Source: Thermoprotei archaeon (GTDB lineage Archaea > Thermoproteota > Thermoprotei > Gearchaeales > WAQG01). From it: a stretch of DNA of 64,000 nucleotides. The stretch spans positions 24,634-88,633 of the forward strand of contig JBMFIF010000001.1 of NCBI GenBank assembly GCA_049976445.1, in the 5' to 3' direction. The first letter of the stretch is position 1, and the number at the start of each line of letters is the position of its first letter. Under the pieces are notes generated by a model that was given only the letters and a program-made list of their open reading frames with translations, ran no database searches and was not told the origin of the DNA. This document shows positions 1 to 64,000 of this stretch, piece by piece. The translations under genes were made by a program, and so were the position numbers.

Positions 1-956
1 TTCTGTTTGGAATTACCCTCGAATTACTTGCTATATCATTTAGTGCACTTGGATGGTATTTGCTTCTCAAAGCAATGAACGTGAAGCTTAGTTATATTGA
101 GAGTTTGAAAGCAACCTTAATTGCTATCTTTGGTGATATAATGATACCTACTGCATCATTAGCTGGAGAAACCTTTAGAATACTCTATGTACGGAATAAA
201 AATAATGGACAAATTGACAAACTAATAGCAACGGCTGCTTTTCAACGTCTTATATATACAGTATTACTTATAGTCCTCATAATGTTAGGAATATTTTTAA
301 ATGAATCTAATAGAACATTATTGCTTGGTTATATTTTATGGTTCATAGCATCAATGGTTTTTCTCGTAATAGTGTTGGTTTTCTTTGTGAAAAATCCAAA
401 TAAATTTGGTATGATTCTTAAGAAACTCATGATCATTTTTCATAGGATCATTAAGATTCCTAGAAGTGTAAATAAAACAATGCGTGACATAGATAATTTG
501 GTATCTGGAATTAATGAGGGTATTCAGTTAAGTAAAAATAAAAAACATTTCATATTTTTAGCTACAATAGTGATGACGTTTCAATGGATTTTTGGGTCTC
601 TAATGATATATTCTATGTTACTTTCATTAGGATATAAAAGTATAAATTATATTATTCTCCTTTCTATATACCCAATTTATTCTACGTTGACAATAATGCC
701 AGTAGGCATACCAGCAGCACTAGGAGTTGTCGAAACTGGAATGACACTATCGTTCATCATAATAGGAGTTCCACGAACAATAGCTGCAAGTGTAACACTA
801 TTAACTAGAGGTGTAATGGTCTGGTTCGATGTAATGATCTCCGGATTTATATTCATTAGAAATGGAAAATATCTAATTCAAAAAGAGGAGGAAATTAAAG
901 AATTTTATGAAGAAAAATCATATTCTACTAAGAATAGGTCTTTAATAAGAAAATGA
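1..956 (+). CDS. Integral membrane protein, flippase-like / lysylphosphatidylglycerol-synthase transmembrane domain family (UPF0104); 5' end runs off the window
   Basis: The ORF stays open in the same frame from nt 1 to the listed Met at 60. The protein is multi-helix hydrophobic (LIAIFGDIMIPTASLAGE..., a second half with PVGIPAALGVVETGMT) typical of the flippase-like domain. Confidence 0.45.
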   Translation, partial: LFGITLELLAISFSALGWYLLLKAMNVKLSYIESLKATLIAIFGDIMIPTASLAGETFRILYVRNKNNGQIDKLIATAAFQRLIYTVLLIVLIMLGIFLNESNRTLLLGYILWFIASMVFLVIVLVFFVKNPNKFGMILKKLMIIFHRIIKIPRSVNKTMRDIDNLVSGINEGIQLSKNKKHFIFLATIVMTFQWIFGSLMIYSMLLSLGYKSINYIILLSIYPIYSTLTIMPVGIPAALGVVETGMTLSFIIIGVPRTIAASVTLLTRGVMVWFDVMISGFIFIRNGKYLIQKEEEIKEFYEEKSYSTKNRSLIRK

Positions 957-998
957 AGAAAAGAATCTGACCTTATCTTTTTAGGATTCTTAAAAATT

Positions 999-1625
999 TC
1001 AGGATCTTTCTATTAATGTAGTGAACGCTGAAAGAGCTCCAAACTCAGCTGTTAGTGGATTATCACCACTACCAATTATTATTATGTCCCCATCATGAGG
1101 ATTTAATAATGTTCGTAGTCTTTCTGCTTCAATAGGATATTTTTCATTAACATTTAAATCAGGTAATAGTATTATTTGATTATTTTTTACGATTAATGTT
1201 GATGCTCCTAATGCTCCAACTAAAAGTGCAGCATCGCGTTGTTCTAGTCCGGTTTTTAATATTTTTGTGTCAATACTTCTTATTAGTAGAGCATAAGCAT
1301 GATCACCTATGGCTAAAACCGTTTTTCCTAAATATGCGCGGGAGGGTATTTTTGATTTAAGCCATAATCCCACTTCCATACCTTTATTAGTTAAAGTGCA
1401 TCCTTGCTGTTCTGTAATGATTAACCCTAATTCCTTAAGTTTTCCTAATAATGTTTTCATTGAACCTTCACCAAGTTTTAATTCTTTAGAAAGACGAACC
1501 CTGCCTATTGGTCCCAAGTCTCTTATAAGTTCTATACATTTTATTACGTGTACTGATGTATAAGATGGTTTAGGTCCTGCTGCTTTACTACTCAAGGCTG
1601 TACGTAAAATATTATTAATACTCAC
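999..1625 (-). CDS. Winged-HTH regulator with C-terminal DUF4443-like domain
   Basis: The N-terminal segment RVRLSKELKLGEGSMKTLLGKLKELGLI looks like a TrmB/MarR-like wHTH. The C-terminal Gly/Ala-rich alpha/beta domain resembles the archaeal DUF4443 architecture. Confidence 0.4.
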   Translation of the reverse strand: MSINNILRTALSSKAAGPKPSYTSVHVIKCIELIRDLGPIGRVRLSKELKLGEGSMKTLLGKLKELGLIITEQQGCTLTNKGMEVGLWLKSKIPSRAYLGKTVLAIGDHAYALLIRSIDTKILKTGLEQRDAALLVGALGASTLIVKNNQIILLPDLNVNEKYPIEAERLRTLLNPHDGDIIIIGSGDNPLTAEFGALSAFTTLIERS

Positions 1626-1745
1626 ATTATGAAAACATACACCTAAATATAAATAATTTATGCTATTTCTTGTATATTTTCTCCTTTATGCAATCATGGA
1701 TCTTGTTATCAAATTTATTAATAGGCTATAAATAAGTATACATGT

Positions 1746-2135
1746 ATGAGACTGTTAATAAAAAAGAATGATATTGAGAAAATAGTAAGAAAAGCTGTAA
1801 AATCCCCTGTTGAGTTAGCAGGATTTTTAATAGGCATTAAAGGGTCAGAAGATTTTATAGTAAAATATATATACAATGCAGATCCAAGTGATAATACTAA
1901 TGTAAGCTTTAAGATAAAACCTAACGATACATATAATGCGATTAAACAAGCTGAGTCTGAAAATCTCGAAATTATTGGAGTATACCATACGCATCCTGCA
2001 CCTCCAGAGCCCAGTTCTAAAGATCGTGAAGGTATGAAAGCTTGGCCTGGAGTCTGGCTTATAATAGATTCTCGCACAGGACGATATGGCGCATGGAACG
2101 AAAAACTTGAAAAAATCATAGTTGAAACAATTTAA
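1746..2135 (+). CDS. Minimal JAMM/MPN+ metalloprotease (deubiquitinase-like, SAMP/Urm1 deconjugase type)
   Basis: The JAMM zinc motif is intact: E...GVYHTHPAPPEPSSKD (H-x-H-x7-S-x2-D). At 129 aa it has the size of archaeal stand-alone JAMM1 proteins. Confidence 0.75.
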   Translation: MRLLIKKNDIEKIVRKAVKSPVELAGFLIGIKGSEDFIVKYIYNADPSDNTNVSFKIKPNDTYNAIKQAESENLEIIGVYHTHPAPPEPSSKDREGMKAWPGVWLIIDSRTGRYGAWNEKLEKIIVETI

Positions 2136-2239
2136 TTGTCTATTCTTAGAAGTAGGATTTTTAGTAAAATGTTGCATATTTCCTTCTTAGAATTTATATT
2201 TGTGTGCGATTAATAATTTGTTAGTTAGGAGGTTAATTT

Positions 2240-3121
2240 ATGAGAATCGCTGTATCTCAATATGTATTTCGTGTTGGTGGAGGTTTCAAAGAATTTGCTG
2301 ATCACGTAACAAGACATACTGTTAAAGCATGGCATGAGAAAGCGGAGATTATTGTTTTTCCAGAATTGATATCTCTTGAATTAATAGAAGATAAAAAATT
2401 GCTTGGGAAACCATCTATTAATTTAACTAAGATTCTTTATGATCATTACGGCAAATACGTTGAAATTTTTAGCGAACTAACAGAAAGATACGATATAACA
2501 ATTTTAGCAGGAAGTACAGTAACATTAGGTGATGATGGCAATTACTACAATACAGCACATGTTTTTAGACCTGATGGACCCATATTAAAATATAAAAAAA
2601 TACATTTGCACTTGTTTGATAAACAGATGGGGCTTCACGCAGGTAATGATATATTAACATTTAAACATAGTGAAATAATTATAGGAACTGGAATATGTTA
2701 CGATGTAGGATTCCCAGAAATCTTCAGAATAATGAGATTGGATGGTGCTGAAATATTTTTAATACCAAGTTTAGCACCTGGAAGAGGAGCATATAACTGG
2801 ATAAGATTTTCTTCACATGCAAGAGCAATAGAATCACAAGGTATTGTTGCACTTTCAAGCGGAATAGATCCTACAGGCGAGTTATTCGGATATAAACTGA
2901 GAGGGAAATCAGCGATCATTACAACAACTGATTATAATCCAAATGGATTTATAATAGAAGGTAATGAAGAAGATACAGTACTTATAGCAGATATAGATAT
3001 GACACATTTAAGAGAGATACAAGAAAAAACTGCTGCACCAGTTTTAAAAGATCTCAACTTTAAAGTATATAAAGAACTATGTGATAGAAAATGGAGCCCC
3101 AACTTTCCGCATAATAATTAA
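2240..3121 (+). CDS. Carbon-nitrogen hydrolase (nitrilase superfamily amidohydrolase)
   Basis: The catalytic E-K-C triad context is present: IIVFPELIS (Glu), KKIHLHLFD (Lys), GTGICYDVGFPE (Cys). Confidence 0.8.
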   Translation: MRIAVSQYVFRVGGGFKEFADHVTRHTVKAWHEKAEIIVFPELISLELIEDKKLLGKPSINLTKILYDHYGKYVEIFSELTERYDITILAGSTVTLGDDGNYYNTAHVFRPDGPILKYKKIHLHLFDKQMGLHAGNDILTFKHSEIIIGTGICYDVGFPEIFRIMRLDGAEIFLIPSLAPGRGAYNWIRFSSHARAIESQGIVALSSGIDPTGELFGYKLRGKSAIITTTDYNPNGFIIEGNEEDTVLIADIDMTHLREIQEKTAAPVLKDLNFKVYKELCDRKWSPNFPHNN

Positions 3122-3344
3122 AATCTCATGCATCAATAATATACCTAATCTATTGCATATTTTTGAAAAGACTAAACTAAATTAAGAAAAGAGTTGAGAC
3201 GTTTTAGAAACACTAAAAAACTTATTAGAGAAAAAGAATATTTGCCCGTATTCAAAACGAACACTGAACGTGTTCTCTAAGAAAGCTTATAAAAGAATTA
3301 GGAGCGTTTGGTAAAAGTGAGAATGAGTTAATTGAAACCTAAAA

Positions 3345-3746
3345 TTATTCCAATATTTCTACTATTATCTGATCACCATCTTTTAAGTTAAAATATGAAC
3401 GCAAGTATACAGGCGCTATAATTTCTAAAACACTTTCATCATAGTATGTTTTATCCGCCCTTATTACTGCGCCAAACATTGATCCGTTAATTTTTGCTCT
3501 GTAGCATGATACGCCAACATAAAAACGTTTACCATCAAAAAATGAATCCAGACGTATTTGTTTAAATTTTTTAATTTCATTAAAAATCTGAATACCTGTA
3601 TTTTTATCAATCTTAATATTGAGCGTACCTGGATATGGTGTGAAACCTAATTTTTCTTGTATTTGTTTTACATAATTTGTCTGAGATAGATAATAAGCAC
3701 CTTCACCTAATCCGCTAAACACCGTACCCTTTACTATAATGCCCAC
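3345..3746 (-). CDS. ribK: Archaeal CTP-dependent riboflavin kinase (MJ0056 family)
   Basis: It is 133 aa with the PYPGTLNIKI motif and overall similarity to archaeal RibK (GxGEGAYY...PYPGTLN). Confidence 0.7.
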   Translation of the reverse strand: MGIIVKGTVFSGLGEGAYYLSQTNYVKQIQEKLGFTPYPGTLNIKIDKNTGIQIFNEIKKFKQIRLDSFFDGKRFYVGVSCYRAKINGSMFGAVIRADKTYYDESVLEIIAPVYLRSYFNLKDGDQIIVEILE

Positions 3747-3811
3747 TTCACATCAATTAAAACATAAAATCTCCCTTATTTAAGTTTTGGATGTTTATAA
3801 CCACAATAAAA

Positions 3812-3826
3812 GAAATTTATATTTGT
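3812..3826 (+). promoter_or_regulatory. TATA-like box (aaatttatat) about 25 nt upstream of the tRNA-Pro(CGG) 5' end
   Basis: An AT-rich TATA-like octamer sits at the expected archaeal spacing from the mature tRNA start. Confidence 0.35.
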
Positions 3827-3845
3827 TTCTTCTATATTATTAAGG

Positions 3846-3938
3846 GGGCCGTAGTCTAGTTTGGTCTAGGAAGTTTAAAAAACCTAGAGTACCAGGCTCG
3901 GGCCCTGGAGATCGCCGGTTCAAATCCGGCCGGCCCCA
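3846..3938 (+). tRNA. tRNA-Pro (anticodon CGG) with an ~18-nt non-canonical intron in the D-stem 3' strand
   Basis: Acceptor is GGGGCCG/CGGCCCC plus discriminator A, followed by U8. D-arm is GUCU-AGUUUGGUCUA-GGAU once the intron AGUUUAAAAAACCUAGAG is removed. Anticodon arm is CCAGG-CUCGGGC-CCUGG (CGG). Variable loop is AGAUC and the T-arm is GCCGG-UUCAAAU-CCGGC. The intron forms a CUAGG...CCUAG hairpin across the junction. No CCA is encoded. Confidence 0.75.
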
Positions 3939-4031
3939 CTATATTAATGGTCGTCAGCAGCTCAATTAATCTAATTAAGAACAGGTTTCTCTAAGTAGTA
4001 GGACTTATATATTTTTTAAACGATAAATAAC

Positions 4032-5867
4032 TTGACCATTATGAAAAAGGCATATTATAGAACAATTATCAGTAGTATTATATTATTACTCATTATAATA
4101 ACATTAATAAGTAATGTTAATGTAGCCGCAGGAAAAACAGTGACTGCAGTGAGACCTACATTATTACAAAGATTTTATATGAATTCTACAAGTACTCAAT
4201 CAGACTTTAATGACCCATTTTTTGCTTTTGGAAGGGACCCGAGACCAAATCTTAGTACTAGTGGATATTGGAGTTGGCAAGATTATCCGTATAGTGTACC
4301 ATATGTAACTCCGCAAACTATTAAAATATTCACAAACGTTGCATCAAATGATATAACAAAGACGGGATATCCTCCATTAATAACAAGTAAAATTGTTAAC
4401 TTACCTTCAGGTAGTTATTCTAAAATATTGTTAAGGGTTGATGTACAATTAAAGAGTGTAATGCCTAGTAGATTAGCAGTAAATTATGATAGAGCACTCT
4501 GGATATTTGTAGATGGGGTACCACTTCTCATAGGGACAACAGCACAACGATATAGTTATACTGTAATATCGGATGTAACATTCTTATATCATCTTTTAAC
4601 TGGTACTCATAACTTTACGTTTGTACTTATAAATTATGTGATACCAAGTCTTGGACTTACTGGATATTTTATAGCAAATGTTACATTACTTTATTACCCT
4701 GGTGAAAAACCATCAAACATTGCGACAGACGTAGTACCATTATGGTCAAGTGGAATAAATAATTGGAGGTCTGGAGTTGCTTGGGCTGTACTTACATCAT
4801 CGAAGAATATAGCATTACAAAACGTGACAATACCAGGGAACATAACAAAAGCATATCTATTGCTTTATACAGAAGGCGCTTCGTATGATGAGTTTTGGTG
4901 GTCTAACATACCTACAAATCGTGAAGTCTTGGTTTATAGTGATAGTAAGTTAATAGCAGTATCACAACCGTTTCCAATAATTTACACAGGTGGTATAAAT
5001 CCGTTCATGTGGAGACCAGTACCAGGAATAAACACTTATGCATTCCAACCATTATTAATAGATATAACACCATATATACCATTCATCATCGGAACTCATA
5101 CCATAAAAGTCACTATAACTAATAACCAAAATTATTGGCTAGTCGGAGGAGCATTGCTACTTACCAAAACAAATACAACAGTAAGCTATAGGTTCTTAGG
5201 CGACAGCCCACAACTAATAGCAAATAAAACAACAAGCACAACACCAACTACAACTATATTCAATAATACAATGACATATACGAACACTGCATCACTAAAT
5301 ATTACAATAGGCTCACAAACAGTCACTTACAAAACAGAGTATAAGCTCAATTTGAACGCTATTCAATCATATAATGATATATGGTGGAATTCAACAGTAA
5401 CTCAAACATGGTATTATAAAAGTAACTGGTTAAATAAAACAGAATCCTCACGATCGTATTCATCATTAAACGTGAACTACGGTGAGATAATACAAGTATA
5501 CGGCGATATAAGTAAAGCATCGACATCGAATCCTGTACCAGCAACCTTTAGCCTTATAGCTGATCTTAACCATAAATATGTAACAGAAACAGAGCACACA
5601 AATGCAACATCACAAGTTGCTACAGTTCATGCAGAACACGTCACATCAAATTCAATATTAGCAGGAACATTAGTATTCATAAGCCCAACAGGAGCAATAA
5701 TAACAGGTATCACAACACTTAGTAGTGTAACATCAAAATCGTTAAAAACTGAAGAAACACAAAACAGTATAAAATTTGTATCATTCATGAGAGATACAGT
5801 TGGAGGAAACTATTATCCACCACTTACGTATGAAATATTCGTAGATGTGATCTCAGTAAAGTGGTAA
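4032..5867 (+). CDS. Membrane-anchored, Thr/Ser-rich extracellular glycoprotein (hypothetical surface protein)
   Basis: There is an N-terminal TM/signal anchor (IISSIILLLIIITLISNV). The protein has very many N-x-S/T sequons and Thr-rich linkers (NKTTSTTPTTTIFNNTMTYTNT), typical of Sulfolobales surface glycoproteins. Confidence 0.5.
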   Translation: MTIMKKAYYRTIISSIILLLIIITLISNVNVAAGKTVTAVRPTLLQRFYMNSTSTQSDFNDPFFAFGRDPRPNLSTSGYWSWQDYPYSVPYVTPQTIKIFTNVASNDITKTGYPPLITSKIVNLPSGSYSKILLRVDVQLKSVMPSRLAVNYDRALWIFVDGVPLLIGTTAQRYSYTVISDVTFLYHLLTGTHNFTFVLINYVIPSLGLTGYFIANVTLLYYPGEKPSNIATDVVPLWSSGINNWRSGVAWAVLTSSKNIALQNVTIPGNITKAYLLLYTEGASYDEFWWSNIPTNREVLVYSDSKLIAVSQPFPIIYTGGINPFMWRPVPGINTYAFQPLLIDITPYIPFIIGTHTIKVTITNNQNYWLVGGALLLTKTNTTVSYRFLGDSPQLIANKTTSTTPTTTIFNNTMTYTNTASLNITIGSQTVTYKTEYKLNLNAIQSYNDIWWNSTVTQTWYYKSNWLNKTESSRSYSSLNVNYGEIIQVYGDISKASTSNPVPATFSLIADLNHKYVTETEHTNATSQVATVHAEHVTSNSILAGTLVFISPTGAIITGITTLSSVTSKSLKTEETQNSIKFVSFMRDTVGGNYYPPLTYEIFVDVISVKW

Positions 5868-5944
5868 AAAATTAACATAAACTTTTTTTATTACTTTTAT
5901 GATATAATGAAAAATCATAAAAATTACTCAAGGAACCGTTTCGT

Positions 5945-6255
5945 CCCCCGAATTTATTCATAGAGATGAAGGACTCTAAAAACTATTATGAGAGGATCCC
6001 TCCACCTCCAGGTCTGCGCCCGGTAAGATTTTCCCTCGCTAATGCCCACAGAGCTTAAGCCTAATACTGGGCGTGGCATTGAGTAGTTCCGGCCGCAGGA
6101 GTCCATACTAAGGAGACATACATACGTGCTTCTAAGCTCTGTGGGCATAACCTAGTGAGCTGTTTTTGGCTCCTGGTTGTAGCTAGTCGGCCTTTGCATC
6201 GATACCATTATCCTAAGCTTTCGACTGAAGTCAGGAGCGTCTGACTTGTTTAGGA
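5945..6255. ncRNA. GC-rich (~50% GC) structured non-coding island of unknown identity; candidate stable RNA (RNase P RNA or another ~300-nt RNA); strand unresolved
   Basis: GC content rises sharply against the AT-rich background. A long imperfect helix pairs 6043-6059 (GCCCACAGAGCUUAAG) with 6129-6148 (CUUcUAAGCUCUGUGGGC) and encloses about 70 nt. A perfect 7-bp hairpin AAGUCAG-GAGCGU-CUGACUU lies at about 6228-6248. TATA-like boxes are present on both flanks. The only overlapping ORF (5954-6148) is weak. Confidence 0.35.
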
Positions 6256-6267
6256 ATTTTATAATAG

Positions 6268-6383
6268 TGGGGCCGCGGGGAGTTTCACCCTTTTCAGGGT
6301 TTTGAACCCCGGATCACCAGCGTTCCGGGAATAGGGGTATTCACCCCAGGCTGGCATCCTAATCCAGGCTGAACGACGGCCCC
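6268..6383 (-). tRNA. tRNA-Pro (anticodon GGG) with two introns: a canonical 37/38 intron (21 nt) and a T-loop 59/60 intron (19 nt)
   Basis: The minus-strand RNA reads as follows. Acceptor GGGGCCG, then U8 C9. D-arm GUUC-AGCCUGGAUUA-GGAU, then G26. Anticodon stem CCAGC / loop CUGGGG[UGAAUACCCCUAUUCCCGGAA]C / stem GCUGG. Variable loop UGAUC. T-stem CGGGG, T-loop UUCAAA[ACCCUGAAAAGGGUGAAAC]U, T-stem CCCCG. Acceptor 3' strand CGGCCCC plus discriminator A. After intron removal every arm is canonical. The D-arm and anticodon loop are closely related to the tRNA-Pro(CGG) at 3846. Confidence 0.7.
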
Positions 6384-6483
6384 GACTAAATTATTTATCT
6401 CGTAATAGTATTTAACTTTTATTGAGATTTACCTAAGATAGGTCAAGTTTTTAGCAATTCATAATATAAAAAATTAAAGATTT

Positions 6484-8475
6484 TTATTTTCCTTTAAATT
6501 TTGGTTTTCGCTTTTCAAGAAATGCACTCACACCTTCTACTACATCGTCTGTGCTGAAAAGCAGTCCAAAGAGGCTCGCTTCATATGCTAAGCCTGTCCA
6601 TATATTTGATTCAAGTCCAAAGTTTATTGCGTATTTGGCTGCCATGAGGGCCATTGGTGGTTTTTCTGCTAGCTTTAGTGCAAATCTGCGTGCTTCTTCT
6701 TCAAGCTTTTCTGGTGGTACTACATTGTTGACTAACCCTATTTTTAGGGCTTCATTTGCTGATATCATATCACCTGTGAAAATTATTTCTTTAGCCTTGC
6801 TACTTCCTGTTAATCTTGATAATCTTTGTGTCCCTCCTGCGCCTGGTATGAAACCAAGGTTTATTTCTGGTTGTCCTAGCTGTGCTGTTTCGGAGGCTAT
6901 TCTTATATCACCACTCATTGCCATTTCGAGACCTCCGCCCAATGCGTATCCATTTATGGCTATTATTATTGGTTTTGTGTAATATTCTATTTTGTTTAGA
7001 ATCTCTTGGAATTTTCTAGAAAATATTGCTGCTTTAACTGGGGTAACTCCCATAAAACCTGTTACATCAGCTCCTGCACTAAATGCTCTTCCAGAACCTG
7101 TTAATATTATGACTCTTATTCTTTCATCTTCTTCTATTTCATCTAATATTGTGTTTAATTCTTTTAGCATATCTATGTTTATTGCGTTTAAGCGTTCTGG
7201 TCTATTGAGTACTATCCATGCTAATGGTGGTTCGAGTTTTAATAAAATTGTGGAAAGCTTTCTTTCTTCAACGACGCCATATTCGTAAAATCCTTTTCCT
7301 GTTTTTCTTCCAAGTTTTCCTTCGTTAACCATTTGTTTAAGTAGTGGATCGGGCGTGTATTCTTCCCATCCTGTCATGTTTTTGAGGTTTTCGAGTGTAT
7401 TTACTACACGGTCTATACCGTATTCATCTGCATATTCTAGAATACCTTTGGGGTATCCTAATCCTAGTTTGCATGCTTTATCTATATCATCTCTGCTAGC
7501 TATTCCTTCTCTGAGTAACCATGATGCTTCGTTTATTGCAGGAGCAATTACCATTAGTGGATCTACTTTTTCTGCTTTTTCTTTTGGTATTTCTGGTCGA
7601 GCATATTTACCTGGTGCTGGATAGGTGTAAAAACCTTTTCCTGTTTTCATTCCTAATTCGTTTGCTTTAAATTTCTCTTCAAATAATGGACATGGATGAG
7701 CCACGTATCCCCGTTCGCTCATTGCTTTAAACACGAAGTAGAAAACATCTATTCCACTATAATCAGCCAATTCGAATGCTCCCATAGGGAAACCTAATTT
7801 GTAACGTACTGTCGCATCTACTTCAATAATATCAGCTTGTTTGTTAGCGACTATCCAGCATGCAGCATTAAGTAATCTTCCTAGTATTCTATTTACTATG
7901 AAACCAGGTACATCTTTTTTCACGATAACTGGTTGTTTTCCCAACTTCTTTGCTAATTCATACGTTATTTTTACCGTATCATCACTAGTTTTTTGACCCT
8001 TTACAACTTCAACCAATGGCATTAACGGTGGTGGATTAAAGAAGTGCATGCCGACAACTTTTTCAGGTCTATTTGTAGCATTGGATATCTCTGTTATAGG
8101 GAGACTGCTTGTATTTGTAGCGAGTATTGCATGTGGTGGTAAAATCTTGTCAGCTCTGGAGAATACATCTTTTTTGAGATCTAATTTTTCAGGTACTGCT
8201 TCTATCATAAAGTCTGCGTTCTTAACAGCTTCATCAAATGATAACGTGGTATGTATTCTAGAGAGGATGGAGTCAATGTTTTCTTTAATTTGCCCTTTTT
8301 CATATAATTTTCCAACACTCCATCTAATTTTTTCTATTGCGTTTTTTAGAAATTCTTCGGCTATATCGGTTACCCAAACTTCGTATCCGGCTAATGCAGC
8401 TACCTCTGCTATTCCGTGTCCCATTGTACCAGCGCCTATTACTGCAATTTTTTTAATTTGTTCAATACTCAACAT
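6484..8475 (-). CDS. Bifunctional 3-hydroxyacyl-CoA dehydrogenase / enoyl-CoA hydratase (FadB-like fusion)
   Basis: The N-terminal Rossmann motif IAVIGAGTMGHGIAEVAALAG marks a 3-hydroxyacyl-CoA dehydrogenase. The C-terminal half (LNRPERLNAIN...GGGLEMAM) is a crotonase-fold hydratase. Confidence 0.85.
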   Translation of the reverse strand: MLSIEQIKKIAVIGAGTMGHGIAEVAALAGYEVWVTDIAEEFLKNAIEKIRWSVGKLYEKGQIKENIDSILSRIHTTLSFDEAVKNADFMIEAVPEKLDLKKDVFSRADKILPPHAILATNTSSLPITEISNATNRPEKVVGMHFFNPPPLMPLVEVVKGQKTSDDTVKITYELAKKLGKQPVIVKKDVPGFIVNRILGRLLNAACWIVANKQADIIEVDATVRYKLGFPMGAFELADYSGIDVFYFVFKAMSERGYVAHPCPLFEEKFKANELGMKTGKGFYTYPAPGKYARPEIPKEKAEKVDPLMVIAPAINEASWLLREGIASRDDIDKACKLGLGYPKGILEYADEYGIDRVVNTLENLKNMTGWEEYTPDPLLKQMVNEGKLGRKTGKGFYEYGVVEERKLSTILLKLEPPLAWIVLNRPERLNAINIDMLKELNTILDEIEEDERIRVIILTGSGRAFSAGADVTGFMGVTPVKAAIFSRKFQEILNKIEYYTKPIIIAINGYALGGGLEMAMSGDIRIASETAQLGQPEINLGFIPGAGGTQRLSRLTGSSKAKEIIFTGDMISANEALKIGLVNNVVPPEKLEEEARRFALKLAEKPPMALMAAKYAINFGLESNIWTGLAYEASLFGLLFSTDDVVEGVSAFLEKRKPKFKGK

Positions 8476-8485
8476 CTTACACCTC

Positions 8486-9694
8486 CTATATCATATCAAT
8501 ACTAGTTCCAAATACTTGTCTTAATAGGCTTCTGATAACTGTTATTCTTTGTATGTCATTTGCTCCTTCATAAATTGTTGTTATTAGAGCATCTCTTAAG
8601 TATCTTTCAACTCCTGCTTCTTGATCAACACCAACTCCGCCATGGATTTTTATTGCCAATGCTGAAGCTTTTTCTGCTACTTCAGTAGCATACATTTTAG
8701 CTAGTGAAGCTGCCATTATGGCTTCAGGTCGTTGCGCGTCTGTTAATGTGGCTGCCCAGTAAGTAAGCATGCGAACTGCCTCAAGTTCTGTTAACATGTC
8801 TGCTAGTTTAAAAGCTATTCCCTCGAATGAGATTATTGGTCTTTCGAATGCATATCGTTGTAACGCATAGTTTAGTGATTTCTCAAATACCGCTTGTGCG
8901 ATACCTACACCTTGAGCAGCAATGCCAATCCTTCCATGATCATATGTTGTAACAGCAACTTTGAATCCTTCTCCTTCCTTACCTAGAACGTTTTCCTCAG
9001 GTACTTTTACATCATCAAGTATTACTTCGTTAGGTTGCTCACCTTTTAGTCCTATTACATTGAATTTTGACCCAATTTTTACACCTGGCCAATCAGCTTC
9101 TATTATGAAGAATGTTAATCCCTTCCATCTTTCTTTTCTGCTTGGTGGTGGACTTGTTCTTGCTGAAACTACTAAATATTTAGCTCTGTCTGCGCCTGTT
9201 ATGAAGATTTTTCTACCATTGATTATCCAGTAGTTTCCCTCTTTTTTAGCTGTAGCTTGTATACCTGCAACATCACTACCTGCGGCAGGTTCTGTATTTG
9301 CATGGGCCGCAAAAACTTCACCTCTGGCAATTGGTGGTATATACTTCTTTTTTTGTTCTTCAGTACCAAAAATGAGCACTGGCATTGTAAATAAGTGGTT
9401 TACCGCGATTTTTGTTGCAAATGCTGGTGAAATTCTTGAAAGTTCTTCCATAAGTATGACAAGCATCATTGCACCTCCACCTTGTCCATCGTATTCTGGT
9501 GGAATTCCGACACCCATTAGTCCCAATTCTTTTGCTCTGTTGATAAGTTCTTCTGGTATTGTATTTGTTTTTTCTATTTCCATAACTTTTGGAGCTATTT
9601 CATTTTCAGCGAATTGTCTTATCATTTTTCTGAACATTTCATGTTCGTTTGTTAGTTCTACTTTAAAGTCTAAGATATTATTAAAGGGGAACAA
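8486..9694 (-). CDS. Acyl-CoA dehydrogenase
   Basis: Full-length ACAD fold with a C-terminal catalytic-base region (YEGANDIQR); 402 aa. Confidence 0.85.
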   Translation of the reverse strand: MFPFNNILDFKVELTNEHEMFRKMIRQFAENEIAPKVMEIEKTNTIPEELINRAKELGLMGVGIPPEYDGQGGGAMMLVILMEELSRISPAFATKIAVNHLFTMPVLIFGTEEQKKKYIPPIARGEVFAAHANTEPAAGSDVAGIQATAKKEGNYWIINGRKIFITGADRAKYLVVSARTSPPPSRKERWKGLTFFIIEADWPGVKIGSKFNVIGLKGEQPNEVILDDVKVPEENVLGKEGEGFKVAVTTYDHGRIGIAAQGVGIAQAVFEKSLNYALQRYAFERPIISFEGIAFKLADMLTELEAVRMLTYWAATLTDAQRPEAIMAASLAKMYATEVAEKASALAIKIHGGVGVDQEAGVERYLRDALITTIYEGANDIQRITVIRSLLRQVFGTSIDMI

Positions 9695-9747
9695 ATATTA
9701 TCTCCTCCACATAAATACTTGTCTATACATGTTTAAAAACTATTCGT

Positions 9748-9808
9748 TTACTGGTTCGAGACTGTCCACTTATTATGTGATAGTGATGTTGTGGTTGATA
9801 GCTTATCT
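9748..9808. mobile_element. 61-bp MITE-like element, copy 1: 11-bp terminal inverted repeats GAGACTGTCCA/TGGACAGTCTC, flanked by 8-bp direct repeats ACTGGTTC
   Basis: The element has perfect 11-bp TIRs and a conserved core (cttattatgt...gatgttgtggttgat). It is flanked by an exact 8-bp duplication at 9740-9747 and 9809-9816. A second, ~88% identical copy with its own 8-bp duplication lies at 28671-28731. Confidence 0.6.
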
Positions 9809-10387
9809 GGACAGTCTCACTGGTTCTAATTCGTAAGTTAAATATCCCTCAGGTTCACGTTTTGTTACTACAACTCTAACTTTCATTCCTACTCTTAATT
9901 TTTTAGGGTCGGTCTCTCGTACCCATGCTGTAATGTTAATTCCTTCTTTTAGCCTAGCTATACCTACTGTATAATCATCGTAGTGTGAAAAGCTGTTTGG
10001 TTTTACGTTTATTATTGTGTAAGTGAGTAGTTCTCCTTCATTACTTAATTCAACCCATTCTACGTCTGATTTTCTGCATTTGGGACAATCAATCTGTGGC
10101 GGAAAATAGAGTGCCCCGCATTGTTTACATTTTGTTGCATAAAGTTTTCCATCCATTAATCCATCGAAGAATTTTCTGATTTTATCAACGCTTATTACAT
10201 ATTTTAATGTTAATTCTCGTTGGTCAATCCATTGTGCAGCTCCGCTTTTCATGTCTGGCACAACTGGTAATCCCGTTGATTTCTTTATACTTTCAACAAA
10301 TTCGTTAAACTGTTTTGTTGCTTCTTCGGTCTGTTCCTTCTGCGTTTTCTTTTTTTCAACTTTCTGCTGAGTGCTCATGATATTCAC
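9803..10387 (-). CDS. DUF35 Zn-ribbon/OB-fold protein (thiolase partner) with extended N-terminus; last codons supplied by the MITE-like element
   Basis: The Zn-ribbon CKQCGALYFPPQIDCPKCR is followed by an OB-fold. The gene overlaps the downstream thiolase by 4 nt. The terminal codons (V)RLSR* are encoded by the right arm of the 61-bp element. Confidence 0.75.
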   Translation of the reverse strand: MNIMSTQQKVEKKKTQKEQTEEATKQFNEFVESIKKSTGLPVVPDMKSGAAQWIDQRELTLKYVISVDKIRKFFDGLMDGKLYATKCKQCGALYFPPQIDCPKCRKSDVEWVELSNEGELLTYTIINVKPNSFSHYDDYTVGIARLKEGINITAWVRETDPKKLRVGMKVRVVVTKREPEGYLTYELEPVRLSR

Positions 10388-11586
10388 CTCTTAGGCTTAT
10401 CAAGAGAGAAAATTGTGACATATGCATAATGGCCTGTTCCACCTACATTATGAGCTATTGCCATACCATTTTTAATAGGTGCTTGACGTTCTTTTTCTAC
10501 TTCTTGTCTTAATTGTTTTGTGAGTTCTACAGCCATGCTGACTCCTGTTGCTGCTATGGGATGGCCTTTCGCTTTTAAACCGCCACTAAGATTGACTGGT
10601 ATGACGCCTCCAATGTAAGTCTGCTTCTCTCTGATTAATTTTACTGCTTCGCCTCTTTTTACAAACCCCAGATCCTCATACGCGAGTAATTCAGCTATAG
10701 TGAAACAGTCATGGACTTCCGCTACATCAAAGTTCTTTACGGGATCGGCTTCATTTATGCCAGCCTTTTTGTAAGCCATTTTAGCTGCTTCAACGGCGGC
10801 TCTTAAGCTAAGAAAATTATCGCGCCTGCTTAAATTAGCAGTATCATTTGCATAACCGATAGCTTTAATCCAGACAGGAGTGTCTGTAATTTTTTTAGCA
10901 ATTTCTTTACTCGCTAGTATTACTGCAGCTGAACCATCAGTTATAGGTGAACAATCAAGTAACTTTAAAGGCCATGCAATGTATCTAGATCGCATACACT
11001 CTTCTACAGTAATTTCCTTTTGAAATTGTGCTTTAGGATTTCTTGCACCATAATAATGGTTTTTGACTGCGACTTGACATAGATCCTCTTCGGTAGCTCC
11101 ATACTTAGACATGTATGCTGTTGCATAAAGAGCATAATATCCTGGAAAGGTAAGTCCGAAATTTTCGAATTCCCAAAAATAATTTCCAGCCCTACCAATA
11201 AACTCTACTACAGTTGGTGTTGGAGATTCATTCATTTTTTCGACACCCACAACTAATGCTATGTTTGCCTCTCCACTAGCTATCATATCATGTCCAAGTT
11301 TTAATGCCGCACTACCTGATGCACATGCAGCTTCAACTCTGACAGTACCCTTAGGTACAAGGTCACTATATTCTCCAACGACTACAGCAGGTAGTGGCTC
11401 ACTACTCCATGCACCAACGTTTGAGGTAACATAATAATCTATATCTTTTTGATCTATACCAGCGTTTTCAATTGCTTGTTTTATGCTTTCCCATGCAAGT
11501 TCTGCAATGTTTACATCAGTTCGTACTCCAAATTTAGAATGCCCAACACCTATTATAGCCACATTCCTACCCAAGAAAAACACCAC
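10384..11586 (-). CDS. Thiolase (SCP-x/acetyl-CoA acetyltransferase-like, archaeal DUF35-associated type)
   Basis: Thiolase fold with active-site Cys context (VEAACASGSAALK) and C-terminal motifs (NVGGTGHY); 400 aa. Confidence 0.85.
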   Translation of the reverse strand: MVFFLGRNVAIIGVGHSKFGVRTDVNIAELAWESIKQAIENAGIDQKDIDYYVTSNVGAWSSEPLPAVVVGEYSDLVPKGTVRVEAACASGSAALKLGHDMIASGEANIALVVGVEKMNESPTPTVVEFIGRAGNYFWEFENFGLTFPGYYALYATAYMSKYGATEEDLCQVAVKNHYYGARNPKAQFQKEITVEECMRSRYIAWPLKLLDCSPITDGSAAVILASKEIAKKITDTPVWIKAIGYANDTANLSRRDNFLSLRAAVEAAKMAYKKAGINEADPVKNFDVAEVHDCFTIAELLAYEDLGFVKRGEAVKLIREKQTYIGGVIPVNLSGGLKAKGHPIAATGVSMAVELTKQLRQEVEKERQAPIKNGMAIAHNVGGTGHYAYVTIFSLDKPKR

Positions 11587-11756
11587 TATAAATAATGTAT
11601 TAGATACATTATAAAGCTATCCTAGAATTCTATATCATCAAAGAAAATACGAAGCATATATACTAAACTCAGTATTATTTATGCTACTTTATCTAGACAC
11701 TTTTTATTCATGAAATTAGTGGTTAAATATAATAATATGATAAAGCAATATTTTAA

Positions 11757-12104
11757 ATGGTGTTGAACATGTCTGAAGATATCAAATCTTTAATACAAAC
11801 AGTCTATGAAAAAGCTAAATTAAAGATGGGGAGTGAAATGGCGGGTTGGAATAAAGTGTTTCAGTTTAATATAGAAGGTGGAGAACCATTTTATATAGAG
11901 TTTAAGCAGGGGAATGTGAATGTTGTTCCGGGTTCTCACAAATCTCCTACAGCAACACTTATTATGAGCAAAGAAACTCTTATTAAAATATTGAAAGGTG
12001 AATTAGATTCTATGGCGGCATTCATTAGAGGTCAAATGAAAATTACAGGAAACGTGATAGAGACTACATCGTTAAGAAAAATGATAGAAGCCGCAAAATC
12101 ATAA
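11757..12104 (+). CDS. SCP2 sterol-carrier/lipid-transfer domain protein
   Basis: 115 aa with a C-terminal SCP2 signature (AAFIRGQMKITGNVIETTSLRKM). Confidence 0.65.
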   Translation: MVLNMSEDIKSLIQTVYEKAKLKMGSEMAGWNKVFQFNIEGGEPFYIEFKQGNVNVVPGSHKSPTATLIMSKETLIKILKGELDSMAAFIRGQMKITGNVIETTSLRKMIEAAKS

Positions 12105-12132
12105 TTATTTTATTTTTTATTGTTCTTTATTT
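12105..12132 (+). terminator. Oligo-T tract immediately after the SCP2 stop (archaeal intrinsic terminator-like)
   Basis: The sequence ttattttattttttattgttctttattt lies directly downstream of the stop codon. Confidence 0.3.
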
Positions 12133-12301
12133 AATAAATCAGATGAAAGTGTTCAGGTTCGAAATTTATCCTAGGTTAATAATTTTAATTCAAAAATCAA
12201 TACATTTAATATAAAACAACATTTCATTATTTTTTCTTAAAATTATTAATACATAATAAAAAACTTTATAATCGTAGATTTCTATGTAATACTGAGGTAT
12301 C

Positions 12302-13114
12302 ATGGTTAATGTAGCTGTAATGGTTAAGGCATCACTAGATGCCAACATGATTAGAGTTGATAGTTCTGGTAAACTTCTTATTGATGAGATACCTTTGGCA
12401 ATCAGTGAGTATGATAGGAATGCTGTTGAAGAAGCTGTAAGAATAAAGGAAAAATTTGGTGGAAAGATTGCAGTTTTTTCAGTTGTTACTTGGGGACCAT
12501 TAGCGAAACGTATTAACGATACTGAATCAGTATTGCGAGAAGCACTAGCCATGGGAGCTGACGAAGGATATATGATTGCTGATGAGAGTTTAATAAACGC
12601 AAACCCGCTTCAGACAGCCATAGCACTTGCATCAGCAGTTAAAAAAACAGGTAATTATGATCTTTATCTTACGGGTGAGGCATCAATGGATGTTATTTCT
12701 GCACAAATTGCTTCCAGAATTGGAACGATCTTAAACCTTCCAACAATAACATTTGCTCGAGCTATAGAACTTGATATAGGAAATAAAAAAGTTAAGGTTC
12801 TTCGTGATCTGGAGGATTCATTACAATGGGTTGAGGCACCATTACCTGCAGTAATCAGTGTGACTGGTGAAATTAATAAAGCTAGGTTACCGATGCTCTT
12901 GCAAATACGGAGAGCATTTGCAAAACCTCTTAAAAAATTTACATTAAATGACTTAAACATACAATTGCCTGACGTTGGACATAAGCGCGAATCGGTAAGA
13001 TTATTAATAGTTTCTAGGAAAAATATAATGATAGAAGCAAGCACTCTAGAAGAAGTATCAGAAAAGTTAATCTCCAAATTGATTGAGGAGGGTGTTATAA
13101 GACCAAAAATATGA
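12302..13114 (+). CDS. etfB: Electron transfer flavoprotein beta subunit
   Basis: The MVNVAVMVKASLD N-terminus and the AMP-binding fold are typical of EtfB/FixA. Confidence 0.85.
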   Translation: MVNVAVMVKASLDANMIRVDSSGKLLIDEIPLAISEYDRNAVEEAVRIKEKFGGKIAVFSVVTWGPLAKRINDTESVLREALAMGADEGYMIADESLINANPLQTAIALASAVKKTGNYDLYLTGEASMDVISAQIASRIGTILNLPTITFARAIELDIGNKKVKVLRDLEDSLQWVEAPLPAVISVTGEINKARLPMLLQIRRAFAKPLKKFTLNDLNIQLPDVGHKRESVRLLIVSRKNIMIEASTLEEVSEKLISKLIEEGVIRPKI

Positions 13115-13127
13115 GGAGATGATATGA

Positions 13128-14063
13128 ATGGTTGAAACTGTCATAGTTTTTGGAGAAAGACCTTCATTATTAGTAGATGCTTCAGGACTTGTAGCAGAAC
13201 TATCACGAAATGGATTTAGTACCAATATGATAGGCATCACAATTAGTGATGGATCGGTGAATGAAGCAATACACTATGGTTTTGATAAACTGTATGTTAT
13301 TGAAGGAACGGTTTTACCTGATCAAATATACGAGATCATCTCTAAGATTTTTGATGATGTGAAACCGAGGTTATTAATCGGCCCTGCAACAAAAACTAGT
13401 AACGATGTTCTTGCTCGTGTTTCAGCTAAGCATAATTTACCAATGCTAACAGAGGTTATTTCAGTTTCATTAGATGGTACTAGTATTGTTTTTGAACGAA
13501 ATATTTTAGGAGGAAGAGCTGTAAGTCGAGAGGTAACATTAAGACAAGTGGCCGTTACTGTACCTATTAAGAAATTTAAGCCTTTTGAAGAAACTCAAAA
13601 GATTGCTGCCGTTGAAAAAATCTCGCCTCCAGTCTCTAATGTTAAGCTAGTAAGTTTTGAAGAGAAGAAAAAAGGTGGCGTAAATATTGAAGCTGCTGAT
13701 ATTGTTGTTGGTGTAGGAAGAGGATTTAGATCGAAGGATGATTTAAAATTGGCTTTTGATTTAGCAACAATCATAGATGCTCAAGTTGGATGCAGTAGGC
13801 CTATTGCTGCAGATCTTAAATGGTTACCTGAGGATGTGTGGATTGGAATTTCTAGCAAGAAGATACGGCCAAAACTTTATATAGCAATAGGAATATCTGG
13901 TGCTCCTCAACATATCTCTGCGGTAGATGCAAAAGTAATAGTTTCTATAAATAAAGATAAAAATGCACCAATATTCAAGTATTCAGATTATGGTGTTGTC
14001 GCGGATTTATACCAATTTCTTCCTGTATTTATTAAAAAACTTAAAGAAAAAACAAGCAAGTGA
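13128..14063 (+). CDS. etfA: Electron transfer flavoprotein alpha subunit
   Basis: A C-terminal FAD-binding region (VGVGRGF...GCSRP...IGISGAPQHISAV) typical of EtfA/FixB. Confidence 0.85.
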   Translation: MVETVIVFGERPSLLVDASGLVAELSRNGFSTNMIGITISDGSVNEAIHYGFDKLYVIEGTVLPDQIYEIISKIFDDVKPRLLIGPATKTSNDVLARVSAKHNLPMLTEVISVSLDGTSIVFERNILGGRAVSREVTLRQVAVTVPIKKFKPFEETQKIAAVEKISPPVSNVKLVSFEEKKKGGVNIEAADIVVGVGRGFRSKDDLKLAFDLATIIDAQVGCSRPIAADLKWLPEDVWIGISSKKIRPKLYIAIGISGAPQHISAVDAKVIVSINKDKNAPIFKYSDYGVVADLYQFLPVFIKKLKEKTSK

Positions 14064-16111
14064 GAGAAATGTATGTATTTTTTATTCAAAGTATCTTATA
14101 TATATTCGAGGGTATTAAACATTTTAACTTTGTTGATGATCTGGAACCTCTTGTGTACATATACACCATAATAGTTGCTGTGCTATTGCTTTATGGTGTT
14201 TATAGAAGTTTTAAATTATGGACTTATGGAGGACAAAGTATAAGATTTGATCGTTTTGGAAAACGATTGTTAAGACTTATCAAATATGGTGTACTTCAAG
14301 CGAAAGTTATAAGGCAGAAACAAGGAGGTACTATTCATGTATTTATTTATATTGGTATGATAGGTCTTTTTATAGGTACCATACTTCGTGCAGTAGAGTA
14401 TGATATATATTTACGATTTTTTGGTTCAAGATTCCTTGTTAACATTGTGTATTTAATATTTAAGCTCATGGTTAATATTTCAGGCGTTTTGGCTATTATA
14501 GGCATAGTATTAGCATTAATTAGACGAATATTCAGAACGTACAGAGATTTACCTACATCTCGAGAGGATTACCTAATTTTGATTGATCTGCTGATAATAA
14601 TAGTAACAGGTTTTATACTAGATGCGGTTAATACTTTAGATTATAGATTAGAATGGATTGACAATTGGGATATAATAGGCTTCCCTCTTGCTTTCTTCAT
14701 TAGAAGTTTCTTCGATAGTAATTATATTGAATTTTATAGAATTCTTTGGGTGTTTCATTTAACATTAGCACTTGCTAGCATTGCTCTCATACCTTTTACG
14801 AAACTCTATCATATGTTCATTAGTGGCGTTCTAAATACATTCTTTTCCAGGTTAGAAGAACCAGTCATTGCAGCTAACAAGCCAATAGTCAATATGGATA
14901 AGTTAGTAGAAGAAGGTAGGCCTATAGGAGCTGTAACGCTTTTAGATTTATCTTGGAAGCAACGAATGGATTTTGATGCTTGTACTCAATGTGCACGATG
15001 TCATAATTCATGTCCAGCAAATCTTACTGGAAAACCATTAAGTCCAATGATGGTAATGCTTGACGCAAAAAAGGAATTACATAAAAAGAATTTTGATAAA
15101 AAATTAGTACCAAGTTCTATAAATCCAGATGTTATATGGTCTTGTGTAACTTGTGGTGCATGTATTGAAGTATGTCCTGTCTTAATAAATCAAGTTGAGA
15201 CTATTATGGATCTCAGACGTGGAGTGTATTCTTCTGGAGAAAATACACCATCTGAATTACAACAAGTTTCGTATAATATAATGAGAACTGGAAATCCTTA
15301 TGGTTATAATCCTGCTGATAGGGAAACATGGTTACGTTCAGTAGTGTCTGAACTAGGTATTGAGATCGCACGTGAAGATACTGAATATGAATATATATAT
15401 TGGTTGGGTTGTAATGCAAGTTATGATCCTAATATCAGAAACGTTGCCTATAGCTTAATGAGTATTCTTAAAAAAGCTAAGATAAATTTTGCAGTAATTT
15501 TGGATGAGATTTGTTGTGGTGAGCCTGCAAGAAGAATAGGTGATGAATATCTTTTTAGAGATATTGTACAGAAGAATTCAGACATATTAGGAAGATATAA
15601 ATTTAAGAAATTATTAGTTAATTGTCCTCACGGATATAACAATTTTAAACATGAGTATGCTCAATATGGAGTAAAGATAGAGGTTGAACATCATACAATG
15701 TTGCTACAAAAACTTATAAAAGATCATAAGATAAGCCCTGAAAAAGTAAAAGAAACTGTAACATATCATGATCCATGTTACTTAGCGCGATGGAACCATG
15801 TTTTTAATGAACCAAGGGATGTGATAAAAAGCGTGGCTGATATTAAAGAGATGAGTAGAATAAAACAAAACACATTTTGTTGTGGTGGTGGAGGAGGTCA
15901 TGCTTTCTTTGATATAAAGAAAGGAGAAAGAATAAGCAAGGTAAGAATGAAAGAGGCTATAGCGACTGGTGTAAATAAAGTAGTTGTTTCCTGTCCTTTC
16001 TGTAATATAATGCTCCGCAGTGAGGCTTCAGAATTTAACATGGAAGTGATTGATATAGCAGAGCTTTTAAATCAGTCTTTAAATAAATCTGAAGGTGCTC
16101 CAAAGAAATAA
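14060..16111 (+). CDS. Membrane-bound Fe-S oxidoreductase: N-terminal polytopic (HdrE/NarI-like, His-containing) domain fused to an HdrD/GlpC-like 2x[4Fe-4S] domain and Cys-rich CCG domains. Candidate ETF-linked quinone reductase
   Basis: About 6 TM helices carry conserved His residues. Ferredoxin motifs CTQCARCHNSCP and CVTCGACIEVCP are present, plus two CCG-type cysteine clusters (CCGEPARR, FCCGGGGGHAF). Its start overlaps the etfA stop (translational coupling). Confidence 0.7.
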   Translation: MREMYVFFIQSILYIFEGIKHFNFVDDLEPLVYIYTIIVAVLLLYGVYRSFKLWTYGGQSIRFDRFGKRLLRLIKYGVLQAKVIRQKQGGTIHVFIYIGMIGLFIGTILRAVEYDIYLRFFGSRFLVNIVYLIFKLMVNISGVLAIIGIVLALIRRIFRTYRDLPTSREDYLILIDLLIIIVTGFILDAVNTLDYRLEWIDNWDIIGFPLAFFIRSFFDSNYIEFYRILWVFHLTLALASIALIPFTKLYHMFISGVLNTFFSRLEEPVIAANKPIVNMDKLVEEGRPIGAVTLLDLSWKQRMDFDACTQCARCHNSCPANLTGKPLSPMMVMLDAKKELHKKNFDKKLVPSSINPDVIWSCVTCGACIEVCPVLINQVETIMDLRRGVYSSGENTPSELQQVSYNIMRTGNPYGYNPADRETWLRSVVSELGIEIAREDTEYEYIYWLGCNASYDPNIRNVAYSLMSILKKAKINFAVILDEICCGEPARRIGDEYLFRDIVQKNSDILGRYKFKKLLVNCPHGYNNFKHEYAQYGVKIEVEHHTMLLQKLIKDHKISPEKVKETVTYHDPCYLARWNHVFNEPRDVIKSVADIKEMSRIKQNTFCCGGGGGHAFFDIKKGERISKVRMKEAIATGVNKVVVSCPFCNIMLRSEASEFNMEVIDIAELLNQSLNKSEGAPKK

Positions 16112-16119
16112 GAAATATT

Positions 16120-16539
16120 TTACATTAAATATTTTATTGAACTTATTGCCATCATAACCTCAAGCAATTTATTAAATAAACCTGTTTGAGTTACTCTGCC
16201 TATGATCTTTCCTTTTTCAACTACATACAGCCGTCTTATGTTTTTCTCGGTCATGAGTTTCCATGCTTCTGCAAATGTTGCATCAGGACTGATTGTTATC
16301 AGAGGTGATGTCATTATTTCTTTTAATAACGTTTTATTCATGTCAAGACCTTTTGCTACTACTCTCCTCAATAAATCTCTATCTGTCACCACACCGGACG
16401 GTAGATCATTAATACTCACAACTATAGACCATACTTGATTTTCTAGCATAGCTTTTAAAGCATCCATTGCTGAAAGATTACCATCTAATATTACAACACC
16501 GCTTTCCATTACATCACGAACTTTTAATGTGACTGGCAT
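16120..16539 (-). CDS. CBS-domain pair protein
   Basis: 139 aa with two CBS repeats (VVILDGNLS..., VVEKGKIIGRVTQTGL). Confidence 0.7.
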   Translation of the reverse strand: MPVTLKVRDVMESGVVILDGNLSAMDALKAMLENQVWSIVVSINDLPSGVVTDRDLLRRVVAKGLDMNKTLLKEIMTSPLITISPDATFAEAWKLMTEKNIRRLYVVEKGKIIGRVTQTGLFNKLLEVMMAISSIKYLM

Positions 16540-16578
16540 CGTATCACCAAGATATATTGATTATAAAAATATATAAAG

Positions 16579-17286
16579 TTAAATACCCAAGTAGCTTTCT
16601 TTTACTTTCGGATTAATTAAAAGTTCTTTTCCGCTTCCACTTAGAGCTATTCTTCCATTCTCAATTATATATGCTTTATCAGCTATTTTTAAAGCATTCT
16701 CAACGTGTTGTTCAACAAGTATTATAGTAATACCATACTCTTTGTTTAATTTTTGAATTAGATCAACAATCTGAAGCACAATTTTTGGTGCCAATCCAGC
16801 TGATGGTTCATCTAACATTAATAATTTAGGTCTCCCCATTAGTCCTCTAGCTATTGCAAGCATTTGCTGTTCTCCACCACTTAATGTACCGGCAAGTTGT
16901 TTTTCCCTTTCTTTTAAAATTGGAAATAGTTCATATACTATACTTAACGTTTCGTTTATATGTTTTCTTGCTTCTTTAGTATAAGCGCCCATTAAAAGGT
17001 TCTCATAAACACTCATCTCTGGAAATAACCTTCTTCCCTCAGGCACTAATATTAATCCTAATTTCACTCTATCATGAGGAGGCAAGTATGTTATGTCTGT
17101 TTGTTCGTAAATTATTTTACCCTTTTTTAATTTATGTAAACCAGAAATGCATCTTATTAGGGTAGTTTTTCCAGCTCCGTTTGAACCTAATATAGCAGTA
17201 ATCGTTCCTTTTTCAACAGTTAGGTTTATCCCCCAAAGTACTGTTACTTCACCATAACCTGCCTCAAGATTCTCTACTGAGAGCAT
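16579..17286 (-). CDS. livF: Branched-chain amino acid ABC transporter ATP-binding protein (LivF type)
   Basis: Walker A GSNGAGKTT, ABC signature LSGGEQQ and Walker B LLMLDEP are all present. Confidence 0.85.
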   Translation of the reverse strand: MLSVENLEAGYGEVTVLWGINLTVEKGTITAILGSNGAGKTTLIRCISGLHKLKKGKIIYEQTDITYLPPHDRVKLGLILVPEGRRLFPEMSVYENLLMGAYTKEARKHINETLSIVYELFPILKEREKQLAGTLSGGEQQMLAIARGLMGRPKLLMLDEPSAGLAPKIVLQIVDLIQKLNKEYGITIILVEQHVENALKIADKAYIIENGRIALSGSGKELLINPKVKESYLGI

Positions 17287-18035
17287 TAAGTCTCACCTCG
17301 TGTGTTAATTGAACGCCCTAAATATGCTTCTATTACTTTAAGATCATTAGCGACTTCATTTGGTGTTCCTTCAGCAATTTTTATTCCATTACTAAACACT
17401 ATAATCCTTTCAGAAATTTTCATGATAGCTCTCATTATATGCTCAACGATTATAATAGTTAATCCTAATTCTTTTCTAATTCTTTTTATCATTTCAAGTG
17501 CACTATCAATTTCGGCTGGTGTAAGTCCGGCAAGTGTTTCGTCTAAAAGAAGGAGTTCAGGTTCTGAAGCTAAAGCTCTAGCTATTTCAAGCCTTCTTTT
17601 TTCTGGCATGTTAAGTAAACCAGCAGGTAAGTCTGCTTTATTAATTAAGCCTGTTACCTCTAAAACCTTCTCAACAGTTTTTGCTGCATCATAGGGAGTC
17701 TTAGCGTTGTATTTACCAAAAAGAGCACCAATCATAACATTATCCTTAACAGTCATGGTTGAAAACGGTTTAACTATTTGAAAGGTTCTTCCAATACCCA
17801 TTCTAGCTATTTTATGTGGAGGTAACCCTGTAATATCTACATTCTTAAATATTATTTTTCCTTCATCTGGCTTATAAATACCACTAATTACATTAAAGAA
17901 TGTTGTTTTTCCAGAACCATTAGGCCCAATAAGGCCTAATATTTCATTTTGGTTCACTTCAACGTTTATATTATTTAATGCTATAAGGCCCCCAAATTTT
18001 TTTACTATGCCTTTTGCCTCAAGAATAATGCTCAT
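17286..18035 (-). CDS. livG: Branched-chain amino acid ABC transporter ATP-binding protein (LivG type)
   Basis: Walker A GPNGSGKTT and Walker B LLLLDE are present, and the protein has LivG-type length. Confidence 0.85.
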   Translation of the reverse strand: MSIILEAKGIVKKFGGLIALNNINVEVNQNEILGLIGPNGSGKTTFFNVISGIYKPDEGKIIFKNVDITGLPPHKIARMGIGRTFQIVKPFSTMTVKDNVMIGALFGKYNAKTPYDAAKTVEKVLEVTGLINKADLPAGLLNMPEKRRLEIARALASEPELLLLDETLAGLTPAEIDSALEMIKRIRKELGLTIIIVEHIMRAIMKISERIIVFSNGIKIAEGTPNEVANDLKVIEAYLGRSINTRGET

Positions 18036-18039
18036 GATC

Positions 18040-18993
18040 TCACCTTAAGAATCTAAATTTTCTTGCAATCACACCCATAATACCTCTAGGCATGAAAAGA
18101 ACGAGCCCTATAAGTAGGACACCAAAGATTATTGGATGAATATTAGCAAAGGATACTAATGTTGTATATTCAATTGTATAAAGTATAATACCTCCTATTA
18201 GAGGGCCAATTATGGTACCTTGACCACCTAGCATCATAGCTACTAGCATTTTCACATTATAAGTCACATCGAAATAGCCTTCCGTACTTATATATACATG
18301 TAAAATACCAGAAATTCCACCAGCAATACCAGCAATAAATGCACTTAATGCATAGGCACTAAGTTTATAAAGCCGTGTGTTTACACCTAATGCTTCAGCT
18401 GCATCTTCATTTTCGTAAATAGATCTCAATCCATAGCCAAACTTAGAATTGCTAATGTATAAAGTCATAACCATAGTTATTAACAAAAGAATCCACATAG
18501 ATATGTAAGAAGATATCGGGTCATATTTTACGTATCTAGCTAATGGAATACCATACGATCCACCTAATGCTGCAGTATTACTTATTAAAACTTTCATGGC
18601 TTCGTTCATTCCAAGCGTAGCAATCGCAAAATAAGCACCTCTTACTTTGAGTATTGGAGTACCAATTAACAATGCAAAAGCAGATGCTATAATACCACCT
18701 ATTATTGAGAAGATATAGGGATTAATTTGTAACATATAGAAATTTTCTATAGCAACAGCTGTAGCATACGCACCAATACCATAAAAAACTATATGCCCGA
18801 AATCTACGTATCCAGTAAATCCTGTTATCATATTGATACTATATGTAAGTACTAAATATTCCAACATTATAAATAGTACTGGTGTGAAGACTGGAAATTC
18901 GATAAATAATATTATTGTTATTATTTCGAAGATTATAAGAATTAACACATCGGTCTTATTTAAATAAATCATTTCTTTAATATGTCTAAACAT
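18040..18993 (-). CDS. livM: Branched-chain amino acid ABC transporter permease (LivM type)
   Basis: Polytopic permease positioned within the liv operon. Confidence 0.8.
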   Translation of the reverse strand: MFRHIKEMIYLNKTDVLILIIFEIITIILFIEFPVFTPVLFIMLEYLVLTYSINMITGFTGYVDFGHIVFYGIGAYATAVAIENFYMLQINPYIFSIIGGIIASAFALLIGTPILKVRGAYFAIATLGMNEAMKVLISNTAALGGSYGIPLARYVKYDPISSYISMWILLLITMVMTLYISNSKFGYGLRSIYENEDAAEALGVNTRLYKLSAYALSAFIAGIAGGISGILHVYISTEGYFDVTYNVKMLVAMMLGGQGTIIGPLIGGIILYTIEYTTLVSFANIHPIIFGVLLIGLVLFMPRGIMGVIARKFRFLR

Positions 18994-18997
18994 AATT

Positions 18998-19861
18998 TCA
19001 CCTCTTTGAGAATATTCCTGTCGGCCTTATTATTAACACAACTACCAGAATTATAAATGCTATAGCCGGGCTCACTCCTGTAGAGTAGTATGTGCCTGTA
19101 AGACTTTCTGCCTCACCAATTATTATACCACCTAAGAATGTGCCCAATGGATTGCCTAAACCACCTATCACTACTACTGAAAATGCATACAGCGTATATA
19201 TGTTACCTAGATATGGAGTGAAAGGTGTTGTTAATGCTATTAGCGTTCCTCCCAATATTGTAAGCATCACACCAATTCCCATGCTTATTGCATATACTCT
19301 ATTTACACTTATCCCCATAAGAGATGCAGCTTCATCATCTTGAACAGTAGCTCTAATTGATCTTCCTAAATAGGTAAACTTAAGAAACATGAGAAGTGAG
19401 ATCGTAATTATTATTGCTGTAATTGAAGCAATCAATCTATCACCTATTATTGTTATATTACCAATACTGTAGGATGGATAAAGTATTGGTAATCCTCTTA
19501 TATCAGCTTTCCAGTATATAAGCATTAAATTTTCTATCATCAATGCTAGACCAAAAAGTACTAATAATGATGAAAGTTCCGGAGCTTTCACAACTCGTTT
19601 CACAAGAGAAAAATATATCAATAGCCCTATGAGAAAACCTAATGGTAATCCTATTATCAGTGAAGAGAGCGGATTCATTTTATAGATTACAAACATCCAA
19701 AAGGCAATGTATGCACCGAGTATTGTTAGTGTTCCATGTGCTATATTAATTATTCGCATCACACCCCAAATCAATGTTAACCCTAATGCAATCAGACCAT
19801 ATATTGATCCCGATAAAAATCCATTTATTAATGCTTGAATTAAAATCTGAAATTCATTCAT
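18998..19861 (-). CDS. livH: Branched-chain amino acid ABC transporter permease (LivH type)
   Basis: Polytopic permease positioned within the liv operon. Confidence 0.8.
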   Translation of the reverse strand: MNEFQILIQALINGFLSGSIYGLIALGLTLIWGVMRIINIAHGTLTILGAYIAFWMFVIYKMNPLSSLIIGLPLGFLIGLLIYFSLVKRVVKAPELSSLLVLFGLALMIENLMLIYWKADIRGLPILYPSYSIGNITIIGDRLIASITAIIITISLLMFLKFTYLGRSIRATVQDDEAASLMGISVNRVYAISMGIGVMLTILGGTLIALTTPFTPYLGNIYTLYAFSVVVIGGLGNPLGTFLGGIIIGEAESLTGTYYSTGVSPAIAFIILVVVLIIRPTGIFSKR

Positions 19862-19909
19862 GGACTCTAATCACCACGTAAAAAATAAAAGAATTTTAAA
19901 TTATTTTCG

Positions 19910-21214
19910 TTAACCCCATGCAGGTTTAGGATATAACGGTTGAGCTGACGCTGCTTCTGGAGGCCAAACAGTATATTTTTTTCCATTCTGCCATTGTATT
20001 AAAACCATTTTGTGTGCTATTTGCAGTCCAGTTACAGGATCTATTTTAAACTCACCAAAGAATGTTTTTAAATCAAGAGTATTAAAAGCATCACGCACCT
20101 TCTTAGAATTAAGACTTTGAGCTTTTTCTATTGCAGCTTGAAGTACTAGCCCTGCCATAAAACCACCAGCTGAGTGATAAGTTGGGGTTTCATTAAACAT
20201 CGATTTATACATTTGTATAAAATCTTTAACTGAAGGCCCATAAGTTGCGTTATATTTAACGTCAGGTTCCCATTGAGAAGGCCCAAATATATAATTGGCA
20301 TCAGCACCTAATGATTGATAGAAACTATCTTCTGGTGCAGCAACTATGATTGAAAATAATTTTGCATTGACATTCAATTGTTTTGCTTGTTTTATTAATA
20401 ATACCCCATCAGCGAAGTGCCCACCACCTATTATCGCATCAGGATTTGTGGCTTTTATACTAGTTAATATTGGAGATAGATCAGTGGCAGTTGATGGATA
20501 TTTATCATAAAAAACGACAGTAAATCCGTTCTGTTCTGCATATTTTTTAGCACCTTCAGCTACCGAAGCTGAAAACACATCATCACTATAAACTATTGCA
20601 ATTTTTTTGGCACTGGGATCTTTAGCTTTAATAAGATCAAGCGTTGACCAAAGGTATTCTGAACCTGGAGTATATACTTGGACGACATACTTGTATCCCT
20701 GTTGATGGATGCTATCAGCAGCCGCACCAGTAGTAACTATTACTTTGCTATGCGCTTCAGCTATAGCTGCAGCAGTAAGGGCTAATGGGCTCGAATAAGG
20801 TGATATGAGAAAATCAACATTATCTTGAGTAATTAGCTTTTCATAAAGTGCTGTGACTTGGTCTTTCTTACTTGCATCGTCATAATATATTATTTTTATA
20901 AAGTACCTGGTTCCATTAACGATTATTCCACCAGTTTTATTATTTACCCAATACTGCCATAATTGGATACCATGTAATTGCCTTGTTCCTTCAACAGCAT
21001 ATGAACCAGTTAAAGATGTTGTAAAACCAACTTTAATTATACCTGTTGGCATAGTAGTGGCAGTTGTTGTAGTCGTAACAGTTGTTTTAGTAGTGGTAGT
21101 TGTAACTGCTGCAGGTCCTCCTCCACCAAATAAAGCATACCATGCAGCTATTATTGCAACTATTACTATTATCACTATTATTATTCCGGTTAGACGAGAA
21201 ATAGCACGCTTCAT
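19910..21214 (-). CDS. Branched-chain amino acid ABC transporter substrate-binding protein (LivJ/K-like) with N-terminal membrane anchor and Thr-rich linker
   Basis: A type I periplasmic-binding fold follows a TM anchor and a TTTTTKTTVTTTTTATT linker, as is typical for archaeal solute-binding proteins. Confidence 0.8.
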   Translation of the reverse strand: MKRAISRLTGIIIVIIVIVAIIAAWYALFGGGGPAAVTTTTTKTTVTTTTTATTMPTGIIKVGFTTSLTGSYAVEGTRQLHGIQLWQYWVNNKTGGIIVNGTRYFIKIIYYDDASKKDQVTALYEKLITQDNVDFLISPYSSPLALTAAAIAEAHSKVIVTTGAAADSIHQQGYKYVVQVYTPGSEYLWSTLDLIKAKDPSAKKIAIVYSDDVFSASVAEGAKKYAEQNGFTVVFYDKYPSTATDLSPILTSIKATNPDAIIGGGHFADGVLLIKQAKQLNVNAKLFSIIVAAPEDSFYQSLGADANYIFGPSQWEPDVKYNATYGPSVKDFIQMYKSMFNETPTYHSAGGFMAGLVLQAAIEKAQSLNSKKVRDAFNTLDLKTFFGEFKIDPVTGLQIAHKMVLIQWQNGKKYTVWPPEAASAQPLYPKPAWG

Positions 21215-21553
21215 TTTTTATAGCACCAAAATTTTTATCATATTCACTGTTTATAAAGTTTGCTATATTTTCTTATAGAATTATTCAAACATAAAATCTA
21301 TATACTAAAAGATTTCCTCTATGCCTTAAAGAGTTAGACTTTCATCTTGTTGTAATTTTTATAGTTTAGTTATCTATTAAAAATTCAAGAATTAAATAAA
21401 AAGCAGATTATATAGTTGAATGATCTTTATTTCTGTGACATATAAATTTAAAAAATATATTTATAAATAGCAGAATTTTTAAATTTGTTTTGATGATTTT
21501 TGTAACTAATTATTTTGTAAGTAATTTTATCTTTATTTTTTCTGTTATGAGGC

Positions 21554-22219
21554 TTGGTGATACTAGTGCGTGTATCAACTGTGGTGTATTCGGCAATTTT
21601 TGGGAGTTTAGCAGCATCTATTACTATGCTTAAGTTGGAAATACCATTTCCTGTGCTTCCGTATTTAAAGTTTGATTTTGCAGAGATTATTGATGTTTTT
21701 GCATTTTTAGTTTTTGGTCCTGTTGTTGGTCTTGTCACGACTACGATACATTGGTTGTTGCTTAATTTTCATACTGAGTGGCCTATAATTGGTCCTTTGA
21801 TGAAGTATGTCGCTGTTCTTTCTATGGTATTAGGGTTTTGGGGTGGTTCTATATTGTATAAGAGATTTAACGGTTCATCGATACGTGGTCTTATTGTGTC
21901 TATGATCATTTTTGGTTCGTTAGTTCGTGTTATGTTCATGACTTTGGCTAATATAATTGTCATATATCTTATTTATGGTACTGGTTTCTTTAGTTACGCT
22001 AACTATTTATTAAGTAGGTTAGGTTTGTTGTTACAGGGTGATTTTGCAATACTTTTTTGGATTTTAATATTTACGGGAATTTATAATGTGGTTCATGTTT
22101 TTATCTCAACTATACCTGCTTATAGTGTATTGAAGTATGTGACACCTATGTTTCCGGTTAGAGTGTCTGATGTGTGGGTTTATAATTTTATTAAGGATAG
22201 AGGCTCAAAACGTATCTGA
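21554..22219 (+). CDS. Small polytopic membrane protein, ECF-transporter S-component-like (putative vitamin uptake); likely GTG start
   Basis: About 6 TM helices in 221 aa, with loose RibU/ECF-S resemblance. It sits in a 340-bp AT-rich divergent intergenic region. Confidence 0.3.
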   Translation: MVILVRVSTVVYSAIFGSLAASITMLKLEIPFPVLPYLKFDFAEIIDVFAFLVFGPVVGLVTTTIHWLLLNFHTEWPIIGPLMKYVAVLSMVLGFWGGSILYKRFNGSSIRGLIVSMIIFGSLVRVMFMTLANIIVIYLIYGTGFFSYANYLLSRLGLLLQGDFAILFWILIFTGIYNVVHVFISTIPAYSVLKYVTPMFPVRVSDVWVYNFIKDRGSKRI

Positions 22220-23290
22220 TATCTTTTTAACTTTTCCAGTATTTTCTGTTGGTTGTATACCTGTTAATAATTTTATTAAATTTTGTTTAAATGTTCGTGA
22301 GGAGAGTAGCATAAGAAACCTCTTTACTGCTGGATTCTTAATTGATTGATTATTGATTACAAAGTCGTATTCTTCTAGAACTAGTGGTATAAAGTCTAAG
22401 CCGTATTGATCTGCAACTGTTCTTATTCCTAACCCTACATCGGCATATCCTTTAAGTATTATTTGGGCTATTTCAGCGTGTGAGTTAGCTTCATGAGGGT
22501 AATATCGTATAGAATTTTTTGCATCTTCAAAATTAATCCGAAGCTTTTCTGCTGTTTTGTAAAGTAATGCCTCAAAGAGTATTCTTGTTCCTGAGCCTAC
22601 ATTTTTATTTACGAAAATTCCTTTTTTAGCAATAATGTCAGCTATGTTTCTTATTCCTTTTGGGTTACCTTTTCTTATTATTAATCCCTGCTCTCTTTTA
22701 TACCCTTTTACAAATGTTATGTTTTTCAGATTGAGCTTTTTTATGTAAGGTTCATTGTATTTTTCACTTTCTGGATCTAACAGATGTATTCCTGCAATAT
22801 CAGCCTTTCCTTTTTCTACACTCATTAGACCGTTTAAAGATCCTACATTTTCTACATGAAATCTCAGTTCTGGGTTTTTTGATGCCATCATCTTTAATGC
22901 TAATTCTACACCGGGACAGTGGCTGCCAACAATACTTATATCACTATCAATAACGTATTTTTTGAAAACATCTTGCAATTCTATTGATGCATATTTTGTA
23001 AATAGTTCATATCTTCTCAATAATTCTTCACCTGTTATGGTTAATTCTGTCCTTCCACCAAATTTTCCTCCTCTTACTGTGATCACTAATGGTATTTTTA
23101 AGGCATTACTAGTCTCATTAAGTTTTTTCCATGCATACCTGTATGATACATGTATTTTTTTAGCAGCTAGGATTAAAGAACTGCTTCTTTTTATTTCTTT
23201 AAGTAATTCAATAAGTTCTTCATCGATTACTACATTGTTAAAAATAAAATTAAGCTTAGTTTGGAGTTTAAATTGTAGCATATTTTCCAC
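22205..23290 (-). CDS. Transcriptional regulator: ModE-type N-terminal HTH fused to a periplasmic-binding-protein-like (oxyanion-binding) domain
   Basis: The N-terminal LILAAKKIHVSYRYAWKKLNE matches the ModE HTH. The C-terminal ~240 aa form a PBP-like fold. It neighbours the wtp/mod-type ABC transporter. Confidence 0.55.
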   Translation of the reverse strand: MENMLQFKLQTKLNFIFNNVVIDEELIELLKEIKRSSSLILAAKKIHVSYRYAWKKLNETSNALKIPLVITVRGGKFGGRTELTITGEELLRRYELFTKYASIELQDVFKKYVIDSDISIVGSHCPGVELALKMMASKNPELRFHVENVGSLNGLMSVEKGKADIAGIHLLDPESEKYNEPYIKKLNLKNITFVKGYKREQGLIIRKGNPKGIRNIADIIAKKGIFVNKNVGSGTRILFEALLYKTAEKLRINFEDAKNSIRYYPHEANSHAEIAQIILKGYADVGLGIRTVADQYGLDFIPLVLEEYDFVINNQSIKNPAVKRFLMLLSSRTFKQNLIKLLTGIQPTENTGKVKKISDTF

Positions 23291-23404
23291 ACTACTAAAA
23301 CATCACTAAGTTTGCTAATAACCTTTTATTAAGATTGGTTTAGAATATTTCTTATTGTAAGCCTTAGAAAGTGTAAGCATAATTTTTCTATCAACAGTTT
23401 ACAT

Positions 23405-24544
23405 TTATAGTAATAATGCTGCCTGTTTTATAATAGGATCTGTGAACTCGTTTCTTTCATTTATTATCGAGTGCTTTCTTAAATGTTGTAGTATTTCGTA
23501 GAGAACTCTGTTACTTATCGATCTTCCTTCAATATTTTCTAACTTGTTTTTTATTAATCCCCATTCTTTTACGTCCTGTGCTAATAATTTTAATACTGTC
23601 TGATATCTCCTGCTAATACGTTGTTTAATGAAGTTTTCTAGTTCTGTCTTTGCTAATTCTATAGCCTCCTGCTTTATTGTCTTAATACTTTCTATTCCGT
23701 GTAGTCTCATGTAACCATAATATGTAAGCCAACCAATAATACCATCTAATTCTTTTACAACTTCTTCTAACTCTTTTCTTGATATTTTTACATTATTCTC
23801 GTTGAAACCCTTCTCAAGGAAATCTATTGATTCATCATGTGTGAATTTTCTGGTCCTAATCTCAATAAAAGGCCTACCATAGAGTGGTGAACTTGTATTT
23901 TCAAAGAATCTATGTAAAAGACCCATTTCCGAGCCTGTTAAAACAAAAGTAAGGTTTTCGTGATAATCATATGAATGGGCTATGGCATTAATAAGCTCCA
24001 ATTCAATTGTACCTCCTATTCTTTGGAACTCATCAAAAACAATTATAACTCTTGTATTAGCTTCGATTCCGGCTTTATTTATTAACTTAAAAATCTCTGA
24101 TAGTAAAAGTCTATCTTTACCCCAATCAAACGATATACCTACACCTGATATTGAGACACCTTTAAATCCATATATGAGATTTTTTAAAGATTCAATTAAA
24201 CTTTTGAACCTAGATATTGAAGAAATTAGTTCGTTTAATCCTTTAGAAAGCAAAACATACAATTCCTTTCTTGATAAAAATCCTTCCCTGACATCAATGA
24301 AAATGTAAGGTTTTTTGGATTCTTCTAAGCTCGTGAGTACAAGAGAAGTTTTTCCAGTCCTTCGTAATCCGCTAACGACGATTAATTGCGTATCAAAAGA
24401 TTTCAGTAATAGATTCAATTCATTATCAAAGTTGTATAAATCCTTTTTAGATCTTTTAGGTTTAATGTCAAATAACATATTTCCACACCGAAAATAAGTT
24501 TCGTAACGAAACTTTATAAATCTTTCTACAAAAGTCTGTGACAC
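23405..24544 (-). CDS. Archaeal ATPase (Arch_ATPase/PF01637 with C-terminal DUF234 wHTH)
   Basis: Walker A GLRRTGKTS and Walker B IVFDEFQ are present, with the characteristic C-terminal DUF234 domain. Confidence 0.7.
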   Translation of the reverse strand: MSQTFVERFIKFRYETYFRCGNMLFDIKPKRSKKDLYNFDNELNLLLKSFDTQLIVVSGLRRTGKTSLVLTSLEESKKPYIFIDVREGFLSRKELYVLLSKGLNELISSISRFKSLIESLKNLIYGFKGVSISGVGISFDWGKDRLLLSEIFKLINKAGIEANTRVIIVFDEFQRIGGTIELELINAIAHSYDYHENLTFVLTGSEMGLLHRFFENTSSPLYGRPFIEIRTRKFTHDESIDFLEKGFNENNVKISRKELEEVVKELDGIIGWLTYYGYMRLHGIESIKTIKQEAIELAKTELENFIKQRISRRYQTVLKLLAQDVKEWGLIKNKLENIEGRSISNRVLYEILQHLRKHSIINERNEFTDPIIKQAALLL

Positions 24545-24786
24545 TCTAAAACAAGCATCGTTTTAAAATTGCAAATCTAAAATTCTTATCTAGCATTATC
24601 TTTTAAAGATAAAAAAACTATACGCTCAATGGTCTTGTTTTAATGATGCTTAGGCTATTTTAACGTTTAATGTATGATTATTTGCGCTCATTATCATGGT
24701 TATTCTATGTGTTTTTAGGTACTAAATGGTTTCTATGGACTTCATCCATCAACTAATGTAGTTAAATTTATATTCGATATGAATTA

Positions 24787-25824
24787 TTGTACATATCGGT
24801 GATTTTTGTGGGATTATGGGATAAGTATGGAAAAGTCATTATGACAATAGTCACGATAATAGTGTTCATTATTGGTTTTTATGGAGGTTACATGTACGGA
24901 TATAATAATGGTTTTTATGGAGCGTCTTTAAATGTTTTTAGAGTAGTTCATGCTGGTAGTCTTACAGTACCTTTTCAGCAAGTTGAGAGTATGTTGAAAA
25001 ATAAGTATCCTAACTTGGTTATTGATGATGAAGCTTTTGGAAGTGTTGATGCAGTTCGTCAAGTAACTGATTTGGGTCGTGAGTTTGATATTGTTGGTGT
25101 GGCTGATTATTATGTAATACCAGCCCTTATGATACCTAAGTTTGCAAATTGGTATATTGTTTTTGCTGGTAATGAAATGGTTGTTCTTTATACTAATAGG
25201 AGTAAGTATGCTTCAGAGATTAATGAAAGTAATTGGTATAAAGTAATTACACGTTCAGGAGTTATTGTAGGAGTTTCAGATAAAGATAGAGATCCCAGCG
25301 GTTATAGAGCAGTATTAGTTACTAAGCTTGCTAGCATGTATTATTATCATGATAATCATACGTTGTATGATGTGCTTTATAAAGATAAATATTCCAAAGG
25401 TGAACTTGTAATAAAACCTAAAGAAGTTGATTTATTAGCACCTTTAGAATCTGGACAAATTGATTATGTAATATCTTATTATTCGTTAGCTGTGCAACAT
25501 CATCTGAATTATGTGACTCTTCCTCCTCAGATTAATTTAGGAGATCCAAAATATGCCGAGATTTATTCTAAAGTTTCGGTTGTAGTTAATGATAAGATCA
25601 TAGATGGCAAACCAATAATGTACGCGTTGACAATACCTTATAATGCTCCTAACAAGAAGTTGGCAGTAGAATTCATTAAGATTCTTTTATCTGAAGAAGG
25701 TAGGAAGATCATGGATTTAAGTGGACAGAAAAGTTTTTCTCCGGCTTATGTTTATGGTAATGAGAATTTGCCAAACGAGTTAAAAGATTTATTATCTTCT
25801 GAGTTAACACCAATTCCTGGTTGA
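24787..25824 (+). CDS. Tungstate/molybdate ABC transporter substrate-binding protein (WtpA/ModA-like)
   Basis: An N-terminal anchor is followed by the VVHAGSLTVPF motif of oxyanion-binding proteins; 345 aa. Confidence 0.65.
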   Translation: MYISVIFVGLWDKYGKVIMTIVTIIVFIIGFYGGYMYGYNNGFYGASLNVFRVVHAGSLTVPFQQVESMLKNKYPNLVIDDEAFGSVDAVRQVTDLGREFDIVGVADYYVIPALMIPKFANWYIVFAGNEMVVLYTNRSKYASEINESNWYKVITRSGVIVGVSDKDRDPSGYRAVLVTKLASMYYYHDNHTLYDVLYKDKYSKGELVIKPKEVDLLAPLESGQIDYVISYYSLAVQHHLNYVTLPPQINLGDPKYAEIYSKVSVVVNDKIIDGKPIMYALTIPYNAPNKKLAVEFIKILLSEEGRKIMDLSGQKSFSPAYVYGNENLPNELKDLLSSELTPIPG

Positions 25825-25830
25825 GGGATT

Positions 25831-26649
25831 ATGCGTAATTTAACGTTCTTATTAGTATTTTTTTCATTGATTTCATTTTTTAGTATTTTATTTATTTTAT
25901 TGCCTATTTTTTCTCTTTTATTAAGTAGTTCTCCGCATACTTTAATGTATTATGTTGCTGATTCGCAGGTAATGTCTGCTATTTTAGTTACTATTTTATC
26001 AGCTGCGTTTGCTGCTATTCTTTCATTTATTTTTGGTACACCATTGGCTTATATTTTAGCTAGGTATGATTTCCTAGGCAAATATATTATTGATTCTATT
26101 GTCGAACTTCCTATGATAATTCCTCATTTAGTGGCAGGAATATCATTATTAATAGTGTGGGGTCCAAGGGGTTTGCTTGGAACAATTTTATCGTCCCAGG
26201 GCATTAAAATTACTGATACGTTTTTTGGAATTGTGATAGCAGAGTTATTTGTTAGTTTTCCGCTTTATGTGAGGTCTGTTGAGAGTGCTATTAAACTTAT
26301 TGATCCATCGTTGGAGAAAGTATCTAGAACTTTGGGTGCTTCTCATGGTTTCACTTTTTATAAAATTGTATTGCCTCTTATAAAGAATTCTGTTTTTACT
26401 GGTCTCATAGTATCATGGGCTCGTGGAATAAGCGAATTTGGTGCAGTAATAGTATTAACTTATGTAATACTTTATGGACCTTTTTCTGGAAGCATGCCTG
26501 CACCAGTTCTTATTTACAATGAATTTACAACAAGAGGATTGTACAGTGCGTTGCCAATAACATCATTATTGGTATTAGTGAGCTTAGTGTTGTTTATAAT
26601 ATTTAAGATTATTCAGCGGAGAGGTAATGTTTATGGTCCTTATGGTTAA
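25831..26649 (+). CDS. Tungstate/molybdate ABC transporter permease (WtpB/ModB-like)
   Basis: The EAA-loop region (GASHGFTFYKIVLPLIKNSVFTG) is present in a 6-TM permease. Confidence 0.8.
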   Translation: MRNLTFLLVFFSLISFFSILFILLPIFSLLLSSSPHTLMYYVADSQVMSAILVTILSAAFAAILSFIFGTPLAYILARYDFLGKYIIDSIVELPMIIPHLVAGISLLIVWGPRGLLGTILSSQGIKITDTFFGIVIAELFVSFPLYVRSVESAIKLIDPSLEKVSRTLGASHGFTFYKIVLPLIKNSVFTGLIVSWARGISEFGAVIVLTYVILYGPFSGSMPAPVLIYNEFTTRGLYSALPITSLLVLVSLVLFIIFKIIQRRGNVYGPYG

Positions 26650-27694
26650 GGATTTGCGTGTCAGAGTTGGTTCTTTTATGTTACGAGACATATCGTTCAA
26701 AGTACCTAATGGTTCGTACATGGTAATATTGGGTCCTACTGGTTCTGGAAAAACTACTTTACTTGAAAGTATAGCTGGATTAAAACCAATCATTAGAGGT
26801 CAAATGTTTATCGATAATGTCGAAATAACCAACTTACCACCTGAGAAAAGAGATATCTCGATGGTATTTCAAAATCTTGCCTTATTCCCTCATTTGACAG
26901 TTTATGAAAATATCGAATATGGATTATTAGCTAGAGGTTTTTCTAGAAAAGTTCGAGAAGAGAGAGTAAGTGAAATGCTTAAACTTTTTGAATTAGAACC
27001 TTTAAAAAACCGTCGTGTAACGAACTTAAGTGGCGGTGAAAAGCAACGTGTAGCATTAGCTAGAGCTTTAGCTGTCAAACCAAAAGTTATCTTACTAGAT
27101 GAACCATTTTCTTCTTTGGACGTAAATACAAAGAAACAATTTTGGAAGGAAGTTAAAAAATTATTAAAATATTATGAAATACCAGTATTACATGTGACAC
27201 ACGATCAAGAAGAGGCTATGTATCTAGGTGAAATAATTGCCGTAATGGAGAATGGTACTATTATAGAACAAGGATCTGTTGATCAGATCTTTTTAAAACC
27301 TAGGAGCAAATTTGTTGCGGAATTTCTCCAGTATCAGAACATATTTACTGGTGTAGCAAAAAGTAATGAAAACAACATGAGTACAATATCTATTGATGGT
27401 GTTAAATTTTTTATTCCTGGAAAATATGATGGTCGTATAATGATAGGTATTAAACCTGAAAATATATTAATAAGTAAACTAATACCCGAATATTCTACAG
27501 CACGAAATATACTAAAAGGTTCAATAACTTCAATTGAACCACTTGGTCCTACAATGATAATAACTGTAAATATCAATAACTTACCGATCAAAGTTATGAT
27601 AACGCGAGGTTCTTTTGAGGAGCTCGAATTAAAACAAAACGATATGGTCTATCTTATAATAAAAGCATCTTCTATCATAGTTTTAAGCGAATAA
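26627..27694 (+). CDS. Tungstate/molybdate ABC transporter ATP-binding protein with C-terminal TOBE/Mop domain (WtpC/ModC-like)
   Basis: Walker A GPTGSGKTT, signature LSGGEKQR and Walker B ILLDEP are present. A C-terminal TOBE-like beta domain follows. Confidence 0.8.
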   Translation: MFMVLMVKDLRVRVGSFMLRDISFKVPNGSYMVILGPTGSGKTTLLESIAGLKPIIRGQMFIDNVEITNLPPEKRDISMVFQNLALFPHLTVYENIEYGLLARGFSRKVREERVSEMLKLFELEPLKNRRVTNLSGGEKQRVALARALAVKPKVILLDEPFSSLDVNTKKQFWKEVKKLLKYYEIPVLHVTHDQEEAMYLGEIIAVMENGTIIEQGSVDQIFLKPRSKFVAEFLQYQNIFTGVAKSNENNMSTISIDGVKFFIPGKYDGRIMIGIKPENILISKLIPEYSTARNILKGSITSIEPLGPTMIITVNINNLPIKVMITRGSFEELELKQNDMVYLIIKASSIIVLSE

Positions 27695-27696
27695 TT

Positions 27697-28617
27697 CTAT
27701 ACTTTCATAATGTTTGTTATTAATTTTTCTGATATAACATCTTGATTTCCTGATATTATCAATGAAGCAATGTAATTTCCAAATTGAAGACATAAACCTA
27801 ATGGTAAATTCTTCAAATATGCAGCATAGAAACCTGCTATAAATGCGTCACCTGCACCCTTTACTGATAATACCTTTACTTTGAATGCTTTTTCTTTAAT
27901 TACATTATCCTCAAAAATAGCAAGAGAACCTTTAGAACCAAGCTTTATGACTTTTATAGGAGGCTTCATGCTAGCTAATTTACTAACTGCTTCTTTTATA
28001 CTCTGCGAATTAGTTAATGTTATGTATTCTTCAACATTCCCAAATAAGAACGTTAATTTTTCTAATACACTATTAAGATATTCCTTTTGTATATTTTTTA
28101 TTCTTGGAAACAGATCTAAACCAATTTTAATATTCTTTTTAGACAATACATTAAGTAATGTCATAAATTCATCATAATCAATAAGTTCTAATGCATACCC
28201 TGATACATGAAATATTTTTGGGTTGGTATCCTGTATCTTTTCAATATATTTATTAATTTTTGATCCAATATGATAAATCGCTCTTCGTGCACCACTCTTA
28301 TTAATAATACTTATCACAGTATATACTTCATTGTCATGATGAACAGTTAATAATAAGTTTTCTTTTCCTATCTCGCATTCTACGAAATTTTTTAACAAAT
28401 TACCTACCGGATTATCGCTTAGTGATGAGATAAACATAACAGATAAACCAAGCTTTTTAGCGATCCGTGCAACATTACTTCCTGAACCCCCAAGTGATAT
28501 ATCAACCTTTTTAGCTTCTCTCTGATTACCTAAAATTTCAATGTTTTCAGAATAATACACATCAATATCTAAGCATAAATCTCCTATAACTACTAAATCA
28601 TAATTGAGATCTGCCAT
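27697..28617 (-). CDS. PfkB-family carbohydrate/nucleoside kinase (ribokinase-like)
   Basis: The N-terminal GDLCLDIDVY and C-terminal GAGDAFIAGF motifs are both present. Confidence 0.75.
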   Translation of the reverse strand: MADLNYDLVVIGDLCLDIDVYYSENIEILGNQREAKKVDISLGGSGSNVARIAKKLGLSVMFISSLSDNPVGNLLKNFVECEIGKENLLLTVHHDNEVYTVISIINKSGARRAIYHIGSKINKYIEKIQDTNPKIFHVSGYALELIDYDEFMTLLNVLSKKNIKIGLDLFPRIKNIQKEYLNSVLEKLTFLFGNVEEYITLTNSQSIKEAVSKLASMKPPIKVIKLGSKGSLAIFEDNVIKEKAFKVKVLSVKGAGDAFIAGFYAAYLKNLPLGLCLQFGNYIASLIISGNQDVISEKLITNIMKV

Positions 28618-28670
28618 ATCCTATAGTTAAAGAAAGTTAGTATTTTTAAATATTAATGGATTACTACACA

Positions 28671-28731
28671 GAGACTGTCCACTTATTATGTAGAAATGAT
28701 GTTGTGGTTGATGGCCTATCTGGACAGCCTC
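28671..28731. mobile_element. 61-bp MITE-like element, copy 2 (TIR GAGACTGTCCA / TGGACAGCCTC), flanked by 8-bp direct repeats ACTACACA
   Basis: It is ~88% identical to the copy at 9748-9808. An exact 8-bp duplication is present at 28663-28670 and 28732-28739. The element is inserted about 54 nt upstream of the pfkB-family kinase start, distal to its TATA-like box. Confidence 0.6.
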
Positions 28732-29144
28732 ACTACACACTGAAGTTAAAGTTTTAAGAAAAGTCTGATTATTTTTACTTACTGTAATTATTTTTAATGT
28801 TTTATACCTTATTTGGAAAGTGCTTGTTGCATAATTCGTGCGTGGTTTTGTGGAGCGTTTCGCAGTCTCCTCCAATCTCATAATACTTACCGGTAGGATT
28901 TGATGTATGCTAGTTAGGAGTGTTCATTAAAACTGTGAGAAAACATCATCAAATTCTTAACTCATAAGAATACTCAGCATAGAAAGCACACCAAAAACGC
29001 ATCAGAATTATGCAACAAAGCATTGGAAAGAATACTCTTTTTATTATATGATAAGATTTGAAGTATTATTCCTAATGTTTTATTTGTTTTGTTGTCTTTT
29101 ATTTTTGTTCTGAACATAACGAAAATGTTTTATTTTAGGATTAT

Positions 29145-30200
29145 TTGGTGATATTTATGGTTAGAGTTTCCATAGTTGGCGGTTCGGGATACAATGGAGG
29201 AGAATTATTAAGGATCTTAGCAAATCATTCGAAAGTCGAAGTTACTTATGTGACTTCTAAAGAATATGTTGGGAAACCTATAACTTTCGTACATCCGAAT
29301 TTGAGAGGATTTTATTCTTTAAGGTTTTCAGAGTATAATATAGATAAGCTAACTAATCTATCAGATGTAGTGTTTCTATCTGTACCACATGGCGTCTCAA
29401 TGACTTTAGTTCCGAGTCTTTTAAATGTTGGTTTGCGGGTGATTGATCTTAGTGCTGATTATAGACTTAAAGATCCTGAACTCTATAAGATCTGGTACGG
29501 GATTGAGCATCCACAACCTGATCTCTTAAGTAAGGCCGTTTATGGGCTACCGGAGCTACATTTTGATGAGTTGCAGAATGCTAGTCTGATAGCATCTCCA
29601 GGTTGTAATGCGACCGCTTCTATATTAGCTTTGGCACCTCTTGCAGCTAATGGTTTGGTTTACGGTAATGTCATTGTTGATATAAAGGCTGGTAGTAGTG
29701 AAGGTGGTTCTAAACCTACTGCAGGTAGTCATCATCCAGAGCGTGAGCATGCTATCAGGCCTTACGAAGCAGAGGGACATAGACATGTTGCTGAAATCGA
29801 GCAAGAATTAAATCGAATTTCTAAGAAAATTGGAAAAGTGAGTCTTATTCCTCATGCTGTAAGTAGTGTAAGAGGTGTACTGGCTTCTGCGCATGTTTGG
29901 GTTGAGTCTGTGTTAAGTGATTTAGATTTATTAAAAATTGTTTCAGGATTTTATAAGGACAGGAAGTTTATTCGTATTGTGAGAGGGTTTCCTCAGTATC
30001 CAGATCCAAAGTATGTGATTGGAAGTAACTTTGCTGATATTGGTTTTGCTTTTGAGAAGCGTGTTAATAGGGTTACTATTTTTGCGGCGTTGGATAATCT
30101 AATTAAGGGTGGTGCTGGGCAGGCAGTTCAGGCGTTTAACATATCTATGGGATTTGATGAAGGAGAGGGTCTCATGACACCTCCTTTAAGGCCGGTGTGA
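29145..30200 (+). CDS. lysY: N-acetyl-gamma-glutamyl-phosphate / [LysW]-aminoadipyl-phosphate reductase
   Basis: The N-terminal VSIVGGSGYNGGELLRIL and the catalytic Cys context (SPGCNAT) are present. Confidence 0.85.
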   Translation: MVIFMVRVSIVGGSGYNGGELLRILANHSKVEVTYVTSKEYVGKPITFVHPNLRGFYSLRFSEYNIDKLTNLSDVVFLSVPHGVSMTLVPSLLNVGLRVIDLSADYRLKDPELYKIWYGIEHPQPDLLSKAVYGLPELHFDELQNASLIASPGCNATASILALAPLAANGLVYGNVIVDIKAGSSEGGSKPTAGSHHPEREHAIRPYEAEGHRHVAEIEQELNRISKKIGKVSLIPHAVSSVRGVLASAHVWVESVLSDLDLLKIVSGFYKDRKFIRIVRGFPQYPDPKYVIGSNFADIGFAFEKRVNRVTIFAALDNLIKGGAGQAVQAFNISMGFDEGEGLMTPPLRPV

Positions 30201-30203
30201 ATT

Positions 30204-30995
30204 ATGGTTATCGTTGTGAAAGCTGGTGGTAGGGTTATAAAAAATAATCTGAACAAATTGATCAAGAGTATTGCATCTTATCAGGAAAAATTAATTTTTG
30301 TTCATGGTGGTGGTGACCAAGTGACCGAGTATAGTAAAAGGATGGGTATAGAACCTAAATTTATTACGTCACCTGAGGGTGTTATGAGCCGTTATACCTC
30401 CCGAGAGGAGTTGGATATTTATGTTATGGTGATGAGTTTAATAAATAAAACAATCACATCAATGTTAATAAGTTTTGGTAAAAAGGTTATAGGTATTACT
30501 GGTATCGATGGTGCTATTTTTACTGCAATTCGAAAGAAAAAGGTTATGATTGTGGATGAGCGTGGACGTAAGCGAATCATCGATGGTGGTTATACTGGAA
30601 AAATTAACGATGTAAATTTTAGTTTGATTAATGCTTTACTTGGTCTTGTTGATATTGTTGTGATCTCCCCAGTAGCTATTGATGTTTCTGAGGGTGTTCC
30701 TCTTAATGTTGACGGTGATCAAGTAGCAAAAGCTATAGCTATAAGCGGTAAAGTTGAGAGATTGATTTTTCTTACTGATGTTGATGGTGTGATTTTCGAT
30801 AATAGATTAGTAAAGCATCTTTCTGTTAACGAAGCGATAGAAATAGTCTCCAAAATTGGCCCTGGCATGAATAGAAAGCTTCTTATGGGGTCTGAGGCTA
30901 TTAATGCTGGAGTGCATAAGGTGATAATATCCTCTGGTTTGGTGGATGATCCTATAGGTAATGCATTAAATGATGGAGGGACCGTTATTGAATAA
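30204..30995 (+). CDS. lysZ: Acetylglutamate kinase-family [LysW]-aminoadipate/glutamate kinase
   Basis: Amino-acid kinase fold (VVKAGG...FVHGGG). Confidence 0.85.
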   Translation: MVIVVKAGGRVIKNNLNKLIKSIASYQEKLIFVHGGGDQVTEYSKRMGIEPKFITSPEGVMSRYTSREELDIYVMVMSLINKTITSMLISFGKKVIGITGIDGAIFTAIRKKKVMIVDERGRKRIIDGGYTGKINDVNFSLINALLGLVDIVVISPVAIDVSEGVPLNVDGDQVAKAIAISGKVERLIFLTDVDGVIFDNRLVKHLSVNEAIEIVSKIGPGMNRKLLMGSEAINAGVHKVIISSGLVDDPIGNALNDGGTVIE

Positions 30996-31410
30996 GATTG
31001 ATGAGAAGGATTTGAAAATACTTAGTATTTTAAGAAAAAATGTGAGGACTCCATATACCGTAATCGCAAGAGAGCTTAATGTGAGTGAGGCTGCTGTGAG
31101 AAAAAGAGTGGAAAAATTAATACGAATGGGTGTAATAAAAAGGTTTACGATTGATTATGAATTAAAGAATGAAGTGAGGGCAATTGTAATGGTTAAGACA
31201 ATGCCTCCAATAAGTACACCAGAGGTTTCTAAGAAAATCATTGCTATTGATGGAGTAGAGGCAGTTTATGAGACTACTGGAGATTATGATATACTGGCTA
31301 TAATAAGGGGAAATAATATTGCAATGATTAATAAAAGTATCGATGCAATAAGAAGTATTGAGGGGGTTTCTGGTACGAACAGTATGATTGTTTTAAGAAC
31401 GTGGTTATAA
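30970..31410 (+). CDS. lysM: Lrp/AsnC-family transcriptional regulator (lysine-cluster regulator LysM-like)
   Basis: The Lrp/AsnC HTH (LKILSILRKNVRTPYTVIARELNVSEAAVRKRVEKL) is followed by a RAM domain. Its position inside the lys cluster supports the call. Confidence 0.75.
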   Translation: MMEGPLLNKIDEKDLKILSILRKNVRTPYTVIARELNVSEAAVRKRVEKLIRMGVIKRFTIDYELKNEVRAIVMVKTMPPISTPEVSKKIIAIDGVEAVYETTGDYDILAIIRGNNIAMINKSIDAIRSIEGVSGTNSMIVLRTWL

Positions 31411-31509
31411 CATTAACATGCAGTATTGTTTCTATTTCGAACGATTTTCAATAAAAATGCTTTTATTCATCGTACTGAGATGTGTAAAGTCTGGAGGTGA
31501 TAATGGGCA

Positions 31510-31674
31510 ATGATCGCTCGATGTCCATTATGTGGAGGAAATGTAAAAGTTCCAGATGATGCGTTGCCTGGAGAAATCGTAGAGCACAGCTGTGGTGCGA
31601 CTTTAGAGGTACATGTAAATGATGGTAGTATAATACTGAAGTTGGCAGAGATTGGAGAGGATTGGGGAGAGTGA
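31510..31674 (+). CDS. lysW: Amino-group carrier protein LysW (54 aa; absent from the ORF track because it is under 60 aa)
   Basis: Translation is [54 protein letters not shown]. It has a Zn-ribbon CPxCG...C and the C-terminal EDWGE tail used for substrate attachment. An SD-like GGAGGTGA lies 5 nt upstream of the ATG. Its stop overlaps the lysX GTG start (GTGA). Confidence 0.75.
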
Positions 31675-32519
31675 ATTTAGGAATAGCATACGACTTTCTA
31701 CGATGGGAAGAAAATGATATAATTAATGAGGCAAAGAATCGCCAAATTAGGATCACCCCGATTTATTTAAAAGATTTCTCTATTAATATAAACGATGGAT
31801 TAAATTTGGACATAGATGCTGTAATTCAAAGGGGAGTTAGTCATAGTAGAGCATACACTTCTACTATTCTTTTTGAATCAAAATCATTATTTGTAATTAA
31901 TCCATCTCATGTATTGGAAATATGTGAGAATAAATTATATGTTACTTCAGTATTAGCTAAAAACAATATACCTGTTCCTAGGACTGGGATAGCTTATAAT
32001 AGAGATGAAGCTATAAAATTAGCTCAAAAAATTGGGTATCCAGTTGTTATTAAGCCAATTGATGGTAGTTGGGGCCGAATGGTTGCAAAAGCTGATGATG
32101 AAGATACGTTAAGAAGCCTTTTGGAATATCAGGAATATTCAAACACATCGTTTAAAAGTATCTTTTATATTCAAGAATATGTAAGAAAACCTAATAGGGA
32201 TATAAGGATTTTTGTAATAGGTGATGAGGTTCCCGTGGGTATATATAGAATTAATGAAAAAAATTGGAGGACGAATACAGCATTGGGCGCAAGAGCGGAA
32301 CCATTAAAGATCGATGATAAGTTAATTGATTTATCTTTAAAAGTTAAAGAAAGTATAGGAGGTTTATTTTTAGGTATTGATATTTTTGAGGATCCATTAC
32401 GAGGATATTTAGTTGATGAGGTTAATGGAATTCCTGAATATAAGAATACTGTACGTGTTACCGGTTTTAACGTTTCTGGTAAATTGTTAGAAAAAATAGC
32501 AGAGGTTGTTAAACGTTGA
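31671..32519 (+). CDS. lysX: RimK-family ATP-grasp ligase LysX (ligates alpha-aminoadipate to LysW)
   Basis: The RimK/ATP-grasp fold begins (V)[15 protein letters not shown] probable GTG start sits at the GTGA overlap with lysW; the ORF track's 31662 start is in the same frame. Confidence 0.8.
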
Positions 32520-33673
32520 AATTGGTTAGTTTTTTTGGTAATAGAGGACTCAAAATTGTTAAAGGTGAGGACCAATACGTATGGGATGAAAATGGTGTCA
32601 AATATCTTGACCTACATACTGGACATGGTGTAGCTTTCCTTGGTCACAGGAATAAAATTGTTGTTGAATATTTAAACAGACAAATGAATGAGATAATGAC
32701 TTTAACTACGGCTTTCTCATCATCAATACGTGACGAAATGTTAAGCGAGCTTGAATACGTGAAACCTGACGGACTTGATAACGTTTTTCTTTTGAACAGC
32801 GGTAGTGAAGCTGTAGAATTGGCAGTAAAAATTGCTAAAAAGATTACAAAAAGAAAGAAGTTTGTCGCTTTTAAAAATTCTTTTCATGGCAGGACTTTTG
32901 CAGCCTTATCTCTCACATGGAATAAAAAATATAGAGAACCTTTTGAACCTCTTATGGATGATGTTATATTTGCTGAATTCAACAACATTGAATCATTAAA
33001 AGTTGTAGATGATACAATTGCAGGAATAATAGTTGAGCCAGTTCAAGGTGAAGGAGGTGTTATACCTGCTCAGCTAGATTTTATGAAAGCCTTAAGGGAT
33101 ATTGCTGATAATACTGGTAGTATTCTTATAGTAGATGAAGTTCAAAGTGGATTTGGAAGAACTGGAAAAATATGGGCATATCAACATTTTAACATAAAAC
33201 CAGATATAATGACTGCCGGTAAAGCTATAGGTGGAGGTTTTCCAGTAAGTGCAGTATTCATGCCAGACTGGATTGCCAGTAAGCTGGATGAAGGTGATCA
33301 TGGTAGTACGTATGGTGGAAATCCACTTGCTATGGCTGCTGTTACTGCATCAGTAAAAGTTTTAAAAAATGATAATGTGATTAATAATGTTAGCGAGAAG
33401 GGGAAAAATTTTATTGACCTACTTAAGGTTAATTTAAAAGATTTTGATATTGTACGTAATATTAGAGGTCTTGGATTTATGATAGGAATTGATATGCGTA
33501 TAAATCCATCAAGTATCATAAAAGCACTTCAAGAAGAGAGGATTTTATCACTTAAGGCTGGAGTAACTACTATTAGATTTTTACCACCATACATGATAAC
33601 ATATGATGATATGAGGAATACTGTTGATACGTTAAGAAAAATATTTCAAAAAATTGAAATGAAAGCTGCATGA
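32516..33673 (+). CDS. lysJ: Class-III aminotransferase (acetylornithine/[LysW]-aminoadipate-semialdehyde aminotransferase)
   Basis: PLP-lysine context ([11 protein letters not shown]) and the class III fold are present. Confidence 0.85.
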
Positions 33674-35179
33674 TTATAATGCTAGAGCAATACCCTCGCT
33701 TCTTGGATCAGACGTACCAGCATACACTCCTCGTACATATTCAATGATATTTGCTATTCCTACACTACTACTGTAATATAGTAATGTTTCTATTTTTATC
33801 TCATTACTTTTGGGTAATTGCAGTCTTCCCTCAATAATTGCACTAAAGTATTTATTCCACTCTGTTAACATAAATCTTGGTGCATCTACAGCTTTAGAAA
33901 TGTTCATATTGTAGGCAACAATATTTTCAAGTATCTCAGAGTGAATCTGAGGTCGTAGATCACCACCTGCACATCCGATGATAAGTTTTCGTTCGCCTTT
34001 TTCTGCTAAAAGTACTGAAAGTGTGTGTAAAGGTCGTCTACCTCTACCAGGTCTATTTGGAGATGAAAGAAATTTAGCAAACCCTGCGCCTCTATTTTGA
34101 AACGGTATTCCTTTAACTACTATTCCTGATCCAAATGGATAAAAGAGGCTTTGAATAAATCCTACCATATTACCAAACTTATCAGCTACTGCAAAGAATG
34201 TTGTGTCAGCACCTTTTAATATGCCACCTTTAAGCTTCTCCTGTATTCTGTTTCTTAGATAATTTTTAGAGAGAAGTTTCTCGATAGGTATTTGAGAAAA
34301 TCTTGGATCTCCAAGAAATGCATCACGGTCTTCATATGCCAATCCTGTAATTTTCAATTGTAATTCAATTCTTTGTGGATCATTAAAATCTAGCCTATCG
34401 ATGTTAGCTTCCTCTATCATGGATAAGATTTCAAGTGTTGTAATACCTTGAGTATTAGGTGGTAATTCATAAATATCGTAACCTCTATATTCTGATCTTA
34501 ATGGTCGAACAGGTTCACCTTTATAAACTCTTAAATCCCTAATATCTACTGGTACGTCTTGTGCTCTTAAGCCATCAGCAAGTTCCCTTGCAAGTTCTCC
34601 TTTATAAAATTCTTCAGGTCCAAATTTACTGATCTTTTTCAACACTTCACCTAAATCTTTTTGTATAAACCAATCACCAGATTTAAAATTCCCATACAAC
34701 TTGTTCCAACTTTGATAACTGGCAAGAATATTTTTCGAAGCTTCTATTGCACGCGCTAACTCATCGCTAACTGGAAATCCATTAACTGCTAATGATATTG
34801 CTTGTGAAAGTAATTCTTCAAGATTTTTTGTGCAATACTTATCATAAACCCACCGCCATAAATCGACTAAGCCTGGTATTGTAACAGTTAATGGTCCACG
34901 CACTGGTGCAATGCTTATGTATTCTTTTTCATCGAACCCTGAGGGAGCAGGTCCTGAACCATTATAACCTATAATACCATCCGGTGTTATTGCAAGTATA
35001 AAACCATCACCACCTAATCCGCCAGTATGGGGAATTACTACTGAAAGAACTGAACTTATTGTGATGGCTGCATCGAATGCGTTCCCTCCGTTTTCGAGTA
35101 TTTTAATTCCAGCCATTGATGCATGATAATTTTGCGATACAACAACTCCATTTTTGCCATAAACTGTAAAACCTGGCAT
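33674..35179 (-). CDS. ggt: Gamma-glutamyltranspeptidase family protein
   Basis: The GGT fold carries the nucleophile Thr context (GADTTFFAVADKFGN). The stop codon abuts the lysJ stop, with zero intergenic spacing in a convergent arrangement. Confidence 0.8.
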   Translation of the reverse strand: MPGFTVYGKNGVVVSQNYHASMAGIKILENGGNAFDAAITISSVLSVVIPHTGGLGGDGFILAITPDGIIGYNGSGPAPSGFDEKEYISIAPVRGPLTVTIPGLVDLWRWVYDKYCTKNLEELLSQAISLAVNGFPVSDELARAIEASKNILASYQSWNKLYGNFKSGDWFIQKDLGEVLKKISKFGPEEFYKGELARELADGLRAQDVPVDIRDLRVYKGEPVRPLRSEYRGYDIYELPPNTQGITTLEILSMIEEANIDRLDFNDPQRIELQLKITGLAYEDRDAFLGDPRFSQIPIEKLLSKNYLRNRIQEKLKGGILKGADTTFFAVADKFGNMVGFIQSLFYPFGSGIVVKGIPFQNRGAGFAKFLSSPNRPGRGRRPLHTLSVLLAEKGERKLIIGCAGGDLRPQIHSEILENIVAYNMNISKAVDAPRFMLTEWNKYFSAIIEGRLQLPKSNEIKIETLLYYSSSVGIANIIEYVRGVYAGTSDPRSEGIALAL

Positions 35180-35257
35180 TGAATATCATAGTATTATAGT
35201 TTTACTACATATTTAACTTATTGTATATTAGTTATAACAGCATTTCGTTAAAATATT

Positions 35258-36160
35258 TTAACCTATACTTTTTATGATTTCTTCCTCATTCTCCCTCTGT
35301 TTCTCATGCATTATTCTTCCTGGCCGTACTTTTATCATACCTAATCCTATTTCCCTTCCTTTTCCAACACCAATAAACTCTGCATATGCTAAGAGTCTTG
35401 CTATAATATTCCTTGTTTCAAGATTAAGTTTTTCATCAACTTTATATACGCACCAACCTATAAACCCTCGTATTACATGTTTGTGATCGTTGTTTCGTAC
35501 TATAATTGTTACTGGGTTTAAATAATATCCAGCTTCATGTATGTAGCTGTATGATATTTTGTTTATATTTTTTATGTCAATTTTCATGTCATTTGGTACA
35601 TGTTTATTCCAATGTAATGCAATATTTGATATTAAAGTATGAGGAAGGGGAAAAAGCCTTAACCATGATTTTGTGGTAGGCATTGGTATTTTAATTATAA
35701 ACTGTGTTGGTGTCATGAAATCTATTCTGAAATCGCCTGTAAGGTTTATCAATAACTCATTGATATTAATACTTTTAACTTGTGATGCTACTAAAAGTAT
35801 ACTAGTATTATAGAGTGAAACACGCCAACCGCTCGATATATTTTTCATAAAAAAATCTTGTAACTCATTAACAGGATTTTTGGATAAAAATGATACATAA
35901 AAGACGTATTTTTTTCCTGCATATAACAAAACTGGCGATGATTTTTTCCCTGCATTTCGAAATTTATATATAGGCTTATTATTGCTCATAACAGGTGATA
36001 CTGTTAAATTGCTTAATGCATTGCTAGCAATGATATTCGAAACTATGGTCTCATGATTCTGTATATTCTTAAGTATGAGTTTTGATATTATCGACGTGAA
36101 ACTATCTACAGTAATAGTGGATTCAGGTATAAATTCTAATGTTATACGTGTCATATACAT
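35258..36160 (-). CDS. cas6: Cas6-family endoribonuclease homolog (orphan, no CRISPR array or other cas genes in the window)
   Basis: The C-terminal glycine-rich loop GVGKGREIGLG matches the Cas6 GhGxxxxxGhG signature exactly. Upstream motifs RIDFMTPTQF and RLFPLPH resemble Cas6 beta-strand motifs. At 300 aa it has Cas6 size. Confidence 0.55.
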   Translation of the reverse strand: MYMTRITLEFIPESTITVDSFTSIISKLILKNIQNHETIVSNIIASNALSNLTVSPVMSNNKPIYKFRNAGKKSSPVLLYAGKKYVFYVSFLSKNPVNELQDFFMKNISSGWRVSLYNTSILLVASQVKSININELLINLTGDFRIDFMTPTQFIIKIPMPTTKSWLRLFPLPHTLISNIALHWNKHVPNDMKIDIKNINKISYSYIHEAGYYLNPVTIIVRNNDHKHVIRGFIGWCVYKVDEKLNLETRNIIARLLAYAEFIGVGKGREIGLGMIKVRPGRIMHEKQRENEEEIIKSIG

Positions 36161-36231
36161 TTCATTATCACACCATGTATCGTTAAATAATTATACATAC
36201 AGAAATAAATAGATGCCTATTTTTTTATTTA

Positions 36232-37032
36232 TTGAGAGAAATGGTTTTCAGTAATTTAAATGATCTTATATATAAATCAATACAACGTTTTATGGACGAA
36301 CCTAGTTTAATAGAAACTACTGCTAAATCTGTACTTTTTGTGGGTGATACTCATGGTGCTGTAGACGTTACACAGAAGGTTCTTCGAGAGTATAGAGGTA
36401 TTGTTGATTTAATAGTATTTCTTGGTGATTACGTAGATAGAAGTGATACAGGTCTTGATAACCTTGAACTTATATTAACAGCTAAGTTAAGAGATCCAAA
36501 ACACATAATAGTATTACGTGGTAATCACGAAAGTCCAATCACTAATTATTATTATGGATTCTATGAAGAAGTTTTAGTAAAACTAGGTTCAGGATCGTAT
36601 AATCAATTCGTGGAGTTATTTTCTGTAATGCCATATTCTATAAAGGTAAATGGCATATTAGGATTGCATGGTGGTATTCCTCGCAATGTAGAAAACCTCT
36701 CTGAAATTGCGAAACTACAAAAAGGTGATGAAGAACCAAAAAATCCTATAGCATTTCAGGTTCTCTGGAATGATCCTAGCCCAGATATCAGAGGCTTTGA
36801 ACCCAGCCCGCGAGGCTCGGGTATTTATCTTTTTGGAATGGATATTGCTGAGAAGTTTCTAAAAAAGAATGAATTATATATGCTAGTTAGAGGACACGAA
36901 GTTTGTTTTGAGGGCTATAGAATTGATTTTAACGGATTAGTAATAACAGTCTTTTCGAGTCGATATCATGGTGGATATGCAGGGGCATTGCTAGTAAAAG
37001 ATGATAATGAATTGAGATTTTTAACACTCTAA
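36232..37032 (+). CDS. Calcineurin-like metallophosphoesterase (PPP-family Ser/Thr protein phosphatase-like)
   Basis: GDTHG, GDYVDR and GNHE motifs are present in the canonical order. Confidence 0.7.
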   Translation: MREMVFSNLNDLIYKSIQRFMDEPSLIETTAKSVLFVGDTHGAVDVTQKVLREYRGIVDLIVFLGDYVDRSDTGLDNLELILTAKLRDPKHIIVLRGNHESPITNYYYGFYEEVLVKLGSGSYNQFVELFSVMPYSIKVNGILGLHGGIPRNVENLSEIAKLQKGDEEPKNPIAFQVLWNDPSPDIRGFEPSPRGSGIYLFGMDIAEKFLKKNELYMLVRGHEVCFEGYRIDFNGLVITVFSSRYHGGYAGALLVKDDNELRFLTL

Positions 37033-37084
37033 TGTTCAATTAAAGGATTGACTGCATGATTAGTTTAAATATGGATTTAATTGA

Positions 37085-39574
37085 TTACTCTCTTATGTAT
37101 TGTTGTATGTCACTTTTTATTTTTTCAAGCAATACTTTTGCATGTTCATGTTCTTTTGCATCAGCATATATTCTTATTATCGATTCATCTAATGATGGAG
37201 TAACAAATACCCATCCACTTTCAAATTTTATTCTTAACCCTCTCATAAGATCTGTTATGTTGTTCATGTAATTGTAATATAATTTCTCTAAAATTGAAAT
37301 TCTTAAGTTTGCTGGACAATGTACTTCTTCACTAATAAATTGTATTGATGGTAATGAATCAACGATTTCTGATAATTTAATCTTATGTTCAGCCATATAG
37401 CTAATTATATGAATGAGTGAGGCTATTGCATCAAAACCCAATATAATATTACTAGTGATGTATCCGCCATCCTCATCACCAGCCCACTGTGCATCATTAT
37501 TTTTTATAGCTAAGCCTAATGAGTAAGATGAGATATCAGTCCTCGTTAAAGAAATATTATATCTATCTGCAAACTCATTAATACGACTGGATATACTCAT
37601 TGGAATAGCAAATTTCTTTACGTTAAAGTCAGAAGCTATCATCATCATTAACATGAGACTTTGTAGTCCACTTAAAGTTCTTCCTTTTTCATCAACTATC
37701 AGTAATCTTTCACCACTTTGATCAATGATAAATCCTGCACTGGCTTCTGTTGATCGCACAACTTTATGCATAAAGGAACTTAATTCGCTTCTTTTCTCAC
37801 TAGTTCGATAACCGATTTCGGATGCTAAGTTTATTAAAATTGTATCTATACCTAATCTACTAAGAAGCTGTGGTAAGATAAGAGAAGTTGTGCCCTGGCT
37901 TAAATCAATAACTATTCTTTCACGCCATCTATTTAAAGGTGAGATGTCAATGGATTTGTATATATAATCCTCGTAAGGTTCATAAACGCGAGATGGGTAA
38001 TATATATCGCCAACAATGTTATAATCCACTCTTCTATAATCTTCTCTGTAAACCAAATTTTCTATTTTTCTTTCTATAATTGGATTAATATTAAGCCCAC
38101 TTGAATCATAAATCTCAATATGCATAACATCTGGTAATGTATTATGCATTCTAATATGAACACCATATTCTGATGAAGATTGCACAACAAAGAGCCTACT
38201 AAGTGGAGACGGTATAGCCCTTAAATTATACACATTTGCACCCGCAGATAATAGACCCGAAATAAAAGCTCGTTTAAGCATTCTTGATGCTTTCATCATA
38301 TCCCTACTTGCAGTGATCACAGAGCCTGGTTTTACTATAGTAGCTAATGCGGCACCTATTTTTGATGCAAGTTCAGGTGTAATCTCTATGTTAGCTATAC
38401 CATCAATACCGTGAATACCGAACAACTTTTTAACACTTTTAATACTCGCGGTTATATCTGAACTAATAGTAAGACCTGATTCAATGTTCTTCTTTGGCCA
38501 AATTCTAACACCGGATTTTATTATTACATCATTACCAATTGTACACTCATCACCAATTACTGACCCTTCATAAGCATATACACCTGACTTTATAGTAACA
38601 TGTTCACCAACTATTGATCCGCTTAATTGGGAACGTGAACCAACAAAACTTCCACTCCATATAATACTATGCTCTATTTTTGTTCCTCTCTCTATAATTA
38701 CATTATCACCAATCACCACATATGGTCCTATAACTGTGTTTTCTTTAATCGTCACATTAGACCCTATTAAAACAGGTCCTATTATCATTGCCGTTGGATC
38801 TATTGAACATTCGCTTCCAATGTATATTTTATCGTCAAAAGGTTTGGATAATATCCTAATTCCTTTTAAATTATCCAACAATTCTTCATGAACTTTTCTA
38901 TATTGCTCAGTATTTCCAACATCCTTCCAATATCCATTGTGAATATAACCATATACTGGATAATCTCTTTTAAGCAAAAGAGGTATTAAATCACGACTGA
39001 AATCAAATTCTGATCCTTTAGGAATCAACTCTAATACTTCCGGCTCTATTATATATATGCCTGCATTTATAGTATTAGAAAATACTTCACCCCATCCCGG
39101 CTTTTCAATAAACTTTTTTAACCTCCCTTCATGATCAAGCAACGCTACACCAAATTCTAATGGATTCTCAACAGTAACTAAAGCCATCGTAAAAACTGAA
39201 CCCTTACTTTTATGAAAATCAAGCATGCTACCTAAATTAATATCAGAAAACAGATCACCACTAACCACTATTAACGTATCATCCAATCCATCAAATATAG
39301 CTCTCACACCACCAGCCGTACCCAAAGGCCTATCTTCAATCGAATATTTTAAACGAACATTCCACCTAGAACCATCTTCAAAATATCCAGTAACAATAAC
39401 AGGAAGGTAATGTAAAGTAACATAAATATCTCTTAAATTTGTCTCAGATAAACGCTCAACAGCATATTCCATTAAAGGCTTATTAAGTAGAGGTACCATA
39501 GGCTTAGGCCTATTAATTGTCAACGGTCTAAGCCTAGTACCTTCACCACCAGCCATTATTACAGCTTTAGTCAT
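37085..39574 (-). CDS. Bifunctional sugar-1-phosphate nucleotidyltransferase (with left-handed beta-helix) fused to a phosphohexomutase (PGM/PMM family)
   Basis: The N-terminal MAGGEGTRLRPLT nucleotidyltransferase motif is followed by hexapeptide repeats. The C-terminal ~450 aa are an alpha-D-phosphohexomutase fold (FGIHGIDGIANIEITPE...). Confidence 0.7.
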   Translation of the reverse strand: MTKAVIMAGGEGTRLRPLTINRPKPMVPLLNKPLMEYAVERLSETNLRDIYVTLHYLPVIVTGYFEDGSRWNVRLKYSIEDRPLGTAGGVRAIFDGLDDTLIVVSGDLFSDINLGSMLDFHKSKGSVFTMALVTVENPLEFGVALLDHEGRLKKFIEKPGWGEVFSNTINAGIYIIEPEVLELIPKGSEFDFSRDLIPLLLKRDYPVYGYIHNGYWKDVGNTEQYRKVHEELLDNLKGIRILSKPFDDKIYIGSECSIDPTAMIIGPVLIGSNVTIKENTVIGPYVVIGDNVIIERGTKIEHSIIWSGSFVGSRSQLSGSIVGEHVTIKSGVYAYEGSVIGDECTIGNDVIIKSGVRIWPKKNIESGLTISSDITASIKSVKKLFGIHGIDGIANIEITPELASKIGAALATIVKPGSVITASRDMMKASRMLKRAFISGLLSAGANVYNLRAIPSPLSRLFVVQSSSEYGVHIRMHNTLPDVMHIEIYDSSGLNINPIIERKIENLVYREDYRRVDYNIVGDIYYPSRVYEPYEDYIYKSIDISPLNRWRERIVIDLSQGTTSLILPQLLSRLGIDTILINLASEIGYRTSEKRSELSSFMHKVVRSTEASAGFIIDQSGERLLIVDEKGRTLSGLQSLMLMMMIASDFNVKKFAIPMSISSRINEFADRYNISLTRTDISSYSLGLAIKNNDAQWAGDEDGGYITSNIILGFDAIASLIHIISYMAEHKIKLSEIVDSLPSIQFISEEVHCPANLRISILEKLYYNYMNNITDLMRGLRIKFESGWVFVTPSLDESIIRIYADAKEHEHAKVLLEKIKSDIQQYIRE

Positions 39575-39654
39575 ATATATAGATTACAATTAGAAGCTTA
39601 AATTTATTTGTGTCTGTTTTTTTATTTTTAATATAGCCTGATGATGAACCTGTC

Positions 39655-42600
39655 TCACGCGTCTGAATTAATGACGTTTCCTGGGAGAGCTGAGGGCATT
39701 GCCTTCCTTTTAATTAAGTTTGTTAATTGATTCTTTGATGTTATCCATTTAAGGCTTTCTATAAATGCTTCTGCTGTAGCAATGTTTGTTATAACTGGTA
39801 TTCCTAGTTCGACTGCGCGTCTTCTTATTATGTATTCATCTTCTAGCATTACTGAGTATTTCTCAAGTGATAGTGAGCTTGGTATATTGATCACTAGATC
39901 TATTGATCCTTCTTTGAGATATTCGCTAATGTTTGGGTGTCTGGTTTTTTCATGAAACTTATAAATAATCTTTATGTTATCTATCCCATGCTCCATAAGG
40001 TACTCTGCAGTATGTTCTGTTGCAATAATATTGTAACCCATTTCCTTTAATTTAAGAGCTACGTTAAGAATTTTTTCTTTCATTTCTTTACCGCCTACTG
40101 ATATAAATATATTTCCTCCATGTTTTGGTATTTTATATCCTGCTGCTATTAATGCTTTAGCTAGTGCTTCATGGAAATCATCTCCAAAGCATGCAACTTC
40201 TCCTGTAGATTGCATTTCTACGCTAAGAATTGGATCGGTACCGTCTAATTGCATAAATGAAAACTGCGGAACTTTTACGCCGAATCTTGTTTTTGTTTCC
40301 ATATTGATATTGTTAGGTAGTTTTTTCCCAACTAATGCGCATGCCGCTAATTTCATAAGGTTAGTGTTGATGGTCTTTGATACGAATGGCATTGAGCGCG
40401 AGGCTCTTAGGTTACATTCTATAACGTATACATCACCGTTTTTGGTAAGATACTGAATGTTAAATGGCCCCTTTATGTTTAGGGCTTTAGCTATTTTTAT
40501 TGTGTACTCGATGATTTTTTCTTTTATTTTTTGTGTAATTCTTATTGGTGGTATGACCATTATTGCATCTCCTGAATGTACTCCGGCTGGTTCAATATGC
40601 TCTATTATTGCTCCTATTACTACGTTATCCCCATCAGACACGCCATCGACTTCAATTTCCATTGAGTTTGTAAAGAATTTGCTGATGACTACTGGATGTT
40701 CAGGGCTTATTTTTGTCGCTTCTACTATGTATTGTTTAAGTTGTGTTGGTGTCCATATAACTTTCATTGCAGCTCCGCTAAGTACATATGATGGTCTTAC
40801 AAGTACTGGATAGCCTACTTTTTGTGCAAAATGTTGTGCTTCTTCTAAGGTAGTAAATTCTTTCCATGGTGGTTGTTTGATATTTAGCGTGTCTAGTAAT
40901 TGGCTGAATTTTGCTCTATCCTCAGCCTTATCAATATTGCTACTATCTGTTCCAAGGATTTTTGCTCCCCATTTTGCTAGCTTTGGTGCTAAACTGTTAG
41001 CTGTTTGTCCTCCAACATTTACTACTATTCCTATTGGTTTTTCTTTTTCATAAATGTCAAGAACTCTTTCTAATGTTAATTCTTCGAAATAGAGTTTATC
41101 ACTCATGTCATAATCGGTTGATACTGTTTCAGGATTGCAGTTTATGACTATAGTTTCATCGAATCCTTCAGCTTTTAATGCCCATACCATGTTCATTGTG
41201 CACCAATCAAATTCTACTGAACTCCCTATTCTATATGGTCCTGCCCCAAGAACTATAACTTTACGTTTATCTGTGGAGAAATCAATATCGTTGAAGTCTC
41301 CATTATACGTGATATACAAGTAATTTGTTTTCGCTGGCCATTCTGCGGCTAGTGTATCGATCTGTTTTATGACAGGGTTAATATTAAGCTTTTTCCTAAG
41401 ATTTCTAATATTTTCTTCACTTGAGCCTAGGCATTTTGCAATTTGTTTATCAGAGAAACCCAATTGTTTTGCTTTCTTGATTACATAATATAATGTTTTC
41501 TCATCTATATTGATTGTTTTTTCTTTTAAGGTAAGGAGTTCTTTTTCCATGTCTACTATATTTTTTATTTTATTGATAAACCATGGATCAATTTCAGATA
41601 ATTTAGAGATCTCTTCTATACTTAATCCTTTTTTAAGTGCTTTAACAATGTAAAGGAGTATTTCATCTGTAGGGTTAGCGAGCATTTCTTTTACTTTTTC
41701 TAATGATATTTCATCATCTATTTCATCATCATTATAATTTGCTACTAATCCGTCTAATCCTATATCGAGCATTCTTACAGCTTTTTGTAATGCTTCTTCA
41801 AATTTTCTTCCAATAGCCATTACTTCACCTACTGATTTCATTTGTGTCCTTAATCTTCTATTAACTTTCGGAAATTTTTTAAAATCCCACCTAGGAATTT
41901 TTACAACAACATAATCAAGCGATGGTTCGAATGCCGCTGTTGTAATTCCAGTTACATTATTTATTAGCTCCGGTAGTGTGTAACCTAAGGCCAGTTTTGC
42001 GGCTATGTATGCTAAAGGATATCCTGTGGCTTTAGATGCTAATGCCGATGATCTAGACATTCTTGGATTAACCTCGATTACATAATATTTGTTAGTATTA
42101 GGGTCTAAGGCGAATTGTACGTTACATTCTCCAACAACATTCAATGCTTGGGCTGCCTTAATAGCTGCGCTACGTAGAATATGATATTCTTTATTGTTTA
42201 ATGTTTGCGATGGAGCAACAACAATGTTATCACCTGTGTGAACACGCATTCCTAATATATTTTCCATATTACAAACTACTATACAGTTATCCTCATAATC
42301 TCTCATTACTTCATATTCTATCTGCTTAAGACCTCCTAGATATTCTTCTATGAGAACTTCTTTTATTAAACTGTGAGCTAGCCCCTTTTCGACAATATTT
42401 ATAAGTTCTTCTTCGTTTTGGGCAACACCGCCGCCTTTCCCTCCAAGTGTAAAAGCAACTCTTATCATTACAGGATAACCAATCTCTTTCGCAACAGTTT
42501 TTGCTTCCTCTAATGAATGTGCACTTTTACTTTTTGGTACTGGTAGTCCTGCTTCTATCATAACTTTCTTAAAACGTTCTCTGTCACTAGCATTCTCAAT

Positions 42601-42966
42601 AGTCTCTACTGATGTACCAAGTACTTTTACATTATATTTATTTAAAATACCCATTCTAGCGAGCTCAACACCACAATTTAAAGCTGTCTGGCCGCCAAAC
42701 GTTAGAATTATGCCGTCAGGGCTTTCTTTTTTAATGACCTCTTCTACATATTCTGGTGTTACTGGTAAGAAATAAATCTTATCAGCCATGTTTTCATCAG
42801 TTTGTATGGTTGCTATATTTGGATTTACTAATATTGTCTCTATACCTTCTTCTCTTAGTGCTTTGAGACATTGACTACCAGAATAGTCGAATTCTCCTGC
42901 TTCACCTATTTTGATTGCGCCGCTCCCAAGTATTAGTACTTTTCTTATGCTTGTGTTTTTAGGCAT
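39655..42966 (-). CDS. carB: Carbamoyl-phosphate synthase large subunit
   Basis: Duplicated ATP-grasp halves plus the MGS-like domain; 1103 aa. Confidence 0.9.
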   Translation of the reverse strand: MPKNTSIRKVLILGSGAIKIGEAGEFDYSGSQCLKALREEGIETILVNPNIATIQTDENMADKIYFLPVTPEYVEEVIKKESPDGIILTFGGQTALNCGVELARMGILNKYNVKVLGTSVETIENASDRERFKKVMIEAGLPVPKSKSAHSLEEAKTVAKEIGYPVMIRVAFTLGGKGGGVAQNEEELINIVEKGLAHSLIKEVLIEEYLGGLKQIEYEVMRDYEDNCIVVCNMENILGMRVHTGDNIVVAPSQTLNNKEYHILRSAAIKAAQALNVVGECNVQFALDPNTNKYYVIEVNPRMSRSSALASKATGYPLAYIAAKLALGYTLPELINNVTGITTAAFEPSLDYVVVKIPRWDFKKFPKVNRRLRTQMKSVGEVMAIGRKFEEALQKAVRMLDIGLDGLVANYNDDEIDDEISLEKVKEMLANPTDEILLYIVKALKKGLSIEEISKLSEIDPWFINKIKNIVDMEKELLTLKEKTINIDEKTLYYVIKKAKQLGFSDKQIAKCLGSSEENIRNLRKKLNINPVIKQIDTLAAEWPAKTNYLYITYNGDFNDIDFSTDKRKVIVLGAGPYRIGSSVEFDWCTMNMVWALKAEGFDETIVINCNPETVSTDYDMSDKLYFEELTLERVLDIYEKEKPIGIVVNVGGQTANSLAPKLAKWGAKILGTDSSNIDKAEDRAKFSQLLDTLNIKQPPWKEFTTLEEAQHFAQKVGYPVLVRPSYVLSGAAMKVIWTPTQLKQYIVEATKISPEHPVVISKFFTNSMEIEVDGVSDGDNVVIGAIIEHIEPAGVHSGDAIMVIPPIRITQKIKEKIIEYTIKIAKALNIKGPFNIQYLTKNGDVYVIECNLRASRSMPFVSKTINTNLMKLAACALVGKKLPNNINMETKTRFGVKVPQFSFMQLDGTDPILSVEMQSTGEVACFGDDFHEALAKALIAAGYKIPKHGGNIFISVGGKEMKEKILNVALKLKEMGYNIIATEHTAEYLMEHGIDNIKIIYKFHEKTRHPNISEYLKEGSIDLVINIPSSLSLEKYSVMLEDEYIIRRRAVELGIPVITNIATAEAFIESLKWITSKNQLTNLIKRKAMPSALPGNVINSDA

Positions 42967-44104
42967 ATATTCTCACCATATTATGTTTGTGTATCTTTTC
43001 TCTAAAGATATCAAAGACAAAGAGTGTATCATATGGTCCTGGTGATGCTTCAGGATGGAACTGGACTGCTAAGATTGGTTTATTTTTATGTTTTATACCT
43101 TCTACAGTCTTATCATCGGCGTTTATCCACCAAACTTCTAAGCCAGTATTTTTTAATGAATCAGGATTTACTGCAAAGCCATGATTCTGACTAGTAACAT
43201 AACTTTTTTTAGTTATGAGATTTATTGAAGGTTTGTTTTGGCCTCTATGACCATACTTTAACTTAAAAGTATCAGCGCCCATTCCTAATGCTAATATTTG
43301 ATTACCAAGACATATGCCCATGATTGGAATATTCATGTCTATAAGTTGACGGGTTAGTTCTATGGTTTCAGTAAAACTTCTAGGATTGCCTGGTCCATTA
43401 CTTAAAACTATACCTTTTGGATTATAAGCAAGGACTTCATCAATATTAGTGTTGTAAGGTAATCTGATTACACGAAATCCCTTTTCTATTAAATTTCTTA
43501 TTATGCTGACTTTAACTCCACAATCAATAAGTACGATAGTTTCATTTCCGTTACCATAAATGATTGGTTTTTTAGTTGATACTTCATGAGCAAATTTTAT
43601 TTCATCATAACGTTTCGTATTCTTCAATTCATTAATTAAGTTATCAATTGATATATCATTTTGTGAAACCTCTAATATTCCCATCATAACACCTTTGGAT
43701 CTTAGTCTTTTTGTTAATTCTCGTGTATCGATACCTTGTATGCCTGGCACTTTCTCTTCATATAACCATTCATGAAGTGATTTCTTAGATAAGACATGAC
43801 TTGGAGCATCACAGGCTTCATAAACGACTAATCCATTAACCTGTATTCTTTCTGATTCAAAATGTAATGGCAAACCCCATGAATCTTTTATGTTGTAACT
43901 AGGAACACCATAATTGCCTATTAAAGGATAAGTCATAACAAGTATCTGTCCACGGTATGATGGATCAGTTAATGCCTCTGTATATCCAGTCATTCCTGTA
44001 TTGAACACTACTTCACCAATAACGCGTTTCGGATATCCGAAACCTTTACCTATCCATACACTGCCATCCTCAAGTACTAGTATGGCATTTAGTGATTCTG
44101 TCAT
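42959..44104 (-). CDS. carA: Carbamoyl-phosphate synthase small (glutamine amidotransferase) subunit
   Basis: A class I GATase with catalytic Cys context (GICLGNQ). It overlaps carB by 8 nt. Confidence 0.9.
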   Translation of the reverse strand: MTESLNAILVLEDGSVWIGKGFGYPKRVIGEVVFNTGMTGYTEALTDPSYRGQILVMTYPLIGNYGVPSYNIKDSWGLPLHFESERIQVNGLVVYEACDAPSHVLSKKSLHEWLYEEKVPGIQGIDTRELTKRLRSKGVMMGILEVSQNDISIDNLINELKNTKRYDEIKFAHEVSTKKPIIYGNGNETIVLIDCGVKVSIIRNLIEKGFRVIRLPYNTNIDEVLAYNPKGIVLSNGPGNPRSFTETIELTRQLIDMNIPIMGICLGNQILALGMGADTFKLKYGHRGQNKPSINLITKKSYVTSQNHGFAVNPDSLKNTGLEVWWINADDKTVEGIKHKNKPILAVQFHPEASPGPYDTLFVFDIFREKIHKHNMVRIYA

Positions 44105-44332
44105 TAATCTCTATCCTTATATGGAAAGAATACATTTTATTTAAATATATTCGAATATTTTGATAATTTTTAGAAACAGGAATAACATTACTGCTGAATA
44201 CAATAAACTAAACAAAATAAATATTGATGAAAATTTTGTTCTAATTATAACGTTTTTTGCAAAAGATTTAACGAATGTATCATAAAAATTATATTTGATT
44301 ATACTTCATATACAAATACGCAGGTGAACAAT

Positions 44333-44512
44333 ATGGCCATAAAAGTAATGTGCCAAGTATGTGGGGGAACAATTACGATACCTGATGATGCAATAGTAGG
44401 AGAGATCGTATCATGCCCAGATTGTGGAATTGATTATGAGGTTTCTCAAATTAATAATGGTAGTATTCAATTAAAAATAGCAGAAGATATAGGAGAGGAT
44501 TGGGGAGAATAA
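44333..44512 (+). CDS. Second LysW-like amino-group carrier protein (ArgW-like), upstream of argX
   Basis: Translation is MAIKVMCQVCGGTITIPDDAIVGEIVSCPDCGIDYEVSQINNGSIQLKIAEDIGEDWGE. It has the same Zn-ribbon plus EDWGE architecture as lysW at 31510. An SD-like AGGTGA lies before the ATG; the ORF track starts it 9 nt earlier at a GTG. Confidence 0.7.
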   Translation: MAIKVMCQVCGGTITIPDDAIVGEIVSCPDCGIDYEVSQINNGSIQLKIAEDIGEDWGE

Positions 44513-44527
44513 GGAGCGATCTACGGG

Positions 44528-45385
44528 TTGGTGAATTTAATAATACTGTATGACAGAATCAGATGGGAAGAAAAACAAATAGCAGAAGAAGCCAAAGCTT
44601 TAGGCGCCACAGTAACTATGATAGACGTTAGATCACTACCATTAGAAATCACATCTAATTCCATTAAAAAGGAATTTGATGGTGTTGTCTTACAAAGATG
44701 CGTAAGTCATACACGCGGAATTTATTATACTGCAATACTTGAAGAACACAATGTTAATGTTATCAATAGTTTTTTTACTACAATGATTACAAGTAATAAA
44801 CTTCTTACAACATTAAAGTTAGTTAAAAATAACATACCTACACCTAAAACTGGTGTAGCTTTTTCATACGATGCAGCTTTAAAAATTGCGAAAGATATAG
44901 GATATCCTGTTGTTATAAAACCGATTTTAGGCAGTTGGGGAAGATTAGTGAATAAGGCGAGAGATCAAGATGAGCTCTCGTCCCTTCTTGAAGCAAGAGA
45001 ACTGTTTTCTGATCCTTTATATCAAGTTTACTATCTGCAAGAATATGTAAAAAGGCCTCCAAGAGATATAAGAAGCATAGTTGTTGGTGATGAAATTATC
45101 GCAATAACTTATAGATATCAACCTGAAAACGATTGGAGAACAAACGTTGCAAGGGGAGGTATAGTTGATAAAGCATATCTTTCTGATGATGAACATGAAA
45201 TTATTCTTCGTGCAGCTAAGACAGTTGGTGGAGGTATTCTTGGTATTGATGCGATGGAAAGTGATAGAGGCATTTTAATTCATGAGATTAATGGAACAGT
45301 AGAATTCAGAGGGGCTGCATCAGTATGGGGAAATATAATACCTAGATCAATAGCTGAATACGCCATAAAAAGAGCTAAGAACTGA
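44528..45385 (+). CDS. argX: RimK-family ATP-grasp ligase, ArgX-like (glutamate-LysW ligase)
   Basis: MVNLIILYDRIRWEEKQ... is a paralog of lysX. It sits in the carAB-argGH neighbourhood. Confidence 0.7.
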   Translation: MVNLIILYDRIRWEEKQIAEEAKALGATVTMIDVRSLPLEITSNSIKKEFDGVVLQRCVSHTRGIYYTAILEEHNVNVINSFFTTMITSNKLLTTLKLVKNNIPTPKTGVAFSYDAALKIAKDIGYPVVIKPILGSWGRLVNKARDQDELSSLLEARELFSDPLYQVYYLQEYVKRPPRDIRSIVVGDEIIAITYRYQPENDWRTNVARGGIVDKAYLSDDEHEIILRAAKTVGGGILGIDAMESDRGILIHEINGTVEFRGAASVWGNIIPRSIAEYAIKRAKN

Positions 45386-45435
45386 AAAATAATATATGAA
45401 ATACAAATTTTTCTCTTCCTAGGTGTATAAAGGTA

Positions 45436-46548
45436 ATGATTACTCACAAAGAGTTGCTTGTTAATATGATAAAAATCTATTCGCCAAGTAATAAAGAGGA
45501 TAATATTAGATCATACATAAACAAATTGCTCAATGAAGAGTTTAAGGCTGATAAAACGTATATCGACAATGCCGGAAATATAATTGGAATCTATGATGGT
45601 ATAGAACCTACAATTTTGCTCTCAAGCCACATGGATACAGTACCTGGTGAGATTAATGTAAAAGTTGATAGGGAAAAAATTTACGGAAGAGGAGCATCAG
45701 ATGCAAAAGGACCCTTAGCAACATTCCTCTATTCATCATACTTATTAAAAAGGGTAGAAAACTATCCGTCAAAAATAATAGTAGTTGGTACAGTTGATGA
45801 AGAAGGAGAAAGTAGGGGAATAAAGGAATTGCCTAATACCCTACAAAAATTAGACATCAGACCCTCATATGCAATTTTTGGTGAACCAGGGGGTGCTAAT
45901 GTCATAACAATAGGATACAAAGGAAGAATACAATTACGTATAAAACTATTTGCCGAAAGCTATCATGCATCATTACCAAATGCTCCAAATGTTATAGAGA
46001 ACATGATGATAATACTCAATGCTTTAAAAAACTATGAAAAAGAATTTAAAACATCTAATAATTTCACCTCCATAACAATAACACCCACAATTATAACTGG
46101 CGGTCATGCAACAAACGTAACACCACGTGAATGTGAGATAGTATTAGACATACGTATTCCACCAACAAAATCAATAAACGAATTCTTATCAAACATAATT
46201 AACATAGTTAAATCTAATACTAATTTGAGAAATGAATGCATTGTCGAGGATTTTACTGAACCTTACCAATCAAATATTTCAACTCCTTTGGTCACTGCAT
46301 TTCGTGAAGCTATATTGCAAATAACCAACATAGACGCAAGATTCATAAGGAAGAGTGGAACTGGCGAGATGAATATTTTTGCTCAAAAATATGATATTCC
46401 AATTATAACATATGGTCCTGGAGATCCAAAAGTATCTCACACGGATAATGAGCACATTCTCTTATATGATTACGAATTAGCAATTAAAATCGTAAAACAA
46501 GCACTTTGGAAGCTTCAGAAAATACAAGAAAAGAGAAACCTCAAATAA
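45436..46548 (+). CDS. lysK: M20-family [LysW]-lysine/ornithine hydrolase (ArgE/LysK-like)
   Basis: M20 metal-binding motifs are present (SSHMDTVPGE, GASDAKGP, DEEGES). Confidence 0.75.
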   Translation: MITHKELLVNMIKIYSPSNKEDNIRSYINKLLNEEFKADKTYIDNAGNIIGIYDGIEPTILLSSHMDTVPGEINVKVDREKIYGRGASDAKGPLATFLYSSYLLKRVENYPSKIIVVGTVDEEGESRGIKELPNTLQKLDIRPSYAIFGEPGGANVITIGYKGRIQLRIKLFAESYHASLPNAPNVIENMMIILNALKNYEKEFKTSNNFTSITITPTIITGGHATNVTPRECEIVLDIRIPPTKSINEFLSNIINIVKSNTNLRNECIVEDFTEPYQSNISTPLVTAFREAILQITNIDARFIRKSGTGEMNIFAQKYDIPIITYGPGDPKVSHTDNEHILLYDYELAIKIVKQALWKLQKIQEKRNLK

Positions 46549-46693
46549 ATACTAGATATAACTGACATCCAATGACACCTTCTCTGCCCTGAAGAGCGAA
46601 GCTTTCATCTTTTGTAAACTGAATATGATATGTAGTTAGATATTGATAAGGAAAAGTTAATATGCGTATTATGTAATATGTTGTGAGGGCTCA

Positions 46694-47380
46694 GTGAAAA
46701 GCGAATTAAGCATTGCAAAGGTTGTGCGTAGTGTAGTTAACACGCATCCATCGTTAATAGATTGTCTTAGGAATGGTACTCTAAATTATACTGCAACTGC
46801 TAAAATGTTGAGAGATGAGGTTTCAAAGTTAATGGGTACTGATGTTGAGGTTGATGCCATTAAGATGGCGTTGATACGTTATAGTGAGGAGCTTAAAGAA
46901 GATTTAGAGCGTATTGAAAATAATGTTAGGAAGGTTTTAGCTGAAAGTACGCTTCAAATGCGGAATGACGTTGTCGTGGTTACAACAAAATGGGAAAATG
47001 TTACGGGAAAGTTAGATACGATAATTCGTGTGTCGGGTGGTTCTAGATTTTTCCAGATCACTCAGGGTATTAATACGTTTACTATTGTTATTGAAAAAAA
47101 GATGGAGAAGGATTTGGTATCTATCATTGGTGAGCATAATGTGAATAGTATTATCAGAAATCAGAGTGCGATAATACTCTTGAGTCCAGAGGAAATAATA
47201 TCAACGCCTGGAGTCATAGCTTATACCACGTGGCTTCTTTCGAAAGAAGGCATTAATATAACTCAGATTATTTCGTGCCATCTGGATACAATCTTCATAG
47301 TGAGTCAGGAGCAAGCTTTAAAAGCATATAAAGTACTTGAGGATTCAATAAATAATATAAGACGGTTCATTGATGAATAA
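46694..47380 (+). CDS. ACT-domain-containing putative regulatory protein
   Basis: The C-terminal beta-alpha-beta-beta-alpha-beta-like segment (GVIAYTTWLLSKEGINITQIISCHLDTIFIV) is consistent with an ACT domain. It lies upstream of argG. Confidence 0.35.
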   Translation: MKSELSIAKVVRSVVNTHPSLIDCLRNGTLNYTATAKMLRDEVSKLMGTDVEVDAIKMALIRYSEELKEDLERIENNVRKVLAESTLQMRNDVVVVTTKWENVTGKLDTIIRVSGGSRFFQITQGINTFTIVIEKKMEKDLVSIIGEHNVNSIIRNQSAIILLSPEEIISTPGVIAYTTWLLSKEGINITQIISCHLDTIFIVSQEQALKAYKVLEDSINNIRRFIDE

Positions 47381-47484
47381 TTTCATCTAAATGAAATTAA
47401 GTATGTTCTAGTTGAAACACAACCGTTTTTAATTGTTATTCTCATCACGTAATTTATATCTAATACTATTGGATAAAGTAGTTT

Positions 47485-48720
47485 ATGAAAAAGATAGTGT
47501 TAGCATACTCAGGAGGATTAGATACTTCAGTGTCGATAAAATGGTTGCAGGAAAAATATGGATATGAAGTTATTACTGTCACATTGGACGTTGGTCAAGG
47601 TGAAGATTTTGGAGAGATAGAGAAGAAAGCTTATGAAATAGGAGCTGTTAAACATTATACTATAAATGTATTGGATGAGTTTGTAAGAGATTATATTAAT
47701 CCAGCGATAAAAGCTAATGCTCTTTATCAGAATAAGTATCCATTAAGTAGTGCTTTATCTAGACCTTTGATATCGAAATATTTGGTCAAGATTGCGGAAA
47801 AAGAGAATGCTGAGGCTGTTGCTCATGGTTCTACAGGTAAGGGTAATGATCAAGTTAGGTTTGAAGTAACTATTAAAGCATTAAATCCTAACTTAAAGAT
47901 CATAGCACCTGTAAGAGAATGGAATTTAACTAGAGAAGAGGAGATAGAGTATGCGAAAAAGCATGGAATTCCTATAAGAGCTACTAAGAAAAGCCCATAC
48001 AGTATTGATCAGAACCTATGGGGTAGATCAATTGAAGGTGGTGTTTTAGAGTATCCTGAAGAGGAACCACCATCAGATGTATTTGAGTGGACTGTGGATC
48101 CTGTAAAAGCTCCTGATACGCCAGGCTACATAACTATTGGTTTTCGGGACGGAATCCCAATAAGTTTAAATGGTGAAGAAATCGATGAAATTGCTTTAAT
48201 CTCTGAGCTTAATCGTATTGTGGGGATGCATGGTATTGGAAGGATTGATCATATGGAAGATAGACTAGTCGGTATAAAGTCGAGAGAAGTTTATGAATGC
48301 CCAGCAGCCTTAGCTATCATTGAGGCACATAAAGATTTAGAGAAATTTGTTCTTACACGGCATGAAAATAATTTAAAAGAAATGATAGATCAAACATGGA
48401 CTCAGCTTGTCTATAGTGGTTTATGGATGGAACCTTTAAGACTCGATCTTCAAGCTTTCATAGATTCAACACAAATACCTAGAGTTAGTGGGCAGGTTAC
48501 ACTCAAATTGTTTAAGGGCGGTATGCGTGTGGTTGGTAGGAAAAGTGATTATGCGTTGTATGATTTAAAATTATCAACATATGATGCCTCATCAACATTT
48601 AATCAGAAGGATGCTATCGGATTTATAGAGCTTTGGGGTCTTCAAACTGTTACTGCTCACAAAGTATTAAGGATGGTTAATGAAAATGCACGAAAAACCA
48701 TGGGAGTCGAGATTAAGTAA
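47485..48720 (+). CDS. argG: Argininosuccinate synthase
   Basis: The AYSGGLDTS P-loop and the full ArgG fold are present. Confidence 0.9.
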   Translation: MKKIVLAYSGGLDTSVSIKWLQEKYGYEVITVTLDVGQGEDFGEIEKKAYEIGAVKHYTINVLDEFVRDYINPAIKANALYQNKYPLSSALSRPLISKYLVKIAEKENAEAVAHGSTGKGNDQVRFEVTIKALNPNLKIIAPVREWNLTREEEIEYAKKHGIPIRATKKSPYSIDQNLWGRSIEGGVLEYPEEEPPSDVFEWTVDPVKAPDTPGYITIGFRDGIPISLNGEEIDEIALISELNRIVGMHGIGRIDHMEDRLVGIKSREVYECPAALAIIEAHKDLEKFVLTRHENNLKEMIDQTWTQLVYSGLWMEPLRLDLQAFIDSTQIPRVSGQVTLKLFKGGMRVVGRKSDYALYDLKLSTYDASSTFNQKDAIGFIELWGLQTVTAHKVLRMVNENARKTMGVEIK

Positions 48721-50170
48721 TAAAAAGAAAGCTTTAATACTTATTAAAGAAGCTGAAAGAGATCTAAAGAATGATAAAAATTTAATACCTTATGAAATAC
48801 TTGTCAATGAAGCACATGTAATAATGCTCTATAGAGTTGGGATTTTAGAAAAAAGTGATGCACTAGCAATCCTCAAAGCTCTTGAAGAATTTTATAACGA
48901 GTGGATGAGTGGTAACATACAACTTAATCCAGAACTTGAGGACATACATTTTCATGTTGAATCATATTTAATAAATAAATTGGGAATGCGCATAGGTGGT
49001 AAGCTTCATACAGCAAGAAGTCGCAATGATTTAATAGCTACTGATATCAGATTATATCTCAGAGATGCTATAAATCAATTCTCACAAGAGTTATTAAACG
49101 CTATGGAAAAGCTGCTTAGCATTGCAGAATCTAATATAACAACTATCATACCAGGATATACTCATATGCAGCAAGCTCAGCCAATAACATTAAGTCATTA
49201 TTTAATAGCACAAGTAAATCAGTTAATGCGTACTTATCAAAGGTTGCGCGAATCGTACGAAAGAGTTAATCTTTCGCCCTTAGGTTCTGGAGCGTTGGCT
49301 GGAGTTAATTGGCCTATAGATAGAGAACTGGTTGCTCGGTATCTGGGTTTTTCTGGTATTATTGAAAATTCATTAGATGCAATAACATCTAGGGGCGAAA
49401 TTGAAACAGAAATATTATCTAACTTAGCAATATTATTTACTCAACTTAGTAGAATTGCGGAAGATATTATATTCTGGTCATCTCAGGAAAGCAGGCTAAT
49501 AGAGCTGGATGATTCTTACGTGGGTATTAGCAGTATTATGCCTCAAAAAAAGAATCCTGAAGCAGCAGAAATCATAAGAGCTAAATCATCAGAACTCTAT
49601 GGAAACTTAATTAAGGTATTAATAGTAATGAAAGGATTACCGACCGGATATAATAAAGATATGCAGGAATTTAAAGGAATTTTACAAGAAAGTTTTGAGA
49701 TAACAAAGTTAAGCTTACAATCTATTGTTGGCATGATAGAGACGATGAAGATCAATAACGATGTATTCGTAAATTCTCCCTCAATGACATATACCCTTGC
49801 TACTGATATAGCTGATATATTAGTAAAAAAGTTGGGAATATCATTTAGAGAAGCACATCAAGTAATCGCTTCAGCAGTTAAACGTTCACAAGGTAAAGGT
49901 CTTACCATCGAACACATAATCTTATCATTAAGTGAGGTGCTAGGTATAAGAATTTATGATATACCTGAATTAAAACTAAACCCAGAAATGAGTATAAACA
50001 TGAAAATCAGTAAGGGGAGTACTAACCCTAATGAAAACATAAAGATGTTGGATAAACTTAAAAAAGCAATAATAAAGGAAAGAAACATATTGAACAGTGA
50101 GATTGAGCGAATTAATGCATCACTAAAAATACTAAAAGAGGATGTTAAAAAATTAGCGGAATTATCTTAG
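48680..50170 (+). CDS. argH: Argininosuccinate lyase (with ~40-aa C-terminal coiled-coil-like extension)
   Basis: Fumarase/aspartase family signature (GSSIMPQKKNP). Confidence 0.85.
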   Translation: MKMHEKPWESRLSNKKKALILIKEAERDLKNDKNLIPYEILVNEAHVIMLYRVGILEKSDALAILKALEEFYNEWMSGNIQLNPELEDIHFHVESYLINKLGMRIGGKLHTARSRNDLIATDIRLYLRDAINQFSQELLNAMEKLLSIAESNITTIIPGYTHMQQAQPITLSHYLIAQVNQLMRTYQRLRESYERVNLSPLGSGALAGVNWPIDRELVARYLGFSGIIENSLDAITSRGEIETEILSNLAILFTQLSRIAEDIIFWSSQESRLIELDDSYVGISSIMPQKKNPEAAEIIRAKSSELYGNLIKVLIVMKGLPTGYNKDMQEFKGILQESFEITKLSLQSIVGMIETMKINNDVFVNSPSMTYTLATDIADILVKKLGISFREAHQVIASAVKRSQGKGLTIEHIILSLSEVLGIRIYDIPELKLNPEMSINMKISKGSTNPNENIKMLDKLKKAIIKERNILNSEIERINASLKILKEDVKKLAELS

Positions 50171-50256
50171 CATTATTTTGATAACCTGAATATAAATATT
50201 TCTCTAATATGATTGGCAACATATTTATATAAACGTAATTACTAGAAATATGTCAA

Positions 50257-51057
50257 GTGGGGTGTCATGAACCGCCAATATTTGGAGGGGCAAATCATGC
50301 CCCAATGGGAATTGAGTGCCCACCAATTTCATTAAAAGACCTTCTCCTACCAAAAAATATAAACAACAAACTTGAGAGTGAAAAAGTTTATTTACGGTTT
50401 CTTGAAATCACTAAAGAATTAAATAACTGGCATGCAGAGTCGGCATTTTCATCACTTAATATACTTATATCACTATATAGTGATTGGATAAACGAAGACA
50501 GATTCGTAATATTAAGCAAGGGTCATGCTTCACTAGCACTCTATACAATATACCTTGAAATGGGAGTAATTAACGAGAGTGATATAAAAACCTTTGGACA
50601 GCCTGGTTCTAAATTGCAACCGCATCCAGAGGGTAGAAGCTTACCAGGCATCTTAGTTTCGACTGGTTCTTTAGGGCAGGGTCTTTCAATAGCTGCAGGT
50701 TTAGCATTTTCATCAAGAATTGATAAGCGTAATATTGAGATTGCTGTAGTGATCGGTGATGGTGAGCTAGATGAAGGACAGGTCTGGGAAGCAGCCGCAA
50801 CAATTTCATCAAATAAGCTTGATAACATCATTGTCTTAATAGATAGGAATCATAAACAGTTAAGCGGTGATACTGAAAGCATAAAGAATAAAGAACCTTT
50901 AGATATGAAGTGGGAGGCGTTTGGATGGTATGTTTTAAAGGTTAACGGTAATAATAAAGATGTAATAACTAATGCATTAACGAAAGTTTCAGAAGTTAAA
51001 GGAAAACCAAAAGTTATAATTGTTGAATCGTGCGATAGAAAATTGTTTGGATATTAA
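50257..51057 (+). CDS. Transketolase, N-terminal (TPP-binding) subunit
   Basis: Split archaeal transketolase; TPP-binding motif GDGELDEGQVWEA. Confidence 0.85.
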   Translation: MGCHEPPIFGGANHAPMGIECPPISLKDLLLPKNINNKLESEKVYLRFLEITKELNNWHAESAFSSLNILISLYSDWINEDRFVILSKGHASLALYTIYLEMGVINESDIKTFGQPGSKLQPHPEGRSLPGILVSTGSLGQGLSIAAGLAFSSRIDKRNIEIAVVIGDGELDEGQVWEAAATISSNKLDNIIVLIDRNHKQLSGDTESIKNKEPLDMKWEAFGWYVLKVNGNNKDVITNALTKVSEVKGKPKVIIVESCDRKLFGY

Positions 51058-51075
51058 AGGGGGAGGTTACTCCCG

Positions 51076-52026
51076 GTGACATTATCAGGCCAGAGTATGT
51101 TTAGTTTTAGGGAAGCTTTTGGACAAGCTCTTTTGGAATTAGGAGAACGTGTTCCTAATTTAGTGGTGGTTGATGCCGATGTTTTTAAATCCACTAAAAC
51201 ACAATACTTTGCAAAGAGATTCAGTGAACGTTTCATTACTGTAGGGATAAGTGAACAAGACTTAGTGGATGTAGCAGCAGGCTTAGCGCTTGGGGGAAAG
51301 ATACCCATTGCATCAACTTATGCAATGTTTATGATGCGTGGATGGGAACAGATAAGAAATACTATAGCTAGGGATCATTTAAATGTAAAACTTGTTGCAA
51401 CACATGGAGGTCTTTCAGATCATTTAGATGGTGCATCACATCAATGCTTAGAAGATATCGCAATAATGCGCGTTATACCAGGAATGACTGTTTTAGTTCC
51501 AGCTGATGACATAGCTACTAGGCAATTGCTTTTTCAATCAATAATCGAGCATAGAGGCCCTCTTTACATGCGATTAGGACGTGATAATGCTTATCGTATA
51601 TATGATAATAATACGGAGCTTAAAATAGGACATGCAAAGTTAGTTAGAGAAGGATCTGATATAACTATCGTAGCAAATGGAACTATGGTTGCAATAGCTT
51701 TAGAAGTAGCTACATTGCTGAAAGAGAAAAACATAAGTGCTGAAGTTATTGACATGCATACTGTAAAACCTCTTGATGTAAATATACTTATACATAGTGC
51801 CTCAAAAACTGGTAAGGTTGTTACTATAGAGGAGCACAATATTATTGGTGGTTTAGGTAGCGCTGTGAGTGAAACATTAAGCGAGTGTAAGCCTGTAATG
51901 ATAAAGAGAATTGGTATAATGGATGTTTTTGGGACTGCTGGAAGAAGTTATGAAGAACTTTTAAGGTATTTTGGTCTAGTTCCAGAGCATATTGCAAGGA
52001 ATCTGGAGGTGTTTGTTAATCAATGA
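51076..52026 (+). CDS. Transketolase, C-terminal (pyrimidine-binding) subunit
   Basis: Transketolase central and C-terminal domains. Confidence 0.85.
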
Positions 52027-52817
52027 AGCTTAAATTTGTAACTAAAGATTTTAAAGATAAAACTGTTATTGATATAAATGGTGTAAGAATCGGAGAAAAA
52101 CCTATTGTAATAGCAGGTCCGTGTTCTGTAGAATCTGAAGAGCAAGTTGTACAAATTGCTAAATTTGTAAAAGAACATGGTGCTTCAATGTTACGTGGTG
52201 GAGCATTTAAGCCAAGAACTTCACCATACAGTTTTCAGGGTCTCGGTGAGAAAGGTTTAATGTACTTAAAAAAGGCATCAGAGATTACTGGATTACCTAT
52301 TGTTACTGAAGTTCTCGATCCTAGAGATGTGAAGCTAGTAGAGAAATATGCTGACATGTTACAGATTGGGGCCCGTAATATGCAAAACTTTCCATTATTA
52401 AAGGAGGTGGGAAGGTCCTTTAAACCTGTTCTTCTTAAGAGAGGATTTGGTGCTACAATAGAAGAGTTACTTTCAGCAGCAGAGTATATTATGAAAGAAG
52501 GTAATATGAACGTAATATTATGTGAACGAGGTATCAGAACTTTTGAAACTTCGACAAGGTTCACGTTAGATATTGCTGCTGTTCCAGTTCTTAAAGAATT
52601 AACACATCTACCAGTAATCGTTGATCCTAGTCATGCAGCTGGTAAAAGATCACTGGTTCCTCCTTTAGCAAAAGCAGCATTAGCAGCTGGTGCTGATGGT
52701 ATAATTGTGGAGGTTCATCAAGATCCTGATCATGCTCTTTCAGATGGTTTACAGAGCCTTACATTAGATGGTTTTAAAGATATGATGGAGGAGTTGAAAA
52801 GATGGAAGTTAATATGA
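52023..52817 (+). CDS. 3-deoxy-7-phosphoheptulonate (DAHP) synthase, type I-beta
   Basis: The KDO8P/DAHP synthase family fold is present ([26 protein letters not shown]). Confidence 0.8.
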
Positions 52818-53875
52818 AAATTTCAGATAATATAAACACAAAGATAATAATAGATCGTAATTTGCTTAATCATTTAGATAATCTAGTAGAGGATTTAAGG
52901 CCTCATAAAATTGCAATAATTACTGATCCATTGGTTGCGGATCTCTGGCTTCCAATAGTGAAAACAGTATTAGACAATTTAGGAATTGTCTTAAAAATAA
53001 TAATAGTTCAGAGAGGGGAGAAAGCAAAAACTTTCAGTACTTATAAGAGAATATTAAGAGAACTTATTGATTTTGGTTTTACTAGAAAATCTTTAATCAT
53101 AGGATTTGGTGGGGGATCAATTTGTGACTTGTCTGGTTTCGTTGCTTCAACTTATATGAGAGGAGTACCATTAATCCTGATACCTACAACATTATTAGCT
53201 CAAGTTGATGCTGCAATAGGTGGCAAAAATGGTATAGATTTTATAGGGAAGAATATGGTAGGTACATTTTATTATCCATTAAAAATAATTGTTGATCCGA
53301 ATGTGCTCAATACATTGGATACGAGGGATTTTCGAAGTGGTTTAGCAGAGATAGTGAAAAGTGCAGTTATAATGGATAGGGAATTCTTTAATGAATTAGA
53401 GGTAAATGTGAATAATTTAAAGGATCCGAATTCAAGTTTATTTACATATGTTATCGCTAAAAGTATTCAGTTAAAGGTGAAAGTTGTTGAGTCTGATTAT
53501 AAAGAAAATAATCTTCGTATGATATTAAACTATGGTCATACTATAGGTCATGCGTTAGAGAAAAGTTCGAAGTTTAGGATTAGGCATGGTTATGCTGTAT
53601 CAATAGGTATGGTTGTTGAGGCATTTATTGCAACTAAAGTATTAGGATTTACAGAAAATGAGACACTTCGTATTAGTAGTTTATTAAGTTCTTTAGGGTT
53701 ACCAACAAAATTTTCATCAGATCTTGAGATATTGATAAAAAATATGGAGCTAGATAAAAAGTTCTGGTATAATAAGCCTTTGATGGCTTTACCTAAAAGT
53801 ATTGGTCATGCTGAGCTTGTTAACGTTGAATATGGGGTGATTAAAGAGTGTCTAGAAAAATGTGTTTATCAATAA
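52802..53875 (+). CDS. aroB: 3-dehydroquinate synthase
   Basis: AroB fold with [13 protein letters not shown]; operon context. Confidence 0.85.
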
Positions 53876-54531
53876 GTGGTAATAATATAAGCGAAATAGC
53901 TGAAAAGCTTACTAAGCTTGATGCTCAATTGGTTGAAATACGATTAGACAAAATACAGAATTTATATGAGGTTATAAATAAGGCTGCTGAGCTGGTGCAT
54001 GAATTTTCATTTAAGCATGATCTTATAGTTACTGTAAGGAGCAGCATTGAAGGAGGATTTTTCTCAAATGGTGAGAAGGCACGTTTACGTATTATTTCTG
54101 AGCTTATTAGAGCAAAACCAAAATATGTTGATATAGAATTACGTTCACCGATAGCTAAGGATGTTATAAAATTAGCTGAAGAGAATGGTGTCAGTGTTAT
54201 TTTGTCATATCATAATTTCTCGGAGACACCAAACCTTAAAGAATTACGGTTAATCGCAGAGCGAGGTCTTAGACTTAATTCCTCGTTAGTAAAAATTGTT
54301 ACAATGGCACGTAGTTATTATGATAATATTACTATGTTAAGACTCGTATCAGAAACTCCAGGTAAAGTTGTGGGATTTTGCATGGGAGAACTAGGCATAC
54401 CCTCACGCATTCTTGCGCCATTCTTTGGAGCACCGTTCACTTATGTATCTTTTGGTGAAGAAGCTATAGCACCAGGACAGATTGACGGAACGGCGGTGAG
54501 GGAAATATGGAAATTAATGAAACTCATCTAA
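53848..54531 (+). CDS. aroD: 3-dehydroquinate dehydratase, type I
   Basis: 227 aa with a type I DHQase fold and catalytic Lys region; operon context. Confidence 0.75.
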   Translation: MSRKMCLSISGNNISEIAEKLTKLDAQLVEIRLDKIQNLYEVINKAAELVHEFSFKHDLIVTVRSSIEGGFFSNGEKARLRIISELIRAKPKYVDIELRSPIAKDVIKLAEENGVSVILSYHNFSETPNLKELRLIAERGLRLNSSLVKIVTMARSYYDNITMLRLVSETPGKVVGFCMGELGIPSRILAPFFGAPFTYVSFGEEAIAPGQIDGTAVREIWKLMKLI

Positions 54532-55388
54532 ACAATGAAGAAAAAATATTTAACTATTATATAATAGGATATCCAGTAAACCATACAATCAGTCCAAAAA
54601 TTTATAATGAGATATTTAAAATTTGGAATATTAATGCAAAGTATAGAGCGTTACCAGTAAAACCTGATGAATTATCAACAAAAATAGCATTATTAAAAAA
54701 TCAAAACATAAGAGGGTTTAATGTTACAATACCTCATAAGGTAGCTATCATGAATTTTTTAGACGAAATTACTCATAATGCAGAATTGATTGGTGCTGTG
54801 AATACTGTGATTAATAAGAATGGAAGGTTCGTTGGTTTTAATACTGATGCTATTGGGTTTATTAATGCATTAAAGCGTCATGTAAGCTTATCATTTTCTA
54901 AAAGTGTTATAATAGGTGCTGGTGGTGCTGCTAGAGCCGCTATTTATGAATTGTCAAAGTACTCTGATGAAATACATGTGTTTAGTTTAAGCGGAGACTC
55001 TGCAATAAATACTGCTAATTATTTTAGAAGTATGGGTTTTAATGTGATAGGACACAAAGCAGAAACAAAGCATTATTCAGAAATTTTACCTAATGTAGAT
55101 TTAATAGTGAACGCTTCACCTGTAGGAATGTTAAATCAGGATGAGATACCAATTCCACCAAAACTTGTGAAAGAAGGAATAGTGATAATGGATATGGTTT
55201 ATAATCCATTAATGACTAAGCTTATTAGAGTTGCATTAGAAAAGAATTGTAAAGTTATTGATGGGTTGTGGATGTTAGTTTATCAAGCGATTGAAAATTT
55301 GAAACTATGGCTTGGTTTTAAACCTTCTGAAATTTTACTTAGAACTATAAGTGAACGATATCTCATTGGGGATAATCATGAAAGGTGA
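54507..55388 (+). CDS. aroE: Shikimate 5-dehydrogenase
   Basis: N-terminal shikimate-binding domain and Rossmann motif (IGAGGAARA). Confidence 0.8.
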   Translation: MEINETHLNNEEKIFNYYIIGYPVNHTISPKIYNEIFKIWNINAKYRALPVKPDELSTKIALLKNQNIRGFNVTIPHKVAIMNFLDEITHNAELIGAVNTVINKNGRFVGFNTDAIGFINALKRHVSLSFSKSVIIGAGGAARAAIYELSKYSDEIHVFSLSGDSAINTANYFRSMGFNVIGHKAETKHYSEILPNVDLIVNASPVGMLNQDEIPIPPKLVKEGIVIMDMVYNPLMTKLIRVALEKNCKVIDGLWMLVYQAIENLKLWLGFKPSEILLRTISERYLIGDNHER

Positions 55389-56235
55389 GAGCACAGCGTT
55401 TGGTGCAATAAGTGTAGTAAATGCTATACCAACTGGAATAGGAGCCTCAGCAGGCATAAAACTAAAAGTTCACGTTAAGGCAGAGATTATTGATGAGAAT
55501 TCATTAAAGTCATCTATAAAGGTAAATGATGAGAATATTATTATCGATAATAAATTAATTAATGCTTCATTCAGTCTACTTAAACAAGAATTTAAAATTC
55601 AAAATGGTCTGTATTTAGACATAAATTCTGAAATACCCATTTCAAGAGGACTTAAAAGCAGTAGTGCTGTTGCTAATGCTATTATAGATGCATCTCTTAA
55701 AGCGTTTGGTATCAATTTAAGAAAACACGATATTATAAAACTTGGTATAAAAGCTGCTATAAATGCAGGTGTTACAATTACAGGAGCATTCGATGATGCT
55801 TGCGCCTCAATGTTTGGGGGCATTCACGTAACTGATAATAGATCATTTAAAATCTTATCCTCATATGATATAGAAGAGATGAAAGTTGTAATATTAGTCC
55901 CATCTTATCATACACCTAAATCTCTGATAGATAAAGATGCTTTTAAGAAAATAGGAAATCTGATGCAGATACCCATTAATCTTGCTTTGAAAAAGCAATG
56001 GTTAGATGCTCTAACCCTTAATGGTCTTTTAGTTTCTCTACCTCTAAAGATAGATTTAGCACCAATATGGGATGCTTTAAGATCAGGTGCTAAAGCTGCA
56101 GGGATAACTGGTACAGGGCCTGGAATAGTATCGGTAACTGACGAACCGAAACTGATTATAGATACTTGGAGAAAATATGAAGGAAAGATAATAGTAACAG
56201 AAACAAGGAGGCTAGAATATGATGATCTATTATGA
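55351..56235 (+). CDS. aroK: Archaeal GHMP-type shikimate kinase
   Basis: GHMP kinase motif (PISRGLKSSSAVANA); the position matches archaeal aro operons. Confidence 0.75.
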   Translation: MNDISLGIIMKGESTAFGAISVVNAIPTGIGASAGIKLKVHVKAEIIDENSLKSSIKVNDENIIIDNKLINASFSLLKQEFKIQNGLYLDINSEIPISRGLKSSSAVANAIIDASLKAFGINLRKHDIIKLGIKAAINAGVTITGAFDDACASMFGGIHVTDNRSFKILSSYDIEEMKVVILVPSYHTPKSLIDKDAFKKIGNLMQIPINLALKKQWLDALTLNGLLVSLPLKIDLAPIWDALRSGAKAAGITGTGPGIVSVTDEPKLIIDTWRKYEGKIIVTETRRLEYDDLL

Positions 56236-56244
56236 AAAATTTGT

Positions 56245-57504
56245 TTGGTGGTTAATATGAGAATTAAAGTGTATCCTGCAAGGTATTTGGAAGGTGTACT
56301 ATCTGCTCCACCTTCAAAAAGTTATACACATAGAGCACTTTTTATAGCACTTTTAACTAATGGAGGATCAAGTATACTTAATATGTTAAATTCAGCAGAT
56401 ACTAATGCTAGTATGCAAGCTGTAAGAGCTTTTGGTGGAAAAATAAAAAATAATGTAATAATAGGTGTAGAGAAGCCTATAGAACCTGATAATGTAATAA
56501 ATTGTAAAGATTCTGGAACTACAATAAGGTTTGCTGCATCAGTAGCATCGTTAGTGCATGGTTTAACAATACTTACAGGCAGCAATTCCCTAAGAAAAAG
56601 GCCTATGAAACCACTTGAAAATGCATTAGGACAATTAGGTGCACTTGTTGTAACAAGAAATGGAAAACCGCCATTAGCAATAGTTGGCGGGAAAATTGTC
56701 TCTGATAATATTGAAATCGATGGTTCAGTATCATCTCAGTTCATTTCTGGATTATTAATAATATCACCTAAGATAGGATTAACTGTAAATGTGGTGGGAA
56801 AAATGATTTCTAAGCCATACATAGATATGACGATACGAACGATGAAATCTTTCGGTGTGACCGTTAAGCAAGACGGTATGATGTTTACTGTAGAACGCCA
56901 GCCATACAAACCTACCACATTTACTGTGCCAGGAGATTATTCATCAGCAGCTTTTCTATTTGCAATTGGTAGTCTTCTGGGACGTGTACGTGTTTTAAAT
57001 TTAAAATCAGATGATGTACAAGCTGATAAAATGTTCATTAACATAATTAAAGAAATGGGCGCTAAAGTGAGTATTGGATTAGATTACGTTGATGTTGAAA
57101 GAGGTGCCTTAGAAGGTATTGAAGTTGATTGTTCCGACCTGCCTGATATAGTACCTATTCTTTCGGTACTTGGTGCTTATGCTAAAGGCAAGACTATTAT
57201 TAAGGGCATTTCACACTTAAGGTTTAAAGAGAGTGATAGAATAAAAACAACTAGTGAAAATCTTAGACGGATGGGTGTTGACGTTAAAGATGGTGCAGAT
57301 TATATTGAGATTAAAGGTCGTGAGAAGTTAAAAGGAGCAACGCTAAATTCATTTGGTGATCATAGAATCGCTATGGCTTTTACTGTTGCTGCATTAGCTG
57401 CAGAAGGATATAGTATAATTAAGGGTGTTGAAAGTATTGTTGATTCTTATCCATCATTTTTGGATCATGTAAAAATATTAGGCGGGAACATTGAGGTGAT
57501 GTAG
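56245..57504 (+). CDS. aroA: 3-phosphoshikimate 1-carboxyvinyltransferase (EPSP synthase)
   Basis: N-terminal LSAPPSKSYTHRALF and the full EPSPS fold. Confidence 0.85.
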   Translation: MVVNMRIKVYPARYLEGVLSAPPSKSYTHRALFIALLTNGGSSILNMLNSADTNASMQAVRAFGGKIKNNVIIGVEKPIEPDNVINCKDSGTTIRFAASVASLVHGLTILTGSNSLRKRPMKPLENALGQLGALVVTRNGKPPLAIVGGKIVSDNIEIDGSVSSQFISGLLIISPKIGLTVNVVGKMISKPYIDMTIRTMKSFGVTVKQDGMMFTVERQPYKPTTFTVPGDYSSAAFLFAIGSLLGRVRVLNLKSDDVQADKMFINIIKEMGAKVSIGLDYVDVERGALEGIEVDCSDLPDIVPILSVLGAYAKGKTIIKGISHLRFKESDRIKTTSENLRRMGVDVKDGADYIEIKGREKLKGATLNSFGDHRIAMAFTVAALAAEGYSIIKGVESIVDSYPSFLDHVKILGGNIEVM

Positions 57505-57516
57505 ATTCTTGGTGTA

Positions 57517-58590
57517 ATGTTTAGAGTTTCACTTTTTGGAGAGAGCCATGGTAAGCTTGTAGGCGTATTAATTGAAGGTTGTCCACCAGGTTTAAGAATT
57601 TCAGAAGAGGATGTACAAAAAGAGTTAGATAAGAGGAAACCTGGTTCAAGTCTTTATGTTAGCCAGAGGAAGGAGGAAGATAGAGTTGAAATTCTTTCGG
57701 GCATATTTAATGGTTATACTACAGGAGCCCCAATTACCATGGTAGTTTGGAATAAGGATGTTATTTCTAGTAGTTACGAGATGATACGTTATACTCCAAG
57801 ACCTGGTCATGCTGATTACGTTTCGTACATCAAATACAAGGGATTTAATGATTATAGAGGTGGTGGTATTTTTTCTGGAAGGATAACTGCAGGTTTAGTG
57901 ATGGCTGGTGCTGTGGCTAAGAAACTTCTTTCTTCATATAATATAGAAGTATACTCTTATATTACGAGTATTGGGCCTATAGAATCTCCTCTAATGACAT
58001 TAAATGAAATTAAAGAGAATGTATATAAAAGTCCGGTTCGATGCCCTCATGCTGAAACGAGTAATAGAATAGAAGATTATATTAAAACAATAATAAAGGA
58101 GGGTGATAGTGTGGGTGGTATTATAGAGACTATAGTATTAAATGTTCCTGTTGGCTTGGGTGAACCACCTATTGATACACTTGATGGAGATTTAGCAAAA
58201 GCCATGTTTATAATACCAGCAATAAAAGGGATAGAATTCGGTGCAGGTTTTAAATTATCTAAGATGAAGGGAAGTGAATCAAACGATCCTTACATTATTA
58301 GTAATAATAAAATTGTTACATTAACTAATAATGCTGGTGGTATTAATGGTGGAATTAGTAATGGTATGCCTATTATTTTTAGAGTTGTTGTTAAACCTAC
58401 ATCATCAATAAGGAAAAAGCAAAGAACTGTTGATCTTTTAAAAATGGAAGAAACTGAACTTATTGTTGAAGGACGGCATGATCCATGTATAGCAATTCGT
58501 GCTGTTCCTGTTGTCGAATCAGTTACAGCGATAGTCGTTGCTGATCATCTACTTAGGTGGTTGTCATGGAGTGGGAAAACGAACTCATGA
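57517..58590 (+). CDS. aroC: Chorismate synthase
   Basis: N-terminal FGESHG and the conserved core. Confidence 0.9.
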   Translation: MFRVSLFGESHGKLVGVLIEGCPPGLRISEEDVQKELDKRKPGSSLYVSQRKEEDRVEILSGIFNGYTTGAPITMVVWNKDVISSSYEMIRYTPRPGHADYVSYIKYKGFNDYRGGGIFSGRITAGLVMAGAVAKKLLSSYNIEVYSYITSIGPIESPLMTLNEIKENVYKSPVRCPHAETSNRIEDYIKTIIKEGDSVGGIIETIVLNVPVGLGEPPIDTLDGDLAKAMFIIPAIKGIEFGAGFKLSKMKGSESNDPYIISNNKIVTLTNNAGGINGGISNGMPIIFRVVVKPTSSIRKKQRTVDLLKMEETELIVEGRHDPCIAIRAVPVVESVTAIVVADHLLRWLSWSGKTNS

Positions 58591-58802
58591 AAATGAGAAA
58601 ACAGATAGATACTATAGACGATGAAATAATAAAACTTCTAAATAAAAGAATGCAGCTCTGTAAAGAAATAGGAGAAATAAAAAGAATGAGAAGTATACCG
58701 ATAGAAGATTGCAAAAGAGAGAATGAAATATTACAAAAAGCTGGGATCTTTAAATCAGTTTTTAAAGAAATAATAAGTTTATGCAAAGACCTTGAAAAGT
58801 AG
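58557..58802 (+). CDS. Chorismate mutase (AroQ class, small)
   Basis: RKQIDTIDDEIIKLLNKRMQLCKEIGEIK is the AroQ helix signature. It overlaps the aroC 3' end; the true start is probably an internal Met. Confidence 0.7.
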   Translation: MVVMEWENELMKMRKQIDTIDDEIIKLLNKRMQLCKEIGEIKRMRSIPIEDCKRENEILQKAGIFKSVFKEIISLCKDLEK

Positions 58803-58854
58803 ATAATTTCTCCTAAGGACAAGACTTTAAGTATGAGATAATGGTGTTCAGATT

Positions 58855-59700
58855 ATGTTGAATGTAGGAATAATCGGTGGAGCAGGTAAGATGGGTTCAT
58901 GGTTAGCTGCACAACTTAAAGAAAAGCATCACATTATAATATATGATATTAATGTAGATCAGATGTATAAGGTAGCAATGCAATTAAATATAGATTATGA
59001 AAAGAAATTAGAAGCTTTAGTTAAGAAAAGCAATATGATAATAGTAGCGGTTACACTTAGTAAAGTTTCAGATGTACTTTTAGAGTTATTATCGTTCACT
59101 TTAGATAATAAAATAATATTTGATATTGCATCTTTTAAAAGAAATATCATACCAATATACTTAAAGTATCCTAGAACTGTATTTGTGTGTTCTGTGCATC
59201 CTCTTTTTGGTCCAGGAGCTAAAACAATTAAAAATGCTCCAATAGTTATCATTCCAATACCAGGTAGAGAAAATGATGCAAACAGTGTGAAACAATTTTT
59301 TGAAATGCTTAATACAAATACGATGATGATAGATTGGGAAACGCATGATAATATTATGGGAATAGTATTAGGAATACCGTACATAACAGGTCTCTCGATT
59401 GCTATGACCATTAAAGATAATGAAGAATTAATTAAAAAACTTTCTGGAACATCTTTCAAGTTCTTTTCTCTGTATATAAACGCTATGTTGAGCGAAGATG
59501 CAAACCTAATATCAGAGATTGTGACAAACGAATCATCAAAGAAGGCAATAGAAAATTACATAAATATCATGAAAGAAATTTCTAAATTAAGGGATAATGA
59601 ACTTCAAAATCTCATTTTAAGTTTAAAAAATCAATTAAGTATTAACTATGATTCATATAAAAAGATTTATAATATTATTTATTCTCAAGATCTTCTATAG
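58855..59700 (+). CDS. tyrA: Prephenate dehydrogenase
   Basis: Rossmann motif VGIIGGAGKMGSWLA plus the TyrA C-terminal domain. Confidence 0.75.
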   Translation: MLNVGIIGGAGKMGSWLAAQLKEKHHIIIYDINVDQMYKVAMQLNIDYEKKLEALVKKSNMIIVAVTLSKVSDVLLELLSFTLDNKIIFDIASFKRNIIPIYLKYPRTVFVCSVHPLFGPGAKTIKNAPIVIIPIPGRENDANSVKQFFEMLNTNTMMIDWETHDNIMGIVLGIPYITGLSIAMTIKDNEELIKKLSGTSFKFFSLYINAMLSEDANLISEIVTNESSKKAIENYINIMKEISKLRDNELQNLILSLKNQLSINYDSYKKIYNIIYSQDLL

Positions 59701-60654
59701 TGTTGTTTCTATTCCTAAACCTTTCTTTTTTGCTTCATTGTAAACCCAAACTGCAGTGGCTACATCAAATATTGCTGCTCCAACAGATTTAAAGAATGTG
59801 ACCTCTGTAAAACTTTGCCTTCCCTGTATCTTGCCTACTAGGAGATCAGATAATTCATAAATGGAACTTAGTTTAATGAGACCTTTATCAAGAGGCACTT
59901 TTAGATCGCCAGATTTTATTGCATCATCCTTAAAATCAACGAATATTTTATTAGCGCGTAATACCGCATTTTCGTCAATTTCTCTAGTTTCAGGTGAGAA
60001 TGAACCAATACCATTAATGTGAGTTCCATCTTTTATTAATCTTCCATCAAAAACGGGTTCATGTGAAGTAGTTGTAGTAATAATTATGTCGGCGTTACTA
60101 ACATACTCATTAGGATTATCCATAGGCTTAACTTCAATACCAAGCTTTTCAGACATTTCTCTAACATAATTTTCTAAACTTGGTTTATGAGAATCATAAG
60201 CATAGATAATTTCGATCTTCCTAACTACTTGAAGTACGGTAACTTGAGCTCTACCTTGAACACCACAACCATAAACTGCAACTACATGAGAATCTTGTCG
60301 CGAAAGTTTGTCAGCTGCAACAGCACCAATGCCACCAGTACGCATTGCGGTTATATAATCACCATCCATTAATGCAATTAAACTACCGTCTTCAGGGTCT
60401 ATAAGTCCAATAAACGCTCTAATCGTTGGCTTTTTGATTGGGTTAAAGAACACGCCCTTAAAACCAAGCGCATTCTCACTTTTCATATAGGAAGGCATCA
60501 AGCCAAAAGAGCCTACTCTAGAGTCAATCCAAACCCTAGAAGGAAGTGTTACCTTGCCTAAACCACGATCCACAAAAACTTTCTCAACAATTCTTACAAC
60601 ATCTGTAGGTTTAAGCAACTCTTCAACTATATTACGCGGTATTATAAGAACCAT
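59695..60654 (-). CDS. Ornithine cyclodeaminase / mu-crystallin family protein
   Basis: OCD/mu-crystallin fold with Rossmann motif (VAVYGCGVQGRAQ). Confidence 0.75.
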   Translation of the reverse strand: MVLIIPRNIVEELLKPTDVVRIVEKVFVDRGLGKVTLPSRVWIDSRVGSFGLMPSYMKSENALGFKGVFFNPIKKPTIRAFIGLIDPEDGSLIALMDGDYITAMRTGGIGAVAADKLSRQDSHVVAVYGCGVQGRAQVTVLQVVRKIEIIYAYDSHKPSLENYVREMSEKLGIEVKPMDNPNEYVSNADIIITTTTSHEPVFDGRLIKDGTHINGIGSFSPETREIDENAVLRANKIFVDFKDDAIKSGDLKVPLDKGLIKLSSIYELSDLLVGKIQGRQSFTEVTFFKSVGAAIFDVATAVWVYNEAKKKGLGIETTL

Positions 60655-60928
60655 GTTTAATCAAAAATAATTTTGGAGACAGAAATAAATAAACCTAACT
60701 TAATTAATACATACTCATTCTGAATCGCAAAAATTTCTAATTTAAGGTTTTATTAATCTTATTCATGTATCTTCTAAACCTTTGCACTACTCTTGAGATA
60801 GGAGTAGACAATAATGCCCCCCCGTCTTAAAATGCAAAGTTTTCATTTTTGTAATATTGATAATATTTTTTATTCTAAACATTTATAGCTAATATTTAGA
60901 AATGGACGTGGCAACTTAAGGTTTAATC

Positions 60929-62020
60929 TTATATTAACGTTATGCTTTTGAAATTACCCTCTTTAACAAGAATTGGCCCTGCATCTGGTAGTCTTATCCA
61001 ATAATATCCTGCTTCTACTGCATTGTATTTCTTGGTGAGTGGTATTTTTTCGTTAAATGCTAATTTGATATAGATCCATGGCATATTACAACCTAAATGT
61101 GCATAAAAGTTATTTGTTGTATAAAATCTTCCTGCATTTATTTCTGTTACTGATGGTATGCCATTTTTGTTAGCTTTCATATCAACACCGAATACTCCAT
61201 TAGGTTTATCATCAATTGCTTTTATTGCTTCTGTTCCTATTTTATTCACTAGTTCATTATGAACAGTTACTGCAACCGATGGTGTTGATGTTTGCCCACT
61301 TGGTGTAATGTTCCCAAATAGGTATTCTATTCTTTTTCTTGCCTGTGAGACTATCAGCTCTCCATCTTTCCAAATGCTTTGAAAAGCAAATTCTTCGCCA
61401 GGAAGATATTCAGATATCATAAAATCTTCGTATACTAAGCCTTCCTTTTTATTCCAATAATTTATCCATTCTATAATCTGTTCTGGAGAATAAGCAGGTA
61501 ATGATGCTCTTGATCCTGCTCCTTTTAATGCTCTAACCCAAACTCTGCCTTTTTCATCCTTTAATTCATTGTAATATTTTTTTATAGAACTCACATCTTC
61601 AATTTTATAAGAGATCGGTGCTGGAACATTCTTATTTTTAAGTATTTGATTTGTCTTGATCTTATTTTGAGTTGTTTCGATTGTTTCATGTTTTGGTAAA
61701 AATGTTTTCGCGTCGATTTTCTCTCTATTCTTGGATATCATGAACACTTCAATATCTGGTTGTGCGTGCACAAATTCTATTTTCTCCATGTGAATTAATT
61801 TATTTACTACGTCTAAGTATCTTGAATCTGTTGCTTTTGGTATGATATAAGATTTATCAGCATCAACTAGTTCTAAATGATATTTGTTAATATCTGTTGC
61901 TACAATGTAAAACTTCTCAGTAGCCATTCTTAATGATTTTATAAAGTTGATTCCTGCAGATCCTCCTGCACCTAATACAAGGATGCGCTTTTCCATACTA
62001 TGAACACTCCCTATATTCAT
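60929..62020 (-). CDS. ATP-grasp domain protein (carboxylate-amine ligase-like), function unknown
   Basis: The N-terminal Rossmann-like pre-ATP-grasp (ILVLGAGGSAGINFI) and a central ATP-grasp fold are present. Confidence 0.45.
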   Translation of the reverse strand: MNIGSVHSMEKRILVLGAGGSAGINFIKSLRMATEKFYIVATDINKYHLELVDADKSYIIPKATDSRYLDVVNKLIHMEKIEFVHAQPDIEVFMISKNREKIDAKTFLPKHETIETTQNKIKTNQILKNKNVPAPISYKIEDVSSIKKYYNELKDEKGRVWVRALKGAGSRASLPAYSPEQIIEWINYWNKKEGLVYEDFMISEYLPGEEFAFQSIWKDGELIVSQARKRIEYLFGNITPSGQTSTPSVAVTVHNELVNKIGTEAIKAIDDKPNGVFGVDMKANKNGIPSVTEINAGRFYTTNNFYAHLGCNMPWIYIKLAFNEKIPLTKKYNAVEAGYYWIRLPDAGPILVKEGNFKSITLI

Positions 62021-62048
62021 GAAATTAGACCCTAAATAAAAATAAACC

Positions 62049-62062
62049 TCTTTTATAATAAT
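62049..62062 (+). promoter_or_regulatory. TATA-like box (cttttataataatg) about 25-30 nt upstream of the 62.1 kb GC-rich island
   Basis: A canonical archaeal TATA-like octamer (TTTATAAT) lies at the right distance from the first GC-rich nucleotides (GGGGTTCGGG at about 62094). Confidence 0.35.
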
Positions 62063-62087
62063 GTTTTAACTAAGATTGTGTAAAGGT

Positions 62088-62380
62088 TAAATCTGGGGTT
62101 CGGGTTTCATTGGGCTTGATATCAAGCTATATCAAGCCCTCTCCCTTGGCATCATAGCCCTCAGGACCCCTTTTCATCGGGATCCATATCACTGGGCTCC
62201 GCCCGCCCGGGGTGACCCCAACCCACAACTCCACCCTCATCGATTCCTCCGGTTCATAGCTGTGGGGAAACCCCCGCATCCTGGCTTTCGAATGTGCGCC
62301 CCACTTGGGTCTTCACCACATACCCGCATTTGGGACGCTCTCTTGCATCACCGTGCTTCAATAAAGGAACTAAATCAACC
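62088..62380 (+). ncRNA. GC-rich (~55% GC) structured RNA candidate, ~290 nt, unknown identity (possible RNase P RNA-like or novel stable RNA)
   Basis: There is no ORF in this region. An abrupt GC island sits in AT-rich context. A perfect 11-bp hairpin GGGCUUGAUAU-CAAGCU-AUAUCAAGCCC is present, plus a GGGGAAACCCC hairpin and a GGGGUGACCCC hairpin. Short RNase-P-like strings (GGGCUCC ... GGGUGA ... AACUCCACCC) occur, but the P4 consensus GGAAAGUCCGGGC is absent. An upstream TATA box sits at the correct spacing. Confidence 0.35.
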
Positions 62381-62663
62381 CTTATAAACCTTTCTGAAAC
62401 CTAAAACAGCTCCAGAGAGGCTTATCCTTGCATTGAGATTATAACGTTTTTAATTATAGAAATTAAGATTGTTCCTTCCTTTTTAAAAGTTCAATGCACT
62501 ATTTCATTAAACTGTTCATAAAGGTCACCCAAGGAGACCTCCAACTTTATTCGTGGAGTAACTGCCTTATTCTAGAGTAGTCTTTGTATGTCATGTAAGG
62601 TTTAAGTATTCTGTTCTATAAGTAGTTGTGTAAGAAAATTTTATCATGAAAAGCTGAGACTAC

Positions 62664-64000
62664 CTATTCTAGTGTAAATTTTGCTATAGCGGTTTTTTCT
62701 TTTATCTTAAAACTGTGTTTTATTCCATTTATTAAAATGTTTTCTATGCCAGATCCATTTAAAATATGTAATTCAATATTTTTGAAAGAGGGTTTATAGT
62801 TTTTGTTTAAAATTTCAGTATCGACTATAATTTCGTTGTTATCTCGAATAATTTCTACTTCGGCTTCGAAATATTCCCCTTTCTGATATTTCAATGTTTC
62901 ACCATCGTCATCATATACTCGTGTCTTTACTTTCTTAGTAATGAATGTTTCGATTTTAATTGGATCCCAGGGTTCGTATGCATTTTCTTTAGGATCAGTT
63001 GTAAGTATTGCTGTATTTTCTCTAATAAAGATTGGTATTATTTCAAGAGAAGCTTTAACTAAATTCCAGCCATGGTTAAGTATTTCTCCGTCCCAGTAAT
63101 CATACCATTTGACTTCTGGTAAATATACAGCTCTAGCTTTAATGCCTGGAGCTAATATTGGTGCTATTAGAAGAGCTTCTCCTAGCATGAACTCATCGTC
63201 TATGTCATAGCAATTTTCATCGGAAGGAAATTCGGTTGAAAGTGTTCTCATTATAGGAAGACCTGTTCTGTGCGCATCTATAAAAAGTCTGTAGATATAA
63301 GGAAGTAGTTTATATCTAAATTTAATAGTGTTTTTAATTATTGTCTCGAATGGTTCTCCAAAAACCCATGGTTCATGCCTTCTAGCATTAATATCACTAT
63401 GATTTCGGTAAAAAGGATAAAACGCTCCTAATTGGTGCCATCTGACCAAAAGTTCTGGATCAGTATCATCGCTAAACCCTCCAACATCAGCTCCCACAAA
63501 AGGTATACCTGAAAGACCTAAGCTAAGAAGTTGAGGAATGCTAATTTCCATATGTCCCCAATCTGCTTGATTATCTCCTGTCCAGACTGCTGCAAATTTT
63601 TGAATCCCTGCAAATCCTGATCTAGAAAGTATGAACGTCCTTTTATCTTCATATACTTTTTTGAATCCTTCATATGTGGCCAAATTTTCTAGAAGCGAGT
63701 ATGCATTATGTATCTCATCGTGATGGATCATATTTCCTTCATCATCTTTATGTATAGCATTTATTTTTATGTATCCAACGTTTTTATTAACCATAGCTGT
63801 TGATATTTTTGAAATTTCTGAAATAATGTTTAAACCTACATTTCCATTACCGCTAATGATACTTGGTAATTGTTCGATAATATCTTTTAATGGGTCTATC
63901 ATTAGAAATATTGAAGGCTCATTCATATCAAGCCAAATTCCATCAATACCTTGTTTAATCCATCTAGCTATGTATGACGACCATAACTTTCTTACTTCTG
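62664..64000 (-). CDS. malA: Alpha-glucosidase, glycoside hydrolase family 31 (MalA-like); N-terminal part lies beyond the window
   Basis: GH31 motifs are present: GIWLDMNEPS (nucleophile Asp, continuing upstream of the listed Met) and AVWTGDNQADWGHM. The reading frame stays open to the window edge. Confidence 0.8.
   Translation of the reverse strand, partial: EVRKLWSSYIARWIKQGIDGIWLDMNEPSIFLMIDPLKDIIEQLPSIISGNGNVGLNIISEISKISTAMVNKNVGYIKINAIHKDDEGNMIHHDEIHNAYSLLENLATYEGFKKVYEDKRTFILSRSGFAGIQKFAAVWTGDNQADWGHMEISIPQLLSLGLSGIPFVGADVGGFSDDTDPELLVRWHQLGAFYPFYRNHSDINARRHEPWVFGEPFETIIKNTIKFRYKLLPYIYRLFIDAHRTGLPIMRTLSTEFPSDENCYDIDDEFMLGEALLIAPILAPGIKARAVYLPEVKWYDYWDGEILNHGWNLVKASLEIIPIFIRENTAILTTDPKENAYEPWDPIKIETFITKKVKTRVYDDDGETLKYQKGEYFEAEVEIIRDNNEIIVDTEILNKNYKPSFKNIELHILNGSGIENILINGIKHSFKIKEKTAIAKFTLE

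Follow-up and report, generated by a model that had tools for sequence, protein, structure and literature searches.

A GC-rich island downstream of tRNA-Pro(GGG)

The stretch of DNA analysed here, 64 kb in length and referred to as the window throughout, comes from a genome whose nearest named relatives are Desulfurococcaceae/Thermogladius-like. On its minus strand a tRNA-Pro(GGG) gene is followed by a short GC-rich island. The features assigned to this locus, and a related relic elsewhere in the window, are the following:

6268..6383, minus strand: tRNA-Pro(GGG) gene, including the discriminator A at 6268 (ARAGORN on the spliced 76-nt sequence)
6246..6267, minus strand: 22-nt spacer CUAUUAUAAAAUUCCUAAACAA that separates the tRNA 3' end from the omega RNA scaffold (read from the sequence)
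6023..6245, minus strand: predicted omega RNA scaffold core of the HEARO type (RF02033, nhmmer profile, consensus pairs and family covariation)
5978..6022, minus strand: predicted 3' part of the omega RNA with the hairpins CCGGG-CGCAGA-CCUGG (6023-6008) and GGAGG-GAU-CCUCU (6003-5991) (MFE fold)
5971..5977, minus strand: AGAGTCC, the final stretch with homology to the isrB start; locus L052 has the codons R-V-P here (alignment to L052 and L061)
5919..5970, minus strand: the opposite transposon end, which is the "left end" in the Meers convention, where the right end borders the omega RNA
5963-5946, minus strand: putative subterminal hairpin CUAUGAA-UAAA-UUCGGGG, with 6 of 7 pairs
5935-5919, minus strand: element terminus TTCCTTGAGTAATTTTT
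5915..5918, minus strand: ATGA target site or TAM just outside the element end, TCAT on the plus strand (from the sequence)
5910..5914, minus strand: T5 run just beyond the insertion (read from the sequence)
62516..62575, minus strand: solo element-end relic consisting of a CTCCA-CGAATAAAGT-TGGAG hairpin, GTCTCCTTGGGTGA, five further nt and ATGA (nhmmer with a profile of element ends)

Across positions 5900-6400 the GC content is 0.455–0.525 in 200-nt windows, compared to about 0.28–0.36 in the flanks and ~33% in the genome. Such a jump to ~50% had been described in a previous, sequence-only reading of this DNA, together with the lack of a credible ORF, a long-range helix, a local hairpin and the neighbouring tRNA-Pro(GGG), and each of these observations could be reproduced. 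The island holds only two ORFs of at least 30 aa, one of 64 aa (5954..6148, minus strand) and one of 30 aa (5966..6058, plus strand); a Pfam scan of the longer one gave no hit. The long-range helix appears as an inverted repeat with arms of 26 nt (6032-6057 and 6133-6158) which are 85% complementary. In its core 6146-6135 pairs without mismatch with 6055-6044 to form a 12-bp stem, in which 10 pairs are consensus pairs of the RNA family introduced below, and the whole stem encloses three hairpins, SL4 to SL6. The local hairpin, AAGUCAG-GAGCGU-CUGACUU, is found at 6229-6248. Taken by itself, the folding energy of the island stands out only weakly, with z = -1.8 for the minus and -2.9 for the plus strand. 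We take the structure as real because homologous RNAs agree on it and not because of its folding energy; the shared fold bears out the proposal that this is a structured non-coding RNA locus.

The tRNA-Pro(GGG) gene is interrupted by two introns, located at 37/38 (6343-6323) and in the T-loop at 59/60 (6300-6282). Because of these, ARAGORN misses the unspliced gene and calls tRNA-Pro(ggg) once both are removed. A BRE/TATA-like AAAAGTTAAATAC lies upstream at about 6420-6408, and the tRNA together with this promoter box is conserved in the two related sequences L073 and L077. Between tRNA-Pro and the predicted omega RNA oligo-T is absent, the first T5 runs being those at 5982-5978 and 5914-5910. 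The earlier suggestion of a processed 3' trailer, co-transcribed with the tRNA, is probably right judged by this arrangement. The spacer also contains a TATA-like TTATAAAA (6264-6257), which was considered as an internal promoter and found less likely: transcription from it would start inside P1, the first helix of the RNA, and for that reason co-transcription with the tRNA is preferred.

The RNA belongs to the HEARO family and is closest to archaeal IsrB loci

At the gathering thresholds of Rfam nothing in the 64-kb window is matched. With E-value reporting, the island has a single structured-RNA match, to HEARO (RF02033). This match is full length (model positions 1-211 of 211), lies on the minus strand at 6245..6023 and reaches 45.9 bits, which falls below the curated gathering score of 83 bits, with E=3.1e-8 in a search of the 601-nt region and 3.3e-6 for the whole window. 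The Rfam search proposed in the sequence-only reading thus returned a known family in substance, at a score that stays under the cut-off. Its failure to match the RNA to SRP RNA or canonical RNase P RNA agrees with our result: the models RF01857 and RF00373 have no match in the region, whether hits are cut at the gathering threshold or admitted up to E<=10. HEARO RNAs serve as the omega RNAs of two nucleases encoded by transposons, IscB and IsrB (PMC10055086). In view of the low RF02033 score, independent support for this assignment was sought.

A degenerate pattern composed of the positions common to the island and the HEARO consensus found six canonical HEARO RNAs in viral contigs; these are of the bacterial/phage type and only distant relatives. 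With a pattern biased towards the island, three metagenome loci were found in which the RNA precedes an ORF starting ...PLMPCKPAKARKLL. At one of them (L051) this ORF matches the Pfam domain RRXRR (PF14239) with E=5e-44, and no HNH domain was detected in it by Pfam or by inspection. On both grounds it is taken as IsrB, a protein characterised by RRXRR/PLMP and a split RuvC in the absence of HNH. The L051 protein family has 2,684 members at E<=1e-5, and its named homologs are all archaeal (Methanomethylicaceae, Promethearchaeota, Borrarchaeum, Njordarchaeota). A reference set was assembled from eight different archaeal IsrB loci, each with the RNA that lies upstream; the window sequence was kept out of it.

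An nhmmer profile of these eight IsrB-linked RNAs has a single match in the window (E=4e-28), which lies on the minus strand at 6245..6018. Rfam and the nhmmer profile therefore agree on one omega RNA copy in the 64 kb. On this profile the island scores 93.6 bits, the training RNAs 178–217 and the bacterial or viral HEARO RNAs 24–45, which makes the island RNA a divergent member of the archaeal IsrB subfamily and much closer to it than to the bacterial and viral HEARO RNAs; its identity to the IsrB-linked RNAs is 53–64%. It follows that a scan at the Rfam gathering threshold misses archaeal IsrB-type omega RNAs. The sequence-only reading had left the strand unsettled; the predicted omega RNA is, like the tRNA, encoded on the minus strand and appears to run from 6245 to about 5978.

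In common with RF02033 the island has a full-length match on the expected strand, a GUC...GAC P1, the long central stem, a CAC...AUG...AGU...CUG hairpin, a ...GCGAGG motif and a GTCA 5' boundary that follows a variable flank at the guide position. It differs in its score, in the lack of an iscB or isrB ORF downstream and in an eroded 5' domain. Homology, structure, termini and target are those of the family, but the Rfam gathering score is not reached and the linkage to iscB/isrB is missing. The scaffold core comprises the following helices:

6245-6239/6192-6186, minus strand: P1
6236-6219, minus strand: SL1
6218-6196, minus strand: SL2
6183-6181/6040-6038, minus strand: stem
6178-6149, minus strand: SL3
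6146-6135/6055-6044, minus strand: long stem
6129-6095, minus strand: SL4
6094-6075, minus strand: SL5
6072-6058, minus strand: SL6
6209-6204 with 6087-6082, minus strand: putative adaptor pseudoknot (loop complementarity)
6114-6110 with about 6036-6031, minus strand: putative nexus pseudoknot (loop complementarity)

In an alignment of nine sequences (A1, the eight IsrB-linked RNAs and the island) 93.2% of the cells form standard pairs in the family fold, compared to 30–43% when the 3' partners are slid. Compensatory changes on both sides occur at 35 of the 66 pairs (7–10 in the slid controls), and the observed values for pairing and covariation were reached by none of 500 shuffles. The two putative pseudoknots have 94–96% of their cells paired and show no covariation. 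The island RNA itself retains 50 of the 57 nested consensus pairs, the IsrB-linked copies 49–57. Complete are the long stem (10/10), the stem 66-68/215-217 (3/3), SL3 (4/4) and SL5 (4/4), followed by SL4 (9/10), P1 and SL1 (5/7 each). Three compensated double changes are private to the island: 68/215 from C-G to U-A, 72/99 from G-C to A-U and 130/144 from G-C to U-A. From these it can be concluded that the lineage of the island copy was long under structural selection in AT-rich genomes.

The positions which are invariant in the family are preferentially retained, since the island keeps 68 of these 83 columns (82%; 92–100% for each linked RNA in a leave-one-out comparison) and agrees with the majority at only 50% of the variable columns. 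Among the 15 changes at invariant columns, 14 go from GC to AT, as would be expected with a genomic GC content of 33%; six make up the three compensated pairs, and others keep the putative pseudoknot pairing. One pair of the adaptor pseudoknot is lost.

The 5' domain is in a different state. In all eight linked RNAs the canonical junction of P1, SL1 and SL2 is the MFE fold (-15 to -27 kcal/mol), whereas the canonical fold of the island has only -8.4 kcal/mol and an alternative of -12.6 kcal/mol is preferred. This alternative pairs the 5' strand of P1 with the 5' strand of SL1 and is identical with the AAGUCAG/CUGACUU hairpin mentioned above. According to these fold predictions the guide-proximal 5' domain is eroded and the GC-rich core still folds. 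Further downstream, the 3' part aligns with the 3' omega RNA regions of L052 and L061 (AGACCTGGAGG, AATAG), and the T5 run at 5982-5978 behind its hairpins is likely to be an archaeal termination signal.

With regard to the DtIsrB-omega RNA complex (Hirano et al. 2022, PMC9581776), the island RNA resembles its partner in the multi-helix globular scaffold with adaptor and nexus pseudoknots, putative in the island and derived from loop complementarity, in an NTGA-type TAM 3' of the target and in a 5' guide of ~20 nt; the two RNAs are likened here by their overall layout and not helix by helix.

Transposon ends, target site and occurrence in relatives

Homology to the IsrB loci does not stop at the HEARO core. 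It runs on through two hairpins to AGAGTCC and then jumps to the element end, so that the isrB ORF of ~1 kb appears to have been deleted after two to three codons. A tblastn search with IsrB found no coding remnant anywhere in the 64-kb window.

For the end itself, pairwise alignment to the end of L052 matches TTCATCTCTATGAATAAATTCGGGGGAC with TTCCTCTCCACGACTAAAGTCGGGAGTC, followed by TCCTTG, 10 nt and ATGA. The end of L052 has the hairpin CCACGAC-UAAA-GUCGGG, and in its alignment with the putative hairpin at 5963-5946 21 of 28 bases are identical. A profile HMM of eight IsrB element ends did not report the island copy at 5970-5919, and the assignment therefore rests on the pairwise alignment and the TCCTTG-N10-ATGA spacing. 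In the eight IsrB elements ATGA always follows the element end; in seven of them it stands 10–11 nt behind a CCTTG-like motif, and the eighth (L071) has a variant of the motif. At the opposite side the element starts with GTCAG at 6245. This is in agreement with ISC1 transposons, which have a 5'-GTCA terminus and insert at N|ATGA without a target duplication (PMC4810608), and with the cleavage of DtIsrB at ATGA or TTGA TAMs (PMC9581776). Upstream of GTCA the sequences of the eight IsrB loci are unrelated to each other, as guides should be. Judged by its place outside the transposon end, the spacer 6246..6267 would occupy the guide position of the omega RNA; the guide of DtIsrB has 20 nt (PMC9581776).

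Taken together, the predicted element extends from 6245 to 5919 on the minus strand and consists, in 327 nt, of one end, the omega RNA, two to three isrB codons and the other end. Both ends are retained, and no ORF with a family match lies inside. Neither IsrB, TnpA, TnpB or IscB nor any transposase was found among the 34 scanned ORFs of the 64-kb window, all of which are ordinary metabolic or transport genes. The T5 run at 5914-5910, beyond the insertion, is probably the original terminator of tRNA-Pro, displaced by 327 nt. T-runs are found at the equivalent place after the tRNA in L073.

The ISC1 transposons, in which IscB1 corresponds to IsrB (Kapitonov, Makarova & Koonin 2016, PMC4810608), share with the island element the 5'-GTCA terminus, the insertion at N|ATGA without target duplication and the lack of a tnpA gene; their subterminal hairpin at the opposite end has a putative counterpart in the island. 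They differ in size, since loss of the IsrB ORF leaves the island element with only 327 nt, and in the host, in this case a thermophile of the Thermoproteota with Thermogladius and Desulfurococcaceae among its relatives.

The same profile of eight element ends has its sole match in the window at 62575-62516 (E=2.4e-5). Next to this solo relic an omega RNA or an ORF is absent. Its presence indicates that this genome lineage met the element family more than once.

The distribution among relatives is narrow. The same element, with one extra T, is found in a 99%-identical strain (L077, NCBI MAG GCA_049970455.1). L073 (contig CAZTNQ010000015.1) is a species-level relative with 86% identity in the PNGase-like protein, the same gene order and the same tRNA-Pro(GGG). 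Its intergenic region has 243 nt, versus 616 nt in the window, with about 60 nt between tRNA-Pro and the PNGase gene, and it contains no element sequence. The very place where the element would be expected is taken up by 10 N, for which reason its absence is not proven there, and the case for an empty target site in L073, though strong, falls short of conclusive. In 14 more distant archaeal loci, found via the ECH/3HCDH gene, no copy of the RNA was detected; synteny ends at this gene, and the tRNA and the RNA are both absent.

Origin and present state of the element

The island is very probably an internally deleted, protein-less copy of an insertion sequence of the ISC1/IsrB type, IS200/IS605 family, which still carries a structured guide RNA. 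The element would have inserted at an N|ATGA target that follows tRNA-Pro(GGG) at a distance of 22 nt and precedes the oligo-T terminator of this gene; element and tRNA have the same orientation. This position makes the omega RNA most likely a part of the tRNA-Pro primary transcript, from which it may be released by tRNA 3' processing, with the 22-nt spacer left in the guide position. Where such an element is intact, transcription of the omega RNA begins outside the transposon end and the flanking sequence serves as the guide; IsrB then nicks the empty donor site, recognized by guide match and TAM, which favours restoration of the element (PMC10055086; PMC9581776). An intact form of the present element would accordingly direct IsrB to nick CTATTATAAAATTCCTAAACAA followed by ATGA, and recombination would restore it. 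As to its current state, we lean towards a hitch-hiking, slowly decaying relic, because a protein partner was looked for in the window and not found, erosion has affected the 5' domain and nearly all of the drift goes from GC to AT. The search for a partner covered 64 kb of the genome, and IsrB or TnpA may lie elsewhere. Ongoing selection on the element would also account for the precise retention of all non-coding parts, for a GC content of 50% in a genome of 33% GC and for the compensated pairs.

It is possible, though we hold it to be the less probable course, that the element is active without a protein of its own, as a PATE-like element, as a standalone omega RNA that is loaded by an IsrB from another part of the genome, or as both. 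A Y1 transposase would then move the 327-nt element in trans, and the RNP would nick the empty tRNA-Pro trailer site and restore the element. The deletion is clean, with the ORF alone gone and both ends, the whole omega RNA and the target retained; the core is as intact as in the IsrB-linked copies and has compensated substitutions, the 22-nt spacer is close to the 20-nt guide of DtIsrB, and the window holds a second relic of the family. There are also precedents. PATEs are short, ORF-less derivatives of IS605-type elements which keep both ends (PMC4810608), and standalone omega RNAs functional with IscB in trans are mentioned in PMC9581776, citing Altae-Tran 2021. The island copy differs from these in that it carries a full IsrB-type omega RNA, sits in a tRNA trailer and is represented in the window by one full copy. 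Against present activity speak the mispaired P1 and SL1 by the guide, the alternative hairpin which sequesters the 5' strand of P1, the loss of an adaptor-pseudoknot pair in view of the finding that pseudoknots are essential in DtIsrB (PMC9581776), the lack of IsrB, TnpA and TnpB in 64 kb and the presence of only one copy within the window. The more specific idea of an omega RNA expressed constitutively owing to its place between tRNA-Pro and the terminator, with a 22-nt guide defined by RNase Z, and acting with IsrB in trans or exapted for a role independent of it in this hyperthermophile lineage, appears doubtful. Exaptation by itself, in which the former omega RNA would stabilise or process the tRNA-Pro transcript or serve as a decoy or regulatory RNA, is unlikely. 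It would explain why, in spite of an AT-rich genome, the copy has kept its GC content and core helices and shows compensated substitutions, it could profit from the presumably obligate co-transcription with an essential tRNA, and the remodelled 5' hairpin is a perfect 7-bp stem; but the element is confined to one species-level lineage (the window and the 99% strain) with no conservation seen beyond it, and its changes are consistent with plain GC to AT drift.

Readings that do without a transposon fare worse. A GC-rich structured island beside a tRNA gene in the AT-rich genome of a thermophile invites the assumption of a lineage-conserved housekeeping RNA, such as a divergent SRP or RNase P RNA, or of a novel stable RNA, both of which had been suggested for it. 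We regard this as very improbable: SRP and RNase P models do not match even at permissive thresholds, the sequence belongs to the described HEARO/IscB-IsrB omega RNA family with clear homology to IsrB omega RNAs and transposon ends at its flanks, and the RNA was not found in 14 related archaeal loci and is apparently missing from the syntenic site of the 86% relative L073. Since tRNA genes are common integration targets in archaea, a scar of virus or plasmid integration (an att site) was weighed as well, as was a small protein-coding gene, for which the 64-aa ORF (5954..6148, minus strand) is the candidate. Neither deserves more than the faintest credence. No duplicated tRNA segment and no integrase are present, the ORF is without a Pfam hit and overlaps conserved RNA stems, gene callers over-extend likewise into the omega RNAs at IsrB loci, and the IsrB element accounts for the whole island in an end-to-end alignment.

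With the reading as a deleted ISC1/IsrB-type element, a formerly unknown structured RNA is assigned to the OMEGA/IsrB guide RNAs of the Cas9 ancestor, and the IsrB transposon family is documented in a thermophilic Thermoproteota genome by one gene-less copy and one solo end. Modestly new are the host lineage, the location in a tRNA trailer and the archaeal subfamily missed by the Rfam threshold; a new category of biology is not involved. The eight archaeal IsrB loci and the island copy form a covarying alignment which could seed a better covariance model for thermophilic compact nickases. Placement in the tRNA trailer would guarantee transcription, in keeping with what is known of these elements, which tend to make use of read-through from outside. 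If a 22-nt guide is indeed released with the tRNA, it would be a natural counterpart of engineered tRNA-guide RNA fusions.

Introns of tRNA-Pro(GGG) and a probable second tRNA-Pro gene

The tRNA-Pro(GGG) gene neighbouring the PNGase-like gene carries two introns. Its T-loop intron (59/60, window 6282–6300) is shared by the window and the 99%-identical strain, but is missing from the orthologous tRNA of the syntenic 86% relative (L073, 4935–4950), which points to a recent gain or loss. The 37/38 intron differs between the window and this relative by a 5-nt indel. Another tRNA gene was annotated in the window:

3845–3941, plus strand, tRNA gene, called tRNA-Phe(aaa) by ARAGORN and with a weak Rfam match to tmRNA

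Judged by eye, it is a tRNA-Pro(CGG) with the anticodon loop CUCGGGC, in which an insert of ~19 nt separates the D arm from the anticodon stem. With this assignment, the PNGase-like gene would sit between two intron-containing tRNA-Pro genes.

A second GC-rich island and a solo element end

Near the other end of the window the following features were found:

60929–62020, minus strand, ATP-grasp gene
62100–62400, either strand (G-rich on minus), another GC-rich island of ~300 nt
62516–62575, minus strand, relic of a solo IsrB-element end: a CTCCA/TGGAG hairpin, GTCTCCTTGGGTGA, 5 nt, then ATGA
62664–63926, minus strand, GH31 gene

On the minus strand the island, flanked by the ATP-grasp and GH31 genes, has a folding energy of -119 kcal/mol (z = -3.1) and carries the perfect hairpin GGGCUUGAUAU-AGCUUG-AUAUCAAGCCC. 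GAUGA/UGA motifs, K-turn-like, are also present, and no Rfam family matched the island, even under permissive settings. A by-eye comparison of the relic with the corresponding end of the IsrB element in L052, a locus in a Methanomethylicaceae MAG, gives ~79% identity; neither an omega RNA nor an ORF adjoins it.

Related loci and possible horizontal spread

In the metagenome locus L053 (863–1876 and 1814–2056) the 3' end of a TnpB-like gene (Cas12f1-like_TNB) contains the start of the IsrB element, of which the omega RNA is part. This looks like the insertion of one OMEGA element into another. A CRISPR array of ~15 repeats with a weak Rfam match to CRISPR-DR45 was observed on a related Thermoproteota contig (L004, 40–944), upstream of beta-oxidation genes.

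The omega RNAs most similar to that of the window's element are those of L052 (64% identity) and of another archaeal IsrB locus, L072 (63%), and of four element ends compared, the one from L052 aligned best to the window copy. The L052 assembly, GCA_049970435.1, is close in accession to GCA_049970455.1, the MAG of the 99%-identical strain harbouring the window's element. Both MAGs may originate from the same study or community; such a shared origin, if true, would fit horizontal spread.

Follow-up and report, generated by a model that had tools for sequence, protein, structure and literature searches.

Does the GC-rich block at positions 6268–6383 encode a working tRNA, and if so, which one, and how are its interrupted parts joined? 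The stretch of DNA analysed here (hereafter the window; 64,000 nucleotides) is AT-rich (33.7% GC), with only four GC islands, of which the block is one. The window matches the JGI contig Ga0395593_059659 and is 99.4% identical to the metagenome-assembled genome (MAG) GCA_049970455.1 ('Thermoprotei archaeon'). An earlier note had read the block as a minus-strand tRNA-Pro(GGG); its coordinates proved exact, and a pair check, ARAGORN on the spliced 76-mer, a covariance model (R1, see below) and alleles from relatives all bear the assignment out. We conclude that 6383 to 6268 is very probably a functional tRNA-Pro(GGG) gene of an uncultured, heat-loving Thermoprotei archaeon, split by two independent, non-nested, protein-spliced introns. 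The pre-tRNA comprises three exons (40, 22 and 14 nt) and two introns (21 and 19 nt), arranged with their putative promoter elements as follows.

6417–6420, minus strand: A-rich BRE-like stretch preceding the putative TATA box.
6409–6416, minus strand: GTTAAATA, a putative archaeal TATA box and candidate promoter element, at about −33 to −26 relative to the mature 5' end.
6344–6383, minus strand: exon 1, tRNA positions 1–37 (acceptor 5' strand, D arm, anticodon stem 5' strand, C32 U33 G34 G35 G36 G37).
6323–6343, minus strand: intron 1, 21 nt, UGAAUACCCCUAUUCCCGGAA, at the canonical 37/38 site.
6301–6322, minus strand: exon 2, positions 38–59 (C38, anticodon stem 3' strand, variable loop UGAUC, T stem 5' strand CGGGG, U54 U55 C56 A57 A58 A59).
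6282–6300, minus strand: intron 2, 19 nt, ACCCUGAAAAGGGUGAAAC, in the T-loop at 59/60.
6268–6281, minus strand: exon 3, positions 60–73 (U60, T stem 3' strand CCCCG, acceptor 3' strand CGGCCCC, discriminator A73).

Along the minus strand, with the introns in parentheses, the gene reads GGGGCCG UC GUUC AGCCUGGAUUA GGAU G CCAGC CUGGGG (UGAAUACCCCUAUUCCCGGAA) C GCUGG UGAUC CGGGG UUCAAA (ACCCUGAAAAGGGUGAAAC) U CCCCG CGGCCCC A, and the anticodon GGG occupies 6347–6345. Exon 1 is the same in five alleles and is covered by R1. Removal of both introns yields a 76-nt cloverleaf in which all 21 of 21 pairs are canonical by explicit pair check: the acceptor stem GGGGCCG/CGGCCCC, the D stem GUUC/GGAU, the anticodon stem CCAGC/GCUGG and the T stem CGGGG/CCCCG, the last being fully complementary, as had been claimed. 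The spliced length had been given as 77 nt; it is 76 nt before CCA addition. CCA is unencoded at the 3' end of the gene, where CTA comes next, and is encoded in two relatives. Consistently, ARAGORN classified the in-silico spliced 76-mer as tRNA-Pro(ggg) with a perfect cloverleaf. All features of a class I tRNA-Pro are present, namely the anticodon loop CUGGGGC (U33, G37), the short variable loop UGAUC, A73 and a G1–C72 acceptor, and the predicted mature tRNA also carries G18G19 and the T-loop UUCAAAU. The anticodon loop, G37, A73 and the G1–C72 acceptor are established ProRS identity elements. Further supporting the assignment, the predicted spliced product aligned colinearly and without gaps to intronless tRNA-Pro(GGG) genes, with 59–66 of 76 positions identical. 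Two of the several intronless homologues recovered in a metagenome scan are L025 and L065. The junction contexts CCUGGGG-CGCUGG and UUCAAA-UCCCCG are both identical in L065, L025 is one base off at the second junction, and in L009 and L027 only the second junction matches.

Archaeal tRNA introns are excised at bulge-helix-bulge (BHB) motifs, of which the strict form, hBHBh', consists of a 4-bp central helix, two 3-nt bulges on opposite strands that hold the cut sites, and flanking helices h (exon–exon) and h' (intron–intron). For intron 1, the central helix pairs C32–G35 (CUGG) with CCGG near the 3' end of the intron; the bulges are GG^U and AA^C (a caret marks the cut), the inner helix h' is GAAU/AUUC (4 bp), and the outer helix h is the 5-bp anticodon stem. 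For intron 2, U54–A57 (UUCA) pairs with UGAA of the intron; the bulges are AA^A and AC^U, h' is CCCU/AGGG (4 bp) closed by a GAAA loop, and h is the 5-bp T stem. An explicit check found every pair of both motifs canonical, and our own strict hBHBh' scanner returned exactly 6323–6343 and 6282–6300 as minus-strand introns at this locus. The earlier statements that a 21-nt intron lies at 37/38, that a 19-nt intron lies in the T-loop at 59/60, and that BHB motifs can form at both junctions therefore stand; an R1 insertion further supports the first of these and an intron-free allele the second. The hairpin that had been described within intron 2 exists and suits a BHB, but its pairing is CCCU/AGGG around GAAA rather than CCCU-GAAAA-GGG.

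Strict hBHBh' motifs are abundant by chance: 356 occur in the window, compared with 275–332 in Markov shuffles. The motif was never used alone as evidence because it is equally common in shuffled sequence. The two BHBs at this locus coincide exactly with the boundaries that restore a perfect cloverleaf, and what goes beyond chance is the combination of BHB placement, covariance match and exon conservation, not the BHB count. Nearest-neighbour folding put the BHB conformation 2.4–2.9 kcal/mol per arm above the local minimum free energy (MFE), and 13 kcal/mol above it for the whole precursor; this is no objection, as such energies are usual for bulged, enzyme-stabilised motifs. In geometry, 59/60 is to the T arm what 37/38 is to the anticodon arm. 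Because the introns occupy separate arms and both BHBs are complete in the primary transcript, neither intron depends on prior excision of the other.

As had been predicted, default gene finders miss the gene. ARAGORN with default settings called no tRNA at the unspliced locus, and the Rfam tRNA model (RF00005) gave no match there at its gathering threshold (29 bits), nor at E ≤ 10 on 6200–6450. We discounted this silence as counter-evidence because two insertions break both tools by design. A second covariance model, R1, was built from five intronless tRNAs on unrelated contigs of other organisms, which themselves score 49.6–58 bits on the Rfam tRNA model. Searching the whole 64-kb window on both strands (128 kb of strand) with filters off, R1 gave exactly two matches: 3846–3938 on the plus strand (56.7 bits) and 6376–6295 on the minus strand (40.1 bits, E 2.8e-7). 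The covariance-model check that had been suggested for this locus thus came out negative with Rfam tRNA on the unspliced gene and positive with R1. R1 placed a 22-nt insertion at the anticodon loop of tRNA-Pro(GGG), and its match covers model positions 8–68 only. It ends at position 68 because the 5' end of intron 2, ACCCUG, imitates the rest of the T arm, and the gene finders fail because the same hexamer mimics the T-arm end.

That mimicry is also the starting point of a different reading, in which only the 37/38 intron is spliced and the T-loop insert is a retained expansion or the scar of a mobile-element insertion. ACCCUG can close a pseudo T arm, CGGGG-UUCAAAA-CCCUG, which Rfam models and R1 pick up; tRNA gene 3' halves are common integration targets (PMC4090602); and a Bathyarchaeota locus, L003, has a duplicated tRNA-Pro 3' end. 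However, the pseudo T arm leaves the acceptor stem unclosable beside it, and R1 stops at position 68 because the acceptor stem cannot close there. The insert moreover forms a strict hBHBh' whose cuts regenerate exactly UUCAAAU, a close relative (L085) is precisely insert-free, and 59/60 is also where ARMAN-2 (PMC3239211) and three further tRNA-Pro genes of archaea have strict BHB introns. We regard a retained insert as highly improbable; an origin of the insert as a scar is compatible with its now being a spliced intron.

ARAGORN with introns allowed (-i), as had been proposed, did find a tRNA, but on the construct lacking intron 2, and likewise on the L085 allele, it misplaced intron 1 by 3 nt, setting it upstream, and called tRNA-Ser(gga). 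It is scarcely credible that the locus encodes a different tRNA with a shifted anticodon-loop intron, such as tRNA-Ser(GGA): ARAGORN ignores the BHB rule, and cuts made by that rule yield CUGGGGC, with anticodon GGG and G37. The long variable arm required by tRNA-Ser is absent, and the body shares its 59–66 of 76 identical positions, G37 and A73 included, with intronless tRNA-Pro(GGG) genes. The tRNA-Ser(gga) call was dropped on these grounds, the BHB rule and the homologues both giving Pro(GGG).

Syntenic loci were gathered through the neighbouring hydratase/dehydrogenase protein and one metagenome scan. They provided five distinct alleles, with DNA identities of 99% (L088/L001), 90% (L085), 87% (L080), 82% (L082) and 80% (L081). 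The exons are identical at 76 of 76 positions across the five alleles, and average pairwise identity falls from 88% in intron 2 to 76% in intron 1, 59% over the upstream 45 nt and 39% over the downstream 25 nt. This is the pattern expected of BHB introns: in the five alleles the introns diverge faster than the exons but retain the BHB core. The substitutions affect intron loops, the distal hairpin and bulge ends, and never the central helices; compensatory double changes are impossible in these helices, as one strand is exon, and the sample is five alleles only. Intron 1 is 21 nt in the window and 26–27 nt in relatives, with the same BHB core and a different interior; the window copy lacks 5 nt, by which the G-rich half of the distal hairpin is lost and the BHB core kept. 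Intron 2 differs in three other alleles by 1–4 substitutions, all of them in the loop or at the final bulge position, which is C, A or U. Despite the 59% upstream identity, all five alleles have a TATA-like octamer (GTTAAATA, GTTATATA or CTTAATATA) at the same distance.

These data bear on whether two insertions have turned a once-active tRNA-Pro gene into a pseudogene. In favour of decay one may cite the absence of a call by standard finders and Rfam, the 5 nt of distal hairpin that intron 1 of the window lacks relative to its relatives, and the position of the gene next to a lineage-specific, rearranged 2.3-kb segment. Against it, no exon position varies among the five alleles, while identity is 39–59% in the flanks and 80–90% in neighbouring coding DNA; the insertions keep perfect BHB geometry wherever they are present among the alleles; and the promoter-like TATA box is retained. 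A tRNA with a GGG anticodon is normally required for CCC and CCU codons, and these decoding rules also speak against loss of the gene. We judge inactivation very unlikely and retain the reading of a functional two-intron gene.

The most informative allele is that of L085 (GCA_964615525.1; 4896–4997, minus strand), the closest distinct relative. Its 37/38 intron (26 nt) is present and the 59/60 intron is precisely absent, so that the gene reads GGGGTTCAAATCCCCG and its UUCAAA-UCCCC equals the predicted spliced junction. Read as a natural 'spliced' allele, L085 confirms the junction of intron 2. By parsimony from the identity values, not from a tree, a recent and precise loss of the 59/60 intron in L085 is probable; loss is favoured because three more distant alleles all carry intron 2. 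Replication slippage was considered as the origin of this allele and rejected, since slippage between the flanking A-runs would yield UUCAAAAU or UUCAAACU and UUCAAAU is observed. The L085 assembly is of moderate quality: N-runs adjoin the gene and interrupt the tRNA-Pro(CGG) next to it, and the hydratase gene is broken into two ORFs. In three more distant syntenic relatives (L084, L090 and L091), no tRNA follows the hydratase gene.

How unusual is the T-loop intron? The earlier note had called it rare, which overstates the case: 59/60 recurs in ARMAN-2, at the junctions of permuted tRNAs and in tRNA-Pro genes on three unrelated archaeal contigs. Genome contigs were scanned for a T arm, a 59/60 insert and an acceptor; among the matches listed were a tRNA-Pro(CGG) from Nanoarchaeota and a duplicated 3' end from Bathyarchaeota, and no cultured relative. 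A metagenome scan gave 76 matches, mostly chance, of which six were useful: L054 and L063 carry the two-intron gene, L010 and L070 the 59/60 intron only, and L025 and L065 are intronless tRNA-Pro(GGG) genes. The search patterns were built on the tRNA-Pro T arm, and the matches hold no information on whether 59/60 introns are specific to proline.

The tRNA-Pro(CGG) of the Nanoarchaeota MAG (L002, 566–659, plus strand) has a single strict hBHBh' intron of 16 nt at 59/60, and the tRNA-Pro(GGG) genes of L010 (minus strand) and L070 (plus strand) have single strict hBHBh' introns there of 31 and 30 nt, respectively. A UUCA/UGAA central helix is common to all three introns. In the Bathyarchaeota MAG (L003, 420–484, plus strand), the 3' part of a tRNA-Pro stands in tandem duplicate (GGTCCGGGGTTCAAATCCCCGCGGCCCCACCA, twice), which looks like an integration/excision (att) scar at the T arm and acceptor end. 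The region of this putative scar is the region that the 59/60 intron interrupts in the tRNA-Pro(GGG) of the window.

Genes for tRNAs with several introns, or with introns at non-canonical sites, are well known from Crenarchaeota, Thaumarchaeota, ARMAN and others; 673 non-canonical introns have been counted in 217 genomes (PMC8450103). The gene type is thus already known in archaea, and the two-intron tRNA-Pro(GGG) adds a further example. Among the nearest counterparts is the ARMAN-2 pre-tRNA-Pro(GGG), which has strict BHB introns at 53/54 and 59/60; the ARMAN-2 pre-tRNA-Cys(GCA) has one at 59/60 (Fujishima et al. 2011, PMC3239211). The two pre-tRNA-Pro(GGG) genes share the isoacceptor, a strict hBHBh' intron at 59/60 and the number of introns, but the second intron is at 37/38 here and at 53/54 there; the comparison is one of position and motif, not of intron sequence. 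The splicing endonuclease (EndA) would also differ, an alpha2-beta2 enzyme being expected in Thermoprotei and epsilon2 being that of ARMAN.

Multi-intron tRNAs of Thermoproteales have been reviewed (PMC4033280, PMC8450103), and the two introns of the Thermofilum pendens pre-tRNA-Pro are removed by an alpha2-beta2 EndA, as cited in PMC3241643. Similar to those of T. pendens and Thermoproteales, the gene described here is crenarchaeal and has more than one BHB intron, including one at a non-canonical site, and the same chemistry is expected. In some Thermoproteales tRNAs the introns are so close that one must be removed before the next BHB forms (PMC8450103); here, in contrast, the introns are in separate arms with each BHB complete, and the host is not a member of Thermoproteales. 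Site 59/60 also serves as a BHB processing site in permuted tRNAs, those of T. pendens (iMet, Tyr) and C. merolae joining at this position (PMC3218864, PMC3978253). In permuted genes, however, the 3' half lies upstream of the 5' half and a circular intermediate is formed, whereas tRNA-Pro(GGG) here is colinear. Finally, the EndA of Aeropyrum pernix needs no extra factors to cleave a strict BHB located away from the anticodon loop, that of the D-loop intron of pre-tRNA-Thr2(UGU) (PMC3241643). That precursor differs in arm, isotype and intron number (a single intron), and is nearer to the tRNA-Pro(CGG) at 3845–3938 than to tRNA-Pro(GGG).

The earlier note had placed the locus in a crenarchaeal setting, and the neighbouring genes agree with it. 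The best named matches of the neighbouring hydratase/dehydrogenase are Thermoprotei and Sulfolobales MAGs, followed by Pyrodictium, Desulfurococcales and Acidilobus. Judged by these protein matches, the host is a Sulfolobales/Desulfurococcales-like lineage of Thermoprotei, not of Thermoproteales. The endonucleases described for non-canonical positions are (alpha-beta)2 or epsilon2, and a loop-bearing alpha2 enzyme has been proposed for Korarchaeota (PMC5829648, PMC4033280). From taxon and literature, the host EndA is expected to act at non-canonical sites (PMC5829648, PMC4033280). A Pfam scan of ten window ORFs turned up no gene for EndA or RtcB.

We infer the transcription, enzymes and step order set out here, together with any selective value of the introns, from archaeal tRNA biology (PMC4090602, PMC3241643, PMC5829648). 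Transcription would start from the TATA/BRE promoter about 30 nt upstream of tRNA-Pro(GGG). In the precursor, bases 32–35 would pair with the 3' part of intron 1 and bases 54–57 with the 3' part of intron 2. EndA, expected in this clade to be a heterotetramer of broad specificity, would cut each bulge after its second nucleotide, and an RtcB-type ligase would join the exons of 40, 22 and 14 nt. RNase P and RNase Z would trim the ends and CCA would be added, giving a 76-nt class I tRNA predicted to read CCC and CCU. Folding of the T-loop, the D-loop/T-loop contacts and T-loop modification would be possible only after removal of intron 2, because bases 54–57 are paired with that intron in the precursor.

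The surroundings of the gene contain the following features.

3845–3938, plus strand: tRNA-Pro(CGG), R1 56.7 bits; mislabelled by ARAGORN as tRNA-Phe(aaa), 3845–3939.
3939–6263: lineage-specific 2.3-kb segment between the convergent tRNA-Pro genes, holding the PNGase A-family gene and the HEARO-like block.
4032–5867, plus strand: PNGase A-family gene inside the 2.3-kb segment.
6023–6245 (wider GC-rich region about 5950–6260), minus strand: HEARO-like block, starting 22 nt past the 3' end of tRNA-Pro(GGG) on the same strand.
About 62090–62360, minus strand G-rich: fourth GC island, up to 67% GC compared with 34% overall.

The tRNA-Pro(CGG) carries an 18-nt strict hBHBh' intron (3872–3889) in the 3' strand of the D stem, at about 24/25, with central helix CUAG/CUAG, outer helix UUUGGU/ACCAGG and inner helix GUUU/AAAC. 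It is 93–94% conserved in relatives, where the intron loop differs (for example, GGUUGUGAAACCUAGAG in L089). The two tRNA-Pro genes are convergent; they are spaced about 50–150 nt apart in most relatives but 2.3 kb apart in the window species, and the spacer in L080–L083 (47–143 nt) shows no similarity to the window segment. Both tRNA 3' ends run into CTAT in the window, so CGGCCCCACTAT forms a 12-nt inverted repeat around the 2.3-kb segment. The PNGase A gene is found at the same place in L085; L086 and L087, more distant relatives, have it after pyruvate:ferredoxin oxidoreductase genes.

The GC-rich block extends past the tRNA to about 5950. From 6245 to 6023 it matches HEARO (RF02033, the IscB omega RNA) with 45.9 bits (E 2.2e-8 in a 421-nt search), a score that does not reach the gathering score of 83. 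The full model length is aligned, with many non-canonical pairs in the 5' half. The MFE z-score of the block is unremarkable (−1.2), and it holds a 14-bp perfect inverted repeat (6045–6058 and 6133–6146). No IscB-like ORF adjoins the block; the sole overlapping ORF has 64 amino acids and no Pfam match. The block has no matches in plasmids or phages, its long stem has none in viral contigs, and it is not associated with the PNGase A gene at that gene's other genomic location; it was seen only in the window, L001 and L088 (one species). Between it and tRNA-Pro(GGG) there is no oligo-T run of at least 5. We treat the HEARO-like block as an unconfirmed lead. It would be a long shot that 6245 to 6023 is an orphan relative of IscB guide RNAs, co-transcribed with the tRNA and freed by tRNA 3' processing, with the trailer as its 5' 'guide'; if true, this would be a natural tRNA–guide-RNA cassette in a crenarchaeon without an adjacent nuclease gene.

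The fourth GC island falls within the 640 nt that separate a GH31 glycosidase ORF from an ATP-grasp ORF, and searches gave no Rfam match for it at E ≤ 1. Its minus strand folds at −112 kcal/mol (z = −3.4; none of 200 shuffles as stable) and contains a perfect 11-bp hairpin, GGGCUUGAUAU/AUAUCAAGCCC. The island is probably an unclassified structured RNA.

Knowledge of tRNA splicing itself is unchanged by the two-intron tRNA-Pro(GGG), and its main value is for annotation. As run here, ARAGORN and Rfam both miss tRNA-Pro(GGG), and the neighbouring tRNA gets a wrong label from ARAGORN, so that annotating a genome from this lineage with the two tools would leave it seemingly without a decoder for CCC and CCU. 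The locus is also a natural experiment on tRNA intron turnover, with close genomes that have or lack the 59/60 intron and with 37/38 introns of 21, 26 and 27 nt. tRNA introns have been proposed to protect against integrating elements (PMC4090602), and the allele pairs described here lend themselves to studies of how introns are lost precisely and to tests of whether those in the 3' half shield integration target sites.

Follow-up and report, generated by a model that had tools for sequence, protein, structure and literature searches.

An archaeal EtfD/EMO-type membrane protein as the probable ETF:quinone oxidoreductase of a divergent beta-oxidation module in a Thermoprotei archaeon

Background

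The mycobacterial protein EtfD (Rv0338c from M. tuberculosis, MSMEG_0690 from M. smegmatis, PDB entry 9OJN) is an ETF:menaquinone oxidoreductase, as shown by genetics (PMC8593149) and by a cryo-EM structure accompanied by an activity assay (PMC13083937), and works in connection with EtfBA and acyl-CoA dehydrogenases. The same family includes EMO from Syntrophus aciditrophicus (PMC8805022) and the DUF224 protein Swol_0698 from Syntrophomonas wolfei, which is encoded after etfB-etfA (PMC3582634). EtfD also overlays on an AlphaFold model of HdrDE (PMC13083937). The canonical ETF-QO (ETFDH) and FixCX/EtfCX are monotopic flavoproteins that contain FAD and a [4Fe-4S] cluster; they share with the archaeal protein described here the proposed reaction, from ETF to quinone, but show no homology to it. 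[quoted passage not shown]

A divergent beta-oxidation and electron transfer module

The window, i.e., the whole stretch of 64,000 nucleotides analysed here, contains at positions 6484-16111 a divergent module of nine genes, with beta-oxidation enzymes encoded on the minus strand and SCP2, ETF and a membrane protein on the plus strand. Every gene named in the original prediction is found where it had been placed, and the domain assignments are verified by Pfam. The minus-strand arm includes a 663-aa bifunctional HCDH/ECH fusion (6484..8475; Pfam 3HCDH_N, E-value 1.2e-70, 3HCDH, 1.5e-56, and ECH_1, 2.2e-72), in which the dehydrogenase domain comes first; this order is opposite to that of bacterial FadB and the same as in Saci_1109 from S. 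acidocaldarius (bioRxiv 10.1101/2024.07.05.601840). It also includes a 402-aa acyl-CoA dehydrogenase with the N, M and C domains (8486..9694; Pfam Acyl-CoA_dh_N/M/1), the predicted electron donor to ETF, for which the top NCBIfam matches are short-chain ACAD/AcrC-like, every one of them under the cut-off. The remaining two proteins discussed for this arm are a DUF35/ChsH2-type zinc-ribbon and OB-fold protein, a thiolase partner (9803..10387; Pfam zf-ChsH2, 3.4e-13, and OB_ChsH2_C, 3.5e-19; 189 aa from a later start in the public annotation), and an SCP-x-type thiolase (10384..11586; 400 aa, annotated as 396 aa; Pfam Thiolase_N and Thiolase_C_1) that matches NCBIfam PRK06064 with 597.7 bits against a cut-off of 420. 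The Pfam domain order corresponds to that of the S. acidocaldarius type of archaeal beta-oxidation module (Saci_1109, 1123, 1114) described in the preprint.

The plus-strand arm opens with a 115-aa SCP2 lipid/acyl-carrier-like protein (11757..12104; annotated as 111 aa; Pfam SCP2, 2.8e-16), the position of which is unchanged in two syntenic loci (L086 and L087). It is followed by the genes for the ETF beta subunit, EtfB (12302..13114; 270 aa; Pfam ETF, 7.7e-31; matches to the ETF small subunits 6fah_B, 4.9e-28, and 1efv_B, 6.1e-16, in the PDB), and the alpha subunit, EtfA (13128..14063; 311 aa; Pfam ETF_alpha, 1.3e-27, and ETF, 9.3e-14; PDB matches 5ol2_A, 7.5e-34, and 1efv_A, 1.3e-31). S. acidocaldarius uses an ETF with fused alpha and beta subunits, Saci_0315, that is encoded elsewhere, whereas the two ETF genes of the window are separate and linked to an EtfD-type oxidoreductase.

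The last gene of this arm (14060..16111, plus strand) encodes the EtfD/EMO-type membrane Fe-S protein, with 683 aa if translation starts at GTG 14060 and 680 aa if it starts at ATG 14069. The claim that its start overlaps the etfA stop holds only for the GTG, which would share the 4-nt GTGA with the TGA at 14061-14063; under the public annotation, with the start at ATG 14069, the overlap disappears. A Shine-Dalgarno-like element, GTGAG, lies upstream of ATG 14069 with a spacer of 5 nt, and ATG 14069 is probably the true start; an identical protein (P0001) is present in the NCBI MAG GCA_049970455.1. Depending on the start, the distance between the two genes is -4 or +5 nt, and by packing etfA and the membrane protein gene form one operon with either start.

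The membrane protein is homologous to bacterial EtfD along its length

A phmmer search against the PDB identifies M. smegmatis EtfD (9ojn_A) as the best match, with an E-value of 2.6e-82 over residues 64-678; the next matches, NarI, HdrC and HdrB, are at about 1e-5. The AlphaFold (AF2) model of the protein (pLDDT 95.4, pTM 0.92) likewise retrieves 9ojn as the top Foldseek match (E-value 3e-36, TMq 0.82, TMt 0.76, 730 columns, about 27% sequence identity). The original prediction of a fusion between a His-containing membrane domain, two [4Fe-4S] clusters and two CCG domains is borne out by Pfam, which detects Nitrate_red_gam at residues 136-256, a 4Fe-4S dicluster at residues 303-374 and two CCG stretches. 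Thus described, a single chain combines a NarI/HdrE-like five-helix cytochrome b domain (14135..14842, residues ~26-261; Nitrate_red_gam, 8.3e-10), an HdrC-like ferredoxin domain for two cubane [4Fe-4S] clusters (14957..15193; Fer4_8/9/10) and two HdrB-like CCG domains, the first with the D1 site (15392..15649) and the second with the D2 site (15758..16018; best Pfam CCG stretch, residues 567-653), all on the plus strand. EtfD is built in the same way, with the five-helix cytochrome b domain, both cubane [4Fe-4S] clusters and the pair of CCG domains all on one polypeptide. In the model, the five long transmembrane helices span residues 26-54, 87-121, 128-158, 168-196 and 207-242; the loops at residues 55-86 and 155-168 are rich in Arg and Lys, which places the Fe-S domains on the cytoplasmic side, in the same compartment as ETF. 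By sequence comparison, the protein is a full-length homologue of M. smegmatis EtfD and an archaeal member of the EtfD/EMO family. It differs from EtfD in that the ~30-kDa C-terminal disordered tail, the ETF binder of the mycobacterial protein according to an AlphaFold3 prediction, is missing.

HdrDE from Methanosarcina is also related: HdrE is similar to the membrane domain and HdrD to the Fe-S domains, with CCG motifs in common, whereas HdrDE consists of two subunits rather than one fused chain, and the genomic partner of the archaeal protein is ETF, not methanogenesis genes. The two complete CX31-39CCX35-36CXXC motifs of Hdr are not present: in the first CCG domain, with the sequence C451-X33-CC-X35-C522-P-H-G, the final CxxC is missing its second Cys, and His524 is present as in EtfD. 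The absence of a canonical ETF-QO from the window, noted originally, holds for the scanned ORFs of at least 306 aa and for the genes with a precomputed Pfam annotation, none of which encodes an ETF_QO/FixC-type flavoprotein; an ETF_QO/FixC Pfam domain was not found in the 683-aa protein either.

Cofactor ligands

For the analysis of ligand conservation, residues were mapped onto M. smegmatis (Msm) EtfD and scored across 117 archaeal homologues. His93 and His251, which align to Msm EtfD His78 and His241 and are invariant throughout the 117 homologues as well as in every full-length locus, are the predicted axial ligands of heme b; His233 is the third invariant His of the membrane domain. Compared with the diheme NarI from E. 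coli (His56, His66, His187, His205), the histidine set is incomplete: His233 and His251 align to NarI His187 and His205, and His93 sits one helical turn ahead of the His56 position, but the position of His66 is occupied by the invariant Thr107. As one of the four heme histidines of the NarI type is thus missing, a single heme is predicted, as in the M. smegmatis structure. EMO, compared here by its description, shares the proposed role of passing electrons from ETF to (methyl)menaquinone but is reported to be diheme and to work in a reverse redox loop (PMC8805022).

All eight cubane cysteines (Cys308, 311, 314, 372 and Cys318, 362, 365, 368) align to the ligands of the D4 and D3 clusters of EtfD, respectively, and are invariant among the archaeal homologues. 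The five cysteines of the second CCG domain (Cys573, 607, 608, 645, 648), together with His524, align to Msm Cys637, 672, 673, 709, 712 and His583 and make up a complete ligand set for the noncubane [4Fe-4S] cluster D2; all six are kept and are invariant or nearly so, with Cys607 found in 116 of the 117 homologues. At the D1 site, that of the presumed entry cluster (Cys451, Cys485, Cys486, Cys522, His524, Gly525), Cys451, Cys485 and Cys522 are retained, whereas the published motif for a linear [3Fe-4S] cluster (Msm Cys503, Cys538-Thr539, Cys581-x-His-Cys584) is not matched because Gly525 replaces Cys584 and Cys486 replaces Thr539. This variant, with Gly525 and the Hdr-type second Cys486, is seen in ~70% of the compared sequences. 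Given that the family members FadF and DgcB lack any D1 ligands (PMC13083937), the linear D1 motif defines a mycobacterial subtype rather than the EtfD/EMO family. Phe85 and Phe230 of the M. smegmatis menaquinone site correspond to Met100 and Ser240, and both positions vary across the family.

Gene neighbourhood across archaea and bacteria

The gene of the window directly follows etfA, and homologues are recurrently adjacent to etfBA or beta-oxidation genes in both archaea and bacteria. Specifically, etfBA lies within 3 kb of the homologue in 16 of the 17 informative bacterial loci (Chloroflexota, Actinomycetota) and in 13 of the 44 informative archaeal ones; in two further archaeal loci, the homologue abuts an HCDH/ECH-ACAD-thiolase cluster. 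The other 31 of the 44 informative archaeal loci, from Acidilobaceae, Desulfurococcales and Bathyarchaeia, have no ETF genes next to the homologue, so that adjacency to etfBA is lineage-specific. Homologues without ETF or beta-oxidation neighbours stand alone, flanked only by housekeeping genes on the opposite strand, and no alternative co-transcribed partner was found in the archaeal and bacterial loci compared. In particular, no lactate or glycolate oxidase is seen as a partner at the homologue loci, and the proposed link to ETF stands. The nine-gene module is syntenic in relatives, in identical order in GCA_038881895.1 and with an acyl-CoA synthetase inserted between SCP2 and etfB in GCA_002011085.2; it is also common to three other loci (L008, L012, L019). 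The gene order etfB-etfA-oxidoreductase is the same as in S. wolfei, whereas the mycobacterial etfD is unlinked to etfBA.

Predicted function and alternatives

Homology, fold, ligand conservation, operon structure and recurrent synteny form the basis of the assignment. Most probably, the 683-aa protein is an archaeal EtfD/EMO orthologue, i.e., a membrane ETF:quinone oxidoreductase co-transcribed with its donor EtfBA, and the beta-oxidation enzymes that supply its electrons are encoded divergently from it. The original prediction, drawn from gene order, of an HdrDE-like Fe-S/heme-b fusion that serves as an analogue of ETF:quinone oxidoreductase is thus supported by full-length homology to bacterial EtfD/EMO and by conserved cofactor ligands, although its wording, a candidate analogue, overstates the novelty because this enzyme class has already been described in bacteria.

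By analogy with the bacterial enzymes, from which the presumed cofactor content, the direction from ETF to quinone, the quinone identity and the first-accepting cluster are all taken, the acyl-CoA dehydrogenase would oxidise acyl-CoA with reduction of its own FAD and would be re-oxidised by EtfBA. Reduced ETF may then dock at the CCG domains, on the cytoplasmic side of the membrane protein. Electrons would pass from the D1/D2 clusters in these domains via the two cubane [4Fe-4S] clusters to the single b heme, with His93 and His251 as its putative ligands close to the cytoplasmic surface of the five-helix NarI-like domain, and on to the membrane quinone of the organism. The HCDH/ECH fusion and the thiolase/DUF35 pair would complete each turn of beta-oxidation.

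The same enzyme could operate in reverse, from quinol via ETF and acyl-CoA dehydrogenase to enoyl-CoA, either in 'enoyl-CoA respiration' or for reduction during fatty acid synthesis, as Syntrophus EMO does on crotonate. S. aciditrophicus EMO is reversible in vivo (PMC8805022), and the thiolase/DUF35 pair is also assigned to a proposed archaeal fatty acid synthase (bioRxiv 10.1101/2024.07.05.601840). We nevertheless consider this direction unlikely. The same preprint reports that the ACAD/ETF of S. acidocaldarius is unable to run reductively in vitro; the HCDH/ECH fusion of the module is of the NAD type and (S)-specific, as is typical for the oxidative pathway, and the counterpart of the module in GCA_002011085.2 contains an acyl-CoA synthetase. 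Moreover, the reverse reaction depends on a quinone of low potential and on a partner enzyme for a redox loop, e.g., a periplasmic formate dehydrogenase or hydrogenase, and the genes annotated in the window include no such partner.

It is still less probable that the membrane protein joins EtfBA in a complex for quinone-dependent electron bifurcation or confurcation, functionally like EtfABCX/FixABCX, with the HdrDE-like protein in place of EtfCX. EtfB matches two-FAD (bifurcating) ETF structures somewhat better than classical ones (102 against 62-72 bits): CarD (6fah_B) scores 101.8 bits, and 5ol2_B and 7koe_A, the latter from T. maritima EtfABCX, also rank ahead of the ETFs from human and Paracoccus at 62-70 bits; the top NCBIfam matches of the ETF subunits are of the FixA/FixB and YdiQ/YdiR types, and the ETF fusion of S. 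acidocaldarius oxidises NADH (bioRxiv 10.1101/2024.07.05.601840). However, the bit scores of EtfB lie close together and those of EtfA do not separate the two types, the module lacks a ferredoxin or flavodoxin gene, the S. wolfei ETF that partners DUF224 is reported as group I, non-bifurcating, and the adjacent ACAD is an ordinary donor.

Finally, we give hardly any credence to a thiol or heterodisulfide:quinone oxidoreductase of the HdrDE/DsrMK kind, incidentally located after etfA: the fold and motifs are Hdr-derived, the Hdr-type CC doublet is kept in the first CCG domain and many archaeal homologues lie away from ETF genes, but the substrate-displaceable bridging Cys of Hdr is Gly525 in this domain, His524 is invariant and its equivalent in EtfD completes the coordination of D2, making it non-catalytic (PMC13083937), the NCBIfam models for Hdr, Dsr, Tmc and Hmc all score far under their cut-offs, etfBA is a recurrent neighbour in both archaea and bacteria, and the neighbourhood is devoid of thiol-cofactor genes.

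The reading as an ETF:quinone oxidoreductase of the EtfD/EMO class would give the archaeal protein the role of this class, which is to pass the electrons of fatty acid oxidation into the membrane quinone pool.

An EtfD-like membrane protein

The 683-aa membrane protein encoded at 14060-16111 (plus strand), directly after etfB-etfA, combines a NarI-like membrane region with a ferredoxin domain (2x[4Fe-4S]) and a pair of CCG domains (Pfam, NCBIfam); the NCBI entry for the exact protein, 680 aa long and from the Thermoprotei MAG GCA_049970455.1, is named [quoted passage not shown] protein. The sole strong match among PDB sequences is EtfD, the ETF:menaquinone oxidoreductase of Mycobacterium smegmatis (9ojn_A, E 2.6e-82, residues 64-678), with NarI, HdrC and HdrB following at about 1e-5. 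An AlphaFold2 model built from 117 homologues (pLDDT 95.4, pTM 0.92) contains five long transmembrane helices, and a Foldseek search started with this model again puts 9OJN first in the PDB, with a match that spans the whole chain (E 3e-36, TM 0.82). The family is large: at E <= 1e-30, it counts 1580 cluster representatives (50% identity), and the length is similar in nearly all of the best 150 of these. The structure of EtfD has been solved and ETF-dependent coupling to the respiratory chain has been demonstrated by Courbon et al. (PMC13083937). The DUF224 "EtfAB:quinone oxidoreductase" of Syntrophomonas wolfei, with the gene order etfB-etfA-DUF224 (PMC3582634), and the EMO protein of Syntrophus aciditrophicus (PMC8805022) belong to the same family. 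The match to EtfD in both sequence and fold, the retained ligands and the synteny with ETF genes support the original prediction of an ETF:quinone oxidoreductase. The enzyme class is already characterised, and the protein described here is an archaeal, operon-linked member of it; the sole feature beyond the published descriptions is a ligand swap at D1, the site of the first CCG domain.

Cofactor ligands and the quinone site

The published ligands of M. smegmatis EtfD were carried onto the archaeal protein through an HMMER alignment. The axial ligands of heme b, His78 and His241, correspond to His93 and His251. The ligands of the two cubane clusters, D4 (Cys301, 304, 307 and 422) and D3 (Cys311, 412, 415 and 418), correspond to Cys308, 311, 314 and 372 and to Cys318, 362, 365 and 368, respectively, and those of the noncubane cluster in the second CCG domain, D2 (Cys637, 672, 673, 709, 712 and His583), to Cys573, 607, 608, 645, 648 and His524. 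All these residues are invariant or nearly so among the 117 archaeal homologues (Cys607 in 116 of 117). Arg156 and Arg313 are invariant as well; the counterpart of the latter, Arg306, contacts a heme propionate in the M. smegmatis enzyme (PMC13083937). The phenylalanine pair of the mycobacterial menaquinone pocket is not conserved, being replaced by Met100 and Ser240. The Fe-S domains are predicted to be cytoplasmic from two basic loops, residues 55-86 and 155-168.

Counterparts are found for only three of the four heme histidines of NarI, the position of NarI His66 being occupied by the invariant Thr107, so that a single heme is predicted. This agrees with the one heme in the M. smegmatis structure and differs from EMO, for which two hemes are reported. 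His21 was considered as an essential ligand of a second heme and rejected: its conservation reaches 81% in the archaeal set, but other archaea have Tyr or Asn at this position and the bacterial loci a hydrophobic residue, and the NarI His66 position is Thr107. His233 (14756-14758; M. smegmatis His223) is invariant in 117/117 homologues and in every genome locus that covers it, bacterial ones included. His223 is not described as ligating the heme of M. smegmatis EtfD, and a search of the accessible text of PMC13083937 finds no mention of it; from where it lies, between the heme and the outer face, His233 may be part of the quinone site.

The D1 ligand swap

In M. smegmatis EtfD, D1 holds a linear [3Fe-4S] cluster ligated by Cys503, Cys538, Cys581 and Cys584, and Thr539 stands where HdrB has the cysteine that holds the fourth iron (PMC13083937). 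The archaeal protein keeps three of these cysteines (Cys451, Cys485 and Cys522), but Cys584 and Thr539 are replaced by Gly525 and Cys486, respectively. Compared with Hdr, it retains the fourth-iron cysteine and lacks the bridging one. Among 196 sequences (117 database homologues and translations from the 80 genome loci listed), this CC...CPHG pattern is found in 139, including every archaeal locus with adjacent etfBA. The mycobacterial C[T/S/N]...CPHC pattern occurs in 33, namely all 20 bacterial loci, Aeropyrum and some Acidilobaceae and Desulfurococcales, and the full Hdr-like set, CC...CPHC, in the remaining 24, where it is seen in Bathyarchaeia loci. D1 has at least four cysteines in all 196 sequences; three-cysteine sites are seen 0 times where independence of the two positions would predict ~23, a comparison that is no proper test given that the sequences are related. 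Both main states occur beside etfBA, and therefore the swap leaves the partner unchanged. In search of a ligand that might compensate for the cysteine missing at 525, an alignment of 197 sequences was scanned for mutual information; no His, Cys or Asp proves specific to sequences of the Gly525 type, and the top columns reflect phylogeny.

Judging from these residue patterns, we tentatively propose, at somewhat less than an even chance, that the archaeal EtfD clade, including the protein described here, is devoid of the linear [3Fe-4S] cluster of mycobacterial EtfD and may hold a four-cysteine noncubane [4Fe-4S] cluster or one of another geometry, which would make it an evolutionary intermediate between the catalytic Hdr clusters and the linear EtfD clusters. 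The swap offers a natural series for how Hdr-type noncubane clusters became the linear [3Fe-4S] cluster of EtfD, and is also relevant to which cluster takes electrons from ETF.

The beta-oxidation/ETF gene module

All the genes originally listed are present in the nine-gene divergent module at 6484-16111, each confirmed by Pfam and NCBIfam. The minus-strand arm includes the genes for an HCDH/ECH fusion protein, a 402-aa acyl-CoA dehydrogenase (ACAD), a DUF35/ChsH2 zinc-ribbon-OB protein and an SCP-x-type thiolase; the plus-strand arm encodes SCP2, EtfB, EtfA and the EtfD-like protein. The claimed overlap of the etfA stop with the start of the last gene holds if translation begins at GTG 14060 (4 nt over the etfA TGA) and gives way to a 5-nt gap if it begins at the annotated ATG 14069, which is preceded by a GTGAG Shine-Dalgarno-like element; either start codon implies that the two genes share one transcript. 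As originally noted, no FixC/ETF-QO-type protein is encoded in the window among the ORFs of at least 306 aa that were scanned or the proteins covered by precomputed annotation. Elsewhere, the window carries housekeeping genes (arginine, carbamoyl-phosphate and shikimate pathways, and ABC transporters). Near the divergent promoter, no regulatory motif or terminator scores above chance.

A 13-nt direct repeat, AAAGCTATCCTAG at 11613-11625 and AAATTTATCCTAG at 12162-12174, occurs once in each intergenic region flanking SCP2 and could be a site for a common regulator or a chance match. On the minus strand at 16120-21214, a CBS-pair protein gene, convergent with the EtfD-like gene and lying 9 nt past its stop, is followed by five genes of a Liv-type branched-chain amino-acid ABC transporter, an arrangement shared with GCA_038881895.1. 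From the transporter and the SCP-x/DUF35 thiolase, we infer that branched-chain or amino-acid-derived acyl-CoAs may be among the module substrates. The module contains no acyl-CoA synthetase gene.

In the closest relative, GCA_038881895.1 (85% identity), the same nine genes make up the module and the same genes lie downstream, and the divergent module is found on a 1.58-Mb contig of GCA_002011085.2, which encodes a 52%-identical homologue. In the latter locus, an AMP-binding acyl-CoA synthetase gene (6248-7990 of the locus) lies between SCP2 and etfB and completes the pathway inside the module.

A sample of 80 loci listed from species-representative genomes, the genome described here not among them, was analyzed further, those flanked by at least 2.5 kb on either side being considered informative. 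In this MAG-heavy, pattern-selected and phylogenetically non-independent sample, 13 of the 44 informative archaeal loci listed (Sulfolobales, Nitrososphaeria/"Geothermarchaeota" and other Thermoprotei) have etfBA within 3 kb, as do 16/17 bacterial ones, where the pair is divergent in Dehalococcoidia and upstream on the same strand in Gaiellales and Thermoleophilia. Two more archaeal loci among those listed abut HCDH/ECH-ACAD-thiolase genes; in the remaining archaeal loci listed (Acidilobaceae, Desulfurococcales, Bathyarchaeia), the gene stands alone. Pairing with non-ETF partners such as lactate or glycolate oxidases, named beforehand as part of the pattern that would speak against a partnership with ETF, is not seen: the stand-alone loci listed contain neither these nor any other redox partner. 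DNA polymerase B (upstream) and PAC2 and 170-aa proteins (downstream), though the sole recurrent neighbours, are encoded on the opposite strand and were rejected as operon partners.

In comparison with five loci from Pyrodictiaceae, Desulfurococcales, "Geothermarchaeota" and Thermoprotei MAGs (L004, L008, L012, L019 and L056), identity is 76-79% for the thiolase, 69-72% for ACAD, 70-72% for HCDH/ECH and 64-71% for DUF35; the values for EtfD (49-54%) and EtfA/B (47-57%) are far below those of the beta-oxidation enzymes. These values suggest that the four-gene arm (6484-11586) spread laterally or is under much stronger constraint than the ETF proteins.

Other features of the window

At 6023-6245 (minus strand), there is a full-length match to the Rfam HEARO RNA (RF02033) that stays below threshold: it scores 45.9 bits, where the gathering score is 83, with a whole-window E of 3.3e-6. 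The match includes a perfect 16-bp stem and lies in a GC-rich island (~0.5 against ~0.25 around it) within a 616-bp ORF-free gap. HEARO RNAs are the omega-RNAs of IscB/HNH nucleases; no IscB or HNH ORF adjoins the match, and no second copy is found in 85 loci or, by exact 24-mer search, in the metagenome collection. Directly 5' of it on the same strand, the segment 6270-6387 (GC ~0.6), with a perfect 7-bp acceptor-like stem GGGGCCG...CGGCCCC, a T-arm-like element GGGGUUCAAA and apparent inserts, looks like a candidate multi-intron tRNA, a type typical of Thermoprotei; neither ARAGORN nor Rfam calls it. At 3845-3941 (plus strand), a 95-nt "tRNA-Phe (anticodon aaa)" called by ARAGORN, with a sub-threshold Rfam tmRNA/tRNA-clan match (31.7 bits), is probably an intron-containing tRNA of miscalled identity. 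The 611-aa protein encoded at 4032-5867 (plus strand) has a hydrophobic N-terminal segment and a precomputed match to PF12222 (PNGase A, peptide N-glycanase), a family better known from plants and fungi than from archaea.

Proposed electron transfer route and its implications

The best-supported reading is that electrons would pass from acyl-CoA through ACAD to EtfBA, then through the CCG clusters and the two cubane clusters of the EtfD-like protein to heme b, and from there to a membrane quinone. The flow could also be reversed, as in Syntrophus. The ETF could be of the two-FAD type: EtfB scores 102 bits with CarD against 62 bits with human ETF-beta among PDB sequences, but this lean is only slight, and EtfA displays none. 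This leaves a small chance that EtfAB and EtfD form a bifurcating complex. A role as an Hdr-like thiol reductase is unlikely in view of Gly525 and His524, the sub-threshold scores of the Hdr models and the recurrent synteny with ETF.

None of these findings upsets present understanding. In the accessible text of a study on Sulfolobus acidocaldarius (bioRxiv 10.1101/2024.07.05.601840), the ETF:quinone oxidoreductase step is not characterised. The EtfD-like protein would supply this step of beta-oxidation in a group of thermophilic archaea, namely Sulfolobales-like Thermoprotei and thermophilic Nitrososphaeria. Already described in Actinomycetota and syntrophic bacteria, the EtfD/EMO solution would be in use across both prokaryotic domains, and the operon form makes the partnership with ETF explicit.

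Follow-up and report, generated by a model that had tools for sequence, protein, structure and literature searches.

The question raised by this locus is whether the end of a conserved gene has been rewritten by a transposable element and, if so, how recently that element moved and what moved it. In the 64,000-nucleotide stretch of a Thermoprotei archaeon contig analysed here (the window), a DUF35 gene terminates inside a 61-bp sequence that is bounded by TIRs and flanked by 8-bp direct repeats. We conclude that this sequence is very probably a non-autonomous DNA transposon (MITE) of an undescribed family that has been mobile recently, with a longer element of the same species as the likely source of its transposase.

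The first copy (A) can be read directly in the window as 61 bp on the plus strand at 9758–9818. An earlier sequence-only reading had interpreted this site as the insertion of a MITE-like element, complete with TIRs and a TSD of 8 bp, and the element itself is borne out, although its placement at 9740–9816 was approximately 10 bp off. The TIRs of copy A are perfect (11/11), TGGACAGTCTC being the exact complement of GAGACTGTCCA. A second copy (B), for which the same reading gave exact coordinates (28671–28731), shares these TIRs with a single mismatch in the right one, TGGACAGCCTC (10/11), and lies between a PfkB kinase gene (27697–28617, minus strand) and argC/lysY (29145–30200, plus strand). 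The two copies agree at 54 of 61 positions and have a conserved, asymmetric interior in common. Both have exact 8-bp TSDs (8/8) of different sequence, that of copy B being ACTACACA as had been claimed. In 100 first-order Markov simulations of the window, which has a G+C content of 33.7%, a perfect 11-bp inverted repeat with a 20–80 bp spacer and an exact 8-bp flanking direct repeat never arose (0/100), against the one instance observed (copy A). The element is too short for a gene at 61 bp (60 bp in one further copy, L029) and has no coding capacity. An 84-aa ORF at 28627–28881 (minus strand) does span copy B and was called as a gene without a Pfam match in two contigs of the same species (L041 and L042); most likely the insertion gave rise to a false gene call here.

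Coordinates of the two 61-bp copies and associated features in the window
Feature	Position	Strand	Remarks
MITE copy A	9758..9818	+	61 bp, non-coding; in window, L052, L053; not in L051
Copy A left TIR	9758..9768	+	GAGACTGTCCA
Copy A right TIR	9808..9818	-	TGGACAGTCTC on + strand; encodes R-L-S of DUF35 tail
Copy A TSD, left	9750..9757	.	ACTGGTTC; single in empty allele L051
Copy A TSD, right	9819..9826	.	ACTGGTTC
MITE copy B	28671..28731	+	61 bp, intergenic; in L041–L044, not in related-species L045
Copy B TSD, left	28663..28670	.	ACTACACA
Copy B TSD, right	28732..28739	.	ACTACACA
Empty target of longer element	21268..21275	-	TAAGAAAA on - strand; filled in GCA_049973215.1, JGI 3300039096
DUF35 / Zn-ribbon OB-fold gene (PF12172 + PF01796)	9803..10387	-	last four codons + stop (9803–9805) within element
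TATA-box-like TTTTTAAA	9732..9739	-	before acyl-CoA dehydrogenase gene (start 9694); 19–26 nt from element end

Five conspecific assemblies (GCA_049973215.1, GCA_049970455.1, GCA_023255895.1, JGI 3300039096, and JGI 3300019821) are 99.4–99.99% identical to the window, and they contain both filled and empty alleles of site A. The empty allele is on contig JBMFMX010000006.1 of GCA_049970455.1 (L051), which is 99.86% identical to the window in nucleotide sequence; it has one ACTGGTTC and no element, reads ...CTATTCGTTT ACTGGTTC TAATTCG..., and carries a DUF35 gene called at 189 aa and ending ...EPVNE*. The gene strand is thus gaaccagtaaacgaatag, which is to the base the empty site, with the same protein ending, that the sequence-only reading had predicted. 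Filled sites with a copy A identical to that of the window are present in JGI 3300039096 (L052) and GCA_049973215.1 (L053).

An empty allele could alternatively reflect secondary loss, by deletion between the 8-bp repeats or by precise excision, in which case the insertion at site A would not be recent. Direct repeats of 8 bp can serve as the substrate of precise deletion, and L051 is the only empty conspecific allele seen; however, no difference separates the copies A of the window, L052, and L053, which is what a young insertion would predict, and the next species out (GCA_038881895.1, approximately 85% nucleotide identity to the window) lacks the element at both sites A and B, so that absence is the ancestral state. 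Secondary loss is therefore improbable. At site B in this related species (L045) homology restarts at the duplicated octamer. Site A in the related species lacks the element but contains an unrelated 28 bp, CTAACATCCTAAAGAATGGGGCTTGATT (L016:10559–10586), so it does not provide a clean empty site. These 28 bp lie between GAACCA and GTAAACGAATAG, within 2 bp of the MITE insertion point in the window's species, and supply a stop of their own (...EPLTS*); no copy was found elsewhere among the sequences compared, and the idea that they are the footprint of an earlier insertion was dropped, the similarity that would have supported it not being found. In more distant orthologous loci the intergenic region at site A is not alignable. 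Judged by the alleles compared, copy A inserted recently and is polymorphic in the species. Filled and precisely empty alleles in a single species indicate that the family moves on a timescale as short as that on which strains diverge.

Additional copies were sought by scanning metagenome contigs for a TIR-gap-TIR pattern, which yielded two with the same interior and conserved TIRs, L025:887–947 and L029:750–809 (60–61 bp), bringing the distinct loci with the element to four. Both are on low-GC contigs of approximately 2x coverage, from samples ERZ1669249 (L025) and ERZ1669248 (L029), and the former sample also yielded L056, a contig at 1.6x coverage from the species of the window. The flanking repeat in L025 is TATGGGG(A/G), matching at 7 of 8 positions, and the flanks in L029 are degenerate (AAATATGC/AAATGC). 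The suggestion that the TSDs begin with ACT consequently holds for copies A and B only, the flanks of the others being (C/T)CCCCATA (the other strand of L025) and AAATATGC/AAATGC. With these copies and the L051 empty allele, the element is not the isolated sequence, bare of further copies and empty sites, that would have spoken against an insertion. Two contigs (L043 and L044, whose assemblies are possibly from one sample) terminate inside copy B or 4 bp outside it, as is to be expected since repeats cause such breaks.

Other searches were negative within their scope. The TIR-gap-TIR scan of 185,579 species genomes, a set that excludes the source genome, gave 15 matches, all of them unrelated bacterial hairpins; TIR scans of viral contigs revealed no copies; blastn of the element and of both longer-element ends against plasmids and phages gave none or only chance matches; and a full-text literature search with the TIR string returned unrelated primer sequences only. 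Some minor repeats were seen in passing. In L025, similar hairpins at 812–835 and 977–1000 (CCACCGTTTAAAAACGGTGG and CCACTGTTTGAAAACGGTG) bracket the MITE copy and may belong to another small repeat family, and in L029 a lone GAGACAGTCCA (843–853), one mismatch from the TIR and 34 bp from the MITE copy, is either a remnant copy or a chance match. Many unrelated bacterial contigs (L004, L012, L005, L019, L023, and others) contain palindromic elements of 48–76 bp with GAGACTGTCCA(A/C) at the start and its complement at the end, in some cases between short flanking repeats, and the terminal motif may therefore also serve bacterial small repeats.

The TIRs can fold into a hairpin with an 11-bp stem (-16 to -20 kcal/mol; fold z-scores -3.3 to -4.0). 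This stem could belong to a structured RNA or DNA hairpin that is conserved for a fixed role in the cell (an sRNA, a terminator or stabiliser, or a palindrome bound by a regulator, for instance), a reading that would also account for the asymmetric interior conserved among copies and for the placement of three copies at equal distances from a TATA-like box (see below). It would not account for a conspecific genome that is precisely without the element and retains one 8-bp repeat, nor for flanking direct repeats that differ at every locus; moreover, Rfam 15 gives no match to the 61-bp element, either at the gathering score or at E≤1. An sRNA of the C/D-box or H/ACA type was considered and rejected: the copies share no conserved C, D, or ACA boxes, and in L025 and L029 the stem is not followed by the ACT seen after it in both window copies. 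We regard a fixed hairpin role as very improbable. The hairpin-forming structure would also suit an IS200/IS605-type palindrome-associated element or a REP/RAYT repeat, moved as single-stranded DNA, and the window does contain a HEARO-like (IscB-associated) RNA at 6023–6245; but such elements are without TIRs or a TSD, and here both are present, with 8 bp duplicated at independent sites, which leaves this origin scarcely credible. What the 61-bp element does have are the structural and behavioural features by which a MITE is recognized, apart from the autonomous partner, for which there is a candidate (see below): it is short and non-coding, has TIRs and TSDs of fixed length and variable sequence, occurs in several dispersed copies, and has filled and empty alleles. 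A longer element, moreover, resembles it in its ends and in the length of its TSD.

As an insertion of this kind, copy A would have arisen by binding and cleavage at the 11-bp TIRs, the presumed recognition sites of a transposase supplied in trans, followed by a cut of the target with an 8-bp stagger, presumably of the DDE type, and repair of the gaps to leave the 8-bp duplication. The insertion fell two codons before the DUF35 stop, changing ...V-NE* to ...V-RLSR* and placing the stop 51 bp farther from the promoter of the next gene. The present ORF indeed ends ...YELEPVRLSR*, in which R-L-S-R and the stop are supplied by copy A and the final base of the Val codon is the first base of the element; together with the empty allele in L051 this agrees with the rewriting from ...EPVNE* that had been proposed from the window alone. 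The replacement of NE by RLSR is probably neutral, because the ends of DUF35 orthologs vary past the last invariant residue, Pro189 (EPLTS, EPLEK, EPVE, VPAE, ...). On its other side the hairpin of copy A faces TTTTTAAA, which by the archaeal promoter consensus is a predicted promoter element of the acyl-CoA dehydrogenase gene, and the hairpin thus falls between DUF35 and this predicted promoter.

The window genes contain no transposase domain by Pfam annotation, and the best candidate for a donor comes from a different site. Contigs L041 and L042 follow the window to 21268 and then continue with GAGACTGTCCACATAAGACATC... for 124 nt to the contig end (L041:17352–17475), and L050, L052, and L053 start inside the same element, whose end, ...CTTATGTGGACAGTCTC, is followed by TAAGAAAA and then by window sequence (right end, L050:1–116). 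This longer element is known from its ends only (124 + 116 nt). It has a 17-bp TIR, GAGACTGTCCACATAAG, of which the first 12 nt are the MITE terminus, and an 8-bp duplication, TAAGAAAA, whereas at this site in the window and three other assemblies TAAGAAAA occurs only once and the element is missing. By comparison of these junctions, it is a second polymorphic insertion in the same species. The sequence-only reading had advised a search for an IS with matching TIRs, and the longer element corresponds to this in its termini and TSD length, although no transposase ORF is present in the recovered 124 + 116 nt. Four candidate peptides encoded by the ends matched nothing in a protein search, and a fifth candidate N-terminus, on the opposite strand, reads VNIFEYFKQLNIFKRNKVP.

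The termini of the 61-bp element match the 17-bp TIR at 16/17 and 14/17 positions. Beyond the terminal 12–17 nt its inner 37 nt have no significant similarity to the longer-element ends, and the notion that it is a simple deletion product joining the left and right ends of the longer element was rejected, the by-eye alignment being no better than shuffles when the termini were excluded. Derivation of this general type is nevertheless seen in another organism, where L031 contains a 72-bp element composed of approximately 53 nt of the longer element's right end and the left TIR. It has no TSD, and by its composition it is an internal-deletion derivative of the longer element; the longer-element group therefore does generate MITEs.

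It is quite possible, though not the reading to which we incline, that the 61-bp element is a MITE but that the longer element at 21268 is not its donor, being instead a larger non-autonomous relative, or that a different IS with similar ends mobilises it. The imperfect match of the termini, the dissimilar inner 37 nt, and the lack of any match to peptides from an element of which only the ends were recovered are consistent with this. Set against it are the terminal 12 nt and the 8-bp TSD length common to both elements, their polymorphism in the same species, and the formation of a MITE from the longer element in L031. From the shared terminus (17-bp TIR) and the 8-bp duplications, we infer that the longer element is the best candidate transposase donor for the 61-bp family and would mobilise it in trans. 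Given the ends alone, with no transposase ORF in them, it may itself be non-autonomous.

The flanks of six insertions were compared for a pattern of target choice. Tracts of A/T lie approximately 15 bp to each side of the 8-bp target (21–26 nt outward from both element ends) at all six sites, and positions 23–25 outward from the element end are A/T in all 12 flanks. Octamers at +19 to +26 with at least seven A/T are present in 10 of the 12 flanks, compared to 28% of background non-ORF positions (P ~1e-4, with offsets that were picked post hoc). At four of the six sites a TATA-box-like octamer is positioned at exactly +19 to +26 on one side, namely TTTTTAAA (copy A), TATTTAAA (copy B, at window positions 28645–28652), TTATTAAG (L029), and TTTATAAA (the longer element), and three of these four sit before a gene start at a suitable distance. 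In L025 the TATA-like motif is on the opposite end, and in L031 it is shifted by 2 nt.

One explanation is that the transposase picks targets by promoter architecture, with the 8-bp target approximately 10 bp upstream of BRE/TATA and between A/T tracts some 15 bp away, perhaps by reading DNA that is bent by TBP/TFB or intrinsically bendable. We consider this unlikely. A strictly orientation-specific form was dropped, given the motif at the opposite end in L025 and the A/T tracts on both sides, and a symmetric preference for an A/T-bracketed target fits better than strict promoter targeting, six sites being too few for more. If promoter targeting were true, the family would represent a promoter-directed integration system in archaea that is still active in natural hot-spring populations, and an element of 61 bp, with TIRs of 11 bp, would approach the minimal substrate for transposition. 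Should the spacing of A/T tract and TATA hold in more copies, it would offer a testable instance of target choice by an archaeal transposase.

The host belongs to the Thermoprotei and is uncultured. The best homolog of the DUF35 protein (94% identity) and an identical PfkB kinase are both in MAGs named "Thermoprotei archaeon", and among named relatives those of Pyrodictiaceae, Desulfurococcales, and Acidilobales are 60–70% identical and those of Sulfolobaceae 50–56%; Sulfolobus is not the source of the window. Contig look-ups with the chimeric DUF35, two window-edge ORFs, and the acyl-CoA dehydrogenase gave no recorded match.

Elements of this kind are familiar in Sulfolobus, where SM1 is approximately 80 bp and the partner ISs of SM1–SM4 and SMN1 are ISC1048, ISC1217, ISC1058, ISC1173, and ISC1733. 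The 61-bp family resembles these MITEs in being non-coding, TIR-bounded, multicopy, and crenarchaeal, with short direct repeats and a presumed IS transposase acting in trans, and it is set apart from them, as their sizes and hosts are described, by its smaller size of 61 bp and its uncultured Thermoprotei host, whose DUF35 is nearer to Desulfurococcales/Acidilobales-like proteins than to those of Sulfolobaceae. Archaeal MITEs have been known since the description of SM1–SM4 in 2001 (Redder, She & Garrett 2001, as cited in PMC10969869), and SM3A and SMN1 of Sulfolobus are 164 bp and 320 bp in length (PMC3718332). The MITEs of Staphylothermus marinus are approximately 260 nt long, are similar to sequence lying upstream of a transposase gene, and interrupt ORFs (PMC2678158). 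Like the present family these are ORF-disrupting MITEs in a low-GC crenarchaeon of the Desulfurococcales type, but they are four times longer and have an identified partner transposase, whereas the 61-bp family has a strain-level empty site instead.

Among bacterial small MITEs, Correia elements duplicate TA. Correia, RPE, ERIC, and RUP elements remodel gene ends (reviewed in PMC10969869). The 61-bp element is like them in inserting at a gene boundary, in providing new codons or stops, and in adding a hairpin to the transcript; it differs in host, sequence, and TSD. Duplications of 8 bp occur in the IS256, ISL3, IS1595, and IS6 families and in the ISH1 group of IS5 (ISfinder family tables). 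The 61-bp and longer elements have this common TSD length and TIRs of 11–17 bp starting with G, a comparison that draws on termini and duplications rather than on a transposase sequence.

The 61-bp family is thus new and unusually small, and found in an uncultivated lineage, but the kind of element is already known. It documents an active transposon family in a lineage of uncultivated thermophilic archaea, with filled and empty alleles of one site in one species, which are rarely available for organisms represented only by MAGs. With 11-bp TIRs in 61 bp it ranks with the smallest elements for which transposition is directly evidenced, and so it limits the DNA that a transposase needs in cis. 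There are also consequences for annotation: the altered called end of a conserved gene, the spurious 84-aa ORF at copy B, and contig breaks.

Several other features of the window and of the related species deserve mention. HEARO (RF02033) is an RNA associated with IscB/HNH endonuclease ORFs, and positions 6023–6245 (minus strand) give a full-length but sub-threshold match to it (45.9 bits, gathering score 83; E = 3e-8 in 601 nt). It retains many of the consensus blocks but has no HNH/IscB ORF beside it. The HEARO-like RNA sits in a GC-rich island (5981–6390) at the edge of a 2.3-kb segment (3939–6263) that carries a PNGaseA-like ORF (4032–5867) and is absent from the related species (L016). 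Directly before this segment ARAGORN predicts a 95-nt tRNA-like gene (3845–3939), reported as Phe with anticodon aaa and probably intron-containing or miscalled, and the arrangement looks like an insertion or deletion beside a tRNA gene. A 290-nt island at 62091–62380, with 64% G+C versus 33.7% for the window, matches nothing in Rfam, even at E≤1, and none of the loci compared contains a copy of it; it may be a structured RNA that has escaped annotation. In the related species, by the place orthologous to that of copy B, a GC-rich and strongly structured region of approximately 350 nt (L045:9585–9935) has fold z-scores of -4.4 and -4.0 on its two strands; Rfam has no family for it, and the window lacks it. 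The adjacent sequence L045:9501–9634 is repeated with 89% identity at L045:20789–20891 (= L016:3696–3828), and the related species therefore has a repeat family of its own.

Follow-up and report, generated by a model that had tools for sequence, protein, structure and literature searches.

What is the short sequence with inverted-repeat ends that lies just upstream of a PfkB-family carbohydrate kinase gene in this DNA, and is it a part of the promoter, a small RNA gene or a mobile element? The locus lies in a 64-kb stretch of DNA (hereafter the window) from an uncultured 'Thermoprotei archaeon' lineage, which has a base composition of 34% G+C and carries a LysW/LysX/LysY/LysZ cluster as part of its gene content. 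A sequence-only reading had described a MITE-like, promoter-proximal insertion with an 8-bp duplication at this site. When we re-read the coordinates and strings, they were correct (Table 1), and this description has now gained an empty orthologous site and two extra intact copies.

The 61-bp element and its empty orthologous site

The element upstream of the kinase gene (copy 2 of a family described below) has terminal inverted repeats of 11 bp, which are complementary at 10/11 positions. Re-inspection for the direct repeats, on which the idea of an insertion depends, found a perfect 8-bp ACTACACA on both sides. The element starts 53 nt upstream of the kinase ATG and 20 nt distal to the TTTAAA of a TATA-like box, in agreement with the position given to it earlier, upstream of the kinase start and just distal to that box. 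Although four of the six frames are open across it, each of them holds merely 19-20 codons, and 61 bp is too short for any transposase. Shuffled sequences gave 0 expected matches for the full 61-bp element.

Table 1. Coordinates (in the window) of the element, its duplications and the neighbouring features
Feature	Position	Strand	Remarks
61-bp element (probable MITE), copy 2	28671..28731	+	left arm 28671-28681 (GAGACTGTCCA), right arm 28721-28731 (TGGACAGCCTC)
Target-site duplication, left copy, 8-bp ACTACACA	28663..28670		read directly
Target-site duplication, right copy, 8-bp ACTACACA	28732..28739		read directly
Copy 1 with its duplications	9750..9826	+	element 9758-9818, perfect 11-bp arms; 8-bp ACTGGTTC at 9750-9757 and 9819-9826
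PfkB-family carbohydrate kinase gene, adjoining the insertion	27697..28617	-	Pfam PF00294, E=1.6e-33; gene order kept in relatives
Putative kinase core promoter	28641..28658	-	TATA-like TTTAAAAATA (28650->28641), BRE-like ATTAAT just upstream; archaeal TATA/BRE consensus
84-aa ORF, publicly annotated hypothetical protein	28627..28881	-	spans the 61-bp element into MITE-B; no Pfam match
MITE-B, 202 bp, unrelated	28813..29030		element 28821-29022; arms TGCTTGTTGCATAATTC / GAATTATGCAACAAAGCA (ends TGCTTGTTGCATAATTC / TGCTTTGTTGCATAATTC); 8-bp duplication TTGGAAAG at 28813-28820 and 29023-29030

The lysY-kinase gene order is retained around kinase orthologues of 74-85% identity. In one relative (L021, ENA ERZ1669417) the intergenic region between the two genes is 244 bp long versus 527 bp in the window. 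When the 61-bp element, the second insertion MITE-B and one copy of each duplication are taken out of the window sequence, the 248 nt that are left can be aligned over their full length with the whole L021 region (75% identity), without any large gap; the two MITEs together have roughly doubled the region, from 244-248 bp to 527 bp. At the insertion site, L021 reads CTTCAAAATGTAGTAATCC (longer reading CTTCAAAATGTAGTAATCCATTAATATTTAAAA) and has no element, whereas the reverse strand of the window reads CTTCAG-TGTGTAGT-(61 bp)-TGTGTAGT-AATCC (longer right flank AATCCATTAATATTTAAAAA). The duplicated 8-bp sequence is present in L021 as a single, slightly diverged copy at the orthologous site. Copy 2 is a true insertion, and L021 is a textbook empty site. 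The sequence-only reading had proposed a comparison with the promoter of a relative without the element, and L021 is such a relative: it keeps the intergenic region and the core promoter stretch, without the 61-mer.

L021 is likewise without MITE-B and, at the site of this insertion, carries GTTTCCAA (reverse complement) just once. Neither the window nor the fetched loci hold another copy of MITE-B. Inside it is a palindrome, GATTTGATG...CATCAAATTC, with a UGAUGA string on the minus strand, and the right end of MITE-B agrees with the bacterial IS6 consensus GGTTCTGTTGCAAA at 10/14 positions.

The copy 2 locus, element included, is identical in two independent assemblies, a JGI metagenome contig (L001) and an NCBI MAG contig (L002). 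A third, truncated contig (L003) begins 4 nt before the element's end; its first bases depart from the window, and it is otherwise identical to the window from the element through the kinase start. An end at the repeat is consistent with a multi-copy sequence; repeats of this kind can break contigs, and L003 may be a case of this. The copy 1 locus was sought in other assemblies with the acyl-CoA dehydrogenase protein (both possible starts) and was not found, and the empty-site control is that of copy 2 only.

Two side observations concern the same contigs and the same intergenic region. L001 and L002 both end near window 21,145 (~21140-21150), in a low-complexity, Val/Thr-rich coding stretch of ORF 19910-21214 (minus strand), and no repeat or MITE was seen at these ends. 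In another MAG (L019, GCA_038881895.1) the lysY-kinase intergenic region is about 895 bp long and holds a ~300-bp island at ~9550-9900 with 56-63% G+C, which ends a few nt from the position of the 61-bp insertion in the window. The island shows no similarity to the window, and Rfam had no match for it even at E<=1.

Copies of the element and readings other than transposition

The window has two copies of the element, copy 1 and copy 2, and no further ones. They are identical at 54/61 positions and differ at positions 22, 23, 24, 26, 43, 46 and 58. The internal patch and the terminal-repeat position at which the two copies had been said to differ are both right, but that list was incomplete, as there are two more internal differences. 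Copy 1 sits in the last codons of a ChsH2-like ORF (9803-10387, minus strand), where the insertion changes the predicted C-terminus from ...EPVNE to ...EPVRLSR; the new stop codon lies inside the element.

A metagenome collection scanned with the exact left 20-mer returned two contigs only. On one of them (L022) the copy is intact, flanked by ACTTTTTT and 58/61 identical to copy 1. Two convergent ORFs have their 3' ends on either side of it; the insertion hit a stop codon there, and the element provides the replacement stop. A fourth intact copy was reached through a protein search: translations of the element's four open frames, run against 5.8 billion predicted proteins, gave one further ORF. 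This copy (L027; JGI 3300039096, contig Ga0395593_095483, positions 1-947) is 61/61 identical to copy 1, is flanked by CACAAGAA and sits in the leader of a CRISPR array with 13 identical 25-nt repeats (GTATCAGACAAAAATGAACTGAAAG), 58 nt upstream of the first one. The contig comes from the same JGI sample as L001. That it belongs to the same genome as the window is not proven, but the full identity with copy 1, in a sample that also holds a contig identical to the window, points to recent movement.

The four intact copies thus occupy unrelated loci (window 9758-9818, window 28671-28731, L022 and L027), and every one of them has a perfect 8-bp flanking duplication, all four of which are different: ACTGGTTC, ACTACACA, ACTTTTTT and CACAAGAA. 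In the alignment of the four, similarity begins and ends exactly at the ends of the repeat arms, which are perfect over 11 bp in copy 1 and L027 and match at 10/11 positions in copy 2 and L022. In three of the four cases the duplication starts with ACT and follows a TT (TTACT at the left edge), which suggests an oriented target preference, though four sites are too few for certainty.

The second contig of the metagenome scan (L023, positions 300-390; ENA ERZ1669248, ~2x coverage) holds a rearranged copy, in which positions 61->27 are followed by 18 nt and then by positions 1-26. The halves of the element are separated and one is inverted, and the 9-mer TGTTGAGGG adjoins both element ends in inverted orientation. 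The arrangement equals an intact insertion followed by a 44-bp inversion, and it may be real or an assembly artefact.

The other scans found little. The exact-pattern scan of 185,579 species-representative genomes gave no copy. The known JGI contig did not come up in the metagenome collection, which is therefore incomplete for the organism. The family looks rare, with a copy number that is poorly bounded by exact-match scans. Several candidates were rejected. The both-arm pattern (GAGACTGTCCA N30-60 TGGACAGYCTC) matched genome contigs 12 times, always in unrelated bacterial palindromes and never in an archaeon. In viral contigs the arm-pair pattern had 0 matches, and a 17-mer had three, all without the element's GAG end and right-hand half. 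One of these three, on the viral contig L018 (IMG/VR UViG_3300044677_000006), extends to a 22-nt exact match to element positions 4-25 at 11921-11942, inside an 87-aa viral ORF, and is probably due to chance.

These copies bear on the idea that the element is a conserved regulatory palindrome common to promoters, for example a transcription-factor operator, and is not mobile. Two of the four copies do lie at an equal distance from the TATA-like box of a minus-strand gene, and in the 24 nt on their left, copies 1 and 2 agree at 19/24 positions. We considered these 24 nt as a part of the element and rejected them, as they are present in L021 without the element and absent at L022 and L027; the likeness is one of target DNA that was already there in L021. 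Moreover, the orthologous promoter of L021 has no such palindrome, each copy is bracketed by a different perfect duplication, and one copy lies between convergent 3' ends and another in a CRISPR leader. An operator is hardly credible on this evidence, and a palindrome shared among promoters without target duplications, which the sequence-only reading had named as the observation that would count against it, is contradicted by the empty site and by the duplications at 4/4 copies.

A second alternative is that the element is the gene of a small structured RNA, C/D-box-like or a hairpin sRNA, with the inverted repeats as the stem of the RNA. The minus-strand RNA is predicted to fold with an 11-bp terminal stem (z = -3.4 to -4.0), the strings UGAUGU and CUGG are present, and 2/4 copies have a palindromic TTTAAA 20 nt upstream. 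Archaeal C/D-box sRNAs resemble the element in their length (50-70 nt), short terminal stem and partial box-like strings. However, a predicted hairpin follows automatically from inverted repeats, and the arm substitutions, at position 58 of copy 2 and position 57 of the L022 copy, each affect one side only and are uncompensated. The canonical boxes RUGAUGA (C) and CUGA (D) are absent from both strands of all four copies, so that no copy has both, and the box-like strings are not terminal; a single UGAUGA occurs in the L022 copy only, at position 39 and without the preceding purine. Over the whole window Rfam (15) gave no match at gathering scores, and for 28600-29150 a cut-off of E<=10 brought up nothing but noise. 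As for the nearby TATA box, it was there before the insertion, and the L022 and L027 copies have none beside them. The earlier suggestions of a C/D-box-like small RNA and of a TATA-like string inside the element are not supported: the strings UGAUGU and CUGG exist but are not canonical, the element contains no TATA-like hexamer, and the adjacent one is that of the kinase promoter. The element differs from C/D-box sRNAs in having neither the terminal RUGAUGA/CUGA nor a C'/D' arrangement nor an Rfam match, and it behaves as a transposon and not as a guide RNA. We regard a small RNA gene as very improbable.

The small size, terminal inverted repeats, duplication of fixed length and variable sequence, dispersed copies and presence or absence at an orthologous site are those of a MITE. 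We put the probability at about 85% that the 61-bp element is a non-autonomous MITE, mobilised in trans, presumably by a DDE-type transposase encoded elsewhere in the genome. Such an enzyme would presumably bind both repeat arms and insert the element at a target site opened by cuts 8 bp apart, and repair of this stagger would leave the 8-bp duplication.

Known archaeal MITEs offer a comparison. The Sulfolobus MITEs SM1-SM4 (Redder, She & Garrett 2001, as cited in PMC10969869) and the 142-bp MITE carried by plasmid pTC1 (PMC4390865) resemble the element as short, non-coding sequences of thermoacidophilic Thermoprotei with terminal inverted repeats and target duplications; the likeness would extend to several copies per genome and to mobilisation in trans by a resident IS, and that of pTC1 also shows presence and absence between related replicons. 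By sequence the pTC1 MITE is different: when the element was compared by blastn with plasmid and phage collections, in which Sulfolobales plasmids such as pTC1 are included, nothing but chance matches (E of at least 0.2) came up. SM1-SM4 are set apart by description and not by sequence: SM1 is about 79 bp long, longer than the 61-mer, and the present host is an uncultured lineage and not a Sulfolobus isolate.

A candidate enzyme for mobilisation

IS6-family elements characteristically make 8-bp duplications (PMC7986276, PMC6807381), and this property was found in 4/4 copies. ISSte1, an IS6-family element on plasmid pTC1, has the ends GTGTGTGTCCAACAAT and an 8-bp duplication (PMC4390865), both of which we confirmed in the pTC1 plasmid record. 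Two further Sulfolobales IS6-like copies, retrieved via their transposases, have the ends GAGTGTGTCCAACAAT(TT). The arm GAGACTGTCCA matches GAGTGTGTCCA of these two copies at 9/11 positions in the same register, and ISSte1 at 8/11. In addition, the element shares with the archaeal IS6-like IS (the ISSte1, ISSto2 and ISC735 group) short terminal repeats with G at positions 1 and 7. From this likeness of ends, the mobilising enzyme may belong to the archaeal IS6-like group (ISC735 / ISSte1 / ISSto2), an assignment that we hold tentatively, with slightly more doubt than confidence. If it is correct, the element would move through a cointegrate, resolved by recombination between copies.

The likeness has clear bounds. 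Against the bacterial consensus the element ends match at only 5/11 positions, with G1 and G7 present and G2 absent. Beyond position 11 the likeness to IS6-like ends is weak (12/18 at best), and the interiors of the archaeal IS6-like elements are unrelated to the 61-mer. The comparison of ends covered Sulfolobales IS6-like elements and the bacterial IS6 consensus only. The IS6-family MITEs catalogued in ISfinder, MITEBth2 and MITEHarch3, are 227 and 336 bp long (PMC7986276), four to five times longer than the 61-mer. Harmer & Hall also question whether the archaeal IS6-like group is part of the IS6/IS26 family proper (PMC6807381).

A partner element was sought in several ways. In the window no ORF is enclosed by an IS-like inverted-repeat pair, and there is no candidate transposase; the window, the fetched loci and the viral contigs gave no IS, and no transposase gene, with these arms, and exact-pattern scans of the collections found no cognate IS. 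A protein search with the ISSte1 transposase gave eight relatives, none of them from the host lineage, and an IS6-like profile search of the viral contigs gave nothing. Other DDE families also make 8-bp duplications, and the length of the duplication alone does not identify the family.

The MITE might therefore be moved by another 8-bp-duplicating DDE family (IS256, ISL3, IS4/ISH8 or the ISH1 group of IS5) and not by an IS6-like enzyme. The missing partner, in the window, the viral contigs and the exact-pattern collection scans, fits this alternative, as does a likeness to IS6-like ends confined to 9/11 positions. On the other hand, GAG...TGTCCA is common to three independent Sulfolobales IS6-like elements in the same register, and the chance of such a match is ~1e-4 for a single 11-mer comparison. 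We consider another family quite possible, though we lean against it.

The IS6-like assignment could be carried further, to the smallest known archaeal IS6-like MITE, active now in an uncultured Thermoprotei lineage, with an oriented TTACT preference and a tendency toward promoters, gene ends and the CRISPR leader. In this full form we think it unlikely. If it is true, such an active, promoter- or leader-biased IS6-like MITE could rewire the expression of neighbouring genes or of a CRISPR array.

Consequences for the kinase locus and other features of the window

The centre of the kinase TATA-like box lies about 28 nt before the ATG. Such spacing is expected for a leaderless or near-leaderless archaeal mRNA from the established promoter geometry. 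The promoter role of 28641-28658 is putative and follows the archaeal consensus. The stretch AATCCATTAATATTTAAAA is identical in L021, which is without the element, so the putative TATA/BRE belongs to the kinase promoter and predates the insertion. The duplication starts 5 nt beyond the BRE-like stretch; the insertion has therefore left the core promoter intact and moved everything upstream of it away by 69 bp. If expression is affected, this would be through displaced upstream regulatory sites and not through a promoter or an RNA carried by the element. The window and L021 form a natural with/without pair for asking whether 69 bp upstream of an archaeal BRE/TATA alter promoter output, and the copy in the CRISPR leader is a similar natural experiment on leader function.

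The two insertions also matter for annotation, because together they create an ORF of 84 codons that is entered as a hypothetical protein in public MAG annotations. Its only relatives among the 5.8 billion proteins are itself and one other MITE-crossing ORF. The ORF is most likely an artefact of the two insertions and not a gene.

The 61-bp element is a very short addition to the well-known class of MITEs, and it leaves the current understanding of MITEs unchallenged. With it, the mobile elements of an uncultured thermophilic archaeal lineage gain a very short and apparently recently active MITE family.

Some other features of the window were noted in passing. ARAGORN calls a 95-nt 'tRNA-Phe' with anticodon AAA at window 3845-3939; the anticodon and the length are both unusual, so the call may be false or the tRNA may contain an intron. 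Between PNGase-like and FadB-like genes, window 5950-6400 forms a GC-rich (46-58%) non-coding island. An inverted repeat in it (6032-6158) was considered as a third MITE and rejected, as its stem lies inside the GC-rich, RNA-like region. Window 6023-6245 (minus strand) gives a full-length but sub-threshold Rfam match to HEARO RNA, the IscB omega-RNA family (45.9 bits versus a gathering score of 83, E=3.3e-8), and there is no IscB-like ORF near the island. Finally, window ~6265-6388 (minus strand) looks, from its sequence and predicted fold, like an intron-containing tRNA gene that ARAGORN did not call.
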